Source of the DNA: a phage
Sequence record: PQ400055.1
Reading direction: 5' to 3' (one strand)
DNA: 64,000 bases
In this document: piece after piece, positions 1 to 64,000 of the stretch
Position numbering within the stretch: the stretch's first letter is position 1
How the letters are laid out: the number at the start of each line of letters is the position of its first letter
Translations under genes and position numbers: made by a program
Notes under the pieces: generated by a model
Told to the model about the DNA's origin: nothing
What the model saw: only the letters and a program-made list of their open reading frames with translations
Databases searched by the model: none

Positions 1-1
1 A

Positions 2-649
2 CAGGACATGGAACAGATTGTAGGTGATCGCGAATCAGGTTTGACCGCTGGCGTTATTAAACTATCAAGTGATATCTATGGCGATGATGGTTCAGAAGAT
101 CCATTTACTCAGAAAGGCGTGATTAAAATCGTCAAAGAGCTACAAACATCTAACGGAAACAAAGTAGATGATGTACCTGATGACGGTTTCCATTATCTGC
201 GTAAGCGCGGAGAATGGGTGCAAGTTGCATATGCTGCTGGAGCATTTAAAAATACCGCAGATATTACGGTTGAACTGGACGAACAGGATGTTTATAAACA
301 GATTCCGCTTAACGACATGGCGGAAGAAGTTAATGCGCGTCAAATGGTGAAAAGTGAATCTGTTATTACCGTTCAGGACAAAGGTTTATTCCGTTGTGTA
401 TTCCGTTGTGCTGTACAAGCTCAACATAATGCAACATTCATTGTTGCGATTTTCAAAAATGGACAGATGGTACATGAAGCGAAAAATGGTCATTACGGCA
501 CAGACGAATTGATCAGCTATTCTACCAGTGCTTTCCTAAATATTGAAAAGGGCGATCAGATTAACATCCGTATTAAGGGTGTATCTGCCGAAGCAGTAGC
601 ACAGCCAGTACAAATTAAAGAGTTCCTCTTTGGGATTTCTCCGGTATAA
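2..649 (+). CDS. wac: fibritin (whisker/neck protein) C-terminal part; gene starts upstream of window
   Basis: Frame open to window edge. Foldon-like motif DGFHYLRKRGEWVQV resembles T4 fibritin foldon ([23 protein letters not shown], from memory), followed by about 135 aa extra C-terminal domain. Lies directly upstream of gp13 as in T4. Confidence 0.6.
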   Translation, partial: QDMEQIVGDRESGLTAGVIKLSSDIYGDDGSEDPFTQKGVIKIVKELQTSNGNKVDDVPDDGFHYLRKRGEWVQVAYAAGAFKNTADITVELDEQDVYKQIPLNDMAEEVNARQMVKSESVITVQDKGLFRCVFRCAVQAQHNATFIVAIFKNGQMVHEAKNGHYGTDELISYSTSAFLNIEKGDQINIRIKGVSAEAVAQPVQIKEFLFGISPV

Positions 650-656
650 GAAATTA

Positions 657-680
657 AAGGGGCGTTAAGCCCCTTTTTCG
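657..680 (+). terminator. rho-independent terminator-like hairpin after wac
   Basis: AGGGGCGTTAAGCCCCT stem-loop followed by TTTTT. Confidence 0.6.
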
Positions 681-695
681 TTTATAGGTGATATT

Positions 696-1628
696 ATGTC
701 AGGATATGTAACCAATAACCCAAGAGAATTAAAAGACGCTATTCTGCGTCGTTTAGGCGCACCAGTAATTAACGTAGAAGTAACAGAAGACCAGATTTAC
801 GATTGTATTCAGAGAGCACTAGAACTCTATGGGGAATATCATTTCGATGGTGTGAATAAAGGATATAAAGTATTTCGTGTTAGTGCAGAACAAGCGCAAC
901 ACGGGGTATTTGATTTAAGCGATTCTGGTGTATTTGCAGTAACTAAAATAATTCGAACAAACGTAGGTAGCGCGGCTACGATGGATGGTACTGCCGTTTA
1001 TCCGTGGTTCACCGACTTTCTGTTGGGTTTAGCGGGTGTAAATGGCGGTTTAGGATCTGGCTGTAGTAAATTTTATGGTCCAAATGCAATGGGTGGTGAT
1101 CTAGGATATTTCGAACAGCTTATGAGCTATCGAGCCACTATGCAAAATATGCTCAATCCGCTGCCAGATTATTGGTATAACAGCGCAAACGGACAACTTA
1201 AGATAACAGGAAACTTCCGAGAAGGTGATCTCATTGTTGTTGAATTATATGTTAAAAGCTATGTAGACGTTCCTGATATGATCGGCGCGGTTGCTGGTTA
1301 TGCTCATGCTGGAGGATGTTCTACCGCTGGCGGGATTAGCGCCGTTTATGATAATCCAACTGCTGGTTTAAGCGGGATTGTTGCTGGCATGGGACCGATC
1401 AGTGAGAACAAGCAGGGCGCATATAATAACCGTTGGGTTAAAGACATGGCAACCGCTTTCACTAAGGAGGTGTGGGGGTCTATCATGGCTAAACATCAAG
1501 GTCTGCAATTACCCGGCGGTGTCACTGTTGATGGTATCCGAATCATTGAAGAAGCACGCGCCGACATTGAGAAATTGCGACAAGAACTAGAATTATTAGA
1601 TCCTCCGTTCGGCATCCTCATGATTTGA
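696..1628 (+). CDS. 13: neck protein gp13
   Basis: 310 aa; N-terminus [44 protein letters not shown] matches T4 gp13 from memory; conserved position. Confidence 0.9.
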
Positions 1629-1664
1629 TTTATTGGGGGAGTATTCCCCCATTTGGAGTAACAT

Positions 1665-2405
1665 ATGTTTAACAACACTCTTTTTGCTCGCATTGAATCG
1701 CAAAAGGATTATGAGAATACACGACAAACAGAGATTCTTAATCCTTATGTGAACTTTCACAAATATACAAATACTCAGACGTTAGCCGACGTTATGGTCG
1801 CCGAAGCTATTCAGATGCGAGGTGTAGAATTATATTACATCCCTCGTGAATTTGTCAAGCCAGATATGATCTTTGGTGAGGATGTTCAAAGCAAATTTAC
1901 TAAAGCATGGAAATTTGCGGCGTATATTAACTCATTTGATGGGTATGAAGGAGCGGGTAATTTCTTCTCTAGTTTCGGGTATCAAGCTAATGATGAATTA
2001 ACTTTTACGGTTAACCCCAACCTATTCAAACATCAAGTAGATGATCAAGAGCCAAAATCAGGTGACTTAATTTATATTCCGATGAGTAATGATTTATTTG
2101 AAATTAATTACGTTGAGCCATATCAGCCGTTTTTTCAGGCTGGCAAAAATGCCATGCGTAAAATTATTGCAGAGAAATTCGTGTATAGCGGTGAGGAATT
2201 GCGACCAGAATTACAACGCAATGAGGGAATTAATGTTGATGAGTTTGCGGATCTGGATCTTGCACCGATCACTAATCTGGACGGGTTAACAGATATCAAC
2301 CTAGATCAGTACAAAGAAGATAAGCAATTCAGAAGCGAAGGACAAGATTTTATTGATCCGTTTGATCCTATTAATGGCAAGGGTTCACCTTTCGCCGATT
2401 TTTGA
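1665..2405 (+). CDS. 14: neck protein gp14
   Basis: 246 aa ORF immediately after gp13; T4 gene order and size. Confidence 0.85.
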
Positions 2406-2431
2406 TAAATACTCATAAACAAGGGGGTCAA

Positions 2432-3265
2432 ATGTTCGGTTGGCACTATAATTCGTCAATTAGACGGTATATTGTATTGCTGGGTAATTTATTCTCCGGC
2501 GTACAAATTAAAAGGGTGCGTAGTGACGGTGAGCGGTTTATTAAAGTTCCTATCACCTACGCAAAGAAAGAAAAATTCATGATGAGTCTGGACAAATATA
2601 ACAATATCTCAAGTGAGGAAGACGTAGCAAAGGTAGAAACTATTTTACCGCGTATGTGTCTTTCTTTGATTGATATGACATACGCCCAGAACTTTAAAAC
2701 CAATATTGCAAATAAGACAGTACCAAAATATACGGCTGATGGAATCAGGAGCGTAACACAATATAATCCTGTACCATATAAGTTTACTTTCGAGTTAGGG
2801 ATTTATACGCGTAACGAAGATGATATGTTTCAAATAATTGAACAGATTCTTCCTTACTTCCAGCCTCATTTTAACTGTAAGATTAAAGAACTACACGGTA
2901 ATGATGTATGGATTGATCGAGATATTCAGGTCACAATTAGTTCTATTACTCCAGATGAACAGGTAGGCGAAGATAAGTTTTCTCGTCGTCGTCTTGAGTG
3001 GACCATTATGTTTGAGTTCATCGGGTTTATCTATCCTCCAGCCACCGACGTTAAGGGGGAAATTAGAACGATTTATCTTGATTTTCATGCTAATTCTCGT
3101 GAATTAAATCCTAGCGGTAATTTTGAATCTGTGGATCATGAAGTTGTTAAACGTGATGTTGAGCAAGAAGAATGGGACGGAACTATCAAAGAATCATATT
3201 CTAGTGATATTCCAATACCAGTTGCACCGACTCCACCGGGTCCACGTATTGTAAGAGAATTTTAA
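2432..3265 (+). CDS. 15: tail sheath stabilizer/completion protein gp15
   Basis: Start placed at MFGWHYNSS (T4 gp15 begins MFGYFYNSS); RBS AAGGGGG upstream; strong similarity through ILPYFQPHFN and DFHANTR motifs. Six-frame ORF 2402..3265 is N-extended. Confidence 0.88.
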   Translation: MFGWHYNSSIRRYIVLLGNLFSGVQIKRVRSDGERFIKVPITYAKKEKFMMSLDKYNNISSEEDVAKVETILPRMCLSLIDMTYAQNFKTNIANKTVPKYTADGIRSVTQYNPVPYKFTFELGIYTRNEDDMFQIIEQILPYFQPHFNCKIKELHGNDVWIDRDIQVTISSITPDEQVGEDKFSRRRLEWTIMFEFIGFIYPPATDVKGEIRTIYLDFHANSRELNPSGNFESVDHEVVKRDVEQEEWDGTIKESYSSDIPIPVAPTPPGPRIVREF

Positions 3266-3278
3266 GAGGTAATTTATT

Positions 3279-6887
<3,609 letters not shown>

Positions 6888-6918
6888 CGATAATGCATAA
6901 AAAGATGAGGAAATTCTA

Positions 6919-8922
6919 ATGACTCTATTATCACCGGGTTTCGAAACGAAAGAAACTACTCTCTCCACTACCATTGTGCAATCTGCGACTGGTCGCGCTG
7001 CACTGGTAGGTAAATTCCAATGGGGTCCAGCTTTCCAGATTATTCAAGTAACTAATGAAGTTGAATTAGTTAATAAATTTGGTCAGCCGGATAATAACAC
7101 CGCAGACTATTTCATGAGCGGGGCTAACTTCCTCCAGTATGGCAATGACCTGCGTGTTGTTCGTGTATTGAATAAAGAAAAAGCGAAAAACGCAACTGCC
7201 CTAGCTGGTAACATCGAGTTTGAAATCACAAACGAAGGTTCAAACTATGAAGTAGGCGATACCATCAAGATTAAACATAACCGTCAAGATATTGAAACGG
7301 CTGGTAAAGTAACTAAAGTTGATGGTGATGGTAAAGTTAAGGGCGTATTTATCCCAACTGGTAAAATTATCGCTCACGCTAAAGCAATCGGTGTATATCC
7401 AGAACTTGATGGCGGTTGGACGGCAGAGTTCACTTCTTCGTCAGGTAACGGTAGTGCGGCGCTGTCAGTAACTAAAATTGTTACTGATTCCGGTCTTCTG
7501 TTAACGGATCTGGAAACTTCCCGCGCCAATATCACAAATCAGACTTTCTTGACTAAACTCCAGAAGTATGATATGCCAGCGGTAAGCGCGATCTATGCTG
7601 GTGAGATTGGCAACTCGCTGGAAGTTGAAATTCTGGCACGTAGCGCGTTCAGTGGCGCGGTAGCACCTGAATTAACTATATATCCGTTCGGCGGAACTCG
7701 TGCCGCAGCACGCAACCTGATTCCATATGCACCGCAGAATGATAATCAATATGCATTTATTGTTCGTCGCGATGGTGTTGTGGTAGAATCCTATGTACTG
7801 TCTACTCTGAAAGGGGATAAAGACGTATACGGCAATTCTATCTACATGGACGACTTCTTTGCTCGTGGTTCTAGCCAGTACATCTATGCAACCGCTCAAG
7901 GGTGGGTAGATGGTTTCAGTGGTATTATCTCTCTTGCTGGTGGTGTTTCTGCTAACGAAGCAACGACTGCTGGTGTTGGTGCTGATCCGTTCATCGGTGC
8001 GATGATGCAAGGTTGGGATCTGTTTGCTGAACGAGAATCTATTCACGTAAACCTGTTGATCGCTGGTGCATGTGCTGGCGAAGGCGATGCGTTCTCTACC
8101 GTACAGAAACATGCTGTTTCCATCGGCGATGAGCGTCAGGATTGCTTAGTAATGGTTTCTCCGCCGCGTAGCACTGTTGTTAATATTCCGGTGACTACCG
8201 CAATTGATAACCTGATTGCATGGCGCGAAGGTTCAGGAAACTATAATGAAAACAACATGAACATTAATACCACTTACGCGGTTATTGATGGTAACTACAA
8301 ATATCAGTATGACAAATACAACGACGTAAACCGTTGGGTTCCGTTGGCTGCTGATATTGCTGGTTTGTGCGCTCGCACTGATGCTGTATCCCAGCCGTGG
8401 ATGAGTCCGGCAGGTTATAACCGTGGACAGATCATGAACGTGGTTAAACTGGCAATTGAGCCTCGCAAGGCGCACCGCGATCGTCTGTATCAGGCCGCAA
8501 TTAACCCGGTAATCGGTGCTGGTGGTGAAGGGTTTATCCTGATGGGTGATAAAACCGCTACGACTGTTCCTAGCCCGTTTGACCGCATTAACGTTCGTCG
8601 TCTGTTTAACATGCTGAAAAAGAATATCGGCGATTCAAGCAAATACAAACTGTTTGAAAACAATGATAACTTTACTCGCGCTTCCTTCCGTATGGAGGTT
8701 TCGCAATATCTCAGCACGATTCGCTCTCTGGGTGGCATTTATGACTTCCGAGTACAATGCGACACCACGAATAACACGCCGGATGTAATTGATCGTAACG
8801 AATTTGTTGCTAGTATGTTCATCAAACCAGCAAAATCGATCAACTATATCATGCTCAATTTCACTGCTGTTGCAACTGGTTCTGATTTTGACGAAATTAT
8901 CGGTCCAGCTAACCAGGCATAA
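6919..8922 (+). CDS. 18: tail sheath protein gp18
   Basis: 667 aa (T4 gp18 about 659 aa); position between terL and tail tube. Confidence 0.9.
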   Translation: MTLLSPGFETKETTLSTTIVQSATGRAALVGKFQWGPAFQIIQVTNEVELVNKFGQPDNNTADYFMSGANFLQYGNDLRVVRVLNKEKAKNATALAGNIEFEITNEGSNYEVGDTIKIKHNRQDIETAGKVTKVDGDGKVKGVFIPTGKIIAHAKAIGVYPELDGGWTAEFTSSSGNGSAALSVTKIVTDSGLLLTDLETSRANITNQTFLTKLQKYDMPAVSAIYAGEIGNSLEVEILARSAFSGAVAPELTIYPFGGTRAAARNLIPYAPQNDNQYAFIVRRDGVVVESYVLSTLKGDKDVYGNSIYMDDFFARGSSQYIYATAQGWVDGFSGIISLAGGVSANEATTAGVGADPFIGAMMQGWDLFAERESIHVNLLIAGACAGEGDAFSTVQKHAVSIGDERQDCLVMVSPPRSTVVNIPVTTAIDNLIAWREGSGNYNENNMNINTTYAVIDGNYKYQYDKYNDVNRWVPLAADIAGLCARTDAVSQPWMSPAGYNRGQIMNVVKLAIEPRKAHRDRLYQAAINPVIGAGGEGFILMGDKTATTVPSPFDRINVRRLFNMLKKNIGDSSKYKLFENNDNFTRASFRMEVSQYLSTIRSLGGIYDFRVQCDTTNNTPDVIDRNEFVASMFIKPAKSINYIMLNFTAVATGSDFDEIIGPANQA

Positions 8923-8955
8923 TCAGTAAATTAGCATAGATTAAAAGTTAAATCA

Positions 8956-8976
8956 AGCGGGGAGAAAATCCCCGCT
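8956..8976 (+). terminator. stem-loop after gp18 (weak terminator/RNA hairpin)
   Basis: AGCGGGGAGAAAATCCCCGCT hairpin; downstream T-run weak. Confidence 0.4.
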
Positions 8977-8995
8977 CTATTAAGGAATATCAATT

Positions 8996-9490
8996 ATGGC
9001 ACTCGATTTGAATGATATTACACGCGGTTTCGAGTCTGGCGATTTTGCTCGTCCTAACCTGTTTGAAGTTGAGATCCCGTATCTGGGGCAAAACTTTAAG
9101 CTGATGTGTAAGGCTGCGACTGTCCCGGCTGCTACCGTAGAAAAAATTGCTATAGGCTATCAAAACCGTAAAATTAACATCGCTGGCGACCGTGTATACG
9201 ACGACTGGACCATCACTGTATTCAACGATGACGCACACAAGATCCGTGATGCTATCGTTGCATGGAGCGATCAGACACACGGAACTGGTTCGGCGATCAC
9301 GGGTGCAACTCCTGCACAATATAAGAAACAAGCTATTGTTCGTCAACTTAACCGTAACACCGAATCAACTAGCGAAAAAACATTGTACGGTATTTTCCCG
9401 ACCAACGTTGGTGAAGTAACCCTCGATTGGGAACAAAACAACGAAGTTGAAACGTTTGAAGTTACTTTTGCTATCGATTGGGTAGAATAA
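8996..9490 (+). CDS. 19: tail tube protein gp19
   Basis: 164 aa (T4 gp19 163 aa); conserved position. Confidence 0.9.
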   Translation: MALDLNDITRGFESGDFARPNLFEVEIPYLGQNFKLMCKAATVPAATVEKIAIGYQNRKINIAGDRVYDDWTITVFNDDAHKIRDAIVAWSDQTHGTGSAITGATPAQYKKQAIVRQLNRNTESTSEKTLYGIFPTNVGEVTLDWEQNNEVETFEVTFAIDWVE

Positions 9491-9502
9491 ATATATTATC
9501 AT

Positions 9503-9521
9503 GCGGGGAGAAGTTCCCCGC
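9503..9521 (+). terminator. stem-loop after gp19 (weak terminator/RNA hairpin)
   Basis: GCGGGGAGAAGTTCCCCGC hairpin, same family as hairpin after gp18. Confidence 0.4.
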
Positions 9522-9548
9522 CTAATTTCTCCCAATTCGAGGTGAATA

Positions 9549-11114
9549 ATGTTTAGTAGATTAAAAATGCTTGCGCGTTGGGCTGATTTTGACAACGACA
9601 AATACGAAGAACAAATTAAAGATAAAGCAGAGTCTATCGCCGCACCTAAAAACAATGATGGTGCTACGGAAGTAGAAATTAATGATAATTTACCTGCTAG
9701 CGCGTGGAACTCTCTTACCCAGCAATTTTACAGCACCGACCAGAAAATCAGCACAACTAAGCAATTAGTTAACACATATCGCGGTTTGATGAATAACCAT
9801 GAAGTCGAAAACGCTGTACAAAATATCGTTAACGATGCGATTGTATTTGAAGAAGGTCATGAAGTTGTTTCATTAAATCTTGAGGCGACTGGCTTTAGTG
9901 AATCTGTAAAAGAGCGCATTCATGAAGAATTTAAAGATCTTTTAAACACTATCCAGTTTGATAGGCGCGGTCAGGATATGTTCCGTCGCTGGTATGTCGA
10001 TTCGCGTATTTTCTTCCATAAAATCATCGGCAAAAATCCAAAAGATGGTATCGTAGAATTACGCCAGCTTGACCCACGTAATCTTGAATATGTTCGCGAG
10101 ATCATTACAGAAGACACACCGGAAGGTAAAATTTATAAAGCAACGAAAGAATATTTCATTTACACTGTAGGCAATAGCTCTTATTGCGCAGGTGGTCAAG
10201 TATTCTCTCCTAATAGTCGCGTTAAAATCCCGCGTAGTGCTATTACATACGCTCACAGCGGCTTGATGGATTGCGATGATAAATATATCATTGGTTATTT
10301 GCATCGGGCTGTTAAGCCAGCAAACCAGCTTAAATTGTTGGAAGACGCAATGGTCGTTTATCGTATCACGCGTGCACCGGAACGCCGAGTGTTCTTTATT
10401 GATACCGGAAACATGAACAACCGCAAGGCTGCACAGCACATGAACTCAGTGGCACAGTCTTTTAAAAACCGCGTTGTTTATGATGCATCGACTGGTAAAC
10501 TTAAAAACCAGCAAGCAAATCTATCAATGACAGAGGACTACTGGTTACAGCGTCGAGATGGTAAAGCAATCACCGACGTTACTACTTTACCCGGTGCATC
10601 CGGTATGAGTGATATCGATGATATTCGCTACTTTAACCGTAAATTGTATGAAGCGTTGCGTGTACCATTGTCACGCAGTAATCTCTCCGATGCTAATATG
10701 GTGATCGGTGGTGACGGTTCAGAAATTACTCGCGATGAGTTGGAATTTTCGAAATTCATTAGAACTCTGCAATCACAGTTTTCGGAAGTATTGCGCGATC
10801 CTCTGAAATATAATCTGATTCTCAAAAATGTAATTACGGAAGACGATTGGGATCGTGAAATAAATAATATCAAGGTGGTTTTCCATCGGGACTCTTATTA
10901 TACAGAAGTTAAAGACGCGGAAATTTTAGAACGTCGAATCGGTCTAATCGAACGTATTACACCTTACATTGGTAAATATTTCTCTAACCAGACAGTGATG
11001 CGTGACATTCTGAAATATACCGATGACCAGATGGACACCGAGAAGAAACAGATCGAAGAAGAAGCGAACGATCCGCGCTTTAAACAAACTCCCGATGAAA
11101 TAGAGGATTTTTAA
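9549..11114 (+). CDS. 20: portal vertex protein gp20
   Basis: 521 aa (T4 gp20 524 aa); gene order. Confidence 0.9.
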   Translation: MFSRLKMLARWADFDNDKYEEQIKDKAESIAAPKNNDGATEVEINDNLPASAWNSLTQQFYSTDQKISTTKQLVNTYRGLMNNHEVENAVQNIVNDAIVFEEGHEVVSLNLEATGFSESVKERIHEEFKDLLNTIQFDRRGQDMFRRWYVDSRIFFHKIIGKNPKDGIVELRQLDPRNLEYVREIITEDTPEGKIYKATKEYFIYTVGNSSYCAGGQVFSPNSRVKIPRSAITYAHSGLMDCDDKYIIGYLHRAVKPANQLKLLEDAMVVYRITRAPERRVFFIDTGNMNNRKAAQHMNSVAQSFKNRVVYDASTGKLKNQQANLSMTEDYWLQRRDGKAITDVTTLPGASGMSDIDDIRYFNRKLYEALRVPLSRSNLSDANMVIGGDGSEITRDELEFSKFIRTLQSQFSEVLRDPLKYNLILKNVITEDDWDREINNIKVVFHRDSYYTEVKDAEILERRIGLIERITPYIGKYFSNQTVMRDILKYTDDQMDTEKKQIEEEANDPRFKQTPDEIEDF

Positions 11115-11351
11115 ATGAAACAATTTATCGAAGCAATTAAAACTCGCGATCTAACGCTGATCGAAAAAGAATTTGATAAGATCATGGAGGCTAAAAAAGC
11201 CCAGATCATCGAATCTCAGCGTGTCGAAATCGCATCCAGTATCATGATCGAAGGTGAAGAAGAAAAAGACCGCGATGATGAAGATATGGAAGATGAGGAC
11301 GAAGACGAAGATCACAAAGACGATAAAAAAGACAAAGAAGACGACGAATAA
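11115..11351 (+). CDS. 67: prohead core protein gp67
   Basis: 78 aa with highly acidic C-terminal tail; position after gp20. Confidence 0.75.
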   Translation: MKQFIEAIKTRDLTLIEKEFDKIMEAKKAQIIESQRVEIASSIMIEGEEEKDRDDEDMEDEDEDEDHKDDKKDKEDDE

Positions 11352-11363
11352 TAGGAAGCCAAC

Positions 11364-11771
11364 ATGATTAAAGATTTTACTCCTAAAGCTGACTTAGAAA
11401 CTTTTCTGCCGGAAGCACAGGAAAAATTGGACATGTTGGCTATGTTTGAGTCAGAAGAACTATTGAAAATCGTTGAAGGTATCTCCGAGGATGAGCCGGA
11501 ACTGGCGGTAGCAATGCTGTCTATCATCGACGGAATTACTGTAAATGAAGCAATGGTTAAACATGTAAACGCACGCGGGGAAGTTGCACGTAAGAAAGAT
11601 CGCAAAACCCGTGAGCGCAATGCTTACATGACTACTGGCCTAAGCAAAGCTAAACGCCGTCAAATTGCCCGTCGTGCTGCAAAAACCAAACGTGCAAATC
11701 CATCTATCGAACGTCATGCGGAACGTAAGCGCAAAAAAGCAATGCGTAAACGTAAGGCGTTAGGATTATAA
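11364..11771 (+). CDS. 68: prohead core protein gp68
   Basis: 135 aa, basic C-terminus; position between gp67 and gp21. Confidence 0.75.
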   Translation: MIKDFTPKADLETFLPEAQEKLDMLAMFESEELLKIVEGISEDEPELAVAMLSIIDGITVNEAMVKHVNARGEVARKKDRKTRERNAYMTTGLSKAKRRQIARRAAKTKRANPSIERHAERKRKKAMRKRKALGL

Positions 11772-11782
11772 CAGGAAACAAC

Positions 11783-12478
11783 ATGGAAAAGAACGAATTA
11801 CTGATCGAACAATGGGGCGTTCCTTGTACTCGCGGTAGTTCGTCATTGCTTGAATCATTTGATGATAAGGCTACAGGAAATCTCTATATTCAAGGGATTT
11901 TCCTGCAAGCCGAAACGGTAAACCGCAATAAACGCTGGTATCCTCGCAGTGTTCTCGAAAATGCGGTTACTAAATACATACATGAACAAGTTGAGACACA
12001 TCAAGCTCTAGGCGAACTTAATCACCCAGCAAGAGCAATGCCAGATCCATCTAATGCTTGCATCATAATTGAAAAATTATGGTGGGAAGGTAATAACGTG
12101 ATGGGTAAAGCCCGTGTTATTGAAGGGGATAAAGGCGCAGGTGATAAACTTGCTGCACTGATTCGCGCTGGCTGGATTCCTGGCGTTTCCTCCCGTGGGT
12201 TGGGTCGGTTGAAAGACTCTGGTCGCGGATACAATATTGTACAGGAAGGTTTTGTGTTGACGGTTGGTGTTGATGTTGTATGGGGTCCAAGCGCACCAGA
12301 TGCGTGGGTAACTCCTGTGGTTGAGTCAACGGATAGCGATTCTAGCGCGTCAGACGCACCAGAAATCGATAAAACCGAAAAAGTGACTAACCCTACAGCC
12401 TCACAACAAAACATCGTAGAATCGAATAATAGCGCGTTTATGGCGCTCGCAGAAGCGTTATCTAAACGCTATAAATAA
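11783..12478 (+). CDS. 21: prohead core protease gp21
   Basis: 231 aa; conserved position before scaffold gp22. Confidence 0.85.
   Translation: MEKNELLIEQWGVPCTRGSSSLLESFDDKATGNLYIQGIFLQAETVNRNKRWYPRSVLENAVTKYIHEQVETHQALGELNHPARAMPDPSNACIIIEKLWWEGNNVMGKARVIEGDKGAGDKLAALIRAGWIPGVSSRGLGRLKDSGRGYNIVQEGFVLTVGVDVVWGPSAPDAWVTPVVESTDSDSSASDAPEIDKTEKVTNPTASQQNIVESNNSAFMALAEALSKRYK
12470..12477 (+). promoter_or_regulatory. late promoter motif TATAAATA upstream of gp22
   Basis: Exact TATAAATA about 33 nt upstream of gp22 ATG. Confidence 0.55.
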
Positions 12479-12509
12479 TAACGTCGTTATCAACAAGAAG
12501 GTTATAACC

Positions 12510-13304
12510 ATGCTTAAAGAAATGCTGCTCGAAGAAGCAAAACAGATCACCGTAGACGTTGCTCTCGATGACCTGTTTGAATCCGTCGAACTGTCGCCGG
12601 AAGTAAAAGAAAATTTTGGTACTATCTACGCTCAGGCGGTAAAAGCTAATGCTGTTGCTCTGGCAGAAAGCCACATTGAAAAAATCGCCGCTAAAGCCGA
12701 TGAACTGGTAGAATCAAAGGTCGAAGAAGCACGCACCGAGATTGAAACCAAACTGTACGAAGATGCAGATAAATTCCTGAATCACTTAGGCGCTAAATGG
12801 CTGGCAGAAAATAAAGAAGCCGTCACCCGTAATATTAAAGCGGATCTGTGCGAATCCCTGATTGGTTCTCTGAAAGATGTTTTCGTTACTCACAATGTTG
12901 TAGTACCGGAAGAATCTGTAGACGTTGTTGCTGAACTTGACGAAGCACTCAAAGAAGAAAAAGAAAAAACCTCTGAACTCTTTGATGCCAAACTGCAACT
13001 TGAAAGCGAAATTCGCGGCATGAAGCGCGAACAAGCGATCAATGAAAGCACTCGTGATCTTTCCGATACTCAGAAAGAAAAAGTAACCGCGCTGATTGAA
13101 GGTCTGGAATATAGCGAAACTTTCGATAAGAAATTAACTGCAATTGTCGAAATGGTTGCTAAGAAAGAAGACAAACCAGCGAAGATTGAAGAATCACTAA
13201 ATACTGATGCTGACAAGCTGAATGTTATTGCAGAAGCTGTCGAAGAATCAGAGAAAAAAGCAAATGTAGATTCCGGCGTATCTCGCTACCTGAATTTCAT
13301 CTAA
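12510..13304 (+). CDS. 22: prohead core scaffold protein gp22
   Basis: 264 aa, highly acidic, coiled-coil-like composition; position before gp23. Confidence 0.85.
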   Translation: MLKEMLLEEAKQITVDVALDDLFESVELSPEVKENFGTIYAQAVKANAVALAESHIEKIAAKADELVESKVEEARTEIETKLYEDADKFLNHLGAKWLAENKEAVTRNIKADLCESLIGSLKDVFVTHNVVVPEESVDVVAELDEALKEEKEKTSELFDAKLQLESEIRGMKREQAINESTRDLSDTQKEKVTALIEGLEYSETFDKKLTAIVEMVAKKEDKPAKIEESLNTDADKLNVIAEAVEESEKKANVDSGVSRYLNFI

Positions 13305-13321
13305 TGCAATTCAAATCTACT

Positions 13322-13329
13322 AATAAATA
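13322..13329 (+). promoter_or_regulatory. late-promoter-like motif (TAATAAATA) upstream of gp23
   Basis: Near-consensus (AATAAATA) about 34 nt upstream of gp23 ATG. Confidence 0.4.
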
Positions 13330-13362
13330 CTTTAGGTTAACAACAAACAAGGTTTAAAGAAC

Positions 13363-14949
13363 ATGAAAACTACCAAAGAACTGATGGAAAAATGGTCCCC
13401 GCTGCTGGAGAACGAAAAACTGCCGGAAATCGCAACTGCGTCTAAGCAGAAACTGGTTGCTAAAATTCTGGAATCTCAGGAAGCGGATTTTGCTGTAGAC
13501 CCGATCTATAAGGATGAAAAAGTTGTTGAAGCATTTGGTGGCTTTATCACCGAAGCAGAAGTTGCTGGCGACCACGGTTACGATGCATCCAAAATCGCCG
13601 CAGGTCAGACCACTGGTGCAATCACTAACGTAGGTCCGGCTGTTATCGGTATGGTTCGCCGTGCTATCCCTAACCTGATCGCATTTGATATTTGTGGTGT
13701 TCAGCCGATGAGCACTCCGACTAGCCAGATCTTTGCAATCCGTTCTGTATACGGTGGCGATCCGCTGAAATCCGGTGCTCGCGAAGCATTCCATCCGATG
13801 TATGCACCTGATGCGTTCCATAGCTCTCTTGCTGCTAAAGAGGCAACTGTAGGTTCACCAACTGGTACTGCATTCGCTAAACTAACTCTTTCCCAGGCTA
13901 TCGCTGCTGGTGATATCGTATATCACACCTTCGCAGAAACTGGTATTGCTTATCTGCAAAACGTAACTGGTGATTCTGTAACACCACAGAAAGTAGGTAG
14001 CGAATCCGAAGATGAAGTAGTAATGAAGCTGATTGAAGAAGGTAAATTGGCTGAAATCGCTTTCGGTATGGCTACTTCCATTGCCGAAATTCAGGAAGGC
14101 TTTAACGGTTCCAGCAATAACCCGTGGGCTGAAATGTCAATGCGTATTGACAAACAGGTTGTTGAAGCGAAATCTCGCCAACTGAAAGCCCGTTACTCTA
14201 TCGAAGTTGCGCAGGATCTGCGTGCTGTACACGGTATGGATGCTGACGCTGAACTGAATGCTATCCTGGCTAACGAAGTTCTGCTGGAAATCAACCGTGA
14301 AATCGTTGACGTGATCAACTTTACCGCTCAGGTTGGTAAGACTGGTATGACTCAGACCGTTGGTTCTAAAGCTGGTGTATTTGACCTGCAAGACCCGATC
14401 GATACTCGCGGTGCTCGTTGGGCTGGTGAATCCTTCAAATCTCTGATCTACCAGATCGACAAAGAAGCTGCTGAAATCGCTCGTCAGACTGGTCGCGGTG
14501 CTGGTAACTTTGTTATCGCTTCCCGTAACGTTGTAAACATTCTGGCTTCTGCTGATCAGGGTATCAGTCTTGCTATGCAGGGTGCTGCAAAAGGTCTGAA
14601 TACCGACACCACTAAAGCTGTTTTCGCTGGTGTTCTGGCTGGTAAGTACAAAGTGTTCATCGACCAGTATGCTCGTCAAGACTACTTCACCGTAGGTTAC
14701 AAAGGCGACAACGAAATGGATGCTGGTATCTACTATGCTCCGTATGTTGCTCTGACTCCGCTGCGTGCAACTGACCCGCAGTCTTTCCACCCGGTTCTGG
14801 GCTTCAAGACTCGCTATGGCATCGGTATTAACCCGTTTGCAGACAGCAAATCCCAGGCACCGTCCGCTCGCATCACCTCCGGTATGTTGAGCAAAGACAG
14901 CGTAGGTAAAAACGCATACTTCCGTCGTGTATGGGTTAAAGGTTGCTAA
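13363..14949 (+). CDS. 23: major capsid protein gp23
   Basis: 528 aa; N-terminal propeptide-like region and overall match to T4 gp23 from memory; codon usage typical of a highly expressed gene. Confidence 0.92.
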   Translation: MKTTKELMEKWSPLLENEKLPEIATASKQKLVAKILESQEADFAVDPIYKDEKVVEAFGGFITEAEVAGDHGYDASKIAAGQTTGAITNVGPAVIGMVRRAIPNLIAFDICGVQPMSTPTSQIFAIRSVYGGDPLKSGAREAFHPMYAPDAFHSSLAAKEATVGSPTGTAFAKLTLSQAIAAGDIVYHTFAETGIAYLQNVTGDSVTPQKVGSESEDEVVMKLIEEGKLAEIAFGMATSIAEIQEGFNGSSNNPWAEMSMRIDKQVVEAKSRQLKARYSIEVAQDLRAVHGMDADAELNAILANEVLLEINREIVDVINFTAQVGKTGMTQTVGSKAGVFDLQDPIDTRGARWAGESFKSLIYQIDKEAAEIARQTGRGAGNFVIASRNVVNILASADQGISLAMQGAAKGLNTDTTKAVFAGVLAGKYKVFIDQYARQDYFTVGYKGDNEMDAGIYYAPYVALTPLRATDPQSFHPVLGFKTRYGIGINPFADSKSQAPSARITSGMLSKDSVGKNAYFRRVWVKGC

Positions 14950-14973
14950 TATAAGCCATTCCTGAAAACTCCT

Positions 14974-14992
14974 GTCGGGTGCAATGCCCGAC
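14974..14992 (+). terminator. hairpin after gp23
   Basis: GTCGGGTGCAATGCCCGAC stem-loop. Confidence 0.45.
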
Positions 14993-15030
14993 TTATCATA
15001 AACCTTATGACAGTGTAAAGTGTTAATTCC

Positions 15031-15063
15031 AAAGGGAAGACTCGAAAGGGTCTTCCCTTTTTG
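15031..15063 (+). terminator. strong rho-independent terminator after gp23
   Basis: AAGGGAAGACTCGAAAGGGTCTTCCCTT followed by TTTTT. Confidence 0.8.
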
Positions 15064-15078
15064 CGTATCATACCCAGT

Positions 15079-15086
15079 TATAAATA
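15079..15086 (+). promoter_or_regulatory. late promoter motif TATAAATA
   Basis: Exact TATAAATA immediately downstream of the gp23 terminator. Confidence 0.5.
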
Positions 15087-15351
15087 AGGTTGCAAGCCTA
15101 TATTCTATTGGGAGCGAAAATAGATACACACAACAAACAATTCCACCAATTTTCGTAGTAACTGCATGGCAAAGGGACCAATGAATGAAATGAGCGTTCA
15201 TGCTGATGTTGGGTCGGATAGATTTGATAGATATACAAGATCTGGTGTATGACGGACCTTGTTATGGCATTCCAGCGTGACGCTAGCGGTAATTTTTGGT
15301 TTTGGTACGCTGTTCCCGAATTAACCCAAAATTCTCCATAAGGAGGAATGC

Positions 15352-15504
15352 ATGAGTAAGAAAGAAAACAGCTATGTTATGACTCGTAAGGAATACAACG
15401 AATTGATGTTAGCATTAGCTTATGCAATTATTCGTTCTGATCATGCAATTAATCTGGTAAACAAAGTTAACCGTAGCGTTGATAATGTTTCTAGGAAGAA
15501 GTAA
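15352..15504 (+). CDS. small hypothetical protein (50 aa)
   Basis: ATG preceded by AGGAGG with 5-nt spacer; MSKKENSYVMTRKEYNELMLALAYAIIRSDHAINLVNKVNRSVDNVSRKK. Below six-frame track cutoff. Confidence 0.45.
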   Translation: MSKKENSYVMTRKEYNELMLALAYAIIRSDHAINLVNKVNRSVDNVSRKK

Positions 15505-15543
15505 GTTTATTTTTGGAATCCTTTGGATTCCTTTTTCTTTTTG

Positions 15544-15551
15544 TATAAATA
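15544..15551 (+). promoter_or_regulatory. late promoter motif TATAAATA upstream of gp24
   Basis: Exact TATAAATA 38 nt upstream of proposed gp24 ATG. Confidence 0.55.
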
Positions 15552-15588
15552 TGATATATCCATTAAGGCAAATACAGGATTCATAAAC

Positions 15589-16830
15589 ATGACTCATATT
15601 TTTACTGAACTGTTGCGGGAATCTACTTCCTCAGTAGCTAACCAGACAGCGCGACCGCAACTATTATCATTAACTCGCGCGGTAAACAACCTGATTTTCT
15701 CTGATCTGGTAGCAATCCAGCCAACGGATCAACCAGTATCTGCATTGTACGGCCTACGTTATCTTAATCGTGATGGTCAGATGACTTTCCGAACTGCTGC
15801 GACCTACGGTGGCGCGGCTGGTGATCGCACAGAGATTGAAGAGTTTTCAAAAGAAAAATCTTATGACGAAGGCGCACTATTCAAATCAGGCGATGTTGTA
15901 TACGAAGTTGTGACCGCTGGTACAGTCGGTGAAGATGCCGAAACTCCAGAAGCTGCAATCTTTAAAGGCGTAATGACAAACAAAATTCGTTTCTACAGCG
16001 ATTGTGCATCGGTAGAATACTTTGAAGATAAAAACACCGAAATTTCGTCTACCTCTATGCAGTTTGATAAATGGCAGGTTAATGTAGGTTCTCGTAAACT
16101 GAAAACCTCATTCACGACCGAATTGATGCAGGATCTTGAGGCAAGCCAAATCAACTCTGAAAACTCTGTAATTGATCTTCTGGCTACTGTTGCTTCCGAA
16201 GAGATCAACAAAGATATTATTCAGAAGTTGATCACTGTATCATCTCGCTATAAAATTAAAGGGATCACCCCTGATGGCGTACTTTCTCTCGTTAGCGTTC
16301 AGGATGCACCAACACAAGCGCGTGAACTTTACCGCTACGCGTGCGAAATGAGCAATCAAATGTTGCGTACTTCCTCCTTTGCTGGTACATACGTTTTGGC
16401 TTCTTCTCGCGTGGTTGGCCTCCTGCAATCTACCGGGTGGATGGAAGAAACCGACAATGCTCTAAGCGAAGGTCGTCTACGTTGCGGTCTGGAAGTGTAC
16501 GCAGACACGACAACACCTTTCGATTATATGCTCGTTGGTTGTAAGCACATGATCGGTGATATGGAGAGTGTAGGTTCTCTGTTCTACTCCCCATATACAG
16601 AAGCCGACGGCGCTGGAGCGTATAAGAGCGTAATTGACCCTAATAGCTTCCAGCATCATGTAGCTATTATGAATCGTTATTCACTATCTGTCAACCCATA
16701 CACATCAAAAGTTGATCAGGAAGAACACCAGGTCATCAAGGGTGACGATTGGGGTAAAATGGCTGGACGTTCAGAAATGTCCTACATTTTAGGAATCGAA
16801 CTGCCACCGCTTGAGATTGACAACGCTTAA
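15589..16830 (+). CDS. 24: capsid vertex protein gp24
   Basis: Start placed at MTHIFTELLRES (T4 gp24 begins MAKINELLRES.., from memory); gp23-like fold motifs; six-frame ORF 15523..16830 is N-extended. Confidence 0.88.
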   Translation: MTHIFTELLRESTSSVANQTARPQLLSLTRAVNNLIFSDLVAIQPTDQPVSALYGLRYLNRDGQMTFRTAATYGGAAGDRTEIEEFSKEKSYDEGALFKSGDVVYEVVTAGTVGEDAETPEAAIFKGVMTNKIRFYSDCASVEYFEDKNTEISSTSMQFDKWQVNVGSRKLKTSFTTELMQDLEASQINSENSVIDLLATVASEEINKDIIQKLITVSSRYKIKGITPDGVLSLVSVQDAPTQARELYRYACEMSNQMLRTSSFAGTYVLASSRVVGLLQSTGWMEETDNALSEGRLRCGLEVYADTTTPFDYMLVGCKHMIGDMESVGSLFYSPYTEADGAGAYKSVIDPNSFQHHVAIMNRYSLSVNPYTSKVDQEEHQVIKGDDWGKMAGRSEMSYILGIELPPLEIDNA

Positions 16831-17418
16831 CTAAATATCTAACCAAGACAAGTCAGATCCGCCCAAGATTTTTTCGACGGCGGATCTATTTTCTTGATGA
16901 TATAAGTTAAAACATGGTATCCCATGTCTACGGGCAACATAAACAGCAATTCTAGTTCCTCCAGAAACGATTCCATTAACTTCTTTCGCCCAGAATATCA
17001 CACAATCTACAGGATCATCAAGTGTCTCACCTAAGACTTGAGCAACATTTCTCGAAAACAGATTTTGCATGTATAACGGTATAGAACGAGGATTATCATA
17101 AACGTGTTCTAATTCATCCATCGCCAGATTTTTTTGTTCTAAGGTTTGCCATGCAATCACATCATGACCGTTATGCTTGTGGTCATAAAACTTCCAATTT
17201 GGAATGAAAATTTTTCTATAATCTGGATCGTAATACTTCATGAAAGCATTGTCCATACCGTAAGCCCCTCCAGAATGCGCTACAACGCGATTTTCTGACA
17301 ATACCCTCCCAATGGTACTAGCCATTATCAAAATGTCGCTAGGCGCTTTTCTAGAGCCGATTAAAGCACATCTACGAAGTGGTTTTACTCCAAATAGATC
17401 TTGTAACTGGTCAAACAT
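16831..17418 (-). CDS. SLOG-fold protein, DprA/Smf-like (or LOG-like) Rossmann domain
   Basis: Motifs IGSRKAP and VVAHSGGAYGMDNAF resemble the DprA core (GTRKPS..VVSGLARGIDAAAH). 195 aa. Confidence 0.5.
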   Translation of the reverse strand: MFDQLQDLFGVKPLRRCALIGSRKAPSDILIMASTIGRVLSENRVVAHSGGAYGMDNAFMKYYDPDYRKIFIPNWKFYDHKHNGHDVIAWQTLEQKNLAMDELEHVYDNPRSIPLYMQNLFSRNVAQVLGETLDDPVDCVIFWAKEVNGIVSGGTRIAVYVARRHGIPCFNLYHQENRSAVEKILGGSDLSWLDI

Positions 17419-17559
17419 AATATTTCCTCCATAGAAAGCAATATCATACTACAAGTTAATAACAAATACAAGTATCCGCGTAGCGGAAGCGAGCACAGCG
17501 AGCATTAAAAACACTTCCAGTAATTGATTAATAAATGTTCGAAACAAATTTTTATTATT

Positions 17560-17745
17560 CTATAAGATAAGTCTTCGTTTTGATCATAATTTAAACATAC
17601 ATGTAAAACTACACAAAAGGATATCGCTTCGCGAACTCCTACGGAGTATAACATTTGTGTTACAATATGTAGTGATTAATAATTAACCAAAGATACATTT
17701 TCTATGTTCTAAAGATCTTTCTTCGTTTTGATCATAATTTAATCA
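17560..17745. repeat. two copies of a direct repeat (CTTCGTTTTGATCATAATTTAA) about 150 bp apart in a 410-bp noncoding region
   Basis: Identical 21-mers at about 17573 and about 17722, each followed by ..CATGTAAA..; no ORF. Confidence 0.5.
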
Positions 17746-17796
17746 AACAGTATTAATATTGTGCACATGTAAACTAAAATTATGTTAATAACAGAT

Positions 17797-17823
17797 ACAA
17801 AAAAGCCGCCCAGAAGGACGGCT
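17797..17823 (-). terminator. rho-independent terminator (minus strand)
   Basis: AGCCGCC..GGACGGCT hairpin with T-run on minus strand, just past the 3' end of gene 17832..18269. Confidence 0.6.
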
Positions 17824-17831
17824 AATGTTAA

Positions 17832-18269
17832 TTATTTGTTGATAACGATCTGATTTCGGCGAATGGTAACATTACTCTTAGAGATGATCAGATCATCCGG
17901 CACTACGTTAGTTTTGTATGGTTGGAATCGAACAAGCATCTGATTGCGTTTAGACCCTTCCTTAATCTTGATTTCCATCTGGATATTGTTGCCTACGTGA
18001 GCAACCGCAATTTCACCTTTATTCTCATAGACCCACTTGCTGGTAACGTCTCCAGCAAAAGCCTTAATAACTTGCAATGCTTCGTCGTATGCGGTAGAGC
18101 TGTGAACTTTCAGAAGGCCAGCCGTAGCAAGACGGGAGCAGGCGATCGCCGGAGATTGCCAAACATCAACATTAATTTGCTCAATCAGAGTAACACCGCC
18201 CTGATCAACTGCTTTGAATGCTTCGAACATTGCCTTTTTCATTGCTACGTGGTTTTTACGGAATTTCAT
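17832..18269 (-). CDS. hypothetical protein
   Basis: 145 aa ORF; no recognisable motif. Confidence 0.5.
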   Translation of the reverse strand: MKFRKNHVAMKKAMFEAFKAVDQGGVTLIEQINVDVWQSPAIACSRLATAGLLKVHSSTAYDEALQVIKAFAGDVTSKWVYENKGEIAVAHVGNNIQMEIKIKEGSKRNQMLVRFQPYKTNVVPDDLIISKSNVTIRRNQIVINK

Positions 18270-18315
18270 AATTAGTCACCTCTATTGATTAGTTATTCAG
18301 AATATTAATTACAAA

Positions 18316-18591
18316 TCAGGACATTGCCCGTTTGAATGCGTCCATTATAACAGTGTTATTTGGCTTGTCAACACGTTTTTGAACTTTATTTTTAAATTTT
18401 TTGTTGATGTGGTGTTTACGATAAACAACCTTTTCACGATTGGCGTAAGACTCTCGTGCATCTTTTACCATCAACCATGCCTTAGCCGCATCTTGTCCGC
18501 TGATCCCGCCAATCTTCTTAGCAATATCAACAAAATTAAGACCGTGGTCTTCGCGTAGCATGTAAACCATTAACGCTGTTTTCTTGTCCAT
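18316..18591 (-). CDS. hypothetical protein, possible HTH
   Basis: 91 aa; FVDIAKKIGGISGQDAAKAW resembles a helix-turn-helix. Confidence 0.45.
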   Translation of the reverse strand: MDKKTALMVYMLREDHGLNFVDIAKKIGGISGQDAAKAWLMVKDARESYANREKVVYRKHHINKKFKNKVQKRVDKPNNTVIMDAFKRAMS

Positions 18592-18788
18592 TACTTCGCC
18601 TCATTGACGATTAACAGGATAGTGATCAGTACCGGAAACTGGATCATGACAGTACCAAAAAACCGGATAAACGCATTTTCTGACTTCCACACATGACATG
18701 CGACTAGCTGATAGACCATTGTTGCAACCAAAGCCAGAAAATACATCTCGATTGGTGCTTCTTTGATCAATCGTACAATCTCATTCAT
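18591..18788 (-). CDS. small membrane protein
   Basis: 65 aa, two hydrophobic segments; start overlaps the downstream gene's end. Confidence 0.4.
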   Translation of the reverse strand: MNEIVRLIKEAPIEMYFLALVATMVYQLVACHVWKSENAFIRFFGTVMIQFPVLITILLIVNEAK

Positions 18789-18943
18789 ACTTCACCTCAT
18801 ACATTCATAAACACAACAACGAATAGGACAGTAACAGTTATTAAAGCCATTTTCAACCCCATATTCATAATATTTTCCTCATAAGGTAACGCCCTGTTGA
18901 TGTGTGCCATTATAAGCCACTAAATCACACTGTCAAGCACTAA

Positions 18944-18972
18944 AAACAAAAAAGCCACCCCGAAGGATGGCT
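18944..18972 (-). terminator. rho-independent terminator (minus strand) after hoc
   Basis: AGCCACCCCGAAGGATGGCT hairpin with T-run on minus strand. Confidence 0.55.
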
Positions 18973-18983
18973 GATAGATTTCA

Positions 18984-20198
18984 TTAAGCAGGATGCGTTT
19001 CACGAATGCGTAGAACTCGCTCTAACGTCTCTCGGTCCAGTTTATGTAACTTTTTGGACTGATACATGAAACCATTGCGAGATTCCATGCAAGTGCAATC
19101 ACTATATTTTTCTTCCGCTGCCGCGATTGTCTCCAGATCTTTGGCGTACTTGCTGGTTGAATAAACTTCTCGGTTACGCCACTCTAACCCAGCCTCATTG
19201 AATTTAACAATCTCGTCAAATACCCACCATCCAATGTAGATAAATGAAGTTTTGCGCCACGGGATCGGGTGTACGTAACGAAACATTTTAACAACTTCCA
19301 TTGAACATTTTCTACTTGTACTTGTTGCAACTTCTACTGTTTCATCTTCGATCTGTTGATATAGTTTAGCAACACACCAGAATTTGGCTGTGTCATCGTA
19401 AGTAGCACTCTCTTTGAACAGATGACCGTCTGGCATGATAGAAAATCCTTCCTGTGCTTCGCCGACCTCACTACCGATCAGAGTCGGTGGCATTTGCCCT
19501 TCGCGCTGCAAATACCAGTTATATTTGATCGTCAAATTAGGCATACCGCTAGAATCGCCTACAATGTTCTCTGACACAACATAATTAAGTGATATCTCAT
19601 TACCTAGTGCCACGGTCTTTGATTCCACCACATCCTGATCTACGTTCATTGTTGCCAGCATGATTTTAGTCGATGTGCTAGCGGCTGAATCTTCCGACTC
19701 ACCCCACACTTTTACAGTATACACGCCGTTTTTATCTGCTGTAAATTCTTGGATCGTAATATCCTTTTTTGTGTCTATAACTTCTTCGCCCTTACTCCAA
19801 CTATAATGTAGTTCATAGTTGTCTGATGGAGTCTTCCCACCCGAAAATTTTACTGTTGCATGTAATTCTACGTTTGTTTGTGATGATACGTAGAAATGCT
19901 GCGGTTCGGTGATATTTACGATTAATTCAGCTTCTTCCATGAGGAAAACTTCAGATTCTACTGATGTCATCGTATCGGTATCCTGTACCGTTACTTTATA
20001 GCTACCCGCATTTTCACTTGTTGCGTCTGCTACAGTTAGCGTAGCTGTGCTATTTTCATGCGGTTGGTCGTCTTTTGTCCATGTATATGTCAAATTGCTG
20101 GGTAATGGTTCGTCACCCGCTACAGTCGCCGTTAAGGTGAAACCATCTCCAGCAAGAAAACATCTTTTGTCAGATTTAATTGATACTGTGAAAGTCAT
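18984..20198 (-). CDS. hoc: Hoc, highly immunogenic outer capsid protein
   Basis: 404 aa; N-terminus MTFTVSIK (T4 Hoc MTFTVDIT); Ig-like repeats; C-terminal YVHPIPWR..IGWWVFDEI..ESRNGFMY matches T4 Hoc capsid-binding domain from memory. Confidence 0.88.
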   Translation of the reverse strand: MTFTVSIKSDKRCFLAGDGFTLTATVAGDEPLPSNLTYTWTKDDQPHENSTATLTVADATSENAGSYKVTVQDTDTMTSVESEVFLMEEAELIVNITEPQHFYVSSQTNVELHATVKFSGGKTPSDNYELHYSWSKGEEVIDTKKDITIQEFTADKNGVYTVKVWGESEDSAASTSTKIMLATMNVDQDVVESKTVALGNEISLNYVVSENIVGDSSGMPNLTIKYNWYLQREGQMPPTLIGSEVGEAQEGFSIMPDGHLFKESATYDDTAKFWCVAKLYQQIEDETVEVATSTSRKCSMEVVKMFRYVHPIPWRKTSFIYIGWWVFDEIVKFNEAGLEWRNREVYSTSKYAKDLETIAAAEEKYSDCTCMESRNGFMYQSKKLHKLDRETLERVLRIRETHPA

Positions 20199-20367
20199 AT
20201 AAAGCCACTCCCATAGAAAATCCGAATTTAATTAATTGAAATAGTTGATTGCCATCAACCAGATAACCATTGCGAGATTCCAATACATGAGTATTAGAAT
20301 AGTGATGCAACGAGGCCGAAATAGTATCGATCTCGTCTGGGTATTTGTTCTGTTTGATGTAATACAT
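20176..20367 (-). CDS. small ORF resembling a Hoc C-terminal module
   Basis: 63 aa; YYIKQNKYPDEID..LESRNGYLVDG resembles Hoc C-terminus (KDYPEVDVQESRNGYI in T4); shares 17-mer ACCATTGCGAGATTCCA with hoc 3' end. Confidence 0.4.
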   Translation of the reverse strand: MYYIKQNKYPDEIDTISASLHHYSNTHVLESRNGYLVDGNQLFQLIKFGFSMGVALYDFHSIN

Positions 20368-20463
20368 TGATTTTGTTAGACATGTAGTATCCTCTTTTTA
20401 ATTGCATAACGGAACTACAATTAAAATTATAACAAATATTTCACAACTTTTATCACCCAAAAA

Positions 20464-21189
20464 TTACTTGAGTGTGTGGAATTGGCTGTGTTTAGTCTCT
20501 CGCACCTTGACAGACCCATCGCGTTTGATATAATAGATCAGCGACTTGAGGGTGTCGTGTACATACGCGTGCGGGAAACGTTCTGGATACTTCTTCCAAT
20601 CTGGAGTATTAACGATCCAGTCGAAAATCCACCACGGACAGGAGTAGTAACCACGACCGCCACCGATCAAGCAAATGGTCGGACGGAAGCCGGTAAGATC
20701 GCAAAATGAATCAGTGTCATGTGCTGGGGAACGATGTTCTGCTTCGTCAGATAAAATGTTGGCTACCGGAGATTCCACTTTAACTTCCGGTGCTTCTTCA
20801 ACATCTGACTTAACTTCTTCGACCACTGGTTCAACTGCCGGAGATTCTTCTTTTGTTTCTTCAATGACGATCTCAGGTTCTTTCATTGCTTCAACCAGAG
20901 ACGGATCAACTTCGTCGAATACCACTTTATCATCTGCGGTGTCTGCTGCCAGAATAAGATCGTTAATACTGGTTCCTTCTGCCGGAGTTTCTTCTTCCAT
21001 TTCGGAAGCCAGTTTAGTTAATTCTGTTTCTACGAACTCGATCATGTTCTCTAGCGAGAGCGTCTTTTTGACCTTTATATCAAATTGTTTTGCGTAGTCC
21101 GCTAATTCTGTTTTAGCGGCTTTCTGTGATTCTTTGTCGTCGGACGCCGCAATAGCGCGGAGTTCTTCGAAATATTCTTTATCAAACAT
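20464..21189 (-). CDS. hypothetical protein, Inh-like by position
   Basis: 241 aa with acidic central region and Cys/Trp-rich C-terminus; sits between hoc and uvsW where T4 has inh/segE. Not recognised by sequence. Confidence 0.4.
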   Translation of the reverse strand: MFDKEYFEELRAIAASDDKESQKAAKTELADYAKQFDIKVKKTLSLENMIEFVETELTKLASEMEEETPAEGTSINDLILAADTADDKVVFDEVDPSLVEAMKEPEIVIEETKEESPAVEPVVEEVKSDVEEAPEVKVESPVANILSDEAEHRSPAHDTDSFCDLTGFRPTICLIGGGRGYYSCPWWIFDWIVNTPDWKKYPERFPHAYVHDTLKSLIYYIKRDGSVKVRETKHSQFHTLK

Positions 21190-21215
21190 GTTATTCTCCT
21201 GATTGGGGGTGTTTG

Positions 21216-21223
21216 TATAAATA
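21216..21223 (+). promoter_or_regulatory. late promoter motif TATAAATA upstream of uvsW
   Basis: Exact TATAAATA about 22 nt upstream of uvsW ATG. Confidence 0.5.
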
Positions 21224-21244
21224 TTTGTATACTGTATTTATTGA

Positions 21245-22762
21245 GTGAGGCTATTCGCTATGCAAGATATTAAAATTCACTTTCTGAACTACTCCCATGT
21301 TCAAATTGAATGTAGCGATTCAATTTTATTAGAAATGAGAGATTATTTTAGTTTTGAAGTCGAGGGAGCGCGGTTTCAAAAAAGATTTAAGTATGGTGGA
21401 TGGGATGGGCGTATTCGTCTTTTAGATTACAACGGAAAGCTGCCAATCGGCCTAACTAAAACCGTGGGAATCTTCGCTAAAAATATGGGCTATAGTGTAT
21501 GGGTAGATCCTCGCTTATTCGAAAAAGAACAAGTTACAGAAGAAGAAATTACAAAATGGTGTAATGACTTAGAATTATATTCCGGTGCTAACAGGATCAC
21601 CCCGCATTGGTATCAATCAAAGGCCGTCTTTGAAGGTATTCATCATAAACGCCGTATGTTAGTTTTGCCTACGTCCGCTGGTAAATCTGCGATTGCTTGT
21701 ATGTTGTCTCGTTGGTACTTAGAGAACTACGAAGGGAAAGTGTTGATCATCGTTCCTACCACGTCGCTAGTGCTGCAAATGCGTGATGACTTTGTTGATT
21801 ATCGCCAGTTTCCTTATGAAGCAATTCATACTATCATGAGCGGTACTAGTAAACACGTAGGTGATCGCCTGATCGTTGTTAGTACGTGGCAATCTGCATG
21901 TAAACAACCTCGTGAGTGGTTCCAACAATTCGGGATGGTTATTGTTGACGAATGTCATAAAGCCACTGCTAAAAACCTGCTAAACATCGTTACTGATATG
22001 GATCATTGCCAATTTAAGATCGGCATGACTGGTTCCCCTCGTGACGGGAAAGCTAACATGATGCAGTATGTCGGGCTTTTCGGTGATATTTCTAAGATCG
22101 TGAGTATTGACCGCCTGATGGAAGAAGGCCAGGTGACAAAACTGAAAATTAACTGTCTTTTCCTTCGTTATACCGATGAGGAATGTAGCGCGGTTAAGGG
22201 GCGAGAATATGCGGAAGAGATCAAGTATATTACGTCTAACCCACGACGAAATAAGTTTGCTTGTAATTTGGCGCTAAAACTCGCTAAGAAGGGCGAAAAC
22301 GTATTCCTGATGTTCCGCAATACTAAGCACGGAAAACTTATGTATGACGCGTTACAGAAGGTACACGACAAGGTTTATTATATTGACGGTGGAGTTAAGA
22401 CAGAAGAACGTGATGAATTTAAGAAAATGGCGGAGGGTGACACCGGGATCATTTGTGTTGCGTCTTATGGTGTGTTCTCTACTGGTGTTTCAATTAAGAA
22501 TTTGCACCATGTTATTTTCGGTCATCCAGTGAAGGAATCAACTATCGTTCGTCAGAGTATCGGTCGTGCATTGCGCAAACATGGTTCTAAGGATATTGCA
22601 ACGGTCTGGGATCTTATAGATCATCTGGCGGTGAAGACAAAGAGCAAGAATGCTAAGAAACAGTTTAGTCACCTTAATTATGCTCTTAAACATGCCCTTG
22701 AAAGAATAAAAATTTACAACACCGACCGATTTGAATATGTCACGAAAACCATCGAGATTTAA
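21245..22762 (+). CDS. uvsW: UvsW DNA/RNA helicase
   Basis: 505 aa; Walker A LPTSAGKS, DECH box, strong match to T4 UvsW from memory. Confidence 0.92.
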   Translation: MRLFAMQDIKIHFLNYSHVQIECSDSILLEMRDYFSFEVEGARFQKRFKYGGWDGRIRLLDYNGKLPIGLTKTVGIFAKNMGYSVWVDPRLFEKEQVTEEEITKWCNDLELYSGANRITPHWYQSKAVFEGIHHKRRMLVLPTSAGKSAIACMLSRWYLENYEGKVLIIVPTTSLVLQMRDDFVDYRQFPYEAIHTIMSGTSKHVGDRLIVVSTWQSACKQPREWFQQFGMVIVDECHKATAKNLLNIVTDMDHCQFKIGMTGSPRDGKANMMQYVGLFGDISKIVSIDRLMEEGQVTKLKINCLFLRYTDEECSAVKGREYAEEIKYITSNPRRNKFACNLALKLAKKGENVFLMFRNTKHGKLMYDALQKVHDKVYYIDGGVKTEERDEFKKMAEGDTGIICVASYGVFSTGVSIKNLHHVIFGHPVKESTIVRQSIGRALRKHGSKDIATVWDLIDHLAVKTKSKNAKKQFSHLNYALKHALERIKIYNTDRFEYVTKTIEI

Positions 22763-22767
22763 TAAAT

Positions 22768-22785
22768 AGGGGCTTTAATGCCCCT
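22768..22785 (+). terminator. hairpin after uvsW (weak)
   Basis: AGGGGCTTTAATGCCCCT followed by TTATT. Confidence 0.35.
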
Positions 22786-22805
22786 TTATTCTACGGAGAT
22801 TAAAA

Positions 22806-23042
22806 ATGATTAGCTTTAAACGTTTTTTGGTTGAGGCCGCTATTGACGGTTTCATGCGTAAGATTTATTCTTGTAATACTATCGAGGGATTAAATGAACT
22901 TGAGGCATATTATGAGAAGCGCAAGAAAGAAACAGAATTGAAACCTGCTGATGATATTTCGATCCGTGATGCCATCGCTGGACGCCGTAAGCAACTGGAA
23001 GCGGACAACGAGCCGGAAGAGGAGCCGGAAGAGGATTTTTAA
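22806..23042 (+). CDS. uvsW.1: UvsW.1-like small acidic protein
   Basis: 78 aa directly after uvsW, as in T4. Confidence 0.7.
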   Translation: MISFKRFLVEAAIDGFMRKIYSCNTIEGLNELEAYYEKRKKETELKPADDISIRDAIAGRRKQLEADNEPEEEPEEDF

Positions 23043-23045
23043 GAT

Positions 23046-23071
23046 ATAAAAAAGCCCCATCAATGATGGGG
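23046..23071 (-). terminator. hairpin terminator, functional orientation minus
   Basis: GCCCCATCAATGATGGGGC flanked by A-run upstream on plus (T-run on minus). Confidence 0.5.
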
Positions 23072-23105
23072 CAAAATAAACCAATTAAAATCGGTTATCA
23101 ACAAA

Positions 23106-23282
23106 TTACATTAACAGCATTGTTTGCTCTACGAGTTGTTCTTGTTCTTCGCCGTTCGCATCTTCACTAATCGAACGTTCTGTTACTAGCTGTAAGCAGT
23201 AGCCAGTGTGAACAACGCCGTTTTCTGTCTGGACGGATAACGCATCCTCGACAGGTTGTTTACAACAAATACAGATTTTCAT
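23106..23282 (-). CDS. small Cys-rich protein (58 aa)
   Basis: MKICICCKQPVEDALSVQTENGVVHTGYCLQLV..; between uvsW.1 and uvsY where T4 has uvsY.-1/-2. Below six-frame track cutoff. Confidence 0.4.
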   Translation of the reverse strand: MKICICCKQPVEDALSVQTENGVVHTGYCLQLVTERSISEDANGEEQEQLVEQTMLLM

Positions 23283-23303
23283 AAAAATTCCTCCTGCATG
23301 TAT

Positions 23304-23711
23304 TTAGCGACCAGATTCCAGCATACGCAATTCTATAGCATTCTTGATCGCAAAGCCACGAGATTTAACGATATCAAGTGCGCGACCAGAAAAATCCATT
23401 ACCATCTGGTAATATGCAATTTTCGTATCAAGCGGTAAGATCTCGTCGTCTGCTGCCATGACAACTTTCAATTCTGATTTCTCATATTCAGCACGACACC
23501 AGTCATCACTACGGTTAGTGTAAAAATCAAGACGATTTTTCATAGCCTTTTTCTTTTTAGCCTCAAGAGCAATCGTCTCTCTTTTCGCCTCGCTGTAAAT
23601 CCTTAACCACTTTGAGTATACTACCGGATTATTCAGCGCCTCCCATTGCAACTTAGTCGCATCGATCTTCATGTCAGCTTCTAATTGTTCTTTCAAATCG
23701 TTTAGGTCCAT
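23304..23711 (-). CDS. uvsY: UvsY recombination mediator
   Basis: 135 aa; motifs KLQWEALNN, RLDFYTNR, IVKSRGFAIK match T4 UvsY from memory. Confidence 0.9.
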   Translation of the reverse strand: MDLNDLKEQLEADMKIDATKLQWEALNNPVVYSKWLRIYSEAKRETIALEAKKKKAMKNRLDFYTNRSDDWCRAEYEKSELKVVMAADDEILPLDTKIAYYQMVMDFSGRALDIVKSRGFAIKNAIELRMLESGR

Positions 23712-23758
23712 AATATCCCCTTATTCACACTAAGACCTATATCATATCACACACAAAA

Positions 23759-24157
23759 TCACTTTGCAAGTCTTATGCGTAGTTGTTCAAGATCATCTGG
23801 GTTATCTATTACTGAAAAGTAGATTGATACTATGATTGAGTTATCGTCGTACTGCGGAGTTACTTCTACTGTCAGGTTTCGGACCCGTGGTTCATAGTTT
23901 CGGATCGCCTCATTGATGTTTTTTGATAAGGTATCCACCGTCAGTGGGTTCATGTTCTCAAACAAAGATTTATTGAGATCGCATCCAAACAGTGGATCAA
24001 ATGGACGAGATCCCTTGCGAGTAGTCACGATCAGTAGAATAGAATCCTTAACCGCTTTAATCCCTATGTTCTTTTTAACGTCGTTATTCCACGATCTGGA
24101 TATATTGAGATCCAAATCAGTATACATCTGATTAATAGTTGCCATGTTATACCTCAA
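23759..24157 (-). CDS. 25: baseplate wedge protein gp25
   Basis: TTRKGSRPFDP.FGCDL, FENM.PLT.DT, RNYEPR, SVIDNPDD match T4 gp25 from memory; real start may be the Met at 24145. Confidence 0.9.
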   Translation of the reverse strand: MRYNMATINQMYTDLDLNISRSWNNDVKKNIGIKAVKDSILLIVTTRKGSRPFDPLFGCDLNKSLFENMNPLTVDTLSKNINEAIRNYEPRVRNLTVEVTPQYDDNSIIVSIYFSVIDNPDDLEQLRIRLAK

Positions 24158-24783
24158 AGAATTTTAAGGAAACTGGATAGACCTGATAATGAATATACAC
24201 CAGATTCCCCGCATTCGCACTTGATCGGTACTGCCAGCGTGATTTGATTTCTTGTTAGCTCGTCGATCACTTCTTCCACTTTATCCGTGGTAAGCATATC
24301 CAGCACGCGGTCAAAGTCCTGTGCGTTCAGGTCGTCTATATTGAATTGCTGATCGCCGATCACGATATATTCGATACATGCAATTACCATCTGCATAATA
24401 TCAACATCTTCTGTAAACTTAGGTTGACGAAACTTGATTTTTACTTGTCCTAAGTCTAGAATATATGGTTCAACTTCTGGTATCTGTGTGCGTGAAACAT
24501 CAAGAGAGTATACTTTCTCTTTATTGCATACACCACACACCCAAGTAGCATCAATTTTCATCTTATTGAGGCTGTGACACCATAAGAGAAGAAAAATATA
24601 TTCTGCTTCGCATTTCTCTAGCTCTAATGCATTGATCCCCGTACATTCATGTATGATCTCTATAACAACCTCTGACAGCTTGCCAGTCTCTTTTGCTGCT
24701 ACCAGTTTTTGAAATTCGCCGAAGGTGAAAGCACGGGCGTGTATCAACTTTTCGCCTAATTGGATCTTGAAAAAGTATTGCAT
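24154..24783 (-). CDS. 26: baseplate hub subunit gp26
   Basis: 209 aa (T4 gp26 208 aa); position upstream of gp25. Confidence 0.8.
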   Translation of the reverse strand: MQYFFKIQLGEKLIHARAFTFGEFQKLVAAKETGKLSEVVIEIIHECTGINALELEKCEAEYIFLLLWCHSLNKMKIDATWVCGVCNKEKVYSLDVSRTQIPEVEPYILDLGQVKIKFRQPKFTEDVDIMQMVIACIEYIVIGDQQFNIDDLNAQDFDRVLDMLTTDKVEEVIDELTRNQITLAVPIKCECGESGVYSLSGLSSFLKIL

Positions 24784-24825
24784 AATAAAACACCCTTTAT
24801 AAACACATAGAATTATTTAGTATTT

Positions 24826-24833
24826 TATAAATA
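24826..24833 (+). promoter_or_regulatory. late promoter motif TATAAATA upstream of gp51
   Basis: Exact TATAAATA about 21 nt upstream of gp51 ATG in the divergent 26/51 intergenic region. Confidence 0.5.
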
Positions 24834-24853
24834 CCCGAAAGGGGGATTATACC

Positions 24854-25624
24854 ATGAATATTATCCGAATAAAACTACCGGAAGGTGTGCAGAGATTTAA
24901 ACCATTCACGGTAAAAGATTATAGAGATTTCCTTCTGGTGTCAACTGAAATTAAGATGAATCCAGAAGAAGAACAAACGATTCTTGATGAGCTATTAGAA
25001 GAAATATATCCAGACGTAGATCCGGCATTTCGTGAATATATTTTCCTGAATGTCTTTACTAGTTCAATTGGTAAAACTAAGATACCGCTTTGTTTTACTT
25101 GCCCGACTTGCAACAAAGAAAGAAGAATGTTGCTTAACTTACAGGTTGAAGCACTAAAACCAATCGTTCTAGAGGCCGCAGGGCTTAAAATAACTTTCCG
25201 GTATGTTAAACCATCAACCGACTATGCAAAAACGTTTCTGGATGCGATAGAGCGTGTATCTGATGGTATTAATGACTATCTATGGACTGAATTGCCGGAA
25301 GAAGTTAGAGAACAGGTTATCGATTCAATCTCATTTTCTGAATTTGAAGAAGTTGTTAAGCAGATGCACACAATCAAGATCGAACAAAAGATATCTTGTT
25401 GTGAGAGTCATGACCTGAAATACATAGGTCTTCTTCCATTATTCAAATTGTTGTTGAATCCAGATGAGTTATTCATCTTTTATCGAATAAACCATCTATT
25501 GGCAAAATCAAATTATTCTATCAGTGATCTTATGGACATGTTGCCCGTCGAGAGAAACATTGCACTGACACTGGTCGAGAAAGACGTAAAAGAGGCAAAC
25601 AATGCAAAGAACGGGGTTTCCTAA
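24854..25624 (+). CDS. 51: baseplate hub assembly catalyst gp51
   Basis: 256 aa (T4 gp51 249 aa); gene order 26/51/27. Confidence 0.8.
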   Translation: MNIIRIKLPEGVQRFKPFTVKDYRDFLLVSTEIKMNPEEEQTILDELLEEIYPDVDPAFREYIFLNVFTSSIGKTKIPLCFTCPTCNKERRMLLNLQVEALKPIVLEAAGLKITFRYVKPSTDYAKTFLDAIERVSDGINDYLWTELPEEVREQVIDSISFSEFEEVVKQMHTIKIEQKISCCESHDLKYIGLLPLFKLLLNPDELFIFYRINHLLAKSNYSISDLMDMLPVERNIALTLVEKDVKEANNAKNGVS

Positions 25625-26711
25625 TGTCTCAATAAAACTTTATCAGGATTATGAGGCATTTCTAAATCATCGCTTTATAGAATTGGGTGCTACCTTTGTT
25701 ACAATGACTCTGCGTGATTCGATTCGTGGGGTGAACGAAGGATTGTTGCAATTCTATGATAATAAGGCGATGCATACAAAATTAAACGGGAGAGAGATCA
25801 TTCAGATTTCGCTATCCACTGCTAATACAGATGAAGTGTTTAACCGAATCTATGGGATCTCTCATAGTAATGTAACAATTGACCAAAAATCCGACAACAT
25901 TTTAACATTCCAGTTAAAGAGCTATCACGAATCATTAAACCTTAAATTTTCTCGCTCATTGACAAATAACGCGGTTAATAACGTAACTAGCATGATTGAT
26001 GCCATCTATAAGGAAGTTCCTTTATGGAAACCTACTATAAAGGGTGATAACGTTGTTATTCCTCGTTGTCCGTGGGTTAGTACCATAAATGACTATATGG
26101 ATTTTGTGAGGGCATACGGGCAAAGCGTAGAAACCGAGTCTTTCGTGTATTGCTGGGAAGATTTTGATGGTATAACGATCGCTGGACACGATACAATATT
26201 AAAAAATGAGCCAATACCAGCTATAATCTTTGAGCCTAGACTCATGGGGCAGTTTATTGATATGTCGCCTAATCTGATGGTTTTTAATTTCGAGTGGCAG
26301 ACTAAGAGCAATGCTAAAGTTAAAAATTCATTTAGCAATGTGACATACACAACTATTGATTTTGTTACTAAGCAGTATAATAAAATTATTGTTGGTAATG
26401 GGGATAACATTGCACACTTTGCTCATGGTGGCGCTTATGGCGATTTAACTTATAAGAATGCGTTTTTGGAAGGTTCTAAACTTGCCACAATAGAACAATA
26501 TGATTCATATGCTACCGCCGTGTGTCACGGTAATTTTTCGTTGCGCCCCGGTATGGTTATTCGATTCTTTGATGAGAAGCAACAAGCACGCAATGATTTT
26601 ATTGTTGACGAAGTGGTGCATGAAATTAGCCGAGAGCAATCATTAACTCACCTGTATATGATCGGTAACAGCGAAGAATTACAGGAAGTCAAATTTGAAG
26701 GTAAGATATAA
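25602..26711 (+). CDS. 27: baseplate hub subunit gp27
   Basis: N-terminus MQRTGFPNVSIKLYQDYEAF..MTLRDS..NEGLLQFYD matches T4 gp27 from memory. Confidence 0.88.
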   Translation: MQRTGFPNVSIKLYQDYEAFLNHRFIELGATFVTMTLRDSIRGVNEGLLQFYDNKAMHTKLNGREIIQISLSTANTDEVFNRIYGISHSNVTIDQKSDNILTFQLKSYHESLNLKFSRSLTNNAVNNVTSMIDAIYKEVPLWKPTIKGDNVVIPRCPWVSTINDYMDFVRAYGQSVETESFVYCWEDFDGITIAGHDTILKNEPIPAIIFEPRLMGQFIDMSPNLMVFNFEWQTKSNAKVKNSFSNVTYTTIDFVTKQYNKIIVGNGDNIAHFAHGGAYGDLTYKNAFLEGSKLATIEQYDSYATAVCHGNFSLRPGMVIRFFDEKQQARNDFIVDEVVHEISREQSLTHLYMIGNSEELQEVKFEGKI

Positions 26712-27229
26712 TGACAGAAACTAAACCTATGTTAAAATTTGTTGTTCCTGTAAAAAAATTAGAGATAAACGGGAAACATATCAAGATCCCAAAAATGGGG
26801 ATTAAGCAACATCGATTATTAAAAGATGTTCGTAGCTGTGATGAAACATTAAAGATTCTTCTTGATTCAATCTGTCCTGGGTTAAACGCTGCCGAGTCTG
26901 AATTGGTTATGCTTAACCTTTGTGCGTTTAATGGTAAGTGTCTGGAAGAAAAAGATGGTCTTAAGCTGTCTGATGTGTATATTTGTACAGAGACTGAATT
27001 TACTTTAAATGGTAAAGTCTTTAAATTTAAAAATCCAATGTATACTTCTGACCCCATTATCGATGACGCTGATTTCTTGAGTCATCATTATCACGATCCT
27101 AGCGTAGACTTCCATGATTTCCCAGCTTTTATTATGGATTGGGCTACAGGATTAAGAAAAACTATTGCACTGGATACACCGGAAGGTACTATCTATGGTG
27201 GAATTAACATATTGGATCGCCTATCATGA
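26711..27229 (+). CDS. 28: baseplate hub distal subunit gp28
   Basis: 172 aa (T4 gp28 177 aa); position. Confidence 0.75.
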   Translation: MTETKPMLKFVVPVKKLEINGKHIKIPKMGIKQHRLLKDVRSCDETLKILLDSICPGLNAAESELVMLNLCAFNGKCLEEKDGLKLSDVYICTETEFTLNGKVFKFKNPMYTSDPIIDDADFLSHHYHDPSVDFHDFPAFIMDWATGLRKTIALDTPEGTIYGGINILDRLS

Positions 27230-28959
27230 ATGACGCATTAACATCATTTCGCGGGATGCGCAAGGAAGCGGAAGAAAACCCGATTGATAAACTTAACAAA
27301 TTAGAGAAACTTGATTCTATTGATAATTTGCAAGCCGCTACCGAATTGGTGGCGGAGACAGTAGAACAAAAATCTAATGAAGTTGTTGGTGCGGTAGAGG
27401 ATAACACCGCAGCCAATGAATTGACGGCAGAAAATACACAATCTACCGCTGGCAATACCCAAAAAACTTATGAAGAATTGCAAAAACTCAATAATTTCTC
27501 TTCTCAGATGAATGAGAAATTACGTGGTTTTGGTGTTATGATGGAACGTAGATTTGGTGTTGTCAGTAAAATGGCTAGCGGTATTGGTGCGATTGAAGAA
27601 GCACTGAAAAAACCGGAACAACCGCAAACAATGCCATCACCTCAGCCAGTTTTGCCTACTGTACCGGAACAGCCTAATAATGACAACTATCAAGGTCTTC
27701 CAAAGAAAAAACCAGATGTTGATGACCGAAAGAAAAAGAACGCCACAGATAAGCGTAATGCCGATTCTATGGAAAATCTTCTTAAAGTTGTTCGTGGAGG
27801 ATTTAAAGAAACCATAGGTATCTCTAATAAGGTCTTAGGGATGTTATTTAAGATCACTTTGACCGCTATGGCAGAAGCCGCAAAATGGGGTGCTATTTTG
27901 ATGGGTATTGTTTTTGTCATTGATACCCTGATGGTTCATTTCAGATATTGGAGTGATTTATTCGAAACAAAATTCAGTGAATTTATGGATAAGGCCGGAG
28001 ATTGGGCTGGTCCTATTAGCGATATTTTAACTACTGTTCGTCAGGTTCGAGATTATTGGTCTAAAGGAGAATATAAAGAATTAATTAAATCGCTGGTTAT
28101 GGGTATTGGTGATGCATTCTATAAAACCTTTATCCAACTTGATCGAATTATCACTACTGGTATTGCTAAAATTCTTCGCATGATCCCTGGTATGGGTGAT
28201 TATGCCGATAATTTAGAATACGGTGCTTTAAAGTCTGCTGTTGCTAAAGGCTATAAGCCAAATGAAAGAGAACTCGAATTAATGGATAAGGTCGAGTCTG
28301 AACACGAAGAAGACAAATATGGAGAGCGCACAGGATGGACAGGAAAAGCCCGTGATATTGGCGAGGCCATAGGCGAATCTATTAAAGATAAATTTAATGA
28401 AGGTCTTGTTAGTCTGGGCTGGAGAGATCAAAAGGATGTTGACGCAGAGAAACGACAAGAAGAATTAAAACGCGGGGAATACAAGTCTGTTTCTGCTGAA
28501 CAACGATCTGCTAGTCGTAAACTTAAAATTAAAAGCGAGGGAGCGATCAATAATATTAATGAAGTTATGGAGAATTTGAGCGGTGACTATGACAAAGAAA
28601 GAATGGAAGAGTTGAAAAAGGATATTGATGTTTACCGTGAGCAAGTTCAAGATCCTACATTAGTTGAAAGTGATCGTTCTCAGTTAGAGCGTCTTATTGA
28701 AAAATTTGATGAGATGTATGCTGATAAAACTAATGGTGTGGTTCCAACTAACCCTGTTCCTGCAACTGAAACGGAAACAGCAAAACAAGCGGAACGTACT
28801 GAACAAATGCAGAAACAAGCTGCAATCCAGCAACAAACGACAAATCAGACCTCAAACGTAAATAATACACAAATTGTAACAAACAATAGAACTATTAAAC
28901 AGGGTGCACCAACAACTAGAATTGATGCCCCTGGTACAATTAATATGGGGAACTTTTAA
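27226..28959 (+). CDS. 29: baseplate hub/tail length determinator gp29
   Basis: 577 aa (T4 gp29 590 aa); position between gp28 and gp48. Confidence 0.8.
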   Translation: MNDALTSFRGMRKEAEENPIDKLNKLEKLDSIDNLQAATELVAETVEQKSNEVVGAVEDNTAANELTAENTQSTAGNTQKTYEELQKLNNFSSQMNEKLRGFGVMMERRFGVVSKMASGIGAIEEALKKPEQPQTMPSPQPVLPTVPEQPNNDNYQGLPKKKPDVDDRKKKNATDKRNADSMENLLKVVRGGFKETIGISNKVLGMLFKITLTAMAEAAKWGAILMGIVFVIDTLMVHFRYWSDLFETKFSEFMDKAGDWAGPISDILTTVRQVRDYWSKGEYKELIKSLVMGIGDAFYKTFIQLDRIITTGIAKILRMIPGMGDYADNLEYGALKSAVAKGYKPNERELELMDKVESEHEEDKYGERTGWTGKARDIGEAIGESIKDKFNEGLVSLGWRDQKDVDAEKRQEELKRGEYKSVSAEQRSASRKLKIKSEGAINNINEVMENLSGDYDKERMEELKKDIDVYREQVQDPTLVESDRSQLERLIEKFDEMYADKTNGVVPTNPVPATETETAKQAERTEQMQKQAAIQQQTTNQTSNVNNTQIVTNNRTIKQGAPTTRIDAPGTINMGNF

Positions 28960-30017
28960 TGAAAATTAGTGTTATCAATGATGCCGTTGATAGCTTTAAA
29001 GCGGGGGTTAAAACCTCCGCTGGTTTTACCTCAAAAAATAAAGGGAAAACATTAACCGCTCAATTCCCCGCTGAACGTGCTAGCGGTAATGATGCTAGCG
29101 GTTATTATATCAACGACTTATATAATAATGGTCTGTTATTCACTGCATACGATTATACATCTCGTACTACCGGATCGTTGCGTGATTTCAGGAAAAAGAA
29201 AAATGTTGCTAGTGGTTTTGGTGGTAGCGTTAATATCGCTGGTTTTGATTTAAATTTGGGTGGGAGAAATGCTGCATTTGACCGAGAGGCAATTGCTAAT
29301 ATTCTTCTTCCTCGTAGTCAATCTGACGTTGACGCTGCTAGCCATAAGTTTAATGATGTTGGTGAATCTGTCATTTCTCGCGGCGGTGGTACTTTAGGCG
29401 GTGCTCTTTCTAATATGGCATCTACTGCCGTTTTTGGTGGTATCGAAAGTATTACTGGTGGATACCTTGCCGATCACGGTGAACAGATTTATAATACTGC
29501 GCGAAGCATGTATGCTGGTGCTGACGCACGAACTAAAAACTACGTATGGCATCTAACCCCACGTAGTATTGAAGACCTTCGCAATATTCTGATCATATAC
29601 GAAACGTTTTTAGAATTGTCTTATGGTTCTAGTGGTATTTCCAGCACCGCAAAAGAATTAAAAGCGGAAGTTGATGCGTGGTATAAAAATACACTATTGA
29701 GAAAATCCACTCCAGAGGAAGCGAAGAGAAATGATACTCTGTTTGAAGGGATCACCGATTTTCTATCAAACGCAATTACTGTATCTAACCCGACAATATG
29801 GATGATCTCTAACTTCGGCAAGCGTACATCGTTTGAAGGGCGTAGCGATGCATTTGGTCCCGCTCAGATCTCAAGTGTACGTCTGGACAAGTCGCCTGAT
29901 GGTAAGTTTAATGGCCTTGCTATTTCTCCTAACTTGCCGAGTACCTTTGTTCTGGAAGTATCATTTAGAGAGATCTTGACACTTTCCCGTGGTACTATAT
30001 TTGGGAGTGCGGCATAA
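28959..30017 (+). CDS. 48: baseplate tail tube cap gp48
   Basis: 352 aa; position. Confidence 0.8.
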   Translation: MKISVINDAVDSFKAGVKTSAGFTSKNKGKTLTAQFPAERASGNDASGYYINDLYNNGLLFTAYDYTSRTTGSLRDFRKKKNVASGFGGSVNIAGFDLNLGGRNAAFDREAIANILLPRSQSDVDAASHKFNDVGESVISRGGGTLGGALSNMASTAVFGGIESITGGYLADHGEQIYNTARSMYAGADARTKNYVWHLTPRSIEDLRNILIIYETFLELSYGSSGISSTAKELKAEVDAWYKNTLLRKSTPEEAKRNDTLFEGITDFLSNAITVSNPTIWMISNFGKRTSFEGRSDAFGPAQISSVRLDKSPDGKFNGLAISPNLPSTFVLEVSFREILTLSRGTIFGSAA

Positions 30018-30949
30018 TGTTTGATTTAAATGACTTTAACGAACAAGCCGCTAACCTTGACTTTCAGCGATCTAACTTATTCAGCGTGGCATTTGCCACC
30101 ACTCCAAGTAATAAGACACAAGCGATCCTAGAAAGTATGGGCGGTGCGGTATATGATATTATACCAAATGCATTAAATGACTATTTCGGGATTACTCGTG
30201 GTGATTATACTGACGCATTAACAAATCTTGCTGTGCAGGGTGTTAGGCGTGCTGTTGATTCATCTGGTGTCAAAAAGTATCTTTTAGGTGCAATGTCATC
30301 CCGCGTAGTTCAATCTCTTCTGGGGCAATTTGATGTTGGTACATATGCGCTTGATTGGTTCAATATGGCATATAAGACAAGCGGTCTTCTGGTGTATGCT
30401 GTTAAGGTTCCAGAAAACAGATTGAATTATGAAATGGACCGTAACCACAATGCGCCAAACATTCGAATTACCGGACGTGATTTTGATCCGCTTGTATTGA
30501 GCTTTAGAATGGACTCTAGCGCATCAAACTATAGAGCAATGCAGGATTGGGTTAACTCAGTAGAAGACCCAGTTACAGGGCTTCGTGCGCTTCCTGTTGA
30601 CGTTGAAGCAGATATTCAGGTTAACTTACATAACCGAATGGGAGTTCCTCACACGATCATGATGTTTAATGGTTGTGTTCCTGTTGGTGTGAGTGCACCG
30701 GAATTAACCTATGAAAACAACAACGAAATTACAACATTCGATGTTACTTTTGCGTATAGGACTATGCAAACTGGTGCTGTAGGAGAGCAAGCCGCGCGAG
30801 AATGGATTGAGGATAAGGCAATAAACGCAATAACAAACACTTTCGGCAATAATTTACTTGATAGTGGGTTATCTGCTGCTGGTAATGCTTTATCGCGTCT
30901 AAATGGCGTTGGTGGACGTGTGGTGAATACTGTCACTAACTGGTTCTGA
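30017..30949 (+). CDS. 54: baseplate tail tube initiator gp54
   Basis: MFDLNDFNEQAANLDFQRSNLFS..ITGRDFDPLVLSFRMDS..NYRAMQDWVNSV.DPVTGLRALP matches T4 gp54 from memory. Confidence 0.9.
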   Translation: MFDLNDFNEQAANLDFQRSNLFSVAFATTPSNKTQAILESMGGAVYDIIPNALNDYFGITRGDYTDALTNLAVQGVRRAVDSSGVKKYLLGAMSSRVVQSLLGQFDVGTYALDWFNMAYKTSGLLVYAVKVPENRLNYEMDRNHNAPNIRITGRDFDPLVLSFRMDSSASNYRAMQDWVNSVEDPVTGLRALPVDVEADIQVNLHNRMGVPHTIMMFNGCVPVGVSAPELTYENNNEITTFDVTFAYRTMQTGAVGEQAAREWIEDKAINAITNTFGNNLLDSGLSAAGNALSRLNGVGGRVVNTVTNWF

Positions 30950-30957
30950 TAAACGAA

Positions 30958-30985
30958 AGGCGGGGATTATCCCCGCCTTTTTATT
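30958..30985 (+). terminator. strong rho-independent terminator between convergent gp54 and lipoprotein gene
   Basis: AAGGCGGGGATTATCCCCGCCTT followed by TTTATTTT. Confidence 0.8.
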
Positions 30986-31466
30986 TTGCTAAATCATTGC
31001 AATATTTTAGTGCCTTAGTTTGAAATTCTGCGCTGTTAAGTTCTTCATAACGGTCATAATCACCGTTTAATGCTGCCTTTCTTGCTTCTTGTTCTATCTG
31101 CATGTCAGACATGATAATACAGCGATCCCGCGCTTTCATCTTCTCAAGTTGTATAGACTCTTCTTTCTGCTTGCGCAATTCTTCTTGACGCTTCTTTTCT
31201 TCTTGTGCTTTCTCTTCCCGCGCTTCTTTGATTGCATCCTTGAACATCTGCGTTTGTGGTGCTAAACCAACTTTAACGCGATCCACGTCTCGACGTTCCA
31301 TTTTAGAAATAAAGCATGATTCGATCTGATCATCACTTGCATATGCTGCTTTACATTCACGAAGCAAGAAAACCGGATCTGATTTAGCATTCATCATAGC
31401 TTCCATGTTGGCACAACCAGTAAGCATGAATGCAGCCGCAAGACCAATCAGTTTAATCATTTTCAT
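30981..31466 (-). CDS. lipoprotein (signal peptide with lipobox LTGC), charged coiled-coil-like
   Basis: MKMIKLIGLAAAFMLTGC.. then Lys/Glu-rich region; 161 aa. Confidence 0.6.
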   Translation of the reverse strand: MKMIKLIGLAAAFMLTGCANMEAMMNAKSDPVFLLRECKAAYASDDQIESCFISKMERRDVDRVKVGLAPQTQMFKDAIKEAREEKAQEEKKRQEELRKQKEESIQLEKMKARDRCIIMSDMQIEQEARKAALNGDYDRYEELNSAEFQTKALKYCNDLAK

Positions 31467-32287
31467 TTAGTCACCTCACCGAAAATTGTAAATTGTCTAC
31501 GATTCTCATCGCCGAAAGATTCTACTACGTCGTTTACCTTGACGCAAGTCCCTCGCGGTAAAATTACTTCACATTCGCAAGGGTTCCATGCAATTGACCC
31601 AACAACAAAACCTTTATGATCTTTTACGTCAATTACCCATGATACATTACAAGAATGTTGCATCTTTCCGGTCATTGATTCATATCGATTCTCACAATAA
31701 AGGCTAGTGCTGTTTGATAGCCATCCTCCAAAGATGATCGGTGTCATGCTGGTAGATACAAAGTTTTTAAAGGTAAACTCCTTATCTTCAATGATACGCT
31801 CTATTGTCTGAATGTCAAGATGTTGACCTCGATAAAGAGTACCGTTTAACTTTTCGGTTTTATCCATGACACAATCCATCAAATCAACAATCTCTGATAT
31901 CTCATCGGTCATGTCTTCTTCCCCTAAGAGAGCACCATTTACCCATTCGTATTGTTCAGACACATAATCACAGATTGCATTATATTCTGCTGGGGTTATG
32001 TTGTTATGTTTGTAATGTTTGAATACATTATCTCCAAAGTCTTCGGAGTGTACTTCATACATCACATTAATGATTTTCTTGACAAATCCATAATCTTGTG
32101 TCTCGCGCTCAAGGAAGCGGATAACCTTCACATAATCATCAAAGTTAATCTGATCGCTGATCATCTCAGTGATCATGTAACCATTAATCCCCTCAATGTC
32201 ATATGTTTCGATGTAATTATCCATACGTTCCATCATTGATTCGCGTGATTCTTCTGAAAGACGAAAATCCTGTAATTTCTTGAACAT
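31463..32287 (-). CDS. ADP-ribosyltransferase, short Alt-like paralog
   Basis: R-S-E triad elements LYRGQ, FVSTS, NPCECEVILPRG parallel to those in the adjacent alt; 274 aa. Confidence 0.7.
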   Translation of the reverse strand: MFKKLQDFRLSEESRESMMERMDNYIETYDIEGINGYMITEMISDQINFDDYVKVIRFLERETQDYGFVKKIINVMYEVHSEDFGDNVFKHYKHNNITPAEYNAICDYVSEQYEWVNGALLGEEDMTDEISEIVDLMDCVMDKTEKLNGTLYRGQHLDIQTIERIIEDKEFTFKNFVSTSMTPIIFGGWLSNSTSLYCENRYESMTGKMQHSCNVSWVIDVKDHKGFVVGSIAWNPCECEVILPRGTCVKVNDVVESFGDENRRQFTIFGEVTK

Positions 32288-32311
32288 TTTAAACCTCCCA
32301 TATAACAGAAA

Positions 32312-32339
32312 ACGGGGCTAGTATAAAACTAGTCCCCGT
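32312..32339 (-). terminator. hairpin terminator (minus) after alt
   Basis: CGGGGCTAGT..ACTAGTCCCCG long stem with T-run on minus strand. Confidence 0.55.
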
Positions 32340-32365
32340 TTGAGTCAACCATTATTTCTTAAAAA

Positions 32366-34417
32366 TTACATTTTAAATTTATCTGGCATTGCGTCTACAG
32401 ATACCAGATCAGCGATAAGCTGACGTAGAGTTGCCTTATCTGCTTTCTTACGTTCGGTTTTAGCTTCGCTAATGAAGCTGGAGAAAGACAGGTCAGAAGC
32501 AGGTTTAATAACACCTTCACGGATGAATGCATCACCGTCCGCGATCATCTCGCCAGATTCTTGTAATGCTGCCAGTTCATTTTTGTTCATAATATGTGCC
32601 TCAATGTAATAAGTTTCTTGTGAATCCGTCGATGCCGTAGCACGAGTTACCGTATCAAAGGATAACACAACACCGCGAGGAAGTAAAATCTCGCATTCTT
32701 TGTAAGCAAATGCTTTGTTACCTACTGGCAATACAGGGATGTTTTCCGCGCCAGCAATGGAGAAAGCAACATTAGCGCCACCTTCACCGCGAGAGCCAGC
32801 CATAGAATCAACACCAGCAACGGCACTAGCCACGTTTGCATTCCAGCCGCCAAAAATGTTAGGTGCAAGGGAAGTGCTCACATAGTTTTTAAAGTAAAAC
32901 GCTTTTTGCTTACGTGCAGTTTCCCACATTTGCGACCGGAAGTCCATACCACGATACAGAATAGTACCCGGATCAAGTTTAACGCCATAGTTGGAGAAGG
33001 CATTATCCAGTGCATCGCACATCTTGACCAATTCTTCTGGATCTGCGATGCCTTCAAACTCTTCCAGCTTACGGTCGGTTAGGAAGTTGTTCATATTGAT
33101 GTATGCTGCATCGGCATATTCGCTCAACACAAAACCTTCCGCGCCCGGCAGATCAAGATCAATATCTGCCATCATTTCACCCATGTTGCTAGCAATTGCT
33201 TCAAACATACCGGAAGCAACATTACGTAGGGCATCTGTTTTAATCTGGGTGATATGACTACGCAGCATTTCAGCTTTTACATCTGCTGGCATAGACTGGT
33301 CTACTCGATCCATTGCCAGGGCGGTGATCTTGTTTTCGAATACTTCCTCGCTCATGATTTCTTTTAAGCGTTTGACCGAGGCTGCGATAACTTCCGCAGA
33401 CAATGGATCATATTGATCCTGAACTTTTACCAGTTCGCTTACTGCGTATTTTGCATCGGCTTCGCTTTCAAAAATAGTACGCATGAAACCATAGCGAGTG
33501 ATAATATCACTTGTCCAGTCATTCAGAGAACGGGCGGTTGAACGTTCTAAGGCTTGACGGTCAATCAGAGTATTAAACTGTTTCTTAGGTTCTGCTTCGG
33601 TGATATCTTCTTCCGGTTTAAGATTAATTTTTTCTGGATGATTCACGTAGTCGCTGTTATATGTCGCTTGAGTTTTCAGCATTTCTTCTTTAGTCAAACG
33701 AGATTTAGCCGCTACGCGTTGTTCTGCTTCCGCGTTTCGTTCTTCTTCTGACACAAGACTAGCCGCATATGCCTCATCTTTAGTCAGAGATTCACCAGTA
33801 GCCTTAGATACCCAGCGATCACCTAAATCACTTTCTACTTTAGTGAACAAGGATTCATCAAGTTTAATACCTTTAATCTTATCAATCGCCATCCCGCGAC
33901 GCTTGACAACAACTAAAGCGATCTTTTTGCTGGTCATTACTTCCTGCTGGAATACTTCAAACTTCGGTGTACGACGCACCAAACGCTCTATAACGCGCTT
34001 AACCAGTTCGGTCTTACCTTTCATGCGGGATACGTTAAAACGGAACATAACAGCGTCTAATTGCGCTTTACGGGCTGTTTCCATAACCACATCAAAAGCA
34101 CTTGACATAACTGCAATCGGGTTATCGCCTAGACCATTTTTAAGCTGTACAATACGACCGCTTTTGTTCATTTCGCACAGTACAACATGTGCGGTCTTGT
34201 CACCCATACGAATGATTTTAGGTGTTTTGTTGGTGAAGTTACAAAGACGGACAATCACATCTTTATCGCGTGTCTGTACTGCAAAAAGCTGTTTAGGATT
34301 CTGCTTAGGCTTTAAGCACTGTACCGGAGCAATACTGCCAAAGTTTTCTTCCTCTTCCGTCAACAGCCATTTCTCGAAAGATTCAATCATTAGATCGTCG
34401 ATTTCTAAGTTAAACAT
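32366..34417 (-). CDS. alt: Alt ADP-ribosyltransferase (packaged, modifies host RNA polymerase in T4)
   Basis: 683 aa (T4 Alt 682 aa); C-terminal ART motifs ILYRGM, YVSTS, YKECEILLPRG. Confidence 0.85.
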   Translation of the reverse strand: MFNLEIDDLMIESFEKWLLTEEEENFGSIAPVQCLKPKQNPKQLFAVQTRDKDVIVRLCNFTNKTPKIIRMGDKTAHVVLCEMNKSGRIVQLKNGLGDNPIAVMSSAFDVVMETARKAQLDAVMFRFNVSRMKGKTELVKRVIERLVRRTPKFEVFQQEVMTSKKIALVVVKRRGMAIDKIKGIKLDESLFTKVESDLGDRWVSKATGESLTKDEAYAASLVSEEERNAEAEQRVAAKSRLTKEEMLKTQATYNSDYVNHPEKINLKPEEDITEAEPKKQFNTLIDRQALERSTARSLNDWTSDIITRYGFMRTIFESEADAKYAVSELVKVQDQYDPLSAEVIAASVKRLKEIMSEEVFENKITALAMDRVDQSMPADVKAEMLRSHITQIKTDALRNVASGMFEAIASNMGEMMADIDLDLPGAEGFVLSEYADAAYINMNNFLTDRKLEEFEGIADPEELVKMCDALDNAFSNYGVKLDPGTILYRGMDFRSQMWETARKQKAFYFKNYVSTSLAPNIFGGWNANVASAVAGVDSMAGSRGEGGANVAFSIAGAENIPVLPVGNKAFAYKECEILLPRGVVLSFDTVTRATASTDSQETYYIEAHIMNKNELAALQESGEMIADGDAFIREGVIKPASDLSFSSFISEAKTERKKADKATLRQLIADLVSVDAMPDKFKM

Positions 34418-34458
34418 TTTATATCCTCTAGTTGATAACCTATAAACCTATATTTATG

Positions 34459-34480
34459 AAAAAGGGGCTTAACGCCCCCA
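34459..34480 (-). terminator. rho-independent terminator (minus)
   Basis: GGGGCGTTAAGCCCC followed by TTTTT on minus strand. Confidence 0.6.
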
Positions 34481-34484
34481 TTTA

Positions 34485-34697
34485 TTATAATGCACCATCG
34501 AGCAATTGCTCTAAGGTGTATCCTGAATAGTCTTTTTCAATCAGGATATATTTTCCTACTCGTTTAATACAACCACGCATTTCAACGTATTCTGCGTAGT
34601 TGATGGTGCGAGTTGTTCCATCTTCCAGTAATGCAGTACCGATTTCGTTAATGCGGTCATAAGTTACGTCGGTAATGATGATTTCGATGTTAGCCAT
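34485..34697 (-). CDS. small hypothetical early protein
   Basis: 70 aa ORF directly downstream of a PeSL-like cassette. Confidence 0.5.
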   Translation of the reverse strand: MANIEIIITDVTYDRINEIGTALLEDGTTRTINYAEYVEMRGCIKRVGKYILIEKDYSGYTLEQLLDGAL

Positions 34698-34768
34698 TTG
34701 ATACTCCTTAGTAGTTCGTTTCGGTATGGGTGTATTATGATATACACCATCTGTTATGTCAACAACTT
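34698..34768 (-). promoter_or_regulatory. PeSL-like early promoter cassette (TTGACA, 17 bp, CATAAT, then RBS)
   Basis: Minus-strand reading gives TTGACA -35 and CATAAT -10, then AGGAG RBS before ATG. Confidence 0.6.
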
Positions 34769-34948
34769 TTAGAACATTTTTGAAATTAATTCTGCTTTGA
34801 TTTCGCAGAGAACATCTAAAGATTTCTCGTCACCCGCTTTTGCTGCTTCTGCTTGCATTTTTGAAATGGCTTCAATGTCAGTGCAATTATAAGCCGCTTG
34901 AACTTTAGCGATTGCGATGATTGCCGATTCGATGGTTAAGTGTTTCAT
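34769..34948 (-). CDS. small hypothetical early protein (59 aa)
   Basis: Start placed at MKHLTIESAI.. after RBS AGGAGA; six-frame ORF to 35014 runs into promoter cassette. Confidence 0.5.
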   Translation of the reverse strand: MKHLTIESAIIAIAKVQAAYNCTDIEAISKMQAEAAKAGDEKSLDVLCEIKAELISKMF

Positions 34949-35020
34949 GTTTGATTCTCCTAGTTCGTTTCGGTATGTGTGTATTATAGGGGATCGATGA
35001 TCCCCTGTCAACAACTTTTT
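34949..35020 (-). promoter_or_regulatory. PeSL-like early promoter cassette
   Basis: TTGACAGGGGATCATCGATCCCCTATAAT on minus strand (palindromic spacer), then AGGAGA RBS. Confidence 0.7.
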
Positions 35021-35023
35021 TAG

Positions 35024-35539
35024 TTATTTTTTTAATTGCTCATCTTGCAATAGTGCAATCACATGCTGGCGATGTTCTTCCGATTGAGGCACACCGAAAA
35101 AGTTTGTTTTGTAGAAATACTCTAATCGGTCTTCTCGTGTGCTCTCTTCCATCATGATCGCGGGTAGTCCGAGATTTCGGAAACGTCGCTTTTCTGCTGG
35201 CGTAAAATCACTGTAATACAACATAGAATCATCATTACAAGCAATGCTAAACTCATCCTTCATAAAGGAGAATATTGCGTTTAAACGCTGTTTACCGTCC
35301 ACGATTTCGATCTCATAGCGAGAGCCATCATCAATCTTAGCCATTGCGATAGCACCAACCGGAAAATCATTAATCAGGTTTTCGATAAACATACGTTTGT
35401 TTTCGGTGTCCCATACCAAAGGACGCTGATAATCTGGGTTCATGTTGATATAGCCATCTTCTAACCACGCCTCATAAACAGAGATGACAAAGTTTTTAGT
35501 ATTGGTATAGTAACGGCGTTTAGGCGTTAAACGGTTCAT
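35024..35539 (-). CDS. DUF262/ParB-like nuclease-domain protein
   Basis: Motifs NPDYQRPLVW and IVDGKQRL resemble DUF262 (YQR..W; DGQQR) motifs. 171 aa. Confidence 0.5.
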   Translation of the reverse strand: MNRLTPKRRYYTNTKNFVISVYEAWLEDGYINMNPDYQRPLVWDTENKRMFIENLINDFPVGAIAMAKIDDGSRYEIEIVDGKQRLNAIFSFMKDEFSIACNDDSMLYYSDFTPAEKRRFRNLGLPAIMMEESTREDRLEYFYKTNFFGVPQSEEHRQHVIALLQDEQLKK

Positions 35540-35715
35540 AGTGTGCTTACCTTTTCAATATATGCGTCCGCATACTGGCGAATGCTCATTTCTTCTCGTA
35601 CTGCTGCTACAAATTCTTTCATGGATTCAAACCATTTGTAGGTGTCGCGATACATGACCAACTCTTCCCAAGTAAGATCGCAAATCTCTTTACCATGTAG
35701 TTGTGGTGTTATCAT
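35536..35715 (-). CDS. small hypothetical protein (59 aa)
   Basis: MITPQLHGKEICDLTWEEL..; RBS AGGAGA; stop overlaps next start (ATGA). Below six-frame track cutoff. Confidence 0.4.
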   Translation of the reverse strand: MITPQLHGKEICDLTWEELVMYRDTYKWFESMKEFVAAVREEMSIRQYADAYIEKVSTL

Positions 35716-36050
35716 AATATAGTTCTCCTGAATGGATCATCACGTAAATCAATATCTTTTAAGAACTCATCCCATGAATAGCGGATATTGTTCTTAATTC
35801 TCCAGATAAGCGCAGGGATTGAACGTTCTCCCATCTGGAAGTATGGATCATATGATCCGTATGCCCAATATGCTACTACAATTCCACAATCAGCGCAATA
35901 GTATTCTATTTCACTTGCTGGCGACCAAAGTCCATCAATATGATCGGTGATCTTGCTTTCGATGTTATGGCTATGACAATCAGGGCAACGGATGCAATGA
36001 CCTTGTTTATCGTAATTTGACGTTAGCGAATACTTAAACAATCTCATCAT
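35712..36050 (-). CDS. zinc-finger protein (C4)
   Basis: CIRCPDC..CADCG motifs; 112 aa; 4-nt overlap with both neighbours. Confidence 0.5.
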   Translation of the reverse strand: MMRLFKYSLTSNYDKQGHCIRCPDCHSHNIESKITDHIDGLWSPASEIEYYCADCGIVVAYWAYGSYDPYFQMGERSIPALIWRIKNNIRYSWDEFLKDIDLRDDPFRRTIL

Positions 36051-36763
36051 AGATCCTTATTTGCTTCAAATACTGCCTTTGCGAATCCTCGCGGGGTCAG
36101 TGACCTGATAGTCTTTGTTTTCGTTCCTTTCCCGCCTAGCTTAGAATGCTGTTTACTGTACCCTTTATTAATCTGCAACGGTTTCTTTTCTGGCATTATA
36201 AAGCCTTGTCCGGTCCATAAGCAAGTCTTTTTCGGGTACATATCACGGGCGGCGATATACTCAGGAAAAGTAGGATGTTTATCATCTTCCGGCAAATAAC
36301 CGCCATATTCCCACGGGTGGAACATGTAATCAGGCTTACGCCACATGCTAGAGATAACGCTTACAGGATTCTCTATCATGTAGGGAACTCCTAGCCATTC
36401 ACCCAAATAAGCGGTTATTTTAGCTGCCCTTACATCATGAACTTGAATCAATGGTCCTTGTTCTCGTTTCTTTCGTTCAAAGTGTGCAGCGCCACTAACA
36501 GCTAAATTGGTGCACGGTGGGAATGCAAAGATAATATCCGGTTTCCCCCATTCAAGGTCCATTGCTCTTTCTAGCCAGTTCAAATCAATCCATGTGTTTA
36601 CATAGGTAATGTTTGGGTGTTCAAATCTGGTATTATACTTTTTGTATGTGCCGTGGTCGCCATCGTCAGCATTAAAGCAGATCACCTTATGACCTGCTTT
36701 AGCCCATTCTAGCCCCATTATCCCCGATCCGTCAAAGTTACAGAATATTAATTTTTGTTTCAT
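36047..36763 (-). CDS. compact C5-cytosine methyltransferase-like protein
   Basis: Motif I-like FDGSGIMG, motif IV DIIFAFPPC, motif VI MIENPVSV, C-terminal IRSLTPRGFA (RxLTPRE-like). Only 238 aa, no obvious target-recognition domain. Confidence 0.45.
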   Translation of the reverse strand: MKQKLIFCNFDGSGIMGLEWAKAGHKVICFNADDGDHGTYKKYNTRFEHPNITYVNTWIDLNWLERAMDLEWGKPDIIFAFPPCTNLAVSGAAHFERKKREQGPLIQVHDVRAAKITAYLGEWLGVPYMIENPVSVISSMWRKPDYMFHPWEYGGYLPEDDKHPTFPEYIAARDMYPKKTCLWTGQGFIMPEKKPLQINKGYSKQHSKLGGKGTKTKTIRSLTPRGFAKAVFEANKDL

Positions 36764-37005
36764 ATACGCCCCTTTAATCCAACACAGATTTTAGAAGGTT
36801 CTTTGCCGTGCCACATTAAGTAAAGTCCGTTAATGCGGCCTTGTTTTGTATATGATTCTTTTCTGATCTTCTTATAGTGTCGTGTTTCCTCAACTGATTG
36901 TTTAGAATACCAATCATAAAGGAAGAGGCACAAAGGCCAACCATTAGCGGCCTTAATGCAGTTATTAAGAAATTCCTTATTGCGTTTAATTAATTTTCTT
37001 TTCAC
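36760..37005 (-). CDS. hypothetical protein
   Basis: 81 aa; 4-nt overlaps imply translational coupling in an operon. Confidence 0.45.
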   Translation of the reverse strand: MKRKLIKRNKEFLNNCIKAANGWPLCLFLYDWYSKQSVEETRHYKKIRKESYTKQGRINGLYLMWHGKEPSKICVGLKGRI

Positions 37006-37253
37006 GCTGCCCCCATTGGTTTGATAGTAACAGAATCTAAAAGACCTTTGTTAGCCAGTTCGCGGCAAGTTTTCAGATCCGCAACTTCCCAGCCAGCCGC
37101 AATCAGGTTATCAATGAGGCTGTTAGCAACTTCTTCGCTCATGAAAGAGCACTGTTTGCCGATGGTGTAGCGTACACGCTGTAATTTCAGTTTACGGAAG
37201 CCTTTAACGTTCAGGTCTTTAGCGATTTTCTTTGCGGTTTCGATGTTAGCCAT
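37002..37253 (-). CDS. hypothetical protein
   Basis: 83 aa; first gene after a PeSL-like promoter. Confidence 0.5.
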   Translation of the reverse strand: MANIETAKKIAKDLNVKGFRKLKLQRVRYTIGKQCSFMSEEVANSLIDNLIAAGWEVADLKTCRELANKGLLDSVTIKPMGAA

Positions 37254-37330
37254 TGTTTGATTCTCCTAAGTGGTATCTCGTCTTGATGGTTGTATTGTAG
37301 GGGAGTTATCCTCCCCTGTCAATACTTTTT
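37254..37330 (-). promoter_or_regulatory. PeSL-like early promoter cassette
   Basis: TTGACAGGGGAGGATAACTCCCCTACAAT on minus strand, then AGGAGA. Confidence 0.65.
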
Positions 37331-37336
37331 ATAAAA

Positions 37337-37504
37337 TTATTTGTTAATTTCTGGTGCGTTGCTAGGATAGTAACCTTCTTTAACACCCAGATATTTTGCA
37401 ACCATTCCTACAATCTTCTGTGCTACTACAATGTCAAATTTCAGATAATCTTCGCCGTGGGTTTCAATGATATATGCTTCACATGCTGCTTTAGTCTCGA
37501 ACAT
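37337..37504 (-). CDS. small protein (55 aa), copy 1 of a duplicated gene
   Basis: MFETKAACEAYIIETHGEDYLKFDIVVAQKIVGMVAKYLGVKEGYYPSNAPEINK; near-identical paralog at 40622..40789. Confidence 0.55.
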   Translation of the reverse strand: MFETKAACEAYIIETHGEDYLKFDIVVAQKIVGMVAKYLGVKEGYYPSNAPEINK

Positions 37505-37580
37505 TTTGATTCTCCTATTTCGTTTCGGTATGTGTGTATTATAGGGGATCTCCCGATCCCCGTCAACAACTTTTTTAAAA
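37505..37580 (-). promoter_or_regulatory. PeSL-like early promoter cassette
   Basis: TTGACGGGGATCGGGAGATCCCCTATAAT on minus strand, then AGGAGA. Confidence 0.65.
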
Positions 37581-37862
37581 TTATTCGTGATTAGTTTCGA
37601 TGTTGTACATTTTGCACCAGTTCAGCCAATCGCCCAGATCTTGATAGTTGATGCTTTTATCTGCTGCCATCGTTTTTGTCTTGATACCCATATGTGCGTT
37701 ATGAGTAAGCATTTTTACAGTGAACTCAATTTTATCGCCTTTAGCTTTAACATCAACCAGTTTGGTCCACTGGCTACCAGCGCCGCGAATGTTCATACCA
37801 ACGATGTTTCCGATGTATGCTTCTTTGTTTTTCAGGATTTCGGTTGCTTTGATGAATTTCAT
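37581..37862 (-). CDS. hypothetical early protein
   Basis: 93 aa ORF downstream of a PeSL-like cassette. Confidence 0.5.
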   Translation of the reverse strand: MKFIKATEILKNKEAYIGNIVGMNIRGAGSQWTKLVDVKAKGDKIEFTVKMLTHNAHMGIKTKTMAADKSINYQDLGDWLNWCKMYNIETNHE

Positions 37863-37932
37863 TTTTGATTCTCCAGTTCGTTTCGGTATGTGTGTATTAT
37901 GCTATGTTCTTACTTTGGTGTCAACAACTTTT
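37863..37932 (-). promoter_or_regulatory. PeSL-like early promoter cassette
   Basis: TTGACA..17 bp..CATAAT on minus strand, then GGAGA. Confidence 0.6.
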
Positions 37933-38202
37933 TTAGATATTTTCAGAAATAAATTTTAAAACTTGACGTAAATGTTTCTCATCTTTGATAGTCGCCGGAA
38001 GTTCTTCTTTTACTTCCTGTGCAAGATAGATATTTCCGTTCCAAGTGAAAGATCCGTCTTCGTTTACGCGATAGCTGAACATCCACTCGCAATCATTTTC
38101 GATTTCATATACACACAGAAGGGTGTAATCGTTAAAGCTATTGATTTCAAGGTCGAAGCCGTGACGTTTTGCAAAGTTGGTAGTGGTTTTAGTCAGTGCC
38201 AT
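37933..38202 (-). CDS. hypothetical early protein
   Basis: 89 aa ORF. Confidence 0.5.
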   Translation of the reverse strand: MALTKTTTNFAKRHGFDLEINSFNDYTLLCVYEIENDCEWMFSYRVNEDGSFTWNGNIYLAQEVKEELPATIKDEKHLRQVLKFISENI

Positions 38203-38280
38203 TGTTTGATTCTCCTAAGTGGTATCTCGTTTCGATGGGTGTATTATGCTATAGGCGTGATCTGGTGTCAACAACTTTTT
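38203..38280 (-). promoter_or_regulatory. PeSL-like early promoter cassette
   Basis: TTGACA..CATAAT on minus strand, then AGGAGA. Confidence 0.6.
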
Positions 38281-38295
38281 TAATTTTTTGGAAAT

Positions 38296-38322
38296 AAAAA
38301 AGCCGACACTAAGGTCGGCTAA
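38296..38322 (-). terminator. rho-independent terminator (minus)
   Basis: AGCCGACCTTAGTGTCGGCT hairpin with T-run on minus strand. Confidence 0.6.
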
Positions 38323-38327
38323 TAAAA

Positions 38328-38636
38328 TCATTTAGACAAGTAATCATTCTGTGCAATACGGTCGGCGTATGCTGGTGTTATGTCAATCGCCAGCACTTTA
38401 ACGCGTGCTTTCTTGCGACCTGGGTTTTCTCGTAACCAGTGCTCATGACCGTGAACATTTTTATACTTTGATGCTTCTTCAAATGTACGGATCGGGCCTG
38501 GATAATCTGCGTAAAGGATCTCTAGGTCTTCGGTGATGTAAAAATATACATCATAATTACTGTTCTCTAGTTTAAGCAGAGACTTTCGGAACATTGGGAG
38601 ATTTTCGCGGGTAAATTCAAAGATATTATCTTTCAT
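38328..38636 (-). CDS. HxHW-motif small protein family, member A
   Basis: ..YDVYFYITEDLEILYADY..HGHEHWL..KVLAIDI; 102 aa. Confidence 0.55.
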   Translation of the reverse strand: MKDNIFEFTRENLPMFRKSLLKLENSNYDVYFYITEDLEILYADYPGPIRTFEEASKYKNVHGHEHWLRENPGRKKARVKVLAIDITPAYADRIAQNDYLSK

Positions 38637-38690
38637 AGTATTATCCTCAATAGTTTGATGAAAAGGGGTGGGGGCTTAACGCCCCGTATA

Positions 38691-38978
38691 TTAAAACAGT
38701 CCTTCCTGTACACCGTAGTAGAGTTCATCGCTGATAATTTCATTAATGCGACGGTGTGCATATTCCTGATTTGCGAAGTTATCAGCAAGTTCTACTTTAG
38801 TTTCTCCGTCATGAGTCCATTTAGTGATAACTTTACCATCTGCAAATTTGAAGTTGAACTCTTTAGCTACTGCATCGCGTACCAGACGTGCGAACTTGTT
38901 ATTACGGATTGCATTATCGGTTTCGTGTGCAGCGTGAGCGAATTTGTTAACTTTCAGAGTGATAGTAATGTATGCCAT
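38691..38978 (-). CDS. hypothetical protein, paralog of 41985..42296
   Basis: Shared ..R.AVAKEFN.K.. core with the 42 kb paralog. Confidence 0.5.
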   Translation of the reverse strand: MAYITITLKVNKFAHAAHETDNAIRNNKFARLVRDAVAKEFNFKFADGKVITKWTHDGETKVELADNFANQEYAHRRINEIISDELYYGVQEGLF

Positions 38979-39058
38979 AATTTGATTCTCCTAGTTAGAA
39001 AGTGTATCTCGTTTCGATGGGTGTATTATGCTATACACCCGATCTTATGTCAACACTT
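38979..39058 (-). promoter_or_regulatory. PeSL-like early promoter cassette
   Basis: TTGACA..CATAAT on minus strand, then AGGAGA. Confidence 0.6.
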
Positions 39059-39059
39059 T

Positions 39060-39353
39060 TTATAAAATAATTTTTTGATATTTTTCTATGATGTTTGTGT
39101 AATCCACATCAACCGCTATCACCGTTGCTTCGAATCCACCGTTTAGCCAATGGCTATGATCATGATCGTGAAAGAAACCAAGACCAGTACGAAGACCTTC
39201 TTTATATTCGGCGCGTACATTTAGATCATCATCGATAAACAGATAAAACCATGAATTTTTACTAGGATTGATGATACAACCTTTCAGATTAGGGAGAATA
39301 TCACGACTAAGAATAAACTTATCACCTACTTTGAACATAATATTAGTCCTCAT
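39060..39353 (-). CDS. HxHW-motif small protein family, member B
   Basis: ..WFYLFIDDDLNV..HDHSHWLNGG..TVIAVDV; likely start at MFKVGDK (39338). Confidence 0.55.
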   Translation of the reverse strand: MRTNIMFKVGDKFILSRDILPNLKGCIINPSKNSWFYLFIDDDLNVRAEYKEGLRTGLGFFHDHDHSHWLNGGFEATVIAVDVDYTNIIEKYQKIIL

Positions 39354-39663
39354 TTATAAGGTCAAACCAATTGTTTTTCGCATAATGCTTAATGCGTGCT
39401 TGATCTGCTTCCGCTGGTGATAGATTCCATGCAACCACTACAACTTCTGACGCATCGTCATCCGTTTCTGATACCCAATGATTGTGATTCATACAGTTAT
39501 TTGCGATCGAGTGAGCAAATGATTTCATCACTGGAGACGTATAATCATAGTAACGGATTTTCAGATTTTCATCAACGTACAAATAGATCGTATAAGGTTT
39601 ATATTCAGTAACCAGTAACAGACAGTTACGCAATTCTGGGAAAATCTTTTTAGTTAATTTCAT
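39343..39663 (-). CDS. HxHW-motif small protein family, member C
   Basis: ..YTIYLYVDENLKIRYYDY..HNHWVSETD..VVVVAW; start set at MKLTKK with GAGGA RBS; six-frame ORF to 39744 is N-extended. Confidence 0.5.
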   Translation of the reverse strand: MKLTKKIFPELRNCLLLVTEYKPYTIYLYVDENLKIRYYDYTSPVMKSFAHSIANNCMNHNHWVSETDDDASEVVVVAWNLSPAEADQARIKHYAKNNWFDLINED

Positions 39664-39664
39664 T

Positions 39665-39904
39665 TTATAATCCTCGGTCGCGGCTATAGTACACGGTACG
39701 CCATACAATTTCATGTTTCGTGTCGCTCCAGCACACGATCTCATTTACTCTTAAATCTTTGTTATCAACAAAAGATGAACATTGTGACGCTTCTTTCATC
39801 ATTTTATCTGCTGTTTTCTCATCAAATACAGCACAGATTTCTTTATACACTCGATAATCTTTGAATTGACTCTGAATACCCATAATTAACACCATTCCAA
39901 CCAA
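39665..39904 (-). CDS. small protein, tandem paralog pair member 1
   Basis: SQFKDYRVYKEICAVFDEKTADKMMKEASQCSSF parallels the neighbour's SKFKEYKAYQQILRVYTPEFAEKMMEDASKCPSF. Confidence 0.5.
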   Translation of the reverse strand: MVGMVLIMGIQSQFKDYRVYKEICAVFDEKTADKMMKEASQCSSFVDNKDLRVNEIVCWSDTKHEIVWRTVYYSRDRGL

Positions 39905-40106
39905 TTGTTTTTGAGAAAACGTTTATCCACTGTTGAGTGTAACATGTTTCTTTCCATGATACAATACGAGTAGAATAATGGTTTTTGTTTCCAGAAAAGG
40001 ACGGGCATTTTGATGCATCTTCCATCATCTTTTCGGCGAACTCTGGTGTGTATACTCGCAGGATCTGTTGATATGCTTTGTATTCTTTAAATTTGCTCAT
40101 AATCAT
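39843..40106 (-). CDS. small protein, tandem paralog pair member 2
   Basis: See neighbour; 87 aa. Confidence 0.5.
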   Translation of the reverse strand: MIMSKFKEYKAYQQILRVYTPEFAEKMMEDASKCPSFSGNKNHYSTRIVSWKETCYTQQWINVFSKTIGWNGVNYGYSESIQRLSSV

Positions 40107-40365
40107 TCACTACCTTATCAGCTTCTTTTGTTGTTTTTACATCAACTGCGATAACTCGTAAAGGTTCGTCATGGTTCCACCAGTGGTCATGAATATCAGC
40201 TTGTGATTTATCACCAAAGGAATCACGAATATCATTTTTACATTTATAGCTAATGTGACCTTCATAGTCAACATAAAGGTAATTATCGAAAATCGGCGTT
40301 TTTAAGATCATACCGAAAAATCTTTCTTTGTGTGTCTTATCCAGCGTTGCAGTAATTCGCATCAT
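40087..40365 (-). CDS. HxHW-motif small protein family, member D
   Basis: ..NYLYVDYEGHISY..IHDHWWNHDE..RVIAVDV. Confidence 0.55.
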   Translation of the reverse strand: MMRITATLDKTHKERFFGMILKTPIFDNYLYVDYEGHISYKCKNDIRDSFGDKSQADIHDHWWNHDEPLRVIAVDVKTTKEADKVVNDYEQI

Positions 40366-40377
40366 AATATATTCCTC

Positions 40378-40557
40378 TTAGAAAGGGATGGTCATTTCTT
40401 GAGCTTGTACGTTCTCGTTAGGATTAAACTTCATCCAGCCGATATTGTCTACCAGCATATGCACATTTTTATCATATCCTACGTGGGTAGTCAATACTGT
40501 ATGTGCTTTACCTTCAATGATGAGTTCCATGTACTTCTGAACTTCGATAGCTTTCAT
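40378..40557 (-). CDS. small hypothetical protein (59 aa)
   Basis: MKAIEVQKYMELIIEGKAHTVLTTHVGYDKNVHMLVDNIGWMKFNPNENVQAQEMTIPF; directly downstream of a PeSL-like cassette. Below six-frame track cutoff. Confidence 0.45.
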   Translation of the reverse strand: MKAIEVQKYMELIIEGKAHTVLTTHVGYDKNVHMLVDNIGWMKFNPNENVQAQEMTIPF

Positions 40558-40620
40558 TTTGATTCTCCGTTTGTTGTCTTGATGGGAGTATCTTACTACT
40601 CCCTTTAATCATTGTCAACT
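40558..40620 (-). promoter_or_regulatory. PeSL-like early promoter cassette
   Basis: TTGACA, spacer with GGGAGTAGTAAGATACTCCC stem, TAAGAT -10, GGAGA RBS on minus strand. Confidence 0.55.
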
Positions 40621-40621
40621 A

Positions 40622-40789
40622 TTATTTGTTAATTTCCGGTGCGTTGCTCGGATAGTAACCTTCTTTAACACCCAGATATTTTGCAACCATTCCGGTGATC
40701 TTCTGTGCTACTACGATATCGAATTTCAGGTAGTCTTCACCGTGGTTTGCTACAATGTATGCTTCGCATTCTGCTTTAGTCTGGAACAT
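40622..40789 (-). CDS. small protein (55 aa), copy 2 of a duplicated gene
   Basis: MFQTKAECEAYIVANHGEDYLKFDIVVAQKITGMVAKYLGVKEGYYPSNAPEINK; paralog of 37337..37504. Confidence 0.55.
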   Translation of the reverse strand: MFQTKAECEAYIVANHGEDYLKFDIVVAQKITGMVAKYLGVKEGYYPSNAPEINK

Positions 40790-40858
40790 TTTTGATTCTC
40801 CTATCTCGTTGGTATGTGTGCATTATAGGGGATCACCGATCCCCTGTCAACAACTTTA
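40790..40858 (-). promoter_or_regulatory. PeSL-like early promoter cassette
   Basis: TTGACAGGGGATCGGTGATCCCCTATAAT on minus strand, then AGGAGA. Confidence 0.65.
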
Positions 40859-41149
40859 TAATGCTTTATATGCGTATTTCATAAATTTGTCTGCCACTTC
40901 ATTGGCATGTTCAGATTCTACGCCTGATTCGAGAACAATAGCTAGGTCGGTTTCGTCATTCCCGCCGTACCAATGATTTGATGTTCGATTTTTTTCAATT
41001 GGAAATTGGTCACTTTTATCTGTGCGACAAAATACATCTAAATGCTCGTCGATGTAAAAGATCCAATCTTCATAAAGAATAACGGTATTAGCCAGATTTT
41101 TATTGCCTTCAACGAAAGGTTCGGCTACAAACAAATTAGTATGTTCCAT
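40856..41149 (-). CDS. HxHW-motif small protein family, member E (divergent)
   Basis: Start set at MEHTNLF with GAGGA RBS; ..ILYEDWIFYIDEHLDV..SNHWYGGND..LAIVLES. Confidence 0.45.
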   Translation of the reverse strand: MEHTNLFVAEPFVEGNKNLANTVILYEDWIFYIDEHLDVFCRTDKSDQFPIEKNRTSNHWYGGNDETDLAIVLESGVESEHANEVADKFMKYAYKAL

Positions 41150-41165
41150 AGTATTTTCCTCAAAA

Positions 41166-41357
41166 TTATACAGCTTCGTAAACTTCCCAATGTCCAACAC
41201 CAGCACGCTTAACGAAAAGGTTTTCTTTTATGTTATTCATAAACGTCTGGATGGATTTAATGCGGTTTGAAGGTTTCCATTCTTCGTTGGTATTGCGTCG
41301 ATACATCATAACATTACCAGTTCGCTTATATTCAGCAACCATTTTAAGACCACACAT
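41166..41357 (-). CDS. small hypothetical protein
   Basis: 63 aa ORF with GAGGA RBS, downstream of a promoter-like cassette. Confidence 0.45.
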   Translation of the reverse strand: MCGLKMVAEYKRTGNVMMYRRNTNEEWKPSNRIKSIQTFMNNIKENLFVKRAGVGHWEVYEAV

Positions 41358-41430
41358 AATATTATCCTCAATTTGTGGGAGAGTATTACCCTCCCGATTA
41401 TTGTTATACTACATTACGCAAAATGGCGTG
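41358..41430 (-). promoter_or_regulatory. PeSL-like promoter cassette (divergent copy)
   Basis: TTGACA, 17 bp, TAGTAT, then GGGAGGGTAATACTCTCCC stem-loop and GAGGA RBS on minus strand; -35 lies in the 3' end of the upstream gene. Confidence 0.5.
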
Positions 41431-41716
41431 TCAATGCTTCTTTTGCTGTTCCGCTAAGATTCTCGATCTCTCCTGGCATAACATCAACCGCAAGAACTTC
41501 TACAACATCCTCTGATCCTAACCAGTGAGTATGACCTTTGTAGAACTTGATATCCCATTTATCGCTATCGCTAGCCCACCACACATCACCGTCGATAAAG
41601 TTGATGTAAAGCACACTACGCCACATTGAATTAATTACTTTCAATACTGCGCCTTTCATCTCTTCCACGGTGTGGTCTTCCATTTTGAAGACCTCACCTA
41701 CCTGAACTTTTGCCAT
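41414..41716 (-). CDS. HxHW-motif small protein family, member F
   Basis: ..VLYINFIDGDVWW..GHTHWLGSED..EVLAVDV. Confidence 0.55.
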   Translation of the reverse strand: MAKVQVGEVFKMEDHTVEEMKGAVLKVINSMWRSVLYINFIDGDVWWASDSDKWDIKFYKGHTHWLGSEDVVEVLAVDVMPGEIENLSGTAKEALTRHFA

Positions 41717-41733
41717 TTAGTCACCTCTCTTTA

Positions 41734-41913
41734 TTACATAACAATCACGCCAGCCGTTGAAAGTTGATGTTTCAACTGAGCATTTTCTGCTACCGTCAAA
41801 TCAATGATTTCTTGTGACGCTGCAATCATATAGCCATTGGTGATATTGTTTTGCATCAGTTCAATGGTTTCTTCGTTGTAGCGGATTTTAGCGATGATTT
41901 CGTTGAAGTTCAT
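41734..41913 (-). CDS. small hypothetical early protein (59 aa)
   Basis: Start placed at MNFNEIIAKI after AGGAGA; six-frame ORF to 41979 runs into promoter cassette. Confidence 0.5.
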   Translation of the reverse strand: MNFNEIIAKIRYNEETIELMQNNITNGYMIAASQEIIDLTVAENAQLKHQLSTAGVIVM

Positions 41914-41984
41914 AATTGATTCTCCTAGTTCGTTTCGGTATGTGTGTAGTATAGGGGATCGGTGATCCCCTGTCAACAACTTTT
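41914..41984 (-). promoter_or_regulatory. PeSL-like early promoter cassette
   Basis: TTGACAGGGGATCACCGATCCCCTATACT on minus strand, then AGGAGA. Confidence 0.65.
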
Positions 41985-42296
41985 TTAAAGTTTTTCCATG
42001 ATAACGGTCATAATTACATCTTCTGCGCGAGCGGTCAGATTATCAGCGTCAGCATGTGGGCGGCTGGTTGTTACAGAGATAACACCGTTGCGCACTGGTT
42101 TGATGTTGATATCAAGATGATCCGCGAAACGTTCGCCAGTTACAGAATGAATTTTGGTGTTAAATTCTTTTGCCAGTGCCTTGCGAACTTCACGAATCAG
42201 GGTAGCGTTTTTCAGTTGGTTCTCCGCGCTCATGGTCTTCTGGGTGTTCATGGTTCCGTCGAAGTCAATCATTGGCAGCGTTACGATGTATTTCAT
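41985..42296 (-). CDS. hypothetical protein, paralog of 38691..38978
   Basis: Start placed at MKYIVTLP; six-frame ORF to 42356 is N-extended into the cassette. Confidence 0.5.
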   Translation of the reverse strand: MKYIVTLPMIDFDGTMNTQKTMSAENQLKNATLIREVRKALAKEFNTKIHSVTGERFADHLDINIKPVRNGVISVTTSRPHADADNLTARAEDVIMTVIMEKL

Positions 42297-42380
42297 TTTT
42301 GATTCTCCGTTTAAGAAAGTGTGTTTCGTTTTGATGTGTGTAGTATAGGGGATCACCGATCCCCTGTCAACAACTTTTTG
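42297..42380 (-). promoter_or_regulatory. PeSL-like early promoter cassette
   Basis: TTGACAGGGGATCGGTGATCCCCTATACT on minus strand, then GGAGA. Confidence 0.65.
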
Positions 42381-42382
42381 AA

Positions 42383-42859
42383 TTATTTTTCTTGATGCTC
42401 GCGATCGTACTTTTCGAAATAAAATTCTACTGGCTGGTCGTGGATTGACAGCAAGCCAAAGCGTTTAGCCGCTCGCAACCCCATATTGCGCTGAATGTAC
42501 TTCTGGAAGTTCTCGCGTATACACTTACGCCAGTATTCTAAGCCCATACAGCTTTTATAAAGATTGCATTGCACACACGCCGGATTCATGTTATCAAGTA
42601 TATCATGTTCCGGTTTATGCATTCCTACAACCTTATACTTCCACGATCCATCATCATTACGGGCAATTCGTCCATTTTCATCATAGACTACCTTTGAGCG
42701 TCGCAATACTGGTTTGATGTGGTCCGCGTGCCAGCGATCCCCTAGTTCCTCGCCACAATAGGCACAACGTCCACCGTATTTCATTTTCAGGATCTGGCGT
42801 TGCTCTTTCTTTGACAATTTTTTAGGTTTAGGGGCTTTCGCCCCTTCATTATCACACAT
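42383..42859 (-). CDS. HNH endonuclease (free-standing, homing-endonuclease-like)
   Basis: CAYCG..WHADHIKP..N..CVQCN: HNH zinc-finger nuclease motif. 158 aa. Confidence 0.7.
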   Translation of the reverse strand: MCDNEGAKAPKPKKLSKKEQRQILKMKYGGRCAYCGEELGDRWHADHIKPVLRRSKVVYDENGRIARNDDGSWKYKVVGMHKPEHDILDNMNPACVQCNLYKSCMGLEYWRKCIRENFQKYIQRNMGLRAAKRFGLLSIHDQPVEFYFEKYDREHQEK

Positions 42860-44354
42860 CGAATACCTCTTTTACTGTATTTGCAGTGGTCTTGTCGTAG
42901 CGAATACGTTTGATGATTGGGAGAAATAAAGAGAACTCCGGTTCATCTTCTTTACGTGATTTGCTGCGGATATACCCGTTGCATGTCATCTCAATAACTT
43001 TTCCAATCAGGTTATGACGGTCAGCCCATAACATTTCTCGGTCGAGTTCATTTCGACGATCGAACGGAATTACACGTTCAGTACCATCATCACCTTTTTC
43101 GGTTGTAGTGTCGGTTAATCCCGATCCGGTGTTAGTCATCATTCGTCCGCACGAACTACGGACAGTAAAACCGCCTACCTTATTGGGGTCTTTACTATGC
43201 GGATATACATCAACAATTTCCGCGTCGAAGTCAATCACTTCTTTAAATTTAACCTGATCTTTACTACGGCGATCTTCAAATACACCATGTAAATTTTTAA
43301 GGATAATACCTTCTAAGCCCATGTTGACATAACGATGATATACTTCGCGAGCTTCATCGATATTGTTAACTACAGTGTTTTCGATGATCTGAACACGAGG
43401 ATCGTTAAGTTCTTCAACAATCTGTTTTAGTTCTTCGAATCGATCTTTATATTGCTTCGTTGCTTTCTCGTTTCCGTAATACACATCACGGTCGATAACA
43501 TCCCAGACAGTGTAAACAATACATTGGGCTTCTTCTTTTGGAATAGTTCCTTTAAGTGATTTGTTGAGGATACCATTTCCGGTCTGACGATCTGCAACAA
43601 CGGATTCTTTCACTGCTTCCGCTACTGGCGTTAATGGCATTTCCTCTTCTTCAAATATCCATGACAGAGTACCATCATAAACGCTTTCAACGAAGTTCTG
43701 CGCTGGTGTTTGCGAAAGGGTAGGCATATATACCAATTCACCATCTAGAACAATTCCACGGCCTCGTAGACGCTCTAAAACCGCAAACAAATCATCAAGT
43801 CCTTGATAGGTATTACCTGAGCGGGTATAGATTGCTAATGTTTCCCCGTCAATATCAGCCATACCACGAGCGCCATCGCTTTTAAGTTGTGCATACGCCG
43901 GATACTTGATATTAGCAATAGTCTTATCAGAACATGACGATGCAAGGTGACACGGTTGCTGGGGGATCAGTTTCTTCCATACCTTGTTTGCAGTGGTAGC
44001 GGAACAACCACATTCCAGATCACGATTCAGGACCATCATTGCAACTTTAGCATCATCTTCTGACAAGCAAGTCAGAGTATCGGTAACTAGCTGTAATGCT
44101 GCGTTACCAGTTACTTGACGCGTGGCAAGTTTATTTTTAAAGACCTGTAATGCACCGGATAAAGACAATACAGACGAATAGCGAGATGGTTCATCGTATT
44201 TCTTTACGCCAAACGTAACCTGTTTGCAATATGCCAGATAAAAGCATTCTTTCAGTGTTTCATTGCTTGCAGATTCTTTCAGGATCTTTTCTTTCAGCGA
44301 TGTTTTGTCGGTCGCTGCAAGCTGGTTAATGATATTAAGAATTGACATTTTCAC
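42852..44354 (-). CDS. 30: ATP-dependent DNA ligase gp30
   Basis: 500 aa; FPAYAQLKSDGAR (KxDG adenylation motif), DGELVY, EGIILKN, and C-terminal motifs match T4 DNA ligase from memory. Confidence 0.9.
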   Translation of the reverse strand: MKMSILNIINQLAATDKTSLKEKILKESASNETLKECFYLAYCKQVTFGVKKYDEPSRYSSVLSLSGALQVFKNKLATRQVTGNAALQLVTDTLTCLSEDDAKVAMMVLNRDLECGCSATTANKVWKKLIPQQPCHLASSCSDKTIANIKYPAYAQLKSDGARGMADIDGETLAIYTRSGNTYQGLDDLFAVLERLRGRGIVLDGELVYMPTLSQTPAQNFVESVYDGTLSWIFEEEEMPLTPVAEAVKESVVADRQTGNGILNKSLKGTIPKEEAQCIVYTVWDVIDRDVYYGNEKATKQYKDRFEELKQIVEELNDPRVQIIENTVVNNIDEAREVYHRYVNMGLEGIILKNLHGVFEDRRSKDQVKFKEVIDFDAEIVDVYPHSKDPNKVGGFTVRSSCGRMMTNTGSGLTDTTTEKGDDGTERVIPFDRRNELDREMLWADRHNLIGKVIEMTCNGYIRSKSRKEDEPEFSLFLPIIKRIRYDKTTANTVKEVFDV

Positions 44355-44814
44355 CTCGTTTTGTTAAACGTTCACGAATATCATTGAGGATACTACAAAA
44401 TTCCGATTCAGTCAATATAGTCTTTAACGGATCAGTTCCACCTATGCTATGACGTAATTTCTTATTTCCGGTAGAGAGTAATGCTTTACAAAATTCTGGG
44501 TTATTCCGTGCCATCGTAACAAATGCCAGATGTACCAGTCTGTAATAATGCTCACTCATTCGATGAATCGGGCGACCCTGAAAATATAACATGTGATTCT
44601 CAATCTTTTCAGTTCTTCCGGTTCTTTTTGCTTTGCCACCGTGCATCAAAAAGATTTCTCTTTGTCTCTGAGGGTTCTTAAATCTTAGCCCCTGTAAAAA
44701 TCCTTCTGTGCTGTTAATATCGCAACCAAATAGACGGAATGGTCTTTTATTGAAATTACTCAATTCACCCGATGGATAAGGTCCACCCGCATAGATATCA
44801 ATTTCAGAAGTCAT
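44335..44814 (-). CDS. NADAR/YbiA-like (DUF1768) domain protein
   Basis: LSNFNKRPF..TEGFLQGLRF parallels E. coli YbiA FSNFAAWP..SEHYFQAQKF (from memory). 159 aa. Confidence 0.5.
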   Translation of the reverse strand: MTSEIDIYAGGPYPSGELSNFNKRPFRLFGCDINSTEGFLQGLRFKNPQRQREIFLMHGGKAKRTGRTEKIENHMLYFQGRPIHRMSEHYYRLVHLAFVTMARNNPEFCKALLSTGNKKLRHSIGGTDPLKTILTESEFCSILNDIRERLTKRGENVNS

Positions 44815-44989
44815 TGAAACTAATCTCGCTAATCAGAGAGAACGGATCATAATCGTCATTAGGAATATCGATAGTAATCGAATGAGGGTTTACCCATACA
44901 CCAAACTGGTCTTCTTCGGTGAATACTTCGGTATGGATTTCGTGGATGTTTACATTCATAGTTTTCATAATAAATTCCTTAATAATCAA
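44804..44989 (-). CDS. small hypothetical protein
   Basis: 61 aa ORF overlapping next gene start. Confidence 0.4.
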   Translation of the reverse strand: MIIKEFIMKTMNVNIHEIHTEVFTEEDQFGVWVNPHSITIDIPNDDYDPFSLISEISFNDF

Positions 44990-45009
44990 TAACTTACAAA
45001 ATCATATAG

Positions 45010-45038
45010 CCAAAATATAGGCGGGATTATTTCCCGCC
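45010..45038 (-). terminator. rho-independent terminator (minus) after gp31
   Basis: GGCGGGAAATAATCCCGCC hairpin with T-rich tail on minus strand. Confidence 0.55.
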
Positions 45039-45049
45039 GTTTAAAATCA

Positions 45050-45373
45050 TTAACCGTAAACTACCACAATATTCTGTTTGTGCGTTACAGTCCATTTCAG
45101 GTCGATCTCTTCTTCCTTCTTAACGCCGTTAATAACGTCTGGATGAGGAACTTTATTCATCTTGCCATGTGGCAGTAGAACAGTTTTACCCAGCAATTCT
45201 TTATCTACCGTCTCGCCAATATCAATAATCTTACCTACCAGCGGAATCTCGCCCATAGTGCGCTTTTGCTCAATAATGATCCCCATAGAGCTTTTTACTT
45301 CTGTCCCTGCGCTTTCTGCTTTAGCTTCAATGATCACATAGTCACCAAGTGCTTTAGGAGTTTTAACGGTCAT
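45050..45373 (-). CDS. 31: co-chaperonin gp31 (GroES-like)
   Basis: 107 aa (T4 gp31 111 aa); GroES-like size and position between ligase and cd. Confidence 0.8.
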   Translation of the reverse strand: MTVKTPKALGDYVIIEAKAESAGTEVKSSMGIIIEQKRTMGEIPLVGKIIDIGETVDKELLGKTVLLPHGKMNKVPHPDVINGVKKEEEIDLKWTVTHKQNIVVVYG

Positions 45374-45414
45374 AATTTTATTACCTCTTCAAATCAATAC
45401 AGTTTAATGATGAA

Positions 45415-45735
45415 TTATTTATAAATTTCGACGATCTGCGCTGGAGTCAGCCCGTCTACATTAATCAGACTATCAAGCCCAAAACTACGGAAACCTTCAA
45501 CTGCAATTTCATATACTGGCAAAGATGTTTCTGATTCTTTACGCGGTTTTTCAACATTCGGAACTAACCACGTTTCGTATGTTTCAAACGGCATCAGTGC
45601 CGGATCTCGCGTGGCGATCATCTCACGGACAGTACCATCTTTCTTAGTAAACTGAAAAGAGTGAGTACCGACCGAAAACATTTTCTTTAGTGCTTCACGA
45701 AGTGCGATATTATCAACTTGTTCAGTCATTATCAA
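45415..45735 (-). CDS. hypothetical protein
   Basis: 106 aa ORF. Confidence 0.5.
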   Translation of the reverse strand: MIMTEQVDNIALREALKKMFSVGTHSFQFTKKDGTVREMIATRDPALMPFETYETWLVPNVEKPRKESETSLPVYEIAVEGFRSFGLDSLINVDGLTPAQIVEIYK

Positions 45736-46228
45736 TACCCTTCAAATCAGTCAATAATGCTTTTGGAATACGCGTGATTGTAATATCTGCATTATTCAGA
45801 ATATCAGCCCAATCACGCCCACCATTTCGATCATATGTGTCGCAATAGTATAGATGTTTAATACCACTGTTTGCAATTGCTTTAGCGCAATCTGGACACG
45901 GTGAAGCAGTACACCACATACTAGCGCCTTCAATCGATACCCCGCTACGGGCAGCAAACAAAATAGCATTTAATTCAGCGTGGATCTCGTTTTTCTGTGA
46001 CCATGCACTATGCTCTGGTCGTTTTTCTGGGATCATTTTGCCGTCATCATCCAGCCAACCGTTTTTATGTGCATGACAGCTACAATTTACTTGCCCTGCT
46101 GGAGTTCCGTTAAATCCAGTAGAAATGATTCGCCCGTCTTTTTCGATCAGTGCGCCTACCTTCCACGAAACACATTTAGAGTTCTTTGCGATCAGATAGG
46201 CGATCTGCATGTAAGTTTGTGACAACAT
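45722..46228 (-). CDS. cd: dCMP deaminase
   Basis: Zinc-binding deaminase motifs HAELNA and PCPDC; 168 aa. Confidence 0.85.
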   Translation of the reverse strand: MLSQTYMQIAYLIAKNSKCVSWKVGALIEKDGRIISTGFNGTPAGQVNCSCHAHKNGWLDDDGKMIPEKRPEHSAWSQKNEIHAELNAILFAARSGVSIEGASMWCTASPCPDCAKAIANSGIKHLYYCDTYDRNGGRDWADILNNADITITRIPKALLTDLKGIDND

Positions 46229-46249
46229 AATATAATCCTCACATATTAA

Positions 46250-46453
46250 TTAACCGTATACGCGAAAGTATTCTACTGATCCGTCGCTATACTGTTTTAC
46301 ATTGAATGTATTCACACCATGATTATTTCTCATGATGACATATACACTGCGACGTTCATCGCTAAACGGCATAACTGGCGCTGGTTCAATATCAACACTA
46401 AAACCACGTTTAGCAAGTGCTTCGCCTAATTGCTTGAGTTTATCGGTAAACAT
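46250..46453 (-). CDS. small hypothetical protein
   Basis: 67 aa ORF. Confidence 0.4.
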   Translation of the reverse strand: MFTDKLKQLGEALAKRGFSVDIEPAPVMPFSDERRSVYVIMRNNHGVNTFNVKQYSDGSVEYFRVYG

Positions 46454-47352
46454 TAAAATTCTCCGTAGTTAACCTGAAAACATTCTACACCAATTGAGCG
46501 GTACATGTCAACCACTTGATCACGGTCATCTACCGCCAAAACAACATGATAACGCGGTGCAATTTCAGAGAAGAAGATCTCTTTCTTCACTTCATGATCA
46601 GGACGACGATCATTAGTTTCACGTTGAAAGTGATCACTAGGTTCAATACCCTGTTCACGCAACCATTGCAGAGTATCTTCTTCGCAAACATCTTCACGTC
46701 CTGAGCATGTAATGATACGATAACCATTATCACGATACAGTTTAAGCATTTCGATCACTTGCGGACGCGGTTTATCTTCTTTGACCTTTGTCCAGTCAAA
46801 CGGATGACGACCGCCCTTATCCGCTAATGTCCCATCAATATCAAAGATCACTGCCTTTGGCAGCATGGTATTCGGTTTGTATACTTCTTGACCCATATAT
46901 TCCTGCATCAGATAAAATTGGTTGCGCAAATGAGAAAGTGGAATTGCTTTCTCGCCGCGATAGAAATTACGTTTCTTTAGTGTCTCAAATGATTCATTGA
47001 ACACTTGTTCAGTATACACCGCGTTAAATTCTTTTGCAAGTTCTTTGTAGAATACACGATGTTTTTCTTTCAGGTTGGTATCGGAGATAATGATACTCAA
47101 TCCGCGTGATAGAGTCTCACGAGCAATCATTCTCTGAATAGACTCTACCAGTTTTTCTTTTTCCTTAGTATACTTGTATTTCAAATGTGAGTCAACACCA
47201 AACAACATAAGACGAAGATCATCGCGATTCACATTACGATAATTACTAAACCGTTTACACGTTTCCATAGCCCATGTAGTTTTACCGGACCCAGAACAAC
47301 CAACGGTTAAAATCACTTCACATTTCGGCATTATTTCTCCTTCGGTTTGCAC
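46453..47352 (-). CDS. pseT: polynucleotide 5'-kinase/3'-phosphatase
   Basis: Walker A GCSGSGKTTWA, HAD phosphatase DIDGTLA, C-terminal IGVECFQV..GEF match T4 Pnk from memory. Confidence 0.9.
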   Translation of the reverse strand: MQTEGEIMPKCEVILTVGCSGSGKTTWAMETCKRFSNYRNVNRDDLRLMLFGVDSHLKYKYTKEKEKLVESIQRMIARETLSRGLSIIISDTNLKEKHRVFYKELAKEFNAVYTEQVFNESFETLKKRNFYRGEKAIPLSHLRNQFYLMQEYMGQEVYKPNTMLPKAVIFDIDGTLADKGGRHPFDWTKVKEDKPRPQVIEMLKLYRDNGYRIITCSGREDVCEEDTLQWLREQGIEPSDHFQRETNDRRPDHEVKKEIFFSEIAPRYHVVLAVDDRDQVVDMYRSIGVECFQVNYGEF

Positions 47353-47783
47353 CGTTCCTCATTAAGTTCTTTTCGATAATAACACATGATCAACTTACTT
47401 TCAAGTGTATATCTCTTAATATCCGCAAGCCAGACTCTAAATTTTTGGGAGTCCTCCCACGACATAGAAACTCTAGGTTTACCGTCTATTGTATCCACTT
47501 TCAGGTCAATGTCAACTTTTTCTATTGGTGCTGGTAGTGAAGGATGTAATTTCGGTTCCTGTGAATAATGGTCCAGTGTACACGAAGAAAGCGCAAATAC
47601 AATAGGCACAGCGAAGACATGGATTATGGCGGTCTGAAAATTCTTATGTGCTTTCTTAAACATCCAGTGTATCACGAAAATTGAAAACACCATCAGGATA
47701 ATAATGCTTGCACCTATCCCCAGATAATCAACCAGATTAAAATTGCTTATCTGCTCTTGCGTAGGCAATATTTCTATGCTCAT
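47331..47783 (-). CDS. o-spanin-like lipoprotein (T4 PseT.2 position)
   Basis: Internal Met at 47663 gives signal peptide MFKKAHKNFQTAIIHVFAVPIVFALSSC with lipobox; start ambiguous between 47783 and 47663. Confidence 0.55.
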   Translation of the reverse strand: MSIEILPTQEQISNFNLVDYLGIGASIIILMVFSIFVIHWMFKKAHKNFQTAIIHVFAVPIVFALSSCTLDHYSQEPKLHPSLPAPIEKVDIDLKVDTIDGKPRVSMSWEDSQKFRVWLADIKRYTLESKLIMCYYRKELNEERCKPKEK

Positions 47784-48103
47784 TTAGTAGCCTCCTTTAA
47801 TTCTTCGGTAAACTCCTTAAATGAGTCATTAAGCTGTTTCTCTACCAACTTGGGTTTTTGTGCTACTACATAGCCTCGTGTAGCGTCTTTCATTGCTTTG
47901 TTTTGTTCTTCTGCAAACTTAGTTCTTATTCCGTACATCTCCTTTTGTAGTGAGTCTACAATCTTCATCTTTTCATCTGTCTTTTTCTTATACTCTGTAA
48001 ATTCCTGATTCAGTCGATCTACCTCCTTTTTATTTTCCCACCACATATTACCACCTACCCCTAGCAAGACAGAGATGATAACAATGTATATCAGCTTTGA
48101 CAT
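47780..48103 (-). CDS. i-spanin-like membrane-anchored protein (T4 PseT.3 position)
   Basis: N-terminal TM helix then charged coiled-coil-like periplasmic part; 4-nt overlap with downstream lipoprotein gene. Confidence 0.6.
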   Translation of the reverse strand: MSKLIYIVIISVLLGVGGNMWWENKKEVDRLNQEFTEYKKKTDEKMKIVDSLQKEMYGIRTKFAEEQNKAMKDATRGYVVAQKPKLVEKQLNDSFKEFTEELKEATK

Positions 48104-48119
48104 ATTACCCCCAACGACA

Positions 48120-48142
48120 AAAGGCGGGAACTAGCCCCGCTT
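48120..48142 (-). terminator. hairpin terminator (minus) after rnlA
   Basis: GCGGGGCTAGTTCCCGC with T-run on minus strand. Confidence 0.5.
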
Positions 48143-48146
48143 ATTA

Positions 48147-49316
48147 TTACCAATCAATCTTATCAGCCGGAATCAGTTTCTTATAATTCCGTAGATAGTA
48201 AGTTTTCATTGAATCCAGAATACGGTCATAATCAAGACCATCAAATGCAATCATCAGACACATGAAAATATATGCTTGTGCATCACCGTGTTTACGTGAT
48301 TCGATAGTCGCATTTGATGCATATGTCTTTCTGTCTTCTCCCGCGTGTGCGTTATAAAATTCTGTTGCTGTCGTGAAGGCATTGCGAAGAATAGACCTGA
48401 ATGCTTCCTCGAATAGCTCGATTCGTTCCAGTGCTTCCGGTTCGCCTTCATATGCAGCACGCAAATCATCGGTTTCGCTTTCTACGACATAGTAGATCAG
48501 GTTATTAGGAAACATCGATGTGTTTTTAATGTTATGTACACCAATATACCATTCACTCTTCACTTTGAACATTTGACCGTCTTTAGTGCGTGCAACAATT
48601 CCTTCGATACCTTCTGCGATCCGAACTTCATCAAGAATATTGCTAAAACGCGCTGAATCAACCTGTAACGCATTTACCAGATGAGAACGTAGGATTGCGT
48701 CAGCAAATAGCATTTGATGCGGTACGTACTCTCCTGTGACGTTATGGCGTACATTCAGAAGTGTTAGCGACGGTTCAGAATATTCTACAACAATTCGGTT
48801 GCTGGGCGCTGTATATTCAAAGTTGAAAGTATAATCAGACCCAATATCAGCAATCTTAGCGCGTAGATCCGCATACTTCTCTGAATACAGAAGACCGTTT
48901 GCTCTCTCTGCTTGGCTTGAGTACAAGGCCGTTTTAGACTTCAACTGAACATAGCCGTTATCAATGTATGTGCTTACTAGACTACCGTCCATTTTGTCCA
49001 TGACCATTTCCACATCTTCCGGCTTAAAGCGAGCGCGATCATTCTCACCCAAATTAAAAAACTTCTCCATAGGACGAGATGCGATGCGGACCGGACGACC
49101 TTTATCGTCAATTTCAAACATGATCCCGCGACACTCTAACGCATCTGGTTTATTCCACATTTCCGGTTTGCTCAAGTACAGATAGCTAAAAATGCGCATA
49201 CGGGTTTGCATCGCCGTAATTTCATCTTTGTAATAGAACGTATCAGATCCGTCACATAGTGCCATCAGATTTTTGAACAATGCTAAAACTTTTTTGTTGT
49301 TTTCTTTTGTTGACAT
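48147..49316 (-). CDS. rnlA: RNA ligase 1
   Basis: LFKNLMALC, ALECRGIMFE, RIASRPMEKFFNL, KMDGSL (KxDG) match T4 Rnl1 from memory. 389 aa. Confidence 0.9.
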   Translation of the reverse strand: MSTKENNKKVLALFKNLMALCDGSDTFYYKDEITAMQTRMRIFSYLYLSKPEMWNKPDALECRGIMFEIDDKGRPVRIASRPMEKFFNLGENDRARFKPEDVEMVMDKMDGSLVSTYIDNGYVQLKSKTALYSSQAERANGLLYSEKYADLRAKIADIGSDYTFNFEYTAPSNRIVVEYSEPSLTLLNVRHNVTGEYVPHQMLFADAILRSHLVNALQVDSARFSNILDEVRIAEGIEGIVARTKDGQMFKVKSEWYIGVHNIKNTSMFPNNLIYYVVESETDDLRAAYEGEPEALERIELFEEAFRSILRNAFTTATEFYNAHAGEDRKTYASNATIESRKHGDAQAYIFMCLMIAFDGLDYDRILDSMKTYYLRNYKKLIPADKIDW

Positions 49317-49713
49317 AATTTGTGTTCCATTCTGGTTTAAATTTGGTGATCAAAACAGGTTCTTCGATATCGGCAGTGCTTATAATATCTTTACCCGTTG
49401 GATTCTCAATATATAACTCAAAGCACTGGCGGTAATAGAATGTTACTGTCTTCCCTTCCTCTAGCGCCTTATGAATATTCTTACTCTTGCGAGTATCCGC
49501 TGTTGGTGTTTGTCTGTTAATGCTAGTCCGGTAATAATTGATCCGCTTTCTGAGATTGACAGTCTGACCAATGTATACCAGTTCATCATCAACCACAATA
49601 GCATAAAGAACATTTAAACGGTTCTTCTGAGGCGGCAGAATCACATCACCATCTTTACACTCTAAACATGAATATTTAACGAATCCATAGTTTTCTATTA
49701 GCTCATTAATCAT
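49252..49713 (-). CDS. denA: endonuclease II (GIY-YIG family)
   Basis: YAIVVDDELVYIGQTVNLRKRINYYRTSINRQ nearly identical to T4 DenA YAIAINDELVYIGKTKNLRKRINYYRTAINRK (from memory); 3' end overlaps rnlA start. Confidence 0.85.
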   Translation of the reverse strand: MINELIENYGFVKYSCLECKDGDVILPPQKNRLNVLYAIVVDDELVYIGQTVNLRKRINYYRTSINRQTPTADTRKSKNIHKALEEGKTVTFYYRQCFELYIENPTGKDIISTADIEEPVLITKFKPEWNTNYVNKRKQQKSFSIVQKSDGTM

Positions 49714-49732
49714 TATCCTTTCCTCACGTCAC

Positions 49733-49756
49733 AACAAAGGCGGGATTTCTCCCGCC
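49733..49756 (-). terminator. hairpin terminator (minus)
   Basis: GGCGGGAGAAATCCCGCC with TTTGTTGT on minus strand. Confidence 0.5.
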
Positions 49757-49763
49757 CACCTTA

Positions 49764-50162
49764 TTAACTTTCCAGAATATCGCGAGCTTCGTTACGCTCC
49801 TTGATGATTTTCAGGACAAATTCCAGTTTTTCTTTGTTCAGCGTTCCATTTTCCATTGCTTCTTTGACGGTAAACACTCCGCCACCTTGCCCGTATACAG
49901 TGACAGTGATTTCACCTAACATCGTGGTATGAAAACCGCCAATTTTCGGTGATTCGAAAGAAACAATTACCTCGCGGACAGTATTACCGTCGTTGATTTC
50001 TGAGAGGGTAATGTCGTTTTTGTAGGCGGTTGCTTTAACCATACGGATCAGCATAGTCTGATCTGGGGAGATGGTCATTTTGTCCATTGCATGTTGCAAT
50101 GCAGCGTAACCGAAAACTTTAACGAAGTCCAGAACGTCTTTGCGAGTTTGAAATTTAATCAT
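49764..50162 (-). CDS. hypothetical early protein
   Basis: 132 aa ORF downstream of a PeSL-like cassette. Confidence 0.5.
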   Translation of the reverse strand: MIKFQTRKDVLDFVKVFGYAALQHAMDKMTISPDQTMLIRMVKATAYKNDITLSEINDGNTVREVIVSFESPKIGGFHTTMLGEITVTVYGQGGGVFTVKEAMENGTLNKEKLEFVLKIIKERNEARDILES

Positions 50163-50232
50163 CTTGATACTCCTTAGTTGTTTTGGTATGGGAGTATCTT
50201 ACTACTCCCGTGATATGCTGTCAACTGCTTTT
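50163..50232 (-). promoter_or_regulatory. PeSL-like early promoter cassette
   Basis: TTGACA, GGGAGTAGTAAGATACTCCC stem, TAAGAT -10, AGGAG RBS on minus strand. Confidence 0.55.
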
Positions 50233-50382
50233 TTATGCAACCGCAAACATCAACATTTGAACATTCTTGGCTGTCTGGCTTTCAAAGTTCTGACATTCTT
50301 TGATAATGTCCTCTACTTTCTCGCCGGAGATCTCCGCGTAAGTTTCGATTGCCATTTTCAGTACCGCGTCAAAGTTGTTCAT
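50233..50382 (-). CDS. small hypothetical protein (49 aa)
   Basis: MNNFDAVLKMAIETYAEISGEKVEDIIKECQNFESQTAKNVQMLMFAVA. Below six-frame track cutoff. Confidence 0.4.
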   Translation of the reverse strand: MNNFDAVLKMAIETYAEISGEKVEDIIKECQNFESQTAKNVQMLMFAVA

Positions 50383-50385
50383 TTG

Positions 50386-50458
50386 ATTCTCCTTAAAGTG
50401 TATTTCGTTTCGATGGGGGTATATTACTACCCCCGTTTCATGCTGTCAACTACTTTTT
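50386..50458 (-). promoter_or_regulatory. PeSL-like early promoter cassette
   Basis: TTGACA, 17 bp with GGGGGTAGTAATATACCCCC stem, TAATAT, AGGAGA on minus strand. Confidence 0.55.
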
Positions 50459-50669
50459 TAATGACAAGTTCGAATTTTGCTACCTTGCGTCCTCGTTTAT
50501 TGAAAGCAACCCACGGACGGTTTTCAATGTAGAACAATTCTTCACCAATAATGAATACTGGCTGATTGTAAAGGCGACCCATCAGGTCACGCTGGCGAAT
50601 GGTAGTAGATTCGTATACTTCGCCCACTACAAAGTGTTTGTTGATAGAGTCGGTGCAAGTAAATTTCAT
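50427..50669 (-). CDS. small hypothetical protein (80 aa)
   Basis: Start placed at MKFTCTDS; six-frame ORF to 50729 is N-extended into the cassette. Confidence 0.45.
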   Translation of the reverse strand: MKFTCTDSINKHFVVGEVYESTTIRQRDLMGRLYNQPVFIIGEELFYIENRPWVAFNKRGRKVAKFELVIKKVVDSMKRG

Positions 50670-50740
50670 TTTGATTCTCCTTTGTTTTCTTGATGGGAGT
50701 ATCTTACTACCCCCGTTATTCAGTGTCAACTACTTTTTAC
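50670..50740 (-). promoter_or_regulatory. PeSL-like early promoter cassette
   Basis: TTGACA..GGGGGTAGTAAGATACTCCC..AGGAGA on minus strand. Confidence 0.55.
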
Positions 50741-50955
50741 TTGTTGTATTCATTCCACCATTGGGCGAGCTTATCAATTATTTTTGTGTTTCTATCCAAC
50801 TTCTCCCACCGTTTTCTAGGGTTTATCAACCGGAATAGGTAAGGTGTACTTGTTAAGTGAACTCGGTCAATGTAGTGATTGATGTACTGCTTTTCGATTC
50901 TAAGTTTCATCTTTTTACGATGAAAATATGCAATGACTTGTTCTTCTGTTTCCAT
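50737..50955 (-). CDS. small hypothetical protein
   Basis: 72 aa ORF. Confidence 0.45.
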   Translation of the reverse strand: METEEQVIAYFHRKKMKLRIEKQYINHYIDRVHLTSTPYLFRLINPRKRWEKLDRNTKIIDKLAQWWNEYNK

Positions 50956-51012
50956 ATGTTCCTCCGTTTCGATGTGCGTATTATGCTATGGCAAGATCAG
51001 ATTGTCAACACC
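50956..51012 (-). promoter_or_regulatory. PeSL-like early promoter cassette (short)
   Basis: TTGACA..17 bp..CATAAT on minus strand, then GGAGG. Confidence 0.55.
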
Positions 51013-51018
51013 CAATAA

Positions 51019-51047
51019 CAAAAAAAGTCGCCACTATGGGCGACTTT
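51019..51047 (-). terminator. rho-independent terminator (minus)
   Basis: AGTCGCCCATAGTGGCGACT hairpin with TTTTTT on minus strand, immediately followed by the next promoter cassette. Confidence 0.65.
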
Positions 51048-51056
51048 GAACAAACA

Positions 51057-51533
51057 TTAATCATGACCGTGATTTGCAATATCCGCTCGCGTCTTATCTT
51101 TGTGATTTCCTACGTCAAAGACACGATAACCATTTTCACGCAAAACTTTAATCACTTCTGGGTTATCCTCAAAGACTCCGACAACTTCATCTTTATCAAA
51201 GGATTTAATTACCTCTAATTTGATGTGATAGTCTTTACGGGAATCGGTACGGCCTCTCATAAAGATTTTATCAAAACACACCCCGTTAGAAATTAACCAA
51301 TCAATTGTTTCCATGTAAGCATGTGAACTTCGTCCGGTGAGGATGTAAATCAAATGCCCGTTGTCGGAAAGAGAATTAATAACACGAATTACATCGTCAA
51401 TGGGGGAATCTCCCCCACATGCCTTGTTATATTCGATCCACGACTCGACTTTATCAAGATTTTCGGTTGGCATCTTTGCTAGTCGATGCGTTGGATCTGT
51501 GATCGTAAAATCTAAATCGACAAAATATATCAT
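51057..51533 (-). CDS. HAD-superfamily phosphatase-like protein
   Basis: N-terminal VDLDFTITD (DxD-like), later YILTGR; 158 aa; sits between nrdB and denA, where T4 has no gene. Confidence 0.4.
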   Translation of the reverse strand: MIYFVDLDFTITDPTHRLAKMPTENLDKVESWIEYNKACGGDSPIDDVIRVINSLSDNGHLIYILTGRSSHAYMETIDWLISNGVCFDKIFMRGRTDSRKDYHIKLEVIKSFDKDEVVGVFEDNPEVIKVLRENGYRVFDVGNHKDKTRADIANHGHD

Positions 51534-52699
51534 AGATATTTCCCGAATCGGTTGTAGTCGTCGTCTGTTAAATCGGTATTAACCTGAGATACCAGATACA
51601 TAATCTCTACTTCCTGCGCTGCATTCTGTACTTCGTCAGAGTTCAACCATTTACGCATCCACGGTAACGGATGACGACGAACACTAAACGGGCTTTTCAG
51701 TCCGGCAGCACGCATACGGGAATCTGCCAGGTATTCTACATAGGTTTTCAGAATTTCCGGTGACAGGTTAGGAATTGCCCCCATTGCGAATAGGTGGTCT
51801 ACCCATTCTTTTTCTTGCTCGACAACATCCAGAAAGATTTTCGTTGCTTCGCCTTCAAGTTCTTCCGCAATCTGTTTCCACTCATCACCATCAACCCCCG
51901 TTTGCCATTGACGAATAATGTATTGTGTGCCTTTTAAGTGAAGTTGTTCATCACGCGCAATAAATTTCATGATCTTCGCGTTACCTTCCAGTAAACCACG
52001 TTCGGCAAAGCTGAAAGTACATGCAAAGGACACATAAAAACGGATTGCCTCCAGTGCATTAACGCAATGCATACACAGATAGAGTGATTCCATCAGATTG
52101 CGTTTAGTTTCTTCCACGTACGAAATGCTATCAGAATATGCATCAAGGTCAAATTCATTTTCAGAAGAACGACTAAAACTTTCTTTAGCGTCCTCGTATT
52201 CACGGATTTTCACCAGAACATCATCATAATATTTCCCGATAGATTCCGCTCGCTTCATGATAGCAGGGTTATCGATGATCTGGTCGAACTCACTAGCCGG
52301 ATCAATGAAACAGTTACGCATAATGTGTGTATAGCTTCGGCTATGAATCGTTTCGCTGAATGTCCATGTTTGCAACCATGTATCGAGAGTTGGATCAGAT
52401 ACAATTGGACCAAATGCTGCGGACGGTGCGCGACCTTGAATAGAATCAAGTAATGTCTGATACTTCAAGTTTTCAGTAAAGAAACGCTTTTCAACGTCAC
52501 CCATATTAAGATATTGAATGCGGTCGGTTGCAAGTGAAATTTCTTCGGGGCGCCAAAAAAATGACAGAGATTTTTCAATTAATTCTTCAAATACTTGATG
52601 ACGCTGAATGTCATAACGAGCGATACCTAAACCGCTGCCCAGAAACATCGGTTCATTCATAATATCAACGTGTTCACGATTAAATACCGTATTTCCCAT
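51530..52699 (-). CDS. nrdB: ribonucleotide reductase small subunit
   Basis: 389 aa (T4 NrdB 388 aa); ferritin-like diiron motifs; uninterrupted ORF (no intron). Confidence 0.88.
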   Translation of the reverse strand: MGNTVFNREHVDIMNEPMFLGSGLGIARYDIQRHQVFEELIEKSLSFFWRPEEISLATDRIQYLNMGDVEKRFFTENLKYQTLLDSIQGRAPSAAFGPIVSDPTLDTWLQTWTFSETIHSRSYTHIMRNCFIDPASEFDQIIDNPAIMKRAESIGKYYDDVLVKIREYEDAKESFSRSSENEFDLDAYSDSISYVEETKRNLMESLYLCMHCVNALEAIRFYVSFACTFSFAERGLLEGNAKIMKFIARDEQLHLKGTQYIIRQWQTGVDGDEWKQIAEELEGEATKIFLDVVEQEKEWVDHLFAMGAIPNLSPEILKTYVEYLADSRMRAAGLKSPFSVRRHPLPWMRKWLNSDEVQNAAQEVEIMYLVSQVNTDLTDDDYNRFGKYL

Positions 52700-53347
52700 T
52701 CACATATTCCTCATTTTACAGTTATCAAAGTGCCATCGTAGAGAATTGCCTTTATTGGTAATTTTACCGCAATGCGGACAAGGATCTGCCATTGTTGCTT
52801 CCTTTGTCCTTTGTGCAATCAGCTTTCTCATTTCCTCACTATGTGGTATTCCTTTAGTTGGCGATGGTTTCCCAAACATAGGATTTTTACTGCCCATTCT
52901 AGCTTTTGAAATGTTTAACGCGTGCTCCTTTGTTTTTGGCTTACGCATTTTAGCTTTTGTCTCTTCTGATTTCAACACACCTTTCGAAGATTCGCTAATC
53001 TTTCTTCGCGTTTCTTCTTTCATAGGTTTGCCCTTTCTTTGTTCAGAGATAAGTACCCTAGCTTGTTCATATACCCTAGACGAAACAATATAATCTCTTT
53101 TATTGGTCTTCGCATTTTTTGCTAAACACATCATACCAAATGCTTGTGCCATAGGTCCACCATGAATTTTTGCTAGCAGATGATGAATCACGAAATGTTC
53201 TTTTGCTGTCAACTCAATCAGGTTATCAACTTCATCACCGCCACCCATAGATCGCGGTAAAATATGATGTGTTTCCTTATACCCTTCAACGGTTCCTCTC
53301 GTCTTTGCTTTTTCTATGATTGCGTCATGTAGTTTTTGTAAGTTCAT
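52700..53347 (-). CDS. HNH homing endonuclease, MobE-like
   Basis: HNH motif THHILPRSMGGGDEVDNLIELTAKEHFVIHH plus NUMOD3-like repeats and C-terminal CxxC; between nrdA and nrdB, as mobE is in T4. Confidence 0.7.
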   Translation of the reverse strand: MNLQKLHDAIIEKAKTRGTVEGYKETHHILPRSMGGGDEVDNLIELTAKEHFVIHHLLAKIHGGPMAQAFGMMCLAKNAKTNKRDYIVSSRVYEQARVLISEQRKGKPMKEETRRKISESSKGVLKSEETKAKMRKPKTKEHALNISKARMGSKNPMFGKPSPTKGIPHSEEMRKLIAQRTKEATMADPCPHCGKITNKGNSLRWHFDNCKMRNM

Positions 53348-53416
53348 GAATTAATCCTCTTTTCTGTATACCATTATTTATCAGGTATCCAGAAGAAGGA
53401 TTAATTCACCTCACTA

Positions 53417-53584
53417 TCACTTTTTAACACAAAAGAACTTAGTATTTCTGTTAACTTCGCTATCCCGCTGCAATTCCTGCACAGCTTCAAAACAATTTTG
53501 ATGTGATGAAAACTCTACGCTGGTAACAGTTCCTTTATTATATACGCCTACGCTAACGGAAAGCAATAACCATATTGTAGCCAT
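53417..53584 (-). CDS. small hydrophobic N-terminus protein (55 aa), tandem paralog 2
   Basis: MATIWLLLSVSVGVYNKGTVTSVEFSSHQNCFEAVQELQRD..; start overlaps upstream stop (TAATG). Below six-frame track cutoff. Confidence 0.45.
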   Translation of the reverse strand: MATIWLLLSVSVGVYNKGTVTSVEFSSHQNCFEAVQELQRDSEVNRNTKFFCVKK

Positions 53585-53757
53585 TAGTTCACCTTCTGCT
53601 TTTCAACACAGTACAGATTCATAAAGCGTTTATTGTCTTCGCGGATAACCTCGCGAGCTTTAACGCAATCCTGCTTTGTTGCAAACTCAATGCTTGACAT
53701 ATTTCCGTAATTATACATTGAATTGCTGATTGCAATCAATAACCATACAGTAGCCAT
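53584..53757 (-). CDS. small hydrophobic N-terminus protein (57 aa), tandem paralog 1
   Basis: MATVWLLIAISNSMYNYGNMSSIEFATKQDCVKAREVIRED..; TAATG overlap with upstream gene. Below six-frame track cutoff. Confidence 0.45.
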   Translation of the reverse strand: MATVWLLIAISNSMYNYGNMSSIEFATKQDCVKAREVIREDNKRFMNLYCVEKQKVN

Positions 53758-53924
53758 TATCCTACAACCTCAAAGCATTTATCATCAGGAAGAATAGCCC
53801 ATTCTACGCCATATTCATCCTCAACGTAGTAGCAAGCCCAATCATGTCGAGCATCATATACATCACCGACAACAAAGCTATCAGCTAGCTCAAAATCTAC
53901 AGCAACACATTTTAATTTGGTCAT
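53757..53924 (-). CDS. small hypothetical protein (55 aa)
   Basis: Start placed at MTKLKCVAVDF; six-frame ORF to 53987 is N-extended into the cassette. Confidence 0.45.
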   Translation of the reverse strand: MTKLKCVAVDFELADSFVVGDVYDARHDWACYYVEDEYGVEWAILPDDKCFEVVG

Positions 53925-53990
53925 AATAAAATCCTCACTTGTTTTTGATGGTTGTATTATAGCGGGGATTTCTCCCCGCGTCAACACTTA
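53925..53990 (-). promoter_or_regulatory. PeSL-like early promoter cassette
   Basis: TTGACGCGGGGAGAAATCCCCGCTATAAT on minus strand, directly after nrdA stop. Confidence 0.6.
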
Positions 53991-53992
53991 TT

Positions 53993-56236
53993 TTACAGCT
54001 TGCAAGATGAGCACTCGCTAGCGTCTTCCGTACCATCTGCACCGTCGCGAACGTTCGCATAATACAGGGTTTTCAGACCGTAATGTTGAGCGAACAACAT
54101 ATCATCTAACACATCAGCAATATCGACTTTACCAGTCTTATAAGTGCTTGGATCGTAGGATGTGTTGGAACTAATCGCCTGATCTACAAACTTCTGCATG
54201 ATCGCTGCCAGTGTCAGATAAGGCTTGTTACCTTTCTTGATCAGTGTCCAAAGCAGGTCAATAACATCAGCATTATTCTCTACGTTCGGAATAACCTGAT
54301 TAAATTGCCCTTCTTTCGATCCTTTAACCGATACAATCCCGCGAGGCGGTTCAATACCGTTTGTGCTGTTAGATACCTGAGAAGATGACTCACAAGGCAT
54401 CAGCGCCGAAAGCGTACTGTTACGAATGCCATATTTTTTCAGGTCTTCGCGCAGTTCTTCCCAATCCATCTCATACACCGGATCAACCAGTTCATCTACT
54501 GTCTTTTTGTACCAGTCGATAGGAAGTTCACCGCGACCATAGCGTGTTTCGTGCATCAGTTCGCAAGCACCCTTCTCTTTAGCCAGTCGCACACTAGCCT
54601 TAATCAGAGCATATTGCAAGCGTTCAAACGTTTTATGCGTAAACTCGTTAGCGTCTTCATATGTGAAGAAATTATCTGCTAGATATGATGCAAAGTTAGT
54701 AACACCAACACCCAGAGAGCGACGTTTTTTGGCTGTCAGAGCTTGTTCTACAGGATAATCCTGATAATCTAACAGGTTGTCAAGTGCACGCACCATAACC
54801 ATAGCAATGCGTTCTACTTCTTCCATATTTTCGATATCGAAATTACCTAAAACATATGCTGCCAAAGTGCATAGGCTGATCTCTGAATCATCACGACCCA
54901 TCGGTTTTGTTGGCAGAGCAATTTCACAACACAGGTTAGATTGTTTAATCGGTGCTACATTACGAATAAACGCCCCGTGATTGTTCATGTTGTCTGTGAA
55001 CGTTGGGTAGATTCGACCAGTGTTAAAACGTTCAATTGCCACCGCTAAAAACAGGTCTTCGGCTTTAACACGAGTTTTACGAACACTCGGATCTTTTTCC
55101 AGTTTTTCGTAAAGCTGGCGGAAACCTTCCTCATCTCGGAAGTATAGATCCCACAACAAGCCACCTGCAACATCTGGACTAAACAGAGTAATGTAATCCC
55201 GTTTAAGGAATCGCTCTACCATCAGGTTATTAATCTGTACGCCGTAGTCAAGATGGCGAATGCGGTTATCTTCCACGCCCTTATTGTTCTTTAACACAAT
55301 CAGACTTTCAAACTCTAAATGCCACATTGGGTAATAGAGAGTCGCCGCCCCGCCACGAATACCGCCTTGTGAGCATGACTTAACGGCAGTCTGAAAATGT
55401 TTCCAGAATGGGATAACGCCAGTATGACGAACTTCACCATACCCGATCTTAGACCCTTCCGCGCGAATCATGCCAGCGTTGATACCGATACCAGCACGCT
55501 TGCTAATATACTTGATGATTGCATTTGCTGTTTCGTTGATGCCCTGCAATGAGTCATCACTTTCAATCACCACACACGAACTAAATTGTCGTGTTGGAGT
55601 ACGCACACCAGCCATAATCGGAGTAGGCAGAGAGATTTGCTTATTCGCAACAGCATTATAAAAATCAATCACATGTTCAAGTCGATTTTCTGTCTCTTCT
55701 TGATGCAAACACATACCGATCAGCATATACGCAAATTGCGGTGTTTCGATGATTTTCTTAGTGCTGCGATCCTGAACAAGATATTTCTCTTTTAACTGCA
55801 TCGCACCAGCATAGGTCATTTTAAAATCAAGTTTATGGTCGATGAATTTCTCCAGATATTCCACTTCTTCACGGGAATATTTTTGCAGAATTTCGCGATC
55901 ATATTTTCCGGTTGCAATATTACGCTCAATATGGCTATAAAAATCAATAGGTTGGAATTGACCGTATACTGATTTACGAAGCGCGAACATTGCAAGGTTA
56001 CTTGCTACATATTGATAATCGGGTGTTTCTACCGTGATGTTATCTGCGGCGACCTTAATCAATACTTTCTGGATATCATTGGTAGACATACCTTCTGTCA
56101 GAAGTGGTTCAACCATATCAAACAATTCATATGGATCAACGTTATGACCTTCGGCTGCCGCTTCCAGAATTTTCATTACTTTTTCTTTTTCAAACGGAAC
56201 AGTCAGACCGGAAGACTTAACAACATTTTTAATCAT
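53993..56236 (-). CDS. nrdA: ribonucleotide reductase large subunit
   Basis: 747 aa (T4 NrdA 754 aa); ATP-cone N-terminus, class I RNR motifs, C-terminal Cys pair; no intein. Confidence 0.9.
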   Translation of the reverse strand: MIKNVVKSSGLTVPFEKEKVMKILEAAAEGHNVDPYELFDMVEPLLTEGMSTNDIQKVLIKVAADNITVETPDYQYVASNLAMFALRKSVYGQFQPIDFYSHIERNIATGKYDREILQKYSREEVEYLEKFIDHKLDFKMTYAGAMQLKEKYLVQDRSTKKIIETPQFAYMLIGMCLHQEETENRLEHVIDFYNAVANKQISLPTPIMAGVRTPTRQFSSCVVIESDDSLQGINETANAIIKYISKRAGIGINAGMIRAEGSKIGYGEVRHTGVIPFWKHFQTAVKSCSQGGIRGGAATLYYPMWHLEFESLIVLKNNKGVEDNRIRHLDYGVQINNLMVERFLKRDYITLFSPDVAGGLLWDLYFRDEEGFRQLYEKLEKDPSVRKTRVKAEDLFLAVAIERFNTGRIYPTFTDNMNNHGAFIRNVAPIKQSNLCCEIALPTKPMGRDDSEISLCTLAAYVLGNFDIENMEEVERIAMVMVRALDNLLDYQDYPVEQALTAKKRRSLGVGVTNFASYLADNFFTYEDANEFTHKTFERLQYALIKASVRLAKEKGACELMHETRYGRGELPIDWYKKTVDELVDPVYEMDWEELREDLKKYGIRNSTLSALMPCESSSQVSNSTNGIEPPRGIVSVKGSKEGQFNQVIPNVENNADVIDLLWTLIKKGNKPYLTLAAIMQKFVDQAISSNTSYDPSTYKTGKVDIADVLDDMLFAQHYGLKTLYYANVRDGADGTEDASECSSCKL

Positions 56237-56282
56237 ATTACCTCACTTCATATTTTAGCAGGAACAAGTTTATCCTCCATAT

Positions 56283-56298
56283 TGGGGGCTTTCGCCCC
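56283..56298. other. GC-rich hairpin GGGGGCTTTCGCCCCC between td and nrdA
   Basis: Perfect 6-bp GC stem; on the coding (minus) strand not followed by a T-run, so possibly an RNA processing or stability element rather than a terminator. Confidence 0.35.
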
Positions 56299-56304
56299 CT
56301 TTGT

Positions 56305-57537
56305 TTATACTGCCATTTGAGCGGTGATCGCTGGATGGCTTTGATAGTTGTGAATTTTAAAGTCTTTCGGAGTCTTTGTCAATACCTCATCTAAAGATTT
56401 AAATTCCGGCAACTCAATTGTTGGTTTATCAAACGGAACACGGCTTAACTGTTCCATGACTTGATCAAAATGGTTTTTGTAAATGTGAGTATCTCCACCA
56501 GAGAAAATCAGTTCTCCTACCTCAAGATCACACATTTTCGCTATGATGTGAGTTAACAGCGCATAGCTGGCGACGTTAAAGGGCAAGCCCAAAAAGCTGT
56601 CTACGCTTCGCTGAAACCACATGCAAGACAATTTACCTTCATTGACATAGAACTGCACGAAAGGATGACATACACCCAATACAGCATTATGTGTTCCTTG
56701 TACGTTCCATGCATCAATAATGATCCGGCGATCCGTTGGATTGTTTTTAATTTGTTCAATCACGTTTTGTAACTGGTCTTCCCAAATCTTCTGGCGATAG
56801 ACATATTCTTCATCGTCTTTAGTGCTCGATGTGTCTACGTCCATACTAGCAAAGATCGTGGTATCTGGTGCTAAAATATCCCCACCCAGATAATCACTAT
56901 CAAGCAGATAACCGAAATAACCATCATCTACCCATTCCTGGAATCCCCACAAGCAATATGCATCATTAACAAAATTAGATTGAGTCTTCCAGTGGTCTGC
57001 TACTAAGAATAGATTATACTCAGAATCAAACTCTTCATAACGCATACCACGCCAGATAGCACATAAACGGTCTTCTGTTTCATTGGTTGGCGTAAAGTCT
57101 TCTACCCACGGGTGCTTAAATGTATGTGCATATTTGCTCTTAACGCGCTTAATTTTGATTTCACCGTGTGGATGAATCGGTTTGCGTCGCCATGCCATAC
57201 CATACATATTGCCGACATTATAACCATTGAATCGCAAAGGATTCTTTTCTTTCATATCAAGACAGTTGCCGCGCCAAATGTCGAAGGCTTCTTCGTCAAA
57301 CTTACCGCGTGTAATTTCCTGTAAGCGACGGCGGTCAAGTGATCCCTCCATAAACCATAGCAATTCGCCAATTACAGAGGCTGTAGCCATCTTTTTAGTG
57401 GTCAGTAATGGGAAACCCTTGCTTAAATCAATTCGCATCTCTGCGCCGAATTTAGATAGCGTACCTACCCCAGTTCGGTCTTCACGAGGCCATCCATTAT
57501 CAAGAACATCACGCAATAGTTTCAAATATTCTTTCAT
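56305..57537 (-). CDS. td: thymidylate synthase with about 120-aa internal insertion
   Basis: Core closely resembles E. coli ThyA (VCHPFVQFYV..KLSCMWFQRS.D.FLGLPFNVASYALL..CDLEVGE..GGDTHIYKNH); 410 aa vs 286 in T4 (from memory); insertion between WRRKP and EDQLQNVIEQI; no intron. Confidence 0.8.
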   Translation of the reverse strand: MKEYLKLLRDVLDNGWPREDRTGVGTLSKFGAEMRIDLSKGFPLLTTKKMATASVIGELLWFMEGSLDRRRLQEITRGKFDEEAFDIWRGNCLDMKEKNPLRFNGYNVGNMYGMAWRRKPIHPHGEIKIKRVKSKYAHTFKHPWVEDFTPTNETEDRLCAIWRGMRYEEFDSEYNLFLVADHWKTQSNFVNDAYCLWGFQEWVDDGYFGYLLDSDYLGGDILAPDTTIFASMDVDTSSTKDDEEYVYRQKIWEDQLQNVIEQIKNNPTDRRIIIDAWNVQGTHNAVLGVCHPFVQFYVNEGKLSCMWFQRSVDSFLGLPFNVASYALLTHIIAKMCDLEVGELIFSGGDTHIYKNHFDQVMEQLSRVPFDKPTIELPEFKSLDEVLTKTPKDFKIHNYQSHPAITAQMAV

Positions 57538-57778
57538 CCCACATCACCTTTTTCTTATTGATTGCTTTCTTACGCAGTTTTGCTACTGTCTCGTCAATAT
57601 CGATAAAGACAACGCCACGGTCGAATATAGTAGCAGGTCTTGATATATCGCTATTTTCTTGCACAGGAAGCCATGATGCGCTCGCTTCATCATAGAGATA
57701 TTGTAAACCGTAATAATCTACGGCTACTGCGTAGTTTTCACTGGTAGCCGTCCATAATTGAATAATACCGACTTTCAT
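57509..57778 (-). CDS. hypothetical protein (89 aa from Met at 57778)
   Basis: MKVGIIQLW.. start forms TAATG overlap with the upstream mini-ORF; six-frame ORF to 57805 is N-extended; 3' end overlaps td start. Confidence 0.45.
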   Translation of the reverse strand: MKVGIIQLWTATSENYAVAVDYYGLQYLYDEASASWLPVQENSDISRPATIFDRGVVFIDIDETVAKLRKKAINKKKVMWDERIFETIA

Positions 57779-57870
57779 TATTGTTCCCGTCCGCAATGTA
57801 AACACCGACTACCAGCAAACATCAAAGATTCACCACAATGTTTGCACTCATAATCTGTCAGAATTTTCAT
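57778..57870 (-). CDS. zinc-ribbon mini-protein (30 aa)
   Basis: MKILTDYECKHCGESLMFAGSRCLHCGREQ; begins 1 nt after frd stop. Below six-frame track cutoff. Confidence 0.35.
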   Translation of the reverse strand: MKILTDYECKHCGESLMFAGSRCLHCGREQ

Positions 57871-57871
57871 G

Positions 57872-58441
57872 TTACGCCTTCTTACGTTCTAAAATTTGTT
57901 CGCTGATCAGGTAATCATCAAGGAAGTAATTATGTTCTTCTTTTGTTGCAAAGTCAAAATATAATTCCTGAATCATTTCCTTAGAGATACCAACATCATA
58001 TTCAAATGGATCGTTGACCCCTGAACGTTGAACATACGTTAACACAATACGGTCCGCAAAGTCAACCGCTTTTTCAATCAGGGAAGGTCCGCCGATAACA
58101 CTTACCAAACCTTGCGTTTTCTCCAGGACTTTTAACAGATCCTTTAATTCAATTCCAGTATACACATTAGGCTGGTCGCCGTTTTTGGCTTTCGGTGTCG
58201 GCTTGCTGGCATCGGTACTAATAACCACATTAAGACGACCTTCCAGTGCTTTAGGCAGACTTTCAAAGGTATTACGTCCCATTACAACCGCCGCAAGATC
58301 AACATCTCCCATAGTGCGCATTTTAAAGTTTTCCATGTCCTTTTTGATTGGACGTCCCCACGGTAAACCGCCTTTAAAACCAAAAGCCCAATTTTCATCT
58401 GACATTTTAGTGTCACCAATCGCAAATACACATTGAATCAT
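57872..58441 (-). CDS. frd: dihydrofolate reductase
   Basis: 189 aa (T4 Frd 193 aa); DHFR-like N-terminus; position upstream of td. Confidence 0.85.
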   Translation of the reverse strand: MIQCVFAIGDTKMSDENWAFGFKGGLPWGRPIKKDMENFKMRTMGDVDLAAVVMGRNTFESLPKALEGRLNVVISTDASKPTPKAKNGDQPNVYTGIELKDLLKVLEKTQGLVSVIGGPSLIEKAVDFADRIVLTYVQRSGVNDPFEYDVGISKEMIQELYFDFATKEEHNYFLDDYLISEQILERKKA

Positions 58442-58456
58442 AATATAAATCTCCCA

Positions 58457-58786
58457 TCAAATCAGTTTGAAATAGTTTTCGTTTACATTTTCTTCTGTGA
58501 TTGCTGTCTTAAATTCTTGACCGTTATCAGGTGTGATGAAATAACGGTCAGAATAATCACGAAAACGTTTTAAGTGAGATACCCCAACATTAACACCATT
58601 TTCCCAAAAACGAAAGGTAATCATTTTTGGTTCATATCGATAGTCGCTGGTTAACACAGTACCATCGCCGCGACGGGCTTCATAAACCGTAATACATTCA
58701 CGGTTAGCGGCTTTAAGGCATTCTTCAATAGTGCCGCACGAGATAATACTTACTTTTTCATCTACGATTTGTTCTACAGTCCACAT
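58457..58786 (-). CDS. hypothetical protein
   Basis: Start placed at MWTVEQIV; six-frame ORF to 58819 is N-extended. Confidence 0.45.
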   Translation of the reverse strand: MWTVEQIVDEKVSIISCGTIEECLKAANRECITVYEARRGDGTVLTSDYRYEPKMITFRFWENGVNVGVSHLKRFRDYSDRYFITPDNGQEFKTAITEENVNENYFKLI

Positions 58787-58852
58787 AATATAATCCTCTC
58801 TTTGTTTCGATATGTGCATTATACACTATTGCGTTACGCTGTCAACTCTTTT
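58787..58852 (-). promoter_or_regulatory. PeSL-like early promoter cassette
   Basis: TTGACA..17 bp..TATAAT on minus strand. Confidence 0.55.
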
Positions 58853-59643
58853 TCAAAAGATTTTACGATATACATTAAATTTCTAATTTCGGACGGTGGG
58901 ATTGTCTCTGTCCACCCGTCCGGCATAACTTTTTGCGATACGTGGTGTGTTTTATTACTAAGTTTTTGTCGAACAATACCCTCTAATTTTAGGGGTATGT
59001 TTCCATCTTTAGTTGTTAGCGTATGGAATATAAAGTGACGAACGGAAGACACGCTGGATTGCTGTTTCATCCTTTCCTCGGCTTTTTTGTTGGTGATTCC
59101 GAACTTATACCCGACAATACAGCCCCAATTATCAACCAGTTTTTGTATATAAAAGGTTCCTGGTTTTCTTTTATCATAACCTCCTTTTTGAGTGGGGCAT
59201 TTCGGACACTGCATATCATCTAAAGATGCGACATATTTGCCATGAACGCAGCAATCCATACTTAGATTCTTTTCTCTTGCATTAATATACCCATTAATAA
59301 ATCCATTGGATTTTACTTTTTCATTATGAGAACAAAATTCATCAATTCGTATATTTGCTGATATAACATTTTTTCTTCTCATTCGTTCCATCCAACATTC
59401 TTGACAACCACCTCCCCCATTTTTAAGTATATCGATAGTGGTTAATTTTTGCTTGTGGTTTGGATTTAATCCACAAGCAATTTTAATTTTAGATCGTACG
59501 CCAGACCACTCATAGAATCCCAAATATATCATATCTCCGCTTTTTATTTTTGGTGAATTTAATGCTTCATTTTCAATCTCAATTGGAGATTTTGAATTAT
59601 AGTAATGGATATATTCTATATCTTTAGCAAATCTGGTGTTCAT
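58834..59643 (-). CDS. Cys-rich hypothetical protein with weak GIY-YIG-like segment
   Basis: Start placed at MNTRFAKD; CQEC and CPKC pairs; GTFYIQKL..VGYKFGITN..R is only a weak GIY-YIG resemblance. Confidence 0.4.
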   Translation of the reverse strand: MNTRFAKDIEYIHYYNSKSPIEIENEALNSPKIKSGDMIYLGFYEWSGVRSKIKIACGLNPNHKQKLTTIDILKNGGGGCQECWMERMRRKNVISANIRIDEFCSHNEKVKSNGFINGYINAREKNLSMDCCVHGKYVASLDDMQCPKCPTQKGGYDKRKPGTFYIQKLVDNWGCIVGYKFGITNKKAEERMKQQSSVSSVRHFIFHTLTTKDGNIPLKLEGIVRQKLSNKTHHVSQKVMPDGWTETIPPSEIRNLMYIVKSFEKELTA

Positions 59644-59705
59644 TTTGTCCTCCGTTGTTTCGATGTGTGTATTATACATTACCACATCAGCATGTCAACA
59701 CCTTT
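59644..59705 (-). promoter_or_regulatory. PeSL-like early promoter cassette
   Basis: TTGACA..17 bp..TATAAT on minus strand, then GGAGGA. Confidence 0.55.
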
Positions 59706-59723
59706 TTCATAAAATTTTAGGCA

Positions 59724-59751
59724 ATAAAAAAGCCTCCCCGAAGGGGAGGCT
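59724..59751 (-). terminator. rho-independent terminator (minus) after gene 32
   Basis: AGCCTCCCCTTCGGGGAGGCT hairpin with T-run on minus strand. Confidence 0.7.
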
Positions 59752-59761
59752 ATAAAATTCA

Positions 59762-60736
59762 TTACATCGCTAACAGAGAGTCAAGATCATCCAGATCAGA
59801 AGCGGAGGAAGTACCGCCACCCAGGTCCAGAGATGCCATCAGGTCATCAGCGGAAGAATCTAACGCCGTGCTAGCTGCGTTAATACCAACTACAGTGCTA
59901 GCTGCGGTCATACCAGAATCGAATGCATTCATCTGTGCGTCAAAATCGTCAAGCTGGCTGTTAATCGCTGCCGCAGCACTGGAAGCCGCAGCACCAGCTA
60001 CCATAGAAACGCCCATAGTTTTCTTAAATTTGGTTTCCAGTTCATCGAACGGTTTAAACTGGCTAGGCGCTACAATCTCACTCAGATCAACCATGTTTTC
60101 CATCAGATATTTCTGATATGCTTCGTCTTCAATTTTCGGAAGCTGTGATTGCTGCATGAAACGAGAATCATCATAGTTCTGGTGTTTATCAACCTTCTTA
60201 GCTTTCAGGAGGAAGTTAGCACCGGAGAACACACAAGTTACATCTACCGGAACTTCGCCCATGTCGGTATTCACGTTCACCATTGCAACGATCTTATCAT
60301 AAATTTTCTGACCGAAGCGGAATTTGAATACCTTACCTTCATTTTCTGGTGCTTGAGGATCTTTCAGTACCAGAATATTTGCGTAGTAAGACGCTTTACG
60401 CTTAATCAGTTGCCATTCGGTTTTATCGGTATTGTACAGGTCTTTTTCGTTAATATATTTGCACACAGGGCAAGAATCAAAATCACCGTGGGTGCTTGAG
60501 CAGTTTTCCCAATACCATTTACCATTAACTTTGAAGGAATGGTTTACCAGTTTCACAATCGGCAGACCGTCTTCTGTCTTAGACGGCAGGAAGCGAATCA
60601 GGGCTTCACCGTTACCTGCTGCATCAGTCTTAATCTTCCACTCTTTCGGATCTTCTTTGGAGAAACCGTTGCCACCTTTCAGTGCGGCCAGTTGAGCTTG
60701 CAGTTTGGAAGAATCTTGGCGTTTAAACATATTCAC
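59762..60736 (-). CDS. 32: single-stranded DNA-binding protein gp32
   Basis: MFKR.., [37 protein letters not shown] match T4 gp32 from memory; acidic C-terminus. Confidence 0.9.
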
Positions 60737-60790
60737 TATTCCTTCTTTTGATTAATTTACTAGACTATTATACAGATTTAAATTTACTTG

Positions 60791-61471
60791 TCAACTATTT
60801 GTTTCGGCTTTTAATTGAGATATTTCTTTACACTCTTTAACTACTTTAACAAATAATGCTCTTGCTTTTGCGGCGTCAATAACAAGTAGTTTCTTGTACG
60901 CCTTCATTTTAACACTATAAGTTTGCCAAATCAAGTCTTTGGCTACCTTGTCGTGTTCGTCGATTATATTTAGAAAGCTATCTAACAACATAAACGACTC
61001 AAACGATATAATCCGATTTTGCAGTAGTTTAAAGATACCGCTAGTTTCGGTTGCGGGATTATATGTAATTAGCTCTTTAAGAGTAACCCCGCGTTTCTCT
61101 GAGAAGTATACAAGACTTTTAATGTCATCGTCAAATCGTGTTGCCGCATCAGTGATTTTACCGATGTACTCCATGTAAAACCCGTATGCGTCAACATCGG
61201 TGATTTCACCTACCCATGCATCGGTATTAGCTACCAGATTGCTTAGGAATAGGAAGTATAATTCTCTTAGATTGTACTTTTCCGCTAATTTTGCGAAATA
61301 ATACTTATCTCTGCGTTTATTGAATGCGGCATCAGACAACCGCATCCTCCAATTGTATTTTACGCAATCATAACGCCCGTTCATATGAGCTTTCATCATG
61401 CAATATAACATATACACAGATTTAGCATTAATTCGCATATCTGGATCTGGAGGAAGACGGTTTCTGATCAT
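60791..61471 (-). CDS. 59: helicase loader gp59
   Basis: KSVYMLYCMMKAHMNGRYDCVKYNW, NLVANTDAW, IFKLLQNRIISFESFMLLDSFLNIIDEHD match T4 gp59 from memory. Confidence 0.9.
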   Translation of the reverse strand: MIRNRLPPDPDMRINAKSVYMLYCMMKAHMNGRYDCVKYNWRMRLSDAAFNKRRDKYYFAKLAEKYNLRELYFLFLSNLVANTDAWVGEITDVDAYGFYMEYIGKITDAATRFDDDIKSLVYFSEKRGVTLKELITYNPATETSGIFKLLQNRIISFESFMLLDSFLNIIDEHDKVAKDLIWQTYSVKMKAYKKLLVIDAAKARALFVKVVKECKEISQLKAETNS

Positions 61472-61480
61472 ACATACCCC

Positions 61481-61750
61481 TTAAATATCGAGAGTGTTGG
61501 TCGGTTCGTCGATCACTCCCTTCCTGAGCGTTCTATTTACTATACATTCTTGTGTGATCTTGTCAATAATGGACACCGGAATATACTTCTGATAGTGACC
61601 ATATTCGATAGAGTTTTCCTCTACAAACTGCGTTGTCGCTTCAAGATAAGTCAATCCCTCTTCAACAACCAGTTTTTCGATTGCAAGACCGTTTGCTGTT
61701 TTATTCGCGGCTTTTACCGCATGTTCATTAAGCATTGAACACCCGATCAT
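61481..61750 (-). CDS. 33: late transcription co-activator gp33
   Basis: LTYLEATTQFVEENSIE and C-terminal NTLDI resemble T4 gp33 from memory; position after gp59. Confidence 0.65.
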   Translation of the reverse strand: MIGCSMLNEHAVKAANKTANGLAIEKLVVEEGLTYLEATTQFVEENSIEYGHYQKYIPVSIIDKITQECIVNRTLRKGVIDEPTNTLDI

Positions 61751-62003
61751 AGAGTTCTACTGCTTCATCGCGTTCTGCTTCGAAGGTTTCGCGCTGTTGC
61801 TGGTGATACAGTTTAAACAGAATGCCCCACATTTTACCATCTACGCCTAATTCTTCTTTAGCACGCTGTTTGATCTCTTTGATCTTATCGCCATATGCTT
61901 CTTGAATGGTTTTCTGATCGCTGGCTTCTTTAATCAGTTGTGCCAGGGTATTTCCGTGTACATTTTCATCGAATACTACTTTTTCTTTTTTCTGTTCAGT
62001 CAT
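61728..62003 (-). CDS. dsbA: small DNA-binding protein, DsbA-like by position
   Basis: 91 aa (T4 DsbA 89 aa); position between gp33 and rnh; sequence not recalled. Confidence 0.45.
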   Translation of the reverse strand: MTEQKKEKVVFDENVHGNTLAQLIKEASDQKTIQEAYGDKIKEIKQRAKEELGVDGKMWGILFKLYHQQQRETFEAERDEAVELYDRVFNA

Positions 62004-62008
62004 AATAT

Positions 62009-62605
62009 TTAACCCTCTTTCGTCATTAATTGAAAACCACGTTCAGCTTTTGAAATTTCGCTAGGACTTAAATCGTCACCCACATATTCTAGCATCATTT
62101 CTCGGATAATGTCAAGTGCTTTTTCATCACCTGATTTTAACTCGAACTCAAGTTCATAGTGAGCATCTCCCATGACTTCGCCGACTTTGCAATAATAGAA
62201 AGTGTCTTTGCACATTTCCACTATAGCACCCTCAAGGTCAAGTGTCAATGACTTGCGGTATGTCATTACTTGCAATAAAGGAACGATAAGGTCGGAGTTT
62301 ACGCCTAGACTATCAACATAATGATAGAAATCATCCATTGTTGAAAAAGTGATTTCTTCTCGGTTGAAGAGTCCAGATTCACGATCACCTATTTTGACCA
62401 TGATCAATGATCTATTAACGTCAAGTCTAGCATAAATTCCTTTTCGACGCAGTGCATGATCTTCGGTATCATAATAAAATTCGTGTTTTAGTGTGTTAGC
62501 ATGATCTACGATATTGTACCCGTCATACATTGCTACCCACAAATCACAGATTGTTTCGACGCCAATTTGTGAGTGTGCATAGTATTTTAATTCAAGTTCT
62601 TTCAT
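62009..62605 (-). CDS. CYTH-domain protein (triphosphate tunnel metalloenzyme; class IV adenylate-cyclase/triphosphatase-like)
   Basis: N-terminal ExExK (KELELKYY), YYDTEDHALRRKGIYARL (YxD..R.R), C-terminal ELEFELK; 198 aa; not present at this locus in T4. Confidence 0.55.
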   Translation of the reverse strand: MKELELKYYAHSQIGVETICDLWVAMYDGYNIVDHANTLKHEFYYDTEDHALRRKGIYARLDVNRSLIMVKIGDRESGLFNREEITFSTMDDFYHYVDSLGVNSDLIVPLLQVMTYRKSLTLDLEGAIVEMCKDTFYYCKVGEVMGDAHYELEFELKSGDEKALDIIREMMLEYVGDDLSPSEISKAERGFQLMTKEG

Positions 62606-62615
62606 ATGTCAACCC

Positions 62616-63563
62616 TTAGAACTCACCAATTTTCTGCAACATTTTAACTAACGCATTTGTTACAAAATAGTTATAAATTTTACCGCGTGGTGCTGGTTTA
62701 GATTTTTCCCATGCTAACAAAATTTCATATTCGATGTTATCAGGAATAAATTCAAAATCAATAAGTTCGCGGTTTTCGTCAAAGCGTCGTGCTTCTTCCT
62801 CTGTCATCAAAGACTTTGGATCTTCGGCATCGAAAATTTGCTCTAACCATTTGGTTGCAATTGGTTTAGCTCGTTCTCCTTCCAGTCGTGAGATAATGAA
62901 ATCACTACGGCACTTGATAGAAGCTACACCGTCTTTTGCGTCACCCTTAACACATTTTACCATAAGGTCTTTGTAAGGGCTACCATATTTGCATTTCTTC
63001 CACGCTTTCTGTACTGGCGACCACTGTTTCACGTTTTTGTATTTGTGCAACTGTGTGTAGTCACCATCGCCGGAGTTGATTAGCACCTGGCGACCTTCTA
63101 CAGAAAACTTTTTAGTTAATACAGCGATTATATCATCCGCTTCAACTTTGTCAACCTTAATAACGTGATAAGGCATGTTCTCTTTAAACTCTTCGGTGAT
63201 CTTATTGATCGCAGCAAAGATCATCTCCCAATCACGCGGATCTGCGTCTCGTTTTTCCTTACGGTTGCGTTTATAGTAAGGTGCGATATCACGTCGCCAG
63301 TAACCTTTGCTTGAATCAAAGGCAAGTACCGTAATTGGGTATTGCTCTTTGAATTTTGTCATATTATAACGCATGGTGTCAAGGATAAGATGACGGATCA
63401 TACCTTCATTAATAGGATCTTCCGGTTTAAAGGTATGTGAGATAGTAGCAATCATAAGCTGCGACATATCAATCAAATGCACACCTTCCGGCAGTTTATC
63501 TTCTGGATCATCGAAGAAATCATTAAGTGTAGCGGTCGTTTTTGTAAATGGGTTATACGTCAT
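62616..63563 (-). CDS. rnh: RNase H (5'-3' exonuclease/flap endonuclease)
   Basis: KGYWRRD, YYKRNR, MPY, EADDIIAVL, SGDGDYTQLHKYKNVKQWSP, PRGKIYNYFV match T4 RNase H from memory. Confidence 0.9.
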   Translation of the reverse strand: MTYNPFTKTTATLNDFFDDPEDKLPEGVHLIDMSQLMIATISHTFKPEDPINEGMIRHLILDTMRYNMTKFKEQYPITVLAFDSSKGYWRRDIAPYYKRNRKEKRDADPRDWEMIFAAINKITEEFKENMPYHVIKVDKVEADDIIAVLTKKFSVEGRQVLINSGDGDYTQLHKYKNVKQWSPVQKAWKKCKYGSPYKDLMVKCVKGDAKDGVASIKCRSDFIISRLEGERAKPIATKWLEQIFDAEDPKSLMTEEEARRFDENRELIDFEFIPDNIEYEILLAWEKSKPAPRGKIYNYFVTNALVKMLQKIGEF

Positions 63564-63565
63564 AA

Positions 63566-63751
63566 TTAAGTTCTCTCCACTCTCACAACAACATATTCGC
63601 CAAACGAGTTAGATACTTCACGGTCATACCCGTACTTCTCCATAACTCGCAGAATTGCATTGTTTAATTCGGCACGGAAATAATTGTAATCCTTATCAGG
63701 GATTCTGTCAACTACCCATTTTGCACCTTCTGACAAATCAACTTTAACCAT
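63566..63751 (-). CDS. small hypothetical protein
   Basis: 61 aa ORF directly upstream of rnh. Confidence 0.45.
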   Translation of the reverse strand: MVKVDLSEGAKWVVDRIPDKDYNYFRAELNNAILRVMEKYGYDREVSNSFGEYVVVRVERT

Positions 63752-63757
63752 AATATA

Positions 63758-64000
63758 TCATCCTCTTTTTGGAAAATTTAAATAAGCATACTCGCCAACT
63801 ATTTCATGTGCTGCACGGTCATAAGCCTTAGCCGCCTCAACTTCTGTCTCAAAGTATCCTAGATGTATATTCTTTCGATTGATAACAATATACGCCTTCC
63901 ACGGCTTTTTCTTGCTTGGTGATAATGACACACCTTTATATTTGCTATGGCAAGCCTTTTTCTTTGAGACGTTAAACTGATTTTGCTGTTCGGTTGCTTC
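63758..64000 (-). CDS. AP2-domain protein, likely HNH homing endonuclease C-terminal part; gene continues beyond window
   Basis: Minus-strand translation ..YKGVSLSPSKKKPWKAYIVINRKNIHLGYFETEVEAAKAYDRAAHEIVGEYAYLNFPKRG* is a textbook AP2 DNA-binding domain. Confidence 0.6.
   Translation of the reverse strand, partial: EATEQQNQFNVSKKKACHSKYKGVSLSPSKKKPWKAYIVINRKNIHLGYFETEVEAAKAYDRAAHEIVGEYAYLNFPKRG

Follow-up and report, generated by a model that had tools for sequence, protein, structure and literature searches.

Most of the unexplained genes of T4-type phages are found in their hyperplastic regions, which are rich in anti-defence and host-takeover functions. Hyperplastic regions of RB49 and phi1 contain ORFan cassettes flanked by PeSL elements, each of which combines a sigma-70 promoter with a GC-rich stem-loop (Arbiol et al. 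2010, PMC2839356; PMC4122927); one such region of RB49, with ORFs 197 to 208, extends from alt to the DNA ligase gene. Adaptive or anti-defence roles have been proposed for the T-even internal-protein (IP) loci and for similar multi-allelic loci (PMC2839356). The 64,000-nucleotide stretch analysed here (the window) comes from a Krischvirus, an RB49-like (T4-type) phage of Escherichia coli, and represents the same type of genome. The locus of interest occupies the same region, with alt on one side and the gp30 DNA ligase gene on the other, where T4 has alt.1 only, and carries the same promoter and stem-loop cassettes as RB49 and phi1. The RB49 ORFs were treated as unrelated ORFans in PMC2839356, whereas six of the genes examined here belong to one family; a grouping of RB49 ORFs 197, 199, 200, 203, 206 and 208 into a single family is apparently unreported in that paper.

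All six ORFs of the preliminary description were present, each on the minus strand and with the coordinates first assigned: paralog A (38328..38636; 102 aa; HEHWL and VLAIDI motifs; PHROG 9345), paralog B (39060..39353; 97 aa as listed; HSHWL and VIAVDV; PHROG 17255), paralog C (39343..39663; 106 aa; HNHWV and VVVAWNL; PHROG 9345), paralog D (40087..40365; 92 aa; HDHWW and VIAVDV; PHROG 15972), paralog E (40856..41149; 97 aa; TSNHWY and IVLESGV; PHROG 15965) and paralog F (41414..41716; 100 aa; HTHWL and VLAVDV; PHROG 16486). The encoded proteins are of about 92 to 106 aa, soluble and neutral to acidic. Paralog F has a GAGG ribosome-binding site, and the start of paralog C at 39663 is preceded by GAGGA and agrees with RB49p200. 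The true start of paralog B is most likely the sixth codon, an ATG at 39338 that gives a protein of 92 aa, because a GAGGA Shine-Dalgarno sequence is found there and none at the annotated start, and because both the RB49 annotation and PHROG 17255 agree with this start. On this basis, the genes B and C are separated by 4 nt instead of overlapping.

Pairwise identity among the six copies ranged from 13 to 33%. The closest pair was A and C (phmmer E = 1.5e-12); the matches of B with A, C, D and F had E-values between 4e-5 and 1e-3, and E was the most divergent copy, with a weak match to D (0.008). Profile HMMs from which one copy at a time had been left out were searched against the 427 real ORFs of the window and 8,540 shuffled ORFs. 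In each search the omitted copy was the best match outside the training set, with E-values from 1.7e-10 to 4.7e-3 (A, 2.4e-9; B, 2e-6; D, 5e-6; F, 6e-4; E, 4.7e-3) and scores of 16 to 40 bits, whereas no decoy exceeded 10.8 bits. An enlarged profile scored the six copies at 72 (F) to 95 (E) bits and the next window ORF at less than 5 bits, a gap which indicated that the window has exactly six members. The membership of E was settled by its orthologs elsewhere, which carry full THNHW and VLASDV motifs. These results indicated that the six-member paralog family is real and that its genes are anciently diverged duplicates of one orphan protein family. The sole point in favour of a chance similarity, or of non-coding ORFs, is the low pairwise identity; such an explanation is extremely improbable and was refuted by the leave-one-out recovery of every copy, by the conservation of the orthologs (dN/dS of 0.12 to 0.19), by the strong ribosome-binding sites and by the confident and concordant structure models described below.

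Database searches confirmed the earlier impression that the family is not a recognised one. Single sequences and profiles matched no known family in Pfam, PADLOC or the PDB sequences, and the family profile retrieved nothing from the PDB sequences even at E ≤ 10. Matches of single members below threshold were limited to PROCT (0.0034), T4_Y03C (0.1), 1yb3 (0.14) and the Pfam family Cupin_2 (one member, E = 0.2), and no metal-binding family was matched. PHROGs divides the family over five families, all of them without a known function. A search of 1.84 billion representative proteins with the family profile gave 21 matches at E ≤ 1e-3, all of them from RB49-like phages or metagenomic relatives, with every named phage being a Krischvirus; a second iteration added one sequence. 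Two long repeat proteins from the exhaustive profile search (P0102 and P0104) were rejected as spurious, since each repeat scored less than 10 bits and the E-values arose from summing seven repeats. In T4, no family member was detected in the 24-kb stretch spanning the syntenic region (112000 to 136000; best score, 3.4 bits). Family genes were present in the same alt-ligase region on a divergent T4-like contig, and one divergent relative had two members only, both E-like. The metagenomic relatives sorted into the same subfamilies as the window copies, and the duplications are therefore old.

The HxHW motifs were as the preliminary description gave them, including (S)NHWY in E, and the shared motifs of the six copies occupied the same set of alignment columns. 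The second signature, (V/I)(L/I)AVDV, was borne out in A, B, D and F and was degenerate in C and E. The H.HW pattern occurred five times among the 427 ORFs of the window, in family genes in every case, versus 0.28 expected from composition. Across the family, the second His and the Trp are invariant and the first His is at least 90% conserved. As the first His is lost in paralog E, which keeps N-H-W, and is missing in one other family member (P0093), a two-His site is not universal. AlphaFold models of paralogs D (pLDDT 90, pTM 0.83) and B (pLDDT 84, pTM 0.79), made independently, had a common fold, and the BFVD models of other paralogs had the same fold (TM 0.62 to 0.68). All copies are predicted to form the same compact alpha/beta domain. 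The predicted order of elements is a strand, a helix, three strands and a long variable loop, followed by a short helix that begins with HxHW, a strand (V-L-A-x-D-V) and a C-terminal helix. The positions that stay invariant throughout the family comprise the core strands, HxHW, V71/A73/D75 and A82/D83 (D numbering); residues 44 to 58 and the N terminus are the most variable in sequence and length.

A catalytic, ligand-binding or metal-binding site would account for the invariant His and Trp no less well than a protein-protein interface would. A site for a metal or a nucleotide could be formed by the HxH pair and the conserved acidic residues D33, D75 and D83 (D numbering), in which case the family would bind a metal or small ligand, either as catalysts or as a sponge that sequesters a small molecule. 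This explanation is unlikely: besides the departures from the two-His pattern in E and P0093, six conserved paralogs are hard to reconcile with a single enzymatic activity, and no member gave a significant DUF2829 or Cupin match (for DUF2829, 0 of 27 members scanned at E ≤ 1). Structural matches to the phage anti-defence proteins Tad2/AcrIIA7 did not recur with model D, and in Tad2 a five-stranded antiparallel sheet comes after an N-terminal helix, an order of elements that differs from that of the family models; the Tad2/AcrIIA7 lead was rejected on these grounds and for want of a DUF2829 match. It is also rather improbable that the domain is an SH3-like (KOW-like) small barrel, whose members would bind nucleic acid, RNA polymerase or the ribosome and so modulate transcription or translation of the host at an early stage of infection.

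The assignment of the genes to an early region was upheld by the presence of a PeSL cassette, with a consensus sigma-70 promoter and a stem-loop, before each transcription unit. Sites of the TTGACA-17-TATAAT type with 11 or 12 of 12 matches were located at 41976, 40850 and 39053 on the minus strand. The first cassette (41927..41988, minus strand), with TTGACA-17-TATACT (promoter at 41976-41948) and a GGGGATC...GATCCCC stem-loop, drives the unit o60-F-o63-E, of which F is the second gene. The second (40801..40862, minus strand) has a 12/12 sigma-70 consensus, lies directly downstream of gene E and drives o55-o59-D-o87-o79-C-B; its RB49 ortholog, PeSL206/205, was shown to be a very strong promoter, with approximately 13,000 Miller units when fused to lacZ (PMC2839356). 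The third (39004..39065, minus strand) drives o95-A, and a terminator-like hairpin (38320-38301) follows paralog A. The search for such intergenic elements yielded a 62-nt repeat family with nine copies and a 79-nt family with six. Ten neighbouring ORFs, situated between the family genes or a short way downstream of them (37581-42302), were scanned; none had a significant Pfam match, and all belong to PHROGs of unknown function. Every neighbour is an ORFan.

The divergence of the copies had initially been taken to suggest diversifying selection. Ortholog dN/dS values were in the purifying range for all six genes, and diversifying selection was therefore rejected at the whole-gene level; the family genes were nevertheless more relaxed than those for the ligase (0.03), a methyltransferase (0.06) and an HNH protein (0.07). 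The higher divergence of A and E was accompanied by a higher dS (0.28 and 0.54, respectively), which indicated allele replacement by recombination and not fast amino-acid change; paralog E has two alleles among the relatives. Six copies in the order F-E-D-C-B-A were found in eight cultured relatives, and a recent accordion amplification was rejected because both number and order are fixed in these phages. Phage FL04, isolated on MG1655 (E. coli K-12), lacks the segment corresponding to 37576..40620 (minus strand), which comprises D, C, B, A and six other small ORFs, and is viable with F and E only. The deletion junction lies inside a repeated unit of a PeSL and a 55-aa gene, and the deletion is a repeat- or PeSL-mediated excision such as those described in PMC2839356. 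As FL04 grows on K-12, at least these four paralogs are dispensable there. Overall, the six genes are early accessory genes that, at least for D, C, B and A, are dispensable.

Several features of gene arrangement bear on whether the paralogs bind each other and function as a homo- or hetero-oligomeric complex. One family protein (P0091) consists of two family domains in a natural fusion of 203 aa, and its 2.1-kb contig has five domains in four adjacent genes (F-like, the fusion, D-like and C-like). All single-domain sequences align to the first domain of this fusion, leaving the second without alignment depth. The fusion and its contig, the close spacing of C and B and the conserved gene order would suit such a complex. 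However, FL04 lives with two members, as does the divergent relative with two E-like genes, and the window copies are spread over three promoter units and interspersed with unrelated ORFs. We consider such a complex a distinctly unlikely basis for the family.

An anti-defence or host-takeover role is plausible from the context of the genes. We tentatively propose, as a possibility held well short of even confidence, that the paralogs stoichiometrically bind or inhibit host or defence proteins, each with a specificity of its own. Each paralog would be made immediately after infection and act stoichiometrically; the rigid scaffold and the HxHW helix would provide a contact motif common to all copies, whereas the specificity of each copy would lie in the hypervariable loop next to that helix and in the termini, which differ between copies. 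The targets would be different host or mobile-element proteins, such as a defence or toxin effector. In this respect the copies would resemble arrays of diverged immunity proteins. This model was based on the pattern of a scaffold with a variable loop, the common fold, the early context, the orphan status and restricted distribution of the family, its conserved location, order and copy number, purifying selection, the natural deletion in FL04 and a resemblance to the toxin-immunity protein Tis1. Weighing against it are the missing sequence link to Tis1, the absence of a toxin gene or known partner among the ORFan neighbours, the invariant His and Trp, which a catalytic or binding site would explain at least equally well, the lack of an arms-race signature in the whole-gene dN/dS values, and the P0091 tandem fusion and very tight clustering in a relative, which could mean that the paralogs work together.

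Whatever their function, six "hypothetical proteins" from five PHROGs families are now one family, defined by an invariant motif, a confidently predicted fold that apparently has no match, and a natural four-gene deletion mutant (FL04). Anonymous ORFs have thereby become an experimental target, with one scaffold, six candidate specificities, the prospect of H/H/W point mutants and FL04 as a comparison phage. Should the proteins prove to be inhibitors, the counter-defence repertoire of phages would gain a new family; if they are not, the locus would be an ordinary old paralog expansion in a plastic region.

The T-even IP loci likewise encode small accessory proteins in plastic loci with promoter and stem-loop flanks (PMC2839356). 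IPs are packaged, carry a gp21 cleavage leader and are highly polymorphic between phages, whereas in the six-copy family copy number and order are conserved and nothing suggests packaging. The paralogs are old and fixed in order, without active shuffling, and in this they differ from the picture of the cassettes given in PMC2839356. A weak but replicated structural resemblance was detected between the family models and Tis1 (PDB 6OX6 chain B; PMC11782079). There was no sequence link to Tis1 (E ≤ 10), and no linkage to a toxSAS/(pp)pApp synthetase toxin was found in the ten neighbouring ORFs scanned. It is a long way from probable, if conceivable, that the family represents a new anti-defence or counter-toxin fold comprising six immunity-like inhibitors distantly similar to Tis1. 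Each copy would then use the HxHW helix and the variable loop beside it to neutralise a different toxin or abortive-infection effector of the host or a prophage, and the host range of Krischvirus across natural E. coli strains would be set by the array.

The six small ORFs of the HxHW family in the preliminary description, designated paralogs A to F, were all located on the minus strand between the genes for alt ADP-ribosyltransferase and gp30 DNA ligase (the latter at 42852-44354), with A at 38328-38636, B at 39060-39353 as listed, C at 39343-39663, D at 40087-40365, E at 40856-41149 and F at 41414-41716. The true start of paralog B is probably the sixth codon, ATG 39338, five codons inside the listed ORF; a GAGGA ribosome-binding site precedes this ATG only and not the listed start at 39353, and 39338 is the start in both the RB49 annotation and PHROG 17255. 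The six proteins have pI values of 4.5 to 6.8 and are hence neutral to acidic. Comparison of window positions 38000-42000 with ∼59 GenBank Krischvirus phages detected 94 to 99% identity, with values of 98.9% for phage kaaroe and 96.5% for RB49.

Pairwise identity among the six proteins was just 13 to 33%. In a MAFFT alignment of the six sequences, two residues of HxHW, the second His and the Trp, occupied invariant columns, and the shared motif is positionally equivalent, as had been proposed. Searches with phmmer matched A to C at 1.5e-12; B matched A, C, D and F with E values between 4e-5 and 1e-3, and E was marginal, having its best link to D (0.008). Leave-one-out HMMs were then searched against 427 window ORFs and 8,540 shuffled decoys. 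The omitted member was the best non-training match in all six cases (E values of 1.7e-10 to 4.7e-3) and no decoy exceeded 10.8 bits, indicating that the six-member paralog family is real. With a richer profile, the six genes scored 72 to 95 bits and the next window ORF less than 5 bits. The pattern H.HW occurred five times in all window ORFs (0.28 expected) and was confined to the A-F genes. Because E orthologs of other phages carry THNHW and VLASDV, E is a true family member whose first His was lost in this lineage. This loss from the E copy of this phage weakens the idea of a metal site, and a role for HxHW in binding metal or another ligand, or in catalysis, is unlikely.

When 5.8 billion proteins were screened by a word-indexed profile search, 90 sequences were recovered, each an ortholog of one of A-F with at least 54% identity; long contigs among these measured 163 to 176 kb. 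In an exhaustive HMMER search, 21 of 1.84 billion cluster representatives matched at an E value of ≤1e-3, and a further iteration gained one extra protein. The newly found relatives were metagenomic, single-domain proteins of 84 to 111 aa, every one of which resembled one of the subfamilies (A/C-, B-, D-, E- or F-like). A 20-kb contig from a more distant T4-like phage carried two E-like members, which also lay between ligase and alt, and no family member was detected in 24 kb of T4 sequence that covered the syntenic region. Two large proteins, P0102 (965 aa) and P0104 (1,034 aa), were discounted, as their E values of ∼1e-5 to 1e-6 arose only from summing seven weak repeats of less than 10 bits each, with units of the form FYI...HW or GHxHTW. 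One is lipoprotein-like, the other has MAM-like repeats, and the resemblance is probably due to chance.

Searches of Pfam, PADLOC and PDB sequences with single sequences or profiles produced no significant match, in agreement with the earlier failure to recognize a known family. In PHROGs, the six proteins were split over five function-unknown families (A and C in 9345, the other four members in 17255, 15972, 15965 and 16486), linked solely by weak cross-matches of B and D to 9345. The RB49/phi1 paper regards these ORFs as ORFans; its text does not appear to mention paralogy and uses duplication wording once, in an unrelated context (PMC2839356). The family is a previously ununified, narrowly distributed orphan.

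One relative, P0091, was a fusion protein of 203 aa with two B-like domains. On its contig (Logan SRR8048117, 2,123 bases), F-like, P0091, D-like and C-like genes were packed back to back at 229-2019, giving five domains in four genes. This packing and the fusion may hint at interaction between family members. The natural fusion suggests a complex of paralogs, but an oligomer of this kind is quite improbable as the explanation of the family.

AlphaFold2 with the family alignment yielded confident models of paralogs B (pLDDT 84, pTM 0.79) and D (pLDDT 90, pTM 0.83). Secondary-structure elements were ordered alike throughout the two models: a short strand, a helix, three strands and a long loop, then a short helix that begins at HxHW, the VLAxDV strand and a C-terminal helix that begins at the conserved (E)AD. 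BFVD models of other paralogs matched model B with TM values of 0.62 to 0.68. The predicted fold was interpreted as a small, barrel-like sheet with decorations, to which no solved structure is clearly related. There is little probability that the proteins are SH3/KOW-like regulators of transcription or translation. Tis1 is a lead for the fold, not a classification; Tis1-like domains also neutralize the toxSAS toxin FaRel (PMC11782079). Invariant or near-invariant positions across subfamilies (paralog D numbering) were the core strands (YLYID, L, V), H59, H61, W62, V71, A73, D75, V76, A82 and D83, and the greatest variation in sequence and length was in loop 44-58 and the N-terminus.

The count was exactly six, and the gene order F-E-D-C-B-A, in each of eight cultured relatives (RB49, JK32, Brandy, G2494, Whisky, W115, SAP and ELT4). 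Phage FL04 (PP358550, locus L015), isolated on MG1655, had F and E only. This phage was colinear with window positions 42942-40621 and then jumped to 37575-34396, a natural deletion of ∼3.05 kb (37576-40620) that removed ten ORFs, including D, C, B and A. The junction (L015 8422-8662) was inside a repeated unit of an early-promoter cassette (PeSL) and a 55-aa gene. As FL04 was isolated on MG1655 without them, D, C, B and A are dispensable on K-12.

Ortholog dN/dS values (Nei-Gojobori) were 0.12 to 0.19 for A-F, compared to 0.03 for ligase, 0.07 for an HNH endonuclease gene (42383-42859, minus strand, overlapping the end of the ligase gene), 0.06 for a DNA methyltransferase gene (36047-36763, minus strand, in the same hyperplastic region) and 0.01 to 0.26 for other small ORFs of the region. 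The HNH and methyltransferase genes are under strong purifying selection. A-F are also kept by purifying selection, and the diversifying selection suggested in the preliminary description was unsupported. Paralog E was dimorphic among Krischvirus phages (loci L008, L009, L010 and L015). One allele (TSNHW/VLESGV) had 96 to 100% identity to the window copy; the other (THNHW/VLASDV), found in JK32, Brandy, G2494 and FL04, had ∼70% identity and an ORF that was extended or carried an upstream fusion (172 aa in FL04). These two alleles, together with raised dS values for A (0.28) and E (0.54), indicate allele replacement by recombination.

Further paralog pairs of unknown function, all on the minus strand, were observed at 38691-38978 and 41985-42302 (PHROG 7474), at 37337-37504 and 40622-40789 (PHROG 8009; a 172-nt DNA repeat, 88% identical) and in tandem at 39665-39883 and 39843-40106 (PHROG 8471). 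The entire region is a product of old duplications.

A 60- to 80-nt repeat, in nine to ten copies, had a consensus sigma-70 promoter (TTGACA-17-TATAAT) whose −35 and −10 hexamers flank a hairpin, GGGGATC...GATCCCC or similar; these repeats correspond to the PeSL cassettes described by Arbiol et al. Ten PeSL-type cassettes, matching the RB49/phi1 elements, punctuated the alt-ligase region on the minus strand (34713-34774, 34962-35023, 37273-37334, 37499-37577, 37875-37936, 38222-38283, 39004-39065, 40801-40862, 41927-41988 and 42321-42382). They delimited three units of A-F and neighboring small ORFs: o60-F-o63-E (promoter 41976), o55-o59-D-o87-o79-C-B (promoter 40850) and o95-A (promoter 39053), with a terminator-like hairpin 3′ of A. 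In RB49, PeSL206/205, directly after gene E, produced ∼13,000 Miller units as a lacZ fusion, and the termination efficiency of a PeSL stem-loop equaled that of rrnB T1 (PMC2839356). Given this context and the RB49 activity, early expression of A-F is a well-grounded prediction, in keeping with the early-region placement first proposed.

Overall, A-F constitute one orphan family of six old paralogs that lie in an early-promoter context and share a confidently modeled fold and an invariant HxHW. We tentatively favor a role in stoichiometric binding or inhibition of proteins of the host or of mobile elements, with a specificity that differs by paralog, because of the conserved scaffold and variable loop, the fixation of six lineages, the accessory early position and the Tis1 lead. 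The variable loop beside the conserved scaffold would confer the paralog-specific binding. The family is a good, well-defined experimental target.

Such an orphan family in a T4-type hyperplastic region is not surprising in itself. The RB49 counterpart of the alt-ligase stretch is annotated as hypothetical proteins RB49p185-p211. In T4, unlike in the window, this interval contains only alt.1, and the stretch, with its many hypothetical genes, thus belongs to the hyperplastic regions that were reported for RB49 and phi1 (PMC2839356).

Follow-up and report, generated by a model that had tools for sequence, protein, structure and literature searches.

Krischvirus ortholog of T4 gene 30.3 (adfN), a predicted DNA guanine-ADP-ribose glycohydrolase

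The 30.3 locus and its neighbourhood

The DNA analysed here is a stretch of 64,000 nucleotides from a phage (sequence record PQ400055.1), in the following called the window, which derives from a Krischvirus, i.e. an RB49-like coliphage. The genes at and around the locus under study are:

31463..32287, minus strand: ADP-ribosyltransferase (PF03496, E 4e-16)
32366..34417, minus strand: ADP-ribosyltransferase (PF03496, E 2e-9)
42852..44348, minus strand: gene 30, ATP-dependent DNA ligase (PF01068, E 2.8e-22)
44335..44814, minus strand: ortholog of T4 gene 30.3 (adfN), 159 aa from ATG to TAA, single-domain phage NADAR
44804..44968, minus strand: small upstream ORF of 54 aa, read from an ATG after AAGGAA

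The ligase start at 44348 follows the annotation of phage MIZ6 (99.1% identity in this region). The ATG at this position overlaps the 3′ end of 30.3 by 14 nt, and given this overlap the two genes are probably co-transcribed and translationally coupled. On the other side, the end of the small ORF, with its stop codon, and the start of 30.3 share 11 nt. A search for a dedicated promoter upstream of 30.3 revealed no convincing candidate. A terminator-like hairpin was observed after gene 31. The small ORF was also considered as a counterpart of T4 30.4, which was rejected as BLASTP to T4 gp30.4 yielded no alignment.

The gene order in the window is ligase, 30.3, small ORF, gene 31, 31.1, cd and pseT, and the arrangement alt...30-30.3...31-31.1-cd-pseT is common to the window and T4. 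In T4 the genes 30, 30.1, 30.2 and 30.3 follow each other, whereas no homologs of T4 30.1, 30.2 and 30.4-30.9 were found in the window, in which 30.3 has been kept. Since 30.1 and 30.2 stand between 30 and 30.3 in T4, their loss accounts for the contact of 30.3 with the ligase gene. The initial annotation had taken the ligase neighbour and two ADP-ribosyltransferases in the same genome as hints to the function of the gene. The adjoining ligase and both transferases do exist; however, the ligase adjacency is inherited T4 synteny and no evidence of function, and the transferases, which are Alt-type and located 10-12 kb from 30.3, are likewise not functional evidence. Homologs of the T4 anti-DarT factors AdfA (61.2) and AdfM (tk.4) were not detected within the window.

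Family assignment and distribution

The 159-aa protein matches the Pfam model PF08010 "Bacteriophage protein GP30.3" (Phage_30_3) with 130.1 bits (E 6.5e-38, cut-off 36) over profile positions 2-138 of 138, and PHROG 652 with an E-value of 9e-45, both far past chance level. T4 gp30.3 is 38% identical end to end (E 6e-30), with the alignment reaching the last T4 residue. The gene at 44335..44814 is thus orthologous to T4 gene 30.3 and represents its Krischvirus (RB49-group) form; for the product, DNA guanine-ADP-ribose glycohydrolase activity is predicted. The family itself is not new, having been named and characterised by biochemistry and genetics in T4. The initial annotation had described a NADAR/YbiA-like protein without recognising the named gene 30.3.

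The generic Pfam NADAR model PF08719 reached 15.6 bits (E 0.02), which is under its gathering threshold of 35.1. Therefore, the NADAR assignment rests on profile-profile and structure comparison. With hhalign, a 62-sequence family profile was aligned to E. coli YbiA at a probability of 95.3% (E 2.4e-8), pairing LSNFNKRPF with FSNFAAWPI and TEGFLQGLRF with SEHYFQAQKF; the YbiA alignment of these motifs, quoted in the initial annotation, was thereby reproduced. A search of PDB sequences with the family profile recovered YbiA at E 6.8e-4 and also matched the Phytophthora NADAR, and YbiA was the best match of the window protein in both structure and profile comparisons. The modelled protein has the NADAR fold; the T4 sequence was left out of the alignment used for the structure model. 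When the single sequence was used as phmmer query, no NADAR was matched among PDB sequences. The best match, the D-alanyl carrier protein ligase 7vhv (E 7e-4), was judged spurious because it disappeared with the family profile, which recovers YbiA and the Phytophthora NADAR instead. Among the PADLOC models there was no match for the window protein and none for T4 gp30.3, and in NCBIfam the NADAR anti-phage model alone was hit, far sub-threshold (14 bits vs 240).

Homologs of the family were found in 1510 phage records. A word-indexed homolog search returned 7 proteins only, and the family became visible by exhaustive representative search, which gave 967 family representatives at E <=0.001. 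In all 60 matching Krischvirus records the gene is present across the whole 441-bp query with at least 95% nucleotide identity, and this full-length conservation argues for a working protein. The product is labelled "hypothetical protein" in 51 of these records. The remaining ones carry gp30.3/30.3 together with conserved-hypothetical wording (5), "30.3: gp30.3" (1), T4-like phage protein (1) or no annotation (2), and none of the 60 uses NADAR or AdfN as a name. The label "gp30.3" is found already in the RB49, JSE and Phi1 records, the RB49 ortholog having been annotated in this way for two decades. A literature search for DarTG and Krischvirus retrieved no paper linking Krischvirus phages to DarTG.

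Predicted catalytic and ligand-binding residues

Residues and structural elements were located by comparison with T4 AdfN, with the Phytophthora NADAR and with the NADAR of E. coli C7 DarG1, and their coding positions are:

44704..44706, minus strand: codon of the catalytic glutamate E37, equivalent to T4 AdfN E36 and Phytophthora NADAR E43, aligned with SEHYF of YbiA
44683..44685, minus strand: codon of R44 (AGA), at the site of the phosphate-coordinating lysine (T4 K43, Phytophthora K50, E. coli C7 K95)
44614..44628, minus strand: codons of K63-R64-T65-G66-R67, forming with A62 the AKxxGR motif, aligned by hhalign to Phytophthora AKKLGR (K75...R79)
44581..44583, minus strand: codon of F78, at the tryptophan site of the family (T4 W79), aligned by hhalign with the ADP-ribose-contacting Phytophthora W89
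44449..44451, minus strand: codon of H122, the last-beta-strand histidine characteristic of phage NADARs, equivalent to T4 H123
44341..44409, minus strand: C-terminal alpha-helix, residues 136-158, intact in the AF2 secondary structure

E37 is invariant in alignment A2, and a glutamate occupies this position in 156 of 160 family representatives; the conserved glutamate, the absence of which had been named as evidence against a NADAR, is hence present. H122, which directly follows the strand 119-121 of the AF2 model, is also invariant in A2 and is a histidine in 155 of 158 representatives. The residue at this position of the last strand is a hallmark by which NADARs are told apart, being His in phage NADARs, Glu in the YbiA type and Asp in the DarG1 type (PMC11543638, PMC11125620, PMC12945103).

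At 30 positions the family is conserved to at least 85%, and the window protein departs from it at two only, R44 and F78, both of which map to ADP-ribose contacts in the hhalign alignments to the Phytophthora NADAR. The change of lysine to arginine lies within the motif quoted in the initial annotation (..QGLRF vs ..QAQKF), where it had been missed. Seven residues past the glutamate, at position 44, 145 of 160 representatives have Lys and 11 (about 7%) have Arg, and position 78 is occupied by W (136), F (13) or Y (8). Arg44 recurs in diverse family members that are 34-60% identical to one another, and it is associated with a residue other than Trp at position 78 (Fisher p 0.02 with the clade of the window protein collapsed and without phylogenetic correction).

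In the AKxxGR motif, R79 of the Phytophthora protein contacts ADP-ribose, while its K75, corresponding to K115 of the C7 NADAR, is needed in vivo and dispensable for catalysis (PMC11543638). The equivalent of C7 K115 in the window protein is K63; T4 AdfN has Q62 at this site.

Predicted function and alternative explanations

T4 gp30.3 was renamed AdfN, for anti-DarT factor NADAR (PMC11825919). It takes ADP-ribose off DNA in vitro (PMC11825919), where guanine-ADPr hydrolysis by the T4 NADAR has been observed (PMC11125620), and deletion of adfN renders T4 sensitive to DarTG1 (PMC11825919). The gene is conditionally essential on DarTG1 hosts (HIDEN-SEQ preprint), and the deletion phenotype is specific to such hosts (PMC11825919; HIDEN-SEQ preprint). 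E36A, K43A and truncation of the C-terminus impair T4 AdfN, and the RB69 allele, which lacks the last 15 residues of the C-terminal helix, is inactive (PMC11825919). The reversal of DarT guanine ADP-ribosylation in response to DarTG, which the initial annotation had proposed, is thus an experimental finding for the T4 ortholog, demonstrated against host DarT1 and not against phage enzymes.

T4 AdfN and the window protein are both single-domain proteins of about 150-160 aa that share the catalytic Glu (E36/E37), the phage-type His (H123/H122) and an intact C-terminal helix, and both genes are located in the interval from the ligase gene (30) to gene 31 in T4-superfamily genomes. They differ in K43, W79 and Q62 of T4 AdfN versus R44, F78 and K63 of the window protein, and T4 30.3 is separated from the ligase gene by 30.1 and 30.2, whereas the window gene abuts it directly. 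The NADARs of DarG1 (E. coli C7; Geobacter lovleyi, PDB 8bat) have Asp in the last strand in place of the His of the window protein; an electropositive channel is formed by their N-terminal extensions (PMC12945103), in contrast to the bare core found here, and they are encoded beside darT1, while the window gene has the ligase gene and a small ORF as neighbours and no DarT nearby. By both the last-strand Asp and the darT1 adjacency the window protein therefore falls outside the DarG1 type. AdfN-Bas32 and AdfN-Bas60 of T5-like phages and Vequintavirinae are further phage-borne NADARs that counter DarTG1 via guanine-ADPr removal; they were acquired independently, outside the gp30.3 clade to which the window protein belongs, and do not depend on phage infection to neutralise DarT1 (PMC11825919).

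This analysis established the identity of the gene, its family and NADAR fold, the retained Glu, His and C-terminal helix and the synteny with T4. Activity as an enzyme, specificity for guanine and counter-defence against DarTG1 have been demonstrated for the T4 ortholog only (PMC11825919, PMC11125620, HIDEN-SEQ preprint), and we infer that the Krischvirus protein would keep T4-like activity despite Arg for Lys and Phe for Trp. Krischvirus 30.3 is, with good confidence, a minimal single-domain NADAR of the AdfN type that would un-tag ADP-ribosylated phage DNA against DarTG1. During infection of DarTG1-bearing E. coli, DarT1 would ADP-ribosylate guanines of the phage DNA and block its replication. 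The phage enzyme would then bind the ADP-ribose, with R44 and R67 coordinating the phosphates, F78 contacting the ligand and the distal ribose flanked by E37 and H122. Hydrolysis of the N-glycosidic bond that joins the ribose to N2 of guanine would restore unmodified DNA and allow replication to resume, so that the enzyme may be regarded as an orphan DarG1-like antitoxin. Counting against the AdfN role are the identity of only 38% to T4 AdfN, the R44 change, given the in vivo failure of the C7 K95R variant described below, the F78 change, the sub-threshold PF08719 score, the missing PADLOC match and the literature search for DarTG and Krischvirus, which came back empty.

The two ligand-site substitutions are also the starting point for another explanation, namely an AdfN of the same fold and chemistry whose pocket has been retuned by R44 and F78, either shifted in specificity or weakened. 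Such an enzyme might be directed at a different DarT1 variant, at a different ADP-ribosyltransferase toxin with guanine as target or at guanosine-ADPr in RNA, which is also hydrolysed by the T4 NADAR; alternatively, it might be ineffective in vivo against E. coli C7-type DarTG1. That the sole two departures from the conserved positions fall on ligand contacts speaks for this explanation, as do the recurrence of Arg44 and its tie, within the limits of the test given above, to a non-Trp residue at position 78. Moreover, the K95R variant of the C7 DarG1 NADAR keeps hydrolysis in vitro and loses the rescue of DarT1 toxicity in vivo (PMC11543638), and NADARs that are equal in vitro differ sharply in their in vivo protection (PMC11125620). 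However, each of the two changes is conservative, with one basic residue replaced by another and one aromatic residue by another, every matching Krischvirus record has the gene over the full query, and none of the present results points to an alternative substrate. A retuned enzyme is accordingly considered unlikely, and that R44 and F78 have reshaped the ADP-ribose pocket in a coupled manner, shifting the toxins or substrates handled in vivo, appears slightly more doubtful again.

Far less probable is that 30.3 serves the phage's own programme, either by clearing off-target ADP-ribose left by its Alt-type transferases or by repairing ADP-ribosylated ends together with the ligase. The two PF03496 transferases in the window and the overlap of 30.3 with the ligase start would fit such a task, but the former are distant from 30.3 and the contact with the latter was produced by gene loss. 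The T4 Alt and Mod enzymes modify arginines of host proteins. Furthermore, the NADARs that were tested showed no activity towards thymidine-ADPr or ADP-ribosylated phosphate ends (PMC11125620, for one), and the phenotype of the T4 deletion is restricted to DarTG1 hosts. For these reasons, a role tied to the ligase or to the Alt-type transferases was rejected. An N-glycosidase of the YbiA type, acting on intermediates of the riboflavin pathway or another small ribosyl compound and not on DNA, is the least probable assignment. YbiA is the best structure and profile match. Yet the Glu that is the last-strand hallmark of the YbiA subfamily is replaced by H122, and the window protein reaches 130 bits with the phage-specific model and 15.6 bits with the NADAR model; a metabolic role was rejected on these grounds. 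YbiA and generic NADARs (E. coli YbiA, PDB 2b3w; Phytophthora nicotianae, PDB 8bau; PF08719) have Glu in the last strand, and the roles proposed for them, such as riboflavin damage control and swarming, are cellular and not phage ones. Some reversal of cytidine-ADPr has been reported for the NADAR and YbiA families only (PMC12945103). Since YbiA itself hydrolyses guanine-ADPr in vitro (PMC11125620), resemblance to it is no argument against a nucleic-acid substrate.

As tentative as the coupled change of the pocket is a further prediction from the difference between K63 and T4 Q62. Q62 could explain why T4 AdfN fails to neutralise DarT1 outside T-even infection, and a different behaviour might thus be expected of the Krischvirus protein or of T4 AdfN with Q62K. 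In practical terms, the value of the present results lies in annotation, as the gene can now be labelled as a predicted anti-DarTG1 DNA ADP-ribosylglycohydrolase. Their scientific value is modest: the natural Arg and Phe variants, and the Lys/Gln difference at a site implicated in in vivo specificity, are ready-made mutants with which to address an issue from the AdfN papers, namely that NADARs alike in vitro protect only in particular contexts.

Family assignment and relatives of the 30.3 gene

An open reading frame running from ATG to TAA and encoding 159 aa occupies exactly 44335..44814 of the window (minus strand). Its product matched the Pfam family PF08010 ("Bacteriophage protein GP30.3") with a score of 130 bits (cut-off 36; E 6.5e-38), the alignment covering the entire model; it also matched PHROG 652 (E 9e-45) and was aligned by BLASTP over its entire length with gp30.3 of phage T4 at 38% identity (E 6e-30); the ORF and its family match are real and far beyond chance. 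The initial annotation had proposed a NADAR/YbiA-like protein here, and the two motifs it quoted were recovered in the translation. The generic NADAR model PF08719 matched weakly and below threshold (E 0.02, 15.6 bits against 35.1) and by itself would not have proved NADAR membership, which is supported by profile and structure comparison instead. In NCBIfam, a NADAR anti-phage model scored far below threshold and nothing else matched.

An exhaustive HMMER search at the 50% identity cluster level returned 967 representatives at E 0.001 or better, and homologs were detected by tblastn in 1510 phage records with hosts including Escherichia, Klebsiella, Aeromonas, Acinetobacter and Vibrio. The best PDB sequence matches of a 63-member family profile were E. 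coli YbiA (2b3w, E 6.8e-4) and a Phytophthora NADAR (8bau), to which hhalign assigned probabilities of 95.3% (E 2.4e-8) and 61.5% (E 7.8e-5), respectively. The AlphaFold2 model of the window protein, built with 62 sequences, was very confident (pLDDT 95.5, pTM 0.90). Among metagenomic relatives, gp30.3-type domains were found in fusion with a calcineurin-like metallophosphatase (P0064), an alpha/beta-hydrolase/UPF0227 domain (P0059) or BspA-type leucine-rich repeats (P0045), duplicated in tandem (P0013, P0014), and at the C-terminus of many proteins of 450-500 aa whose preceding region was without a Pfam match.

The 2.6 kb around the gene were 98.7-99.1% identical to the 15 listed of 60 matches and at least 95% identical across all 60. 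These relatives, which infect E. coli, belong to the genus Krischvirus (RB49 group), and all 60 matching Krischvirus records span the whole 441-bp gene query at 95-100% nucleotide identity. The gene is labelled "30.3: gp30.3 conserved hypothetical protein" in RB49, JSE and Phi1 and "hypothetical protein" in most newer Krischvirus records. Because the literature already covers family, fold assignment and function, and gp30.3 is a long-standing annotation of the RB49 gene, the finding is already known.

Gene neighbourhood

The features next to the gene, and the two transferases invoked in the initial annotation, are as follows.

ATG at 44348 (annotated), ATP-dependent DNA ligase (PF01068), the next gene downstream; its start shares 14 nt with the end of 30.3
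44804..44968, minus strand, small upstream ORF of 54 aa with a good ribosome-binding site, hypothetical in phage record MIZ6; its end overlaps the start of 30.3 by 11 nt
31463..32287, ADP-ribosyltransferase (PF03496)
32366..34417, ADP-ribosyltransferase (PF03496)

The 54-aa ORF does not resemble T4 gp30.4, and no Pfam model reached its threshold with it. Farther upstream lie gene 31 (GroES-like co-chaperonin), a 31.1 homolog, dCMP deaminase and polynucleotide kinase, in agreement with the T4 order alt, alt.1, 30, 30.1, 30.2, 30.3, 30.4...31, 31.1, cd. When T4 proteins were compared with the window by tblastn, 30.3 and 31.1 were the only small genes tested for which homologs were found; 30.1, 30.2, 30.4-30.9 and rIII gave none, nor did the other T4 anti-DarT factors, AdfA (gp61.2) and AdfM (Tk.4 macrodomain). 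Since the T4 order is shared and genes such as 30.1 and 30.2 are absent from the window, the adjacency to the ligase, which had been read as a clue to function, is inherited synteny tightened by gene loss and not an independent functional clue.

Directly downstream of the ligase, an HNH endonuclease ORF (PF01844; 42383..42859, minus strand) overlaps the ligase end by 8 nt; because alt.1 occupies the corresponding place in T4, it resembles the insertion of a mobile homing endonuclease. Between gene 31 and the small ORF, close behind gene 31, sits a strong terminator-like hairpin, GGCGGGAAATAATCCCGCC (45020..45038, minus strand), followed by a T-rich tail. A consensus scan found no minus-strand promoter between this hairpin and 30.3, its sole hit in that stretch being on the opposite strand.

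Residues of the ADP-ribose pocket

Residues were mapped by alignment to T4 gp30.3, the Phytophthora NADAR and YbiA, with the NADAR of E. coli C7 DarG1 (C7) as a further reference, and counted over 160 family representatives.

Key residues of the window protein and their counterparts
E37: T4 E36, Phytophthora E43; Glu in 156/160
R44 (44683..44685): T4 K43, Phytophthora K50, C7 K95; Lys 145, Arg 11
K63 (44626..44628): T4 Q62 (L001:6308-6766, T4 gene 30.3), Phytophthora K75, C7 K115; Lys in 130/160
R67: Phytophthora R79
F78 (44581..44583): T4 W79, Phytophthora W89; Trp 136, Phe 13, Tyr 8
H122: T4 H123, the phage-type His; His in 155 of about 160

The conserved glutamate expected of a NADAR is therefore present as E37, and the C-terminal helix (residues 136-158) is intact in the AlphaFold2 model. 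Thirty positions reach at least 85% conservation in the family, and the window protein departs from them at R44 and F78 alone; both changes are conservative, and both map to ADP-ribose-contacting residues of the Phytophthora structure. Family members bearing Arg at the first site are diverse (34-60% mutual identity). Residues other than Trp at position 78 were commoner with Arg than with Lys at the R44 site (Fisher p 0.0016, raw; 4/9 Arg against 17/144 Lys with the window clade collapsed, p 0.02, not phylogeny-corrected), a hint from sequence comparison of a coupled change that may remodel the ADP-ribose pocket.

Proposed function and alternatives

Structures and catalytic residues of NADARs were defined by Schuller et al. 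(PMC11543638), in whose scheme the last strand of phage NADARs carries His where YbiA-type proteins have Glu and DarG1 NADARs Asp. Johannesman et al. (Nat Commun 2025, PMC11825919) mapped the resistance of T-even phages to DarTG1, a bacterial toxin-antitoxin defence, to gene 30.3, renamed adfN. T4 AdfN strips ADP-ribose from DarT1-modified DNA in vitro and does not act on the thymidine modification of DarT2; its deletion makes T4 sensitive to DarTG1, and it is weakened by E36A, by K43A and by loss of 15 C-terminal residues, as occurs naturally in the RB69 allele (PMC11825919). An independent transposon-sequencing preprint found the gene conditionally essential on DarTG1 hosts. Later papers added activity on RNA guanosine-ADPr and reported cytidine-ADPr reversal for the NADAR and YbiA families only.

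The window protein has the profile score, fold, Glu, His, C-terminal helix and synteny of the gp30.3/AdfN family; it lacks the last-strand Glu of the YbiA subfamily, and neither the Asp nor the neighbouring darT1 of DarG1 antitoxins was found. The central suggestion of the initial annotation, a NADAR reversing guanine ADP-ribosylation by DarT, is supported, as this role was shown for the T4 ortholog; its contextual arguments are unsupported. The two ADP-ribosyltransferases are real; they are of the Alt type and 10-12 kb distant. That the protein reverses the phage's own ADP-ribosylation or serves ligase-linked repair is very improbable, since in T4 the phenotype is confined to DarTG1 hosts and the gene does not adjoin the ligase; a YbiA-type small-molecule glycosidase, at odds with the His hallmark, is hardly credible.

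A variant retuned or weakened by R44 and F78 is rather unlikely. The equivalent K95R in C7 NADAR kept hydrolysis in vitro but lost the rescue of DarT1 toxicity in vivo, and K115 there, although not needed for catalysis, is essential to the antitoxin role in vivo (PMC11543638). T4 NADAR hydrolysed guanine-ADPr in vitro but did not rescue uninfected cells from DarT1 (PMC11125620); its Q62 at the K63 site might relate to the dependence of AdfN on T-even infection. Activity and a counter-defence role have been demonstrated in T4 only, and the window protein is, with good probability, an orphan-antitoxin-like DNA ADP-ribosylglycohydrolase in which R44 and F78 would be compatible with the AdfN role. 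On a DarTG1-positive host, DarT1 would ADP-ribosylate guanine N2 of the phage DNA, the phage NADAR would bind the ADP-ribose and hydrolyse the ribose-guanine bond, and replication would be freed.

What the first reader, a model, noticed from the sequence alone, without database searches (positions are those of the whole stretch)
56305..57537. Thymidylate synthase with a large internal insertion and an E. coli-like core; td and nrdB lack introns
The catalytic core is intact (Cys nucleophile in VCHPF, KLSCMWFQRS, the dUMP-specifying Asn in LPFNVASYALL, GGDTHIY), but about 120 residues (HPHGEIKIKRV .. EEYVYRQKIW) are inserted between WRRKP and EDQLQNVIEQI. This is the variable small-domain region, where I recall Lactobacillus casei TS has a shorter insert. 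The insert is not an intein (no Cys/HN termini). Because the dUMP-specific Asn is kept, the enzyme could be a normal TS or a dUMP-modifying TS homolog.
Basis: partly seen in the sequence, partly recalled or inferred. Interest (0 to 1): 0.45.

Follow-up and report, generated by a model that had tools for sequence, protein, structure and literature searches.

The report
Thymidylate synthase carrying decayed endonuclease-like insert
This RB49-type phage's thymidylate synthase is a normal enzyme carrying a permanently embedded, shrunken copy of a homing-endonuclease-like protein module, and full-length copies of that module sit unspliced at the same spot in the thymidylate synthases of many unrelated phages.

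Summary
The minus-strand ORF 56305..57537 encodes a 410-aa ThyA-type thymidylate synthase. All catalytic residues are present. It has 136 residues where E. coli TS has 10, between W116-R117 and D254-Q255. The window is a Krischvirus (RB49-like), and all 59 database relatives carry the segment.

The insert is not an intein, not an intron and not a mis-join. It does not lie at the L. casei insert site. It is a truncated homologue of a 245-285-aa module that interrupts TS genes at exactly this loop in jumbo coliphages, Klebsiella, Vibrio and Bacillus phages and many metagenomic phages. The same module also occurs as free-standing phage proteins annotated "HNH/homing endonuclease". It has no Pfam model and no PDB structural neighbour.

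Across the family the inserts are sporadic: some TS cores are 92% identical with and without the insert. Insert similarity also disagrees with host-gene similarity, which suggests an in-frame, unspliced mobile element.

The window's copy has lost two subdomains and nearly all family-invariant polar residues (DKD became DSD). It still folds confidently in prediction and is under purifying selection, so I read it as a fixed relic. Nuclease activity of the module is unproven. The absence of td and nrdB introns is confirmed and was already published.

The parts
56305..57537 (-). td gene: ThyA-type thymidylate synthase, 410 aa plus stop codon, one continuous ORF.
   Evidence: ORF list. Pfam PF00303 E 2.3e-85. 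NCBIfam TIGR03284 285.9 bits, above its cut-off. 98.6% nt identity to Krischvirus RB49 td. AF2 model pLDDT 93.2, and Foldseek TM-score 0.93 over the whole of E. coli TS.
57187..57537 (-). N-terminal TS core, residues 1-117. It includes R21, E58, I87-W88 and Y112 and ends at W116-R117.
   Evidence: Aligns to T4 Td residues 1-114 at E 8e-22 and to E. coli TS 1-81. These are invariant columns in the 34-sequence alignment.
56779..57186 (-). In-frame insert, residues 118-253 (136 aa): a degenerate, truncated homing-endonuclease-like module.
   Evidence: tblastn matches the homologous inserts of Escherichia phage UE-S1 TS (E 3e-12), Klebsiella phage phiKp_21 (7e-12) and Vibrio phage D69 (3e-5). The long homologues hit PHROG 2081/953/374 'HNH endonuclease' at E 4e-32, while the window copy alone reaches only E 0.5. 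No Pfam family matches. dN/dS is 0.1-0.5. GC content matches the flanks.
57148..57186 (-). Stalk strand 1, residues 118-130 (RKPIHPHGEIKIK).
   Evidence: AF2 strand E118-130. The PHG..I.RK junction motif is conserved across insert-bearing TS.
56926..57081 (-). Helical core of the module, residues 153-204 (LCAIWRGM .. HWKTQSNF .. LWGFQEWVD). It keeps the structural invariants W162, W183, F189 and D192.
   Evidence: AF2 helices H153-169, H181-193 and H199-204. Column-by-column comparison with long and free-standing members.
56845..56910 (-). Degenerate beta-beta element, residues 210-231 (LDSD .. APDTTIF). It is the counterpart of the family's LDKD .. YSPxTCxF .. N motif. K became S, Y-S became L-A, C became T, and the following helix with the conserved Asn is lost.
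   Evidence: AF2 strands E210-213 and E228-231. In the long-insert model these correspond to E162-164/E179-181 followed by H183-189. Residue table.
56779..56805 (-). Stalk strand 2, residues 245-253 (YVYRQKIWE), which leads back into the TS helix starting at D254-Q255.
   Evidence: AF2 strand E245-254. The junction motif Y.(Y/V)R(P/Q)xI(W/Y) is conserved in all insert-bearing TS, including the most divergent ones, P0024 and P0025.
56305..56778 (-). C-terminal TS core, residues 254-410 plus stop codon. It includes R270-R271, the C290 nucleophile, H291, R310, S311, D313, N321, H351 and Y353.
   Evidence: Aligns to E. coli TS 110-264. These are invariant columns.
57872..58441 (-). frd (dihydrofolate reductase), upstream of td with one small ORF between them. 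It is the metabolic partner expected of a true TS.
   Evidence: ORF list. RB49 annotation of the syntenic region. DHFR-TS adjacency is also seen in other insert-bearing phage contigs.
51530..52699 (-). nrdB, 389 aa, uninterrupted. This is relevant to the 'no introns' part of the finding.
   Evidence: ORF list. No Rfam hit in 48000-61000.

Best explanation
The gene is the Krischvirus td gene and most likely makes an active ThyA-type thymidylate synthase. It works with the phage DHFR encoded upstream, with one small ORF between the two genes.

The 136-residue segment is translated and stays in the mature enzyme. It leaves the TS fold at the surface loop equivalent to E. coli residues 100-109, which I recall is where eukaryotic TS has a short insert. 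It projects on a two-stranded beta stalk and folds into a small helical domain.

The segment descends from a 245-285-aa phage module made of a stalk, an SH3-like beta subdomain, a helical core, a beta-beta-alpha element with an invariant D-K-D...N signature, and a small NUMOD/HTH-like subdomain. That module occurs in two settings. One is free-standing phage proteins annotated as HNH/homing endonucleases. The other is an in-frame, unspliced insertion at exactly this loop of TS in many unrelated phages.

The family-wide pattern fits an element that has moved between TS genes, most simply by homing. If so, the endonuclease-like module would cut insert-free td alleles during co-infection and be copied in by repair. 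That step is inferred, not shown.

In the T4-like lineage of this window the element is fixed and decayed. It has lost the SH3-like and C-terminal subdomains and almost all the family's invariant polar residues. It can hardly keep the ancestral activity.

It is nevertheless kept in frame and under purifying selection. The likely reasons are that the stalk and core are now part of the folded enzyme and cannot be excised cleanly, or that the segment has taken on a secondary role.
For: TS identity:
- Pfam and NCBIfam scores are above the curated cut-offs.
- All catalytic residues are invariant.
- The AF2 model has pLDDT 93.2 and TM-score 0.93 to E. coli TS.
- Synteny is frd-td-nrdA.

The insert is real and not spliced:
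- The ORF is continuous.
- There is no Hint/intein family or motif (and the sequence itself).
- There is no Rfam intron.
- The stalk and domain are predicted with high confidence, pTM 0.91.

Homology to the module:
- tblastn E 3e-12 and 7e-12 to the jumbo-phage TS inserts, 3e-5 to Vibrio phage D69.
- Long inserts hit PHROG 'HNH endonuclease' families at E 4e-32.
- A profile of the long inserts finds 20,119 cluster representatives. Of the top 148, 58 are TS with N- and C-terminal flanks and 79 have no TS.
- BFVD structural neighbours include a 564-aa 'Thymidylate synthase' and proteins named homing endonuclease or I-HmuI-like NUMOD-like.
- Four of the 79 free-standing members carry Pfam I-HmuI_NUMOD-like.

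Mobility of the family:
- P0024 (552 aa) has a core 92% identical to the insert-free P0052, and they sit in syntenic phage contigs.
- The insert is present in Bacillus phage Kioshi TS, whose closest relatives lack it.
- Core and insert identities are poorly correlated (r 0.34). One pair has core 30% and insert 56%; another has core 69% and insert 26%.

Decay in the window:
- R115 became E, K165 became S, Y173-S174 became L-A, and G90 and the N186 helix are absent.
- The structural residues W, W, F, D, T and F are kept.
- Inserts of 127-145 aa are the minority: 8 of 82.

Selection: dN/dS of the insert is 0.16-0.55 within Krischvirus and about 0.10 against P0002, compared with 0.01-0.04 and 0.08 for the core.

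Age:
- GC content equals the flanks.
- The insert is present in all 59 Krischvirus records.
- It is also present in a 169-kb T4-like contig whose Td is only about 52% identical overall.
Against: - No enzymatic or nuclease activity has been tested for any member.
- The family lacks the canonical HNH histidine (D-K-D instead of D-H). No Pfam HNH model matches any of 79 free-standing members.
- Foldseek finds no solved nuclease, or anything else, similar to the module (best E 0.6). A PDB profile search also finds nothing.
- 'Endonuclease' therefore rests on database names and on the association with a NUMOD-like domain. The module could be only a DNA-binding unit.
- The flanks of the insert-plus and insert-minus phages are about 77-87% identical at the DNA level with no clear co-conversion gradient. 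No recent homing event was caught.
- The window insert alone matches the PHROG family only at E 0.5. Its assignment depends on the intermediate TS inserts.
- Purifying selection and a confident fold fit an exapted function as well as they fit a 'stuck relic'.
Confidence: 0.72

Rival explanations
1. The insert is an exapted functional domain, not a passive relic. Having lost nuclease residues, it would now give Td a new property. Examples are docking to other enzymes of the T4-type dNTP-synthesis complex or the replisome, or binding nucleic acid such as its own mRNA.
For: It is fixed in all 59 Krischvirus records and kept in a distant T4-like relative. dN/dS is well below 1. The fold is confident, with a defined position relative to the core (pTM 0.91). 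Two lineages were reduced independently to the same stalk-plus-helical-core unit: the T4-like group, and P0009/P0013 in the jumbo-phage group.
Against: No partner or ligand is known. The polar residues conserved in the parent family are gone and no new conserved polar patch was identified here. Selection on the insert is roughly ten times weaker than on the core within Krischvirus. Structural entrapment alone would also give purifying selection.
Confidence: 0.25
2. The window's insert is still an active, in-frame homing endonuclease that drives inheritance of this td allele in mixed infections.
For: It is homologous to a module annotated as a homing endonuclease. The td/nrd region of T4-like phages is a known hot spot for homing endonuclease genes, and a mobE-like HEG sits 3.4 kb away in this window.
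Against: The copy is half the length of the full module. It lacks the SH3-like and NUMOD/HTH-like subdomains, which are the likely DNA-binding parts. It has lost K165, R115, Y173, S174, C178 and the N186 helix. All known relatives already carry it, so there are no empty target sites within the genus.
Confidence: 0.04
3. The protein is not a thymidylate synthase but a dUMP- or dCMP-modifying homologue (a hydroxymethylase), and the insert is part of that specialisation.
For: TS-family hydroxymethylases exist in phages, and the dUMP-specifying Asn would be kept in a dUMP hydroxymethylase.
Against: It passes the thymidylate synthase equivalog model cut-off. All residues invariant across bona fide TS in the alignment are kept, including Y112 and the C-terminal ..MAV. 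DHFR is encoded immediately upstream. By established TS chemistry, DHFR is needed only if dihydrofolate is produced, that is, for methylation. The RB49 group is reported to lack genes for non-canonical bases and to transduce canonical DNA (PMC8056088). The same insert occurs in TS of many unrelated phages.
Confidence: 0.03
4. The extra residues are an artefact (mis-joined ORFs or a sequencing frameshift), or they are removed as an intein or intron.
For: None beyond the unusual length.
Against: The same 1221-1233-nt ORF is found in 59 independent phage genomes. There are no stop codons. There is no Hint domain, no Cys/Ser at the N-terminal junction and no His-Asn plus Cys/Ser/Thr at the C-terminal junction (sequence). 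There is no Rfam intron. Codon-level purifying selection acts in the td frame. No hidden ORF of significant length lies in other frames of the insert.
Confidence: 0.01

Closest known systems
ThyA-type thymidylate synthases (E. coli ThyA, phage T4 Td, PDB 1tis)
   Same: Same fold (TM-score 0.93), same catalytic residues and the same genomic neighbourhood as T4 (frd-td-nrdA-nrdB). The N-terminal half aligns best to T4 Td.
   Different: There are 136 residues instead of 5-10 in the loop after the conserved W-R. T4 td has a group I intron carrying I-TevI elsewhere in the gene, and this td has none.
Lineage-specific TS inserts: the L. casei / Gram-positive small-domain insert (~50 aa) and the short insert that eukaryotic TS carries in the loop before the DQL helix (recalled from the TS literature)
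   Same: All are surface insertions in the variable region between the folate-binding helix and the DQ.. helix. They are tolerated by the enzyme. The window's site coincides with the eukaryotic insert loop.
   Different: The L. casei insert begins about 30 residues upstream, where the alignment breaks at window residue 88. Neither of those inserts is homologous to a mobile-element protein. The present insert is an independently folding domain with free-standing relatives.
Inteins carrying homing-endonuclease domains (including HNH inteins in phage genes)
   Same: An endonuclease-like module sits in frame inside a conserved nucleotide-metabolism gene. It has a sporadic distribution and follows a degeneration series from full-length to reduced forms.
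   Different: There is no Hint splicing domain and there are no splice-junction residues. The module is predicted to remain in the mature protein on a beta stalk.
ShiLan-type unspliced homing insertion in a mycobacteriophage DNA methylase gene (Arsenault, Gosselin & Gogarten 2025, PMC11855218)
   Same: An insertion that reads through in frame with its host gene, is neither intron nor intein, shows a disjoint distribution, and is predicted to form a hairpin-like excursion away from the host enzyme.
   Different: In ShiLan the HNH endonuclease is encoded in a different reading frame inside the insert. Here the in-frame translation is itself the endonuclease-like module, and no alternative-frame ORF exists. 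The host gene and the module family are both different.
Free-standing and intron-encoded HNH homing endonucleases of phages (I-HmuI type, T4 Mob proteins)
   Same: The parent module's relatives are annotated as such (PHROG 2081/953/374). Some carry the I-HmuI NUMOD-like domain. The central beta-beta-alpha element with Asp and Asn at the positions of the metal ligands resembles the HNH motif by eye.
   Different: The general-base His is Lys in the family and Ser in the window. No Pfam HNH model matches and there is no Foldseek similarity to I-HmuI or any solved nuclease. No member has been characterised.

Membership tests
ThyA-type thymidylate synthase (PF00303 / TIGR03284) | Profile match above the curated cut-off over the whole domain. 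| tested here: met
   PF00303 scores 286.4 bits against a cut-off of 24.3. TIGR03284 scores 285.9 against 108.35. Both match in two stretches flanking the insert.
ThyA-type thymidylate synthase (PF00303 / TIGR03284) | Catalytic and substrate-binding residues (E. coli numbering): R21, E58, W80, Y94, R126/R127, C146, H147, R166, S167, D169, N177, H207, Y209. | tested here: met
   Window residues R21, E58, W88, Y112, R270/R271, C290, H291, R310, S311, D313, N321, H351 and Y353 are invariant or nearly invariant columns. The mapping to E. coli numbers comes from the alignments.
ThyA-type thymidylate synthase (PF00303 / TIGR03284) | TS fold. | tested here: met
   AF2 model pLDDT 93.2. Foldseek to E. 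coli TS 1nce gives E 5e-30 and TM-score 0.93 normalised to the target.
ThyA-type thymidylate synthase (PF00303 / TIGR03284) | Methyl transfer to dUMP with production of dihydrofolate. | not testable with these tools
   Indirect support only: DHFR is encoded just upstream of td, and the RB49 group is reported to have canonical DNA.
Intein | Hint splicing domain; Cys/Ser/Ala at the N-terminal junction; His-Asn followed by Cys/Ser/Thr at the C-terminal junction. | tested here: not met
   No Pfam family matches the insert at E <= 10. The junctions read WR|RKPIHPHG and YRQKIWE|DQL.
Group I intron in td, as in T4 | Non-coding ribozyme interrupting the reading frame. | tested here: not met
   The ORF is continuous. 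Rfam gathering search of 48000-61000 gives 0 hits.
HNH (beta-beta-alpha-metal) homing endonuclease | Sequence membership in a recognised HNH family. | tested here: inconclusive
   Long TS inserts hit PHROG 2081/953/374 'HNH endonuclease' (E 4e-32 to 8e-21), but the window insert reaches only E 0.5. No Pfam HNH model matches the window insert, the long inserts or 79 free-standing relatives.
HNH (beta-beta-alpha-metal) homing endonuclease | Catalytic His (general base) with Asp/Asn/His metal ligands on a beta-beta-alpha element. | tested here: not met
   The family has an invariant D-K-D ... N on a predicted beta-beta-alpha element. The window has D-S-D and has lost the helix carrying the Asn.
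HNH (beta-beta-alpha-metal) homing endonuclease | Structural similarity to solved HNH nucleases. | tested here: not met
   Foldseek of the pLDDT-96 long-insert model against the PDB gives a best E of 0.6, with only SH3/Tudor-like noise. hmmsearch of PDB sequences finds nothing at E <= 10.
HNH (beta-beta-alpha-metal) homing endonuclease | Site-specific DNA cleavage and super-Mendelian inheritance. | not testable with these tools
   Needs biochemistry and phage crosses.
Mobile in-frame (unspliced) insertion element, ShiLan-like | Reads through in frame with the host gene and has no splicing apparatus. | tested here: met
   All 82 insert-bearing TS in hand are continuous proteins with both TS halves.
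Mobile in-frame (unspliced) insertion element, ShiLan-like | Disjoint distribution among close relatives, and a history incongruent with the host gene. | tested here: met
   This holds for the family, not for the window's own lineage. P0024 (insert present) and P0052 (insert absent) have cores 92% identical. Their contigs are syntenic. Core and insert identity correlate at r 0.34 with strong outliers. Within Krischvirus the insert is fixed in 59 of 59 records.
Mobile in-frame (unspliced) insertion element, ShiLan-like | Endonuclease encoded in an alternative reading frame of the insert. | tested here: not met
   The largest other-frame ORFs over the window insert are 41 aa on the td strand and 70 aa on the opposite strand (138 aa at its upstream edge). 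Over the UE-S1 insert they are 79 and 53 aa on the opposite strand. The in-frame product is the homologue of the free-standing proteins.
dCMP/dUMP hydroxymethylase (TS superfamily) | Asp instead of Asn177 (dCMP enzymes); no need for DHFR; modified bases in the DNA. | tested here: not met
   N321 is kept. DHFR is encoded just upstream. The TS equivalog cut-off is passed. The literature reports that the RB49 group lacks enzymes for non-canonical bases. A dUMP hydroxymethylase cannot be formally excluded from sequence alone.

The most novel reading that the evidence does not exclude
Thymidylate synthase genes of many unrelated phages host a family of self-mobilising endonuclease-like elements that live in frame and are never spliced out, in effect 'inteins without splicing'. 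These elements are tolerated because they project from one permissive surface loop on a beta stalk. Their core has a fold with no solved relative and a D-K-D...N variant of the beta-beta-alpha nuclease site. Under this reading the Krischvirus insert is the end-stage, domesticated relic of that life cycle.
Probability: 0.4. Interest if true: 0.8.

Novelty: new variant of a known kind. Interest (0 to 1): 0.58.

Why it matters
For this window alone the result is modest. It explains why a long-annotated phage enzyme is 45% longer than its relatives, and it predicts that the enzyme works with a foreign domain permanently embedded.

The wider pattern matters more. Homing endonuclease genes are thought to survive inside essential genes only by hiding in self-splicing introns or inteins, or by sitting between genes. 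Here an endonuclease-like module appears to persist in frame, unspliced, inside an essential nucleotide-metabolism enzyme. This holds across at least 82 sequence clusters of phage TS. The series runs from full-length to reduced forms, and there are signs of transfer between host genes.

A single related case, with an out-of-frame HNH in a methylase gene, was described only in 2025. If the module is a nuclease, this would be a third way for homing elements to live in coding sequence. It would also be a large, uncharacterised and structurally new nuclease family: about 20,000 cluster representatives, no Pfam model and no PDB neighbour.

It also marks a loop of TS that accepts 130-290-residue domains, which is useful for protein engineering.

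Tried and rejected
- Word-indexed protein search with the 131-aa insert alone found nothing. This was a limit of the index, since tblastn and the full-length query worked.
- Pfam and NCBIfam on the window insert, the long inserts and the free-standing relatives gave no family except four I-HmuI_NUMOD-like hits.
- A profile search of PDB sequences with inserts plus free-standing proteins gave no hit at E <= 10.
- Foldseek of the long-insert model against the PDB gave nothing significant. My by-eye alignment of LDKD..N to the I-HmuI HNH motif therefore stays a lead only.
- The intein, intron and mis-joined-ORF readings were rejected.
- A hidden out-of-frame endonuclease ORF, as in ShiLan, was looked for and not found.
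- A recent-homing signature (higher DNA identity next to the insertion site) was sought between insert-plus and insert-minus syntenic contigs. Identity is 77-87% throughout and uninformative.
- Megablast with the Bacillus phage Kioshi td, looking for near-identical insert-free alleles, returned only Kioshi itself.
- Foreign base composition of the insert was checked, and GC content is the same as in the flanks.
- Four full-text searches, plus targeted reading of about nine papers, found no description of this TS insert. Desplats et al. 2002 on RB49 is not held.
Full report
**What is at the coordinates.** The interval 56305..57537 is one continuous ORF on the minus strand and encodes 410 residues. 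The nucleotide sequence is 98.6% identical to the td gene of Krischvirus RB49. It matches 59 phage records, all RB49-like coliphages or Shigella phages, over its full length. The neighbourhood is the classical T4-type nucleotide-metabolism cluster: gene 32, an endonuclease ORF, frd (57872..58441), a small ORF, td, nrdA (53993..56236), a homing-endonuclease ORF, and nrdB (51530..52699).

**The protein is a thymidylate synthase.**
- Pfam Thymidylat_synt matches at E 2.3e-85.
- NCBI's equivalog model TIGR03284 is passed, with 285.9 bits against a cut-off of 108.35.
- PDB thymidylate synthases align to residues 1-82 and 254-410.
- Every residue known to be needed for catalysis is present and falls in an invariant alignment column: R21, E58, W88, Y112, R270/R271, C290, H291, R310, S311, D313, N321, H351, Y353.
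- An AlphaFold2 model built on 34 homologues has mean pLDDT 93.2 and pTM 0.91. It superposes on E. coli TS with a TM-score of 0.93 over the whole target.

**The insertion itself.** Between W116-R117 (E. coli W98-R99) and D254-Q255 (E. coli D110-Q111) the protein has 136 residues where E. coli has ten. Its comparison with L. casei is not:
- The L. casei chains stop aligning at window residue 88 and resume at residue 254 (= chain 162). Their extra ~50 residues therefore begin about 30 residues upstream of this site.
- The site used here is the loop just before the DQL helix. I recall that eukaryotic TS carries a short insert there.
- The core is not particularly E. coli-like. The N-terminal 117 residues align best, and from end to end, with phage T4 Td.

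**What the insert is not.**
- It is not an intein. No Hint or other Pfam family matches, and the junction residues are wrong.
- It is not an intron. The frame is continuous, and Rfam finds nothing in 48000-61000.
- It is not an assembly artefact. It appears in 59 independent genomes.
- It does not hide an ORF in another frame.
- The 'no introns in td and nrdB' part of the finding is correct. It was already reported for RB49 (PMC1524935).

**What the insert is.** A tblastn search with the insert alone recovered all Krischvirus td genes. It also hit the middle of much longer 'thymidylate synthase' genes:
- Escherichia jumbo phage UE-S1 (517 aa, E 3e-12)
- Klebsiella phage phiKp_21 (7e-12)
- a Vibrio phage D69 gene annotated 'HNH endonuclease' that is in fact a TS with the same interruption (3e-5)
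- weaker hits to free-standing 'HNH endonuclease' or 'DNA binding protein' genes

A search with the whole protein returned 25 further insert-bearing TS of 401-613 aa. In the alignment all of them are interrupted at the same point. The junctions are conserved..WR..P..PHG..I.RK at the start and ..Y.VRP.I(Y/W).DQL at the end.

The long inserts (about 245 aa) match PHROG families 2081, 953 and 374, all named 'HNH endonuclease', at E 4e-32 to 8e-21. The window's short version reaches only E 0.5.

A profile of 14 long inserts, searched against 1.84 billion cluster representatives, found 20,119 proteins at E <= 1e-3. Of the best 148:
- 58 have TS sequence on both sides of the module
- 11 have TS sequence on one side
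- 79 have no TS; most of these are 170-300-aa free-standing proteins, and some are larger proteins with two copies

**Structure of the module.** The P0012 insert was modelled with 86 homologues (pLDDT 96, pTM 0.90). The model shows:
- a two-stranded stalk
- an SH3-like beta subdomain
- a four- to five-helix core carrying the W..M..R(C)Y and W..F.NF..D motifs
- a beta-beta-alpha element carrying the invariant L-D-K-D, YS..TC.F and N
- a small C-terminal beta-beta-alpha unit

Foldseek finds no solved structure like it (best E 0.6). A PDB sequence-profile search finds nothing. Pfam and NCBIfam have no model for it, apart from four of the 79 free-standing members that carry the I-HmuI NUMOD-like domain. 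In the BFVD library of predicted viral structures it has 51 neighbours at E <= 1e-3. The best is another 564-aa 'thymidylate synthase'. Most of the rest are uncharacterised, and a few are named homing endonuclease.

The label 'endonuclease' thus rests on database names, on the NUMOD association and on a motif that looks like an HNH site with Lys in place of His. It is a hypothesis, not a result.

**Evidence that the family has been mobile.**
- Of 177 TS sequences in hand, 82 carry an insert of at least 100 residues. Eight are 127-145 residues long, six are 150-200 and 68 are longer than 200, up to 382.
- P0024 (552 aa) has a core 92% identical to insert-free P0052, and 92%/83% identical in its two halves to insert-free P0029. 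The three lie in syntenic phage contigs, ordered DHFR-TS ... methyltransferase-terminase.
- Bacillus phage Kioshi has a 548-aa TS with the module, while the closest TS in the phage collection lack it.
- Across 2,464 pairs of insert-bearing proteins, core and insert identities correlate only weakly (r 0.34). At one extreme a pair has core 30% and insert 56%. At the other a pair has core 69% and insert 26%.

This is what one expects if inserts move between TS genes. I did not catch a recent event. DNA flanking the insertion site in insert-plus and insert-minus relatives is 77-87% identical, with no informative gradient.

**State of the window's copy.** A residue-by-residue comparison gives the following picture:
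- The Krischvirus insert keeps the stalk and the structural invariants of the helical core (W162, W183, F189, D192, T227, F229).
- It lacks the SH3-like subdomain, the helix after the beta-beta element and the C-terminal subdomain.
- The family-invariant polar residues are replaced: R became E, D-K-D became D-S-D, Y-S became L-A, C became T, and the Asn is gone.
- The same kind of reduction happened independently in the jumbo-phage lineage. P0009 and P0013 have cores 72% identical to the long-insert P0010-12.

The segment is nevertheless not decaying freely. Nei-Gojobori dN/dS is 0.16-0.55 within Krischvirus and about 0.10 against an 87%-identical relative. The corresponding values for the core are 0.01-0.04 and 0.08. 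GC content matches the flanks. A short insert is also present in a 169-kb T4-like contig whose Td is only about 52% identical overall. The insertion is therefore old in this lineage.

**Most likely mechanism.**
- Shown: the gene encodes a TS-fold protein with a complete active site and an embedded, confidently folding extra domain. The domain is homologous to a widespread phage module found both inside TS genes and on its own.
- Inferred: the enzyme is active with the domain in place. The ancestral module entered td as an in-frame mobile element, probably a homing endonuclease that cuts insert-free alleles at the codons it now separates. In the RB49 lineage it became fixed, lost its activity and two subdomains, and is retained because the stalk and core are integrated into the folded protein, or because it has acquired a secondary use.
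- The closest published parallel is the unspliced 'ShiLan' insertion in a mycobacteriophage methylase gene. There the HNH enzyme is encoded out of frame (PMC11855218). Here the in-frame product is itself the endonuclease-like protein.

**Assessment.** The finding as written (a long Td, no introns) describes an annotated gene of a well-known phage genus, and in that sense it is ordinary. The origin of the insert, and the existence of a large family of TS genes carrying full-length versions, is not described in any paper I could find. I rate it a new variant of a known kind: homing-element-derived insertions in phage genes. Interest is moderate to fairly high. The main uncertainty is whether the module is a nuclease at all.

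Noticed in passing
window 52700..53347 (-): A 215-aa free-standing HNH + NUMOD3 homing endonuclease (PHROG 655 'homing endonuclease', E 1.8e-55). Its stop codon abuts the nrdB start codon. The RB49 reference genome has three small hypothetical ORFs at this position instead. This is a mobE-like presence/absence polymorphism between nrdA and nrdB.
   Followed up: partly
window 58834..59685 (-): A 283-aa ORF with a GTG start that matches only positions 251-540 of the 576-position PHROG 681 'endonuclease'. The gene at the same place is 485 aa in RB49, and 405 or 340 aa (CapR/DUF4379) in two metagenomic relatives. It looks like a variable or truncated endonuclease gene between gene 32 and frd.
   Followed up: partly
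L011 (phage JSE td), nt ~720-1080 of the gene: JSE td is 94-100% identical to the window over the N-terminal core and the insert. It drops to 61-83% in a patch that starts at the 3' boundary of the insert and covers the catalytic region. This is a mosaic recombination tract abutting the insert junction.
   Followed up: partly
L004 1910..3343 (Vibrio phage D69): A gene annotated 'HNH endonuclease' is in fact a 477-aa TS homologue carrying the module. Its TS part is divergent (for example ..LKDAHTY, FYNIWSY), so it may not be a standard TS.
   Followed up: no
P0143 (264 aa) and P0122 (288 aa): P0143 looks like a complete TS-type insert, with stalk-like ends (..VLYRP..), standing alone as an ORF. 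P0122 is a TS N-terminal half plus module that ends abruptly. They are either contig-end fragments or split td genes. Their context was not examined.
   Followed up: no
module family as a whole: A phage protein module with about 20,000 cluster representatives at E <= 1e-3. Its invariant motifs are GVGY.G, W..M..RCY, W..F.NF..D and LDKD..YS..TC.F..N. It has no Pfam or NCBIfam model and no PDB structural neighbour. Some proteins carry two copies (P0124, P0137).
   Followed up: partly
window 57509..57805 (-): A small conserved ORF (PHROG 16012, function unknown) overlaps the td start codon by 29 nt. In RB49 the annotated 89-aa version overlaps td in the same way, which suggests translational coupling into td.
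   Followed up: no

Follow-up and report, generated by a model that had tools for sequence, protein, structure and literature searches.

The window analysed here is the whole stretch of 64,000 nucleotides in phage sequence record PQ400055.1. A gene for a CYTH-domain protein lies within it between dsbA and rnh. The coordinates, the length of 198 residues and the protein sequence quoted in the earlier note all match the open reading frame list, and its placement of a CYTH gene in this slot is borne out by the Pfam matches of both neighbours (Table 1). The reading frame cannot be extended at its N terminus, since the start is the first start codon past an in-frame stop, and an AAGGG sequence read directly from the DNA lies 7 nt upstream of it. 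The gene is separated from rnh by 10 nt and from dsbA by 5 nt, and the gene order continues past dsbA with gp33, gp59 and gp32, all on the minus strand. Given the 10-nt gap and the ribosome-binding site, the simplest reading is that the CYTH gene belongs to the rnh transcription unit, with co-transcription probable. The dsbA and gp33 open reading frames overlap by 23 nt (61728–61750), and both RB49 and T4 are annotated with the same overlap.

Table 1. Features of the CYTH gene and its neighbours in the window.
Feature	Coordinates	Strand	Remarks
dsbA, downstream neighbour	61728..62003	-	Pfam Phage_DsbA, 78 bits
CYTH/TTM gene, orthologue of RB49ORF244c	62009..62605	-	198 aa, ATG start
Conserved 3' third, codons 151-198 and stop	62009..62155	-	belongs to the conserved backbone
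S-K-A-E-R-G, C-terminal plug helix, codons 185-190	62036..62053	-	S185, K186, R189 and G190 invariant
E-L-E-F-E-L-K strand (beta8), codons 151-157	62135..62155	-	E153, metal-site-1 Glu; E155, metal-site-2 Glu
Hypervariable core cassette, codons 10-150	about 62156..62578	-	~50% DNA identity to phage Skers
Y-A-R-L-D, codons 58-62	62420..62434	-	R60, catalytic Arg; Y58 where ThTPase has Trp53; D62 instead of the second Arg
ExExK, codons 3-7 (E3, E5, K7)	62585..62599	-	metal-site-2 glutamates; invariant in all alignments
AAGGG ribosome-binding site	62613..62617	-	Shine-Dalgarno-like; overlaps the rnh stop codon
rnh (T4 RNase H / 5'-3' exonuclease), upstream neighbour	62616..63563	-	Pfam RNaseH_C, 128 bits, and 5_3_exonuc_N

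No copy of the late-promoter consensus TATAAATA was found close to the CYTH gene. Matches to a sigma70-like consensus are in modest excess between 61400 and 64000, with 13 present compared with 7.3 ± 2.4 in shuffled sequences, and 10 of them lie on the coding (minus) strand, although these are consensus matches only. The same limit applies to three individual matches: a perfect TTGACA-16-TATAAT within rnh (63154–63127), one over the CYTH start codon (62612–62584), and one upstream of dsbA, in the conserved 3' third of the CYTH gene (62115–62086).

The predicted protein matches the Pfam CYTH profile PF01928 with 28.8 bits, above the curated gathering cut-off of 23.2 (E 1.3e-6), over residues 2–190 of the protein and positions 2–178 of the 179 in the profile. 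This agrees with the earlier assignment to the CYTH, or triphosphate tunnel metalloenzyme (TTM), enzymes. An AlphaFold2 model, predicted from a shallow set of 17 aligned homologues, has a mean pLDDT of 92.4 and contains eight long strands and a C-terminal helix (residues 186–195); the predicted fold is thus a tunnel formed by an eight-stranded beta-barrel, with a plug helix at the C terminus. The TTM domain of E. coli YgiF (residues 1–200; PDB 5A60/5A61) comes closest both among solved structures and in sequence, being the sole significant match among PDB sequences (E 0.009) and, at ~25% identity, the most similar TTM. YgiF is a protein of 433 residues with a C-terminal CHAD domain, whereas the phage protein is a single CYTH domain in which no CHAD was found; it is, moreover, phage-encoded and fast-evolving. 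We conclude, with a probability of roughly 0.7, that the open reading frame encodes a stand-alone TTM, a two-metal hydrolase resembling the N-terminal TTM domain of YgiF.

The domain assignment itself is not new. The gene is the same as RB49ORF244c and its orthologues (PHROG 14893), to which it is 98% identical, and the CYTH/ygiF similarity of RB49ORF244c has been on record since 2003–2006: the RB49 GenBank record reads 'similar to P45267, P30871, HI1598, ygiF', and Nolan et al. 2006 list the protein with a CYTH domain (E 0.0026). PHROGs files the family under function unknown. No functional study of the phage CYTH family was found in the literature on CYTH, phage RB49 and anti-phage topics, and a paper on a phage accessory-gene screen makes no mention of the CYTH gene. 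What we add, from sequence comparison, is the apparent exclusion of cyclase activity by published motifs, a deviation from the canonical WxRxR/RxR motif, which here reads Y-x-R-x-D, and the polymorphism of a cassette within the gene.

Residues were mapped by alignment with distant homologues, Salmonella YgiF and mouse thiamine triphosphatase (ThTPase), together with a profile compared to PDB sequences. The ExExK glutamates are retained in all of these alignments, and E3, E5 and K7 correspond to YgiF E4, E6 and K8. R60 corresponds to the catalytic arginine R56, K71 to the substrate-binding K69, E153 to E160 at metal site 1, and E155 to E162 at metal site 2; E153 is invariant. Altogether E3, E5, K7, R60, K71, R82, E84, R117, E130, E153, E155, K186 and R189 are kept from the phage proteins to YgiF, and D134 is likewise conserved. 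S185, K186, R189 and G190 are common to the phage and cellular homologues, including the SKAARG of YgiF. Mutagenesis of YgiF and AtTTM3 has shown that E6, R56, K69 and E160 are needed (Martinez et al., PMC4641920), and the correspondence of the conserved phage residues to those needed for activity supports the reading as a hydrolase.

The motif list in the earlier note was right in part. Its ExExK (E3, E5, K7) and ELEFELK (E151, E153, E155, K157) are borne out and do not vary among 17 homologues, but the segment given there as 'R.R' is in fact R60-L-D62. The pair of tunnel arginines (RxR) is therefore incomplete in the phage protein, the first being kept and the second replaced by aspartate. 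Y58, R60 and D62 are all invariant in the 17 homologues, and in P0044 and P0045, phage homologues that are more distant, position 62 is occupied by D or N. Relative to YgiF, the phage protein has Asp for the second Arg of RxR, Tyr58 for Gly54, and Lys40 for Leu, and both the loss of the second tunnel arginine and the gain of Tyr58 and Lys40 are specific to the phage clade.

The identification of R60 rests on spacing. In the phage protein, YgiF, BH2851, GBAA_1210, SaTTM and mouse ThTPase alike, 16 residues separate a conserved tyrosine (Y44, in the YYDT segment) from the first arginine, and this constancy indicates that R60 is the catalytic arginine. An alternative register, in which a HMMER pairwise alignment places Y58 opposite the catalytic arginine of YgiF, is ruled out by the same spacing. 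Replacement of the second arginine by D62 could weaken triphosphate binding. Martinez et al. report, however, that changing the second arginine of AtTTM3 to alanine (R54A) does not strongly inhibit activity, and as this residue is dispensable there, an R-x-D arrangement is compatible with membership of the TTM family. In the mammalian 25-kDa ThTPase (PDB 5A64, 3BHD), whose overall similarity to the phage protein is lower than that of YgiF, Trp53 stacks on the thiazole ring of the substrate; Y58 aligns with Trp53, R60 with R55, and D62 with R57. Position 58 is Val or Ile in P0044 and P0045, so the hint of aromatic stacking does not extend to the whole clade.

The CYTH family includes both triphosphate hydrolases and class IV adenylate cyclases, and several GenBank records label this gene as an adenylate cyclase. 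The suggestion in the earlier note that the enzyme could make a signalling nucleotide is disfavoured by three sequence determinants published by Vogt et al. 2021 (PMC8233210). True class IV cyclases carry HFxxxxExExK, have a small residue in place of the central arginine, and have alanine in place of the second glutamate of the beta8 ExE. The phage protein begins M-K-E-L-E-L-K, and as the frame is not extendable upstream there is no HF motif before its ExExK; it has R60 rather than a small residue at the central position, and in beta8 it has the invariant E155 rather than alanine. It departs in these respects from CyaB and YpAC-IV (PDB 2FJT, 3N0Y). Nor does it match the NCBIfam equivalog cyaB (TIGR00318), there being no NCBIfam match of any kind at E ≤ 1, and two distant homologues have cyaB matches that are sub-threshold only. 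Since all of these indications fail, a CyaB-like enzyme making cAMP is very improbable and the GenBank label is very likely an over-annotation, as older 'adenylate cyclase' labels on CYTH proteins are known to be (Kohn et al.). The expected chemistry is likely the removal of the terminal phosphate from a triphosphate, of the TTM/ThTPase type and not that of the class IV cyclases.

From the conserved residues and the published mechanism of YgiF, AtTTM3 and ThTPase, including the two-metal scheme proposed by Martinez et al. for YgiF and AtTTM3 (PMC4641920), we infer how such a reaction might proceed. The substrate triphosphate would lie in the eight-stranded tunnel, bound by K7, K40, R60, K71, R82, R117, K157, K186 and R189. 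One metal ion (Mg2+ or Mn2+) would link the phosphates to E153, while a second, held by E3, E5 and E155, would activate a water molecule for attack on the terminal phosphate, with R60 acting as the catalytic arginine. The products would be orthophosphate and the diphosphate form of the substrate. That the protein is instead a catalytically dead binder with a CYTH fold, acting for instance as a sponge that soaks up a phosphorylated ligand or, like Med18/20, as a structural partner, is highly improbable; its surface evolves fast and one tunnel arginine is replaced by D62, but no metal-binding or catalytic residue varies among alleles, even at identities as low as 30%.

All 59 Krischvirus records carry the gene, the same number that have an RNase H at least 90% identical to that of the window and that match the whole region, and all phage matches in tblastn searches are Krischvirus. 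The window is itself from a Krischvirus, an RB49-like coliphage of the T4 type, and the 2.3 kb surrounding the gene has 99.0% identity to Krischvirus RB49 OZ035808 and 96.9% to the RB49 reference. T4 lacks a CYTH gene at this place, in agreement with the earlier note; its rnh and dsbA are 8 nt apart with nothing between, and rnh is also directly beside dsbA in Aeromonas phage UP87 (Biquartavirus) and Klebsiella phage KpV477 (Jiaodavirus). Of 5.8 billion protein clusters searched, just 43 proved to be related, all of about 200 residues, and a profile search of 1.84 billion representatives gave three matches with E below 1e-30 and 221 with E of at most 1e-3, the remainder being ordinary CYTH proteins of ~200 residues or CYTH-CHAD proteins of ~500 residues. 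Metagenomic contigs carry the three phage-type homologues that are most distant (45%, 38% and 30% identity), all upstream of dsbA and gp33, and on contig L007, the sole one of the three that extends upstream, rnh precedes the CYTH gene. An IMG/VR scan with the family profile revealed just three further Krischvirus-like loci and no new genomic contexts.

The CYTH gene is thus an accessory gene specific to the lineage of Krischvirus and its uncultured relatives, fixed in the slot between rnh and dsbA. Its GC content of 0.377 and its GC3 resemble those of its neighbours and distant relatives carry it in the same slot, indicating that the insertion is old and has been stably inherited in the clade; recent horizontal acquisition is ruled out on the same grounds. 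The nearest non-phage relative is an archaeal protein, P0046 (E 6e-13), encoded at 8001–8606 of L010, a JGI 3300025323 contig. The P0046 gene lies immediately downstream of a gene of the PRK/uridine-kinase family, which echoes the kinase-TTM fusion of plant TTM1/2.

Several other irregularities were seen in these comparisons. In Escherichia phage vB_EcoM_G2494 (MK327935, 146593–147185) the CYTH open reading frame has been annotated as a pair of hypothetical proteins and aligns in two segments, and truncated 130-residue versions exist at 98–99% identity (P0034; BFVD A0A482GBZ4); these could be either sequencing frameshifts or occasional natural inactivation. From about 63750 to 64000 the window stops aligning with five other Krischviruses (identity 0.2–0.4), which have at that place a short intergenic stretch before gene 34. 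A 57-residue open reading frame there (63758–63931, minus strand) matches an AP2 DNA-binding domain in Pfam with 27.4 bits, below the gathering threshold of 33.3, and is probably an inserted or remnant homing endonuclease of the AP2/HNH type. Between gp59 and gp32, phage Skers has a gene for an HNH homing endonuclease (L001, 5802–6398) that the window lacks (at about 60803), and T4 has SegG at the same junction, which looks like a recurrent site for homing endonucleases.

Although the gene is fixed in its position, its sequence is highly variable. Comparison with phage Skers shows that the flanking rnh, dsbA and gp33 DNA is 95–100% identical, whereas identity falls to about half in the cassette (roughly 62575 to 62160), with sharp edges, and returns to 97–100% in the last 48 codons. 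Among six Krischviruses the mean pairwise identity is 0.73–0.80 within the cassette and 0.95–1.0 outside, making this the deepest identity trough of the 4-kb block of replication genes. Adding metagenomic proteins brings the number of allele classes to at least six, with core identities of 39–80% and C termini that are 96–100% identical in amino acid sequence (88% for P0035). Between alleles the 3' third has pS of 0.03–0.28 and pN of at most 0.017. An overlapping regulatory element is unnecessary to explain the near-identity of the 3' third, as dsbA, gp33 and gp59 are equally identical. In relatives whose DsbA, gp33 and RNase H are 65–80% identical, the CYTH protein is just 31–44% identical.

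Between moderately diverged alleles dN/dS is 0.22–0.42, compared with 0.04–0.13 for rnh. In the Skers allele synonymous sites are saturated, while its flanks have dS of 0.03–0.2, and saturation within such low-dS flanks points to import of the Skers cassette by recombination from a far more distant source. Variation within the cassette is not uniform. Among residues predicted to face the tunnel, an assignment made by strand parity and not by geometry, 19 of 36 strand residues are invariant, compared with 6 of the 105 others (Fisher p 4e-9). Together with an omega below 1, this argues that the active site is under purifying selection, with the chemistry predicted to be conserved while the exterior turns over quickly.

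Mosaic patches also occur in neighbouring genes. A patch at the 3' end of rnh (62686–62805, minus strand) has DNA identities of 62–84% to Skers, RB49, Phi1 and GEC-3S but is 99–100% identical to phage Brandy; the remainder of rnh is 93–100% identical. In gp32 (59762–60736), Brandy is a mosaic relative to the window, with 61–93% DNA identity in patches, whereas RB49, Phi1, GEC-3S and Skers are 91–100% identical over most of the gene; the first ~60 nt of Skers gp32, beside its HNH insertion, are 52–67% identical. The divergent patches in the rnh 3' end and in Brandy gp32 indicate that recombination alone can yield such patterns, and the cassette is thus suggestive, rather than proof, of diversifying pressure.

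We expect tripolyphosphatase activity in vitro, by analogy with nearly all TTMs, while the target in vivo is more likely to be an organic, nucleotide-like triphosphate. This preference draws on the tyrosine at the ring-stacking position of ThTPase, the clade-wide replacement of the second tunnel arginine by aspartate, and the abundance of tripolyphosphatase (PPPase) activity already in E. coli, where it comes mainly from pyrophosphatase and where PPPi is undetectable. Fast evolution, which would be unexpected for a housekeeping scavenger, inclines us the same way. The default by homology would be an enzyme resembling the YgiF TTM domain, either a plain inorganic tripolyphosphatase or a short-chain polyphosphatase, clearing PPPi produced, for example, by host dGTP/dNTP triphosphohydrolases, or feeding the phosphate and pyrophosphate pools. 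YgiF, the nearest characterised relative, is a specific PPPase, the residues binding PPPi or either of the two metals are all kept but for one arginine, and some GenBank records annotate the gene as 'inorganic triphosphatase'. We hold this reading tentatively, as a real possibility at less than even odds, because the host activity described above would make it superfluous, the tunnel has changed in the phage clade at the second arginine, Tyr58 and Lys40, and the CHAD domain that accompanies YgiF is missing.

A sub-case of the hydrolase reading is that the enzyme destroys a triphosphate immune or toxic nucleotide of the host, with candidates including dITP (Kongming), ITP/dITP (RADAR), the ddhNTPs of viperin, and linear ppp-oligonucleotide intermediates or signals. 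The hypervariable, swappable shell would then be the mark left by an arms race with sensors or inhibitors in the host. Such a role would fit the cassette-like variability, with its several allele classes in near-identical backbones, a rate of evolution ~2–3 times that of the neighbouring genes, and an invariant tunnel within a variable exterior; triphosphate immune signals exist, as in Kongming, and the Y58 and D62 changes hint at a substrate other than PPPi. In Kongming, phage dNMP kinases set off the dITP signal, and the countermeasure known from phages is to deplete the dAMP precursor, the study reporting no phage enzyme that degrades dITP. We consider this role unlikely, in that mosaic patches are found in the housekeeping neighbours too, omega is below 1 and positive selection is not demonstrated, and anti-defence annotation is absent, with no match to the PADLOC defence models for five family members. 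RB49-type phages use unmodified cytosine. The idea of Iyer et al., who noted CYTH triphosphatases scattered in jumbo phages and speculated that they degrade unmodified nucleotides, is thus not obviously applicable here.

The position of the gene suggests a further substrate. An RNA 5'-triphosphatase would take the gamma-phosphate off 5'-ppp RNA, acting on the pentaribonucleotide primers later removed by RNase H, or on mRNA ends and hence their decay, and in every genome as well as in distant relatives the gene is directly downstream of rnh, with a 10-nt gap. The Cet1-type RNA triphosphatases (mimivirus, vaccinia D1, baculovirus LEF-4) are also virus-encoded TTMs with a two-metal acidic patch. 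The Cet1, mimivirus and vaccinia enzymes are, however, far more distant from the phage protein than are YgiF, BH2851 and ThTPase, and neither a profile nor a closest-fold match to mRNA_triPase was found, none being among the Pfam matches listed. Moreover, T4 and other genera handle primers without such a gene, and adjacency in T4-like genomes often reflects an insertion hotspot rather than functional coupling. We therefore regard this substrate as less probable again than a host immune nucleotide.

CYTH enzymes are ancient and their biological roles are mostly obscure. Should the Krischvirus protein turn out to be merely a redundant tripolyphosphatase, the finding would be an ordinary one, but if a role in counter-defence were true it would be the first anti-defence enzyme of the CYTH family and a new enzyme class in phage counter-defence. 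Of practical consequence is that the 'adenylate cyclase' labels in GenBank are contradicted by published sequence determinants. A phage CYTH gene that is genus-wide, with a fast-evolving surface and a frozen active site, offers a tractable case for finding the real in vivo substrate of such an enzyme.
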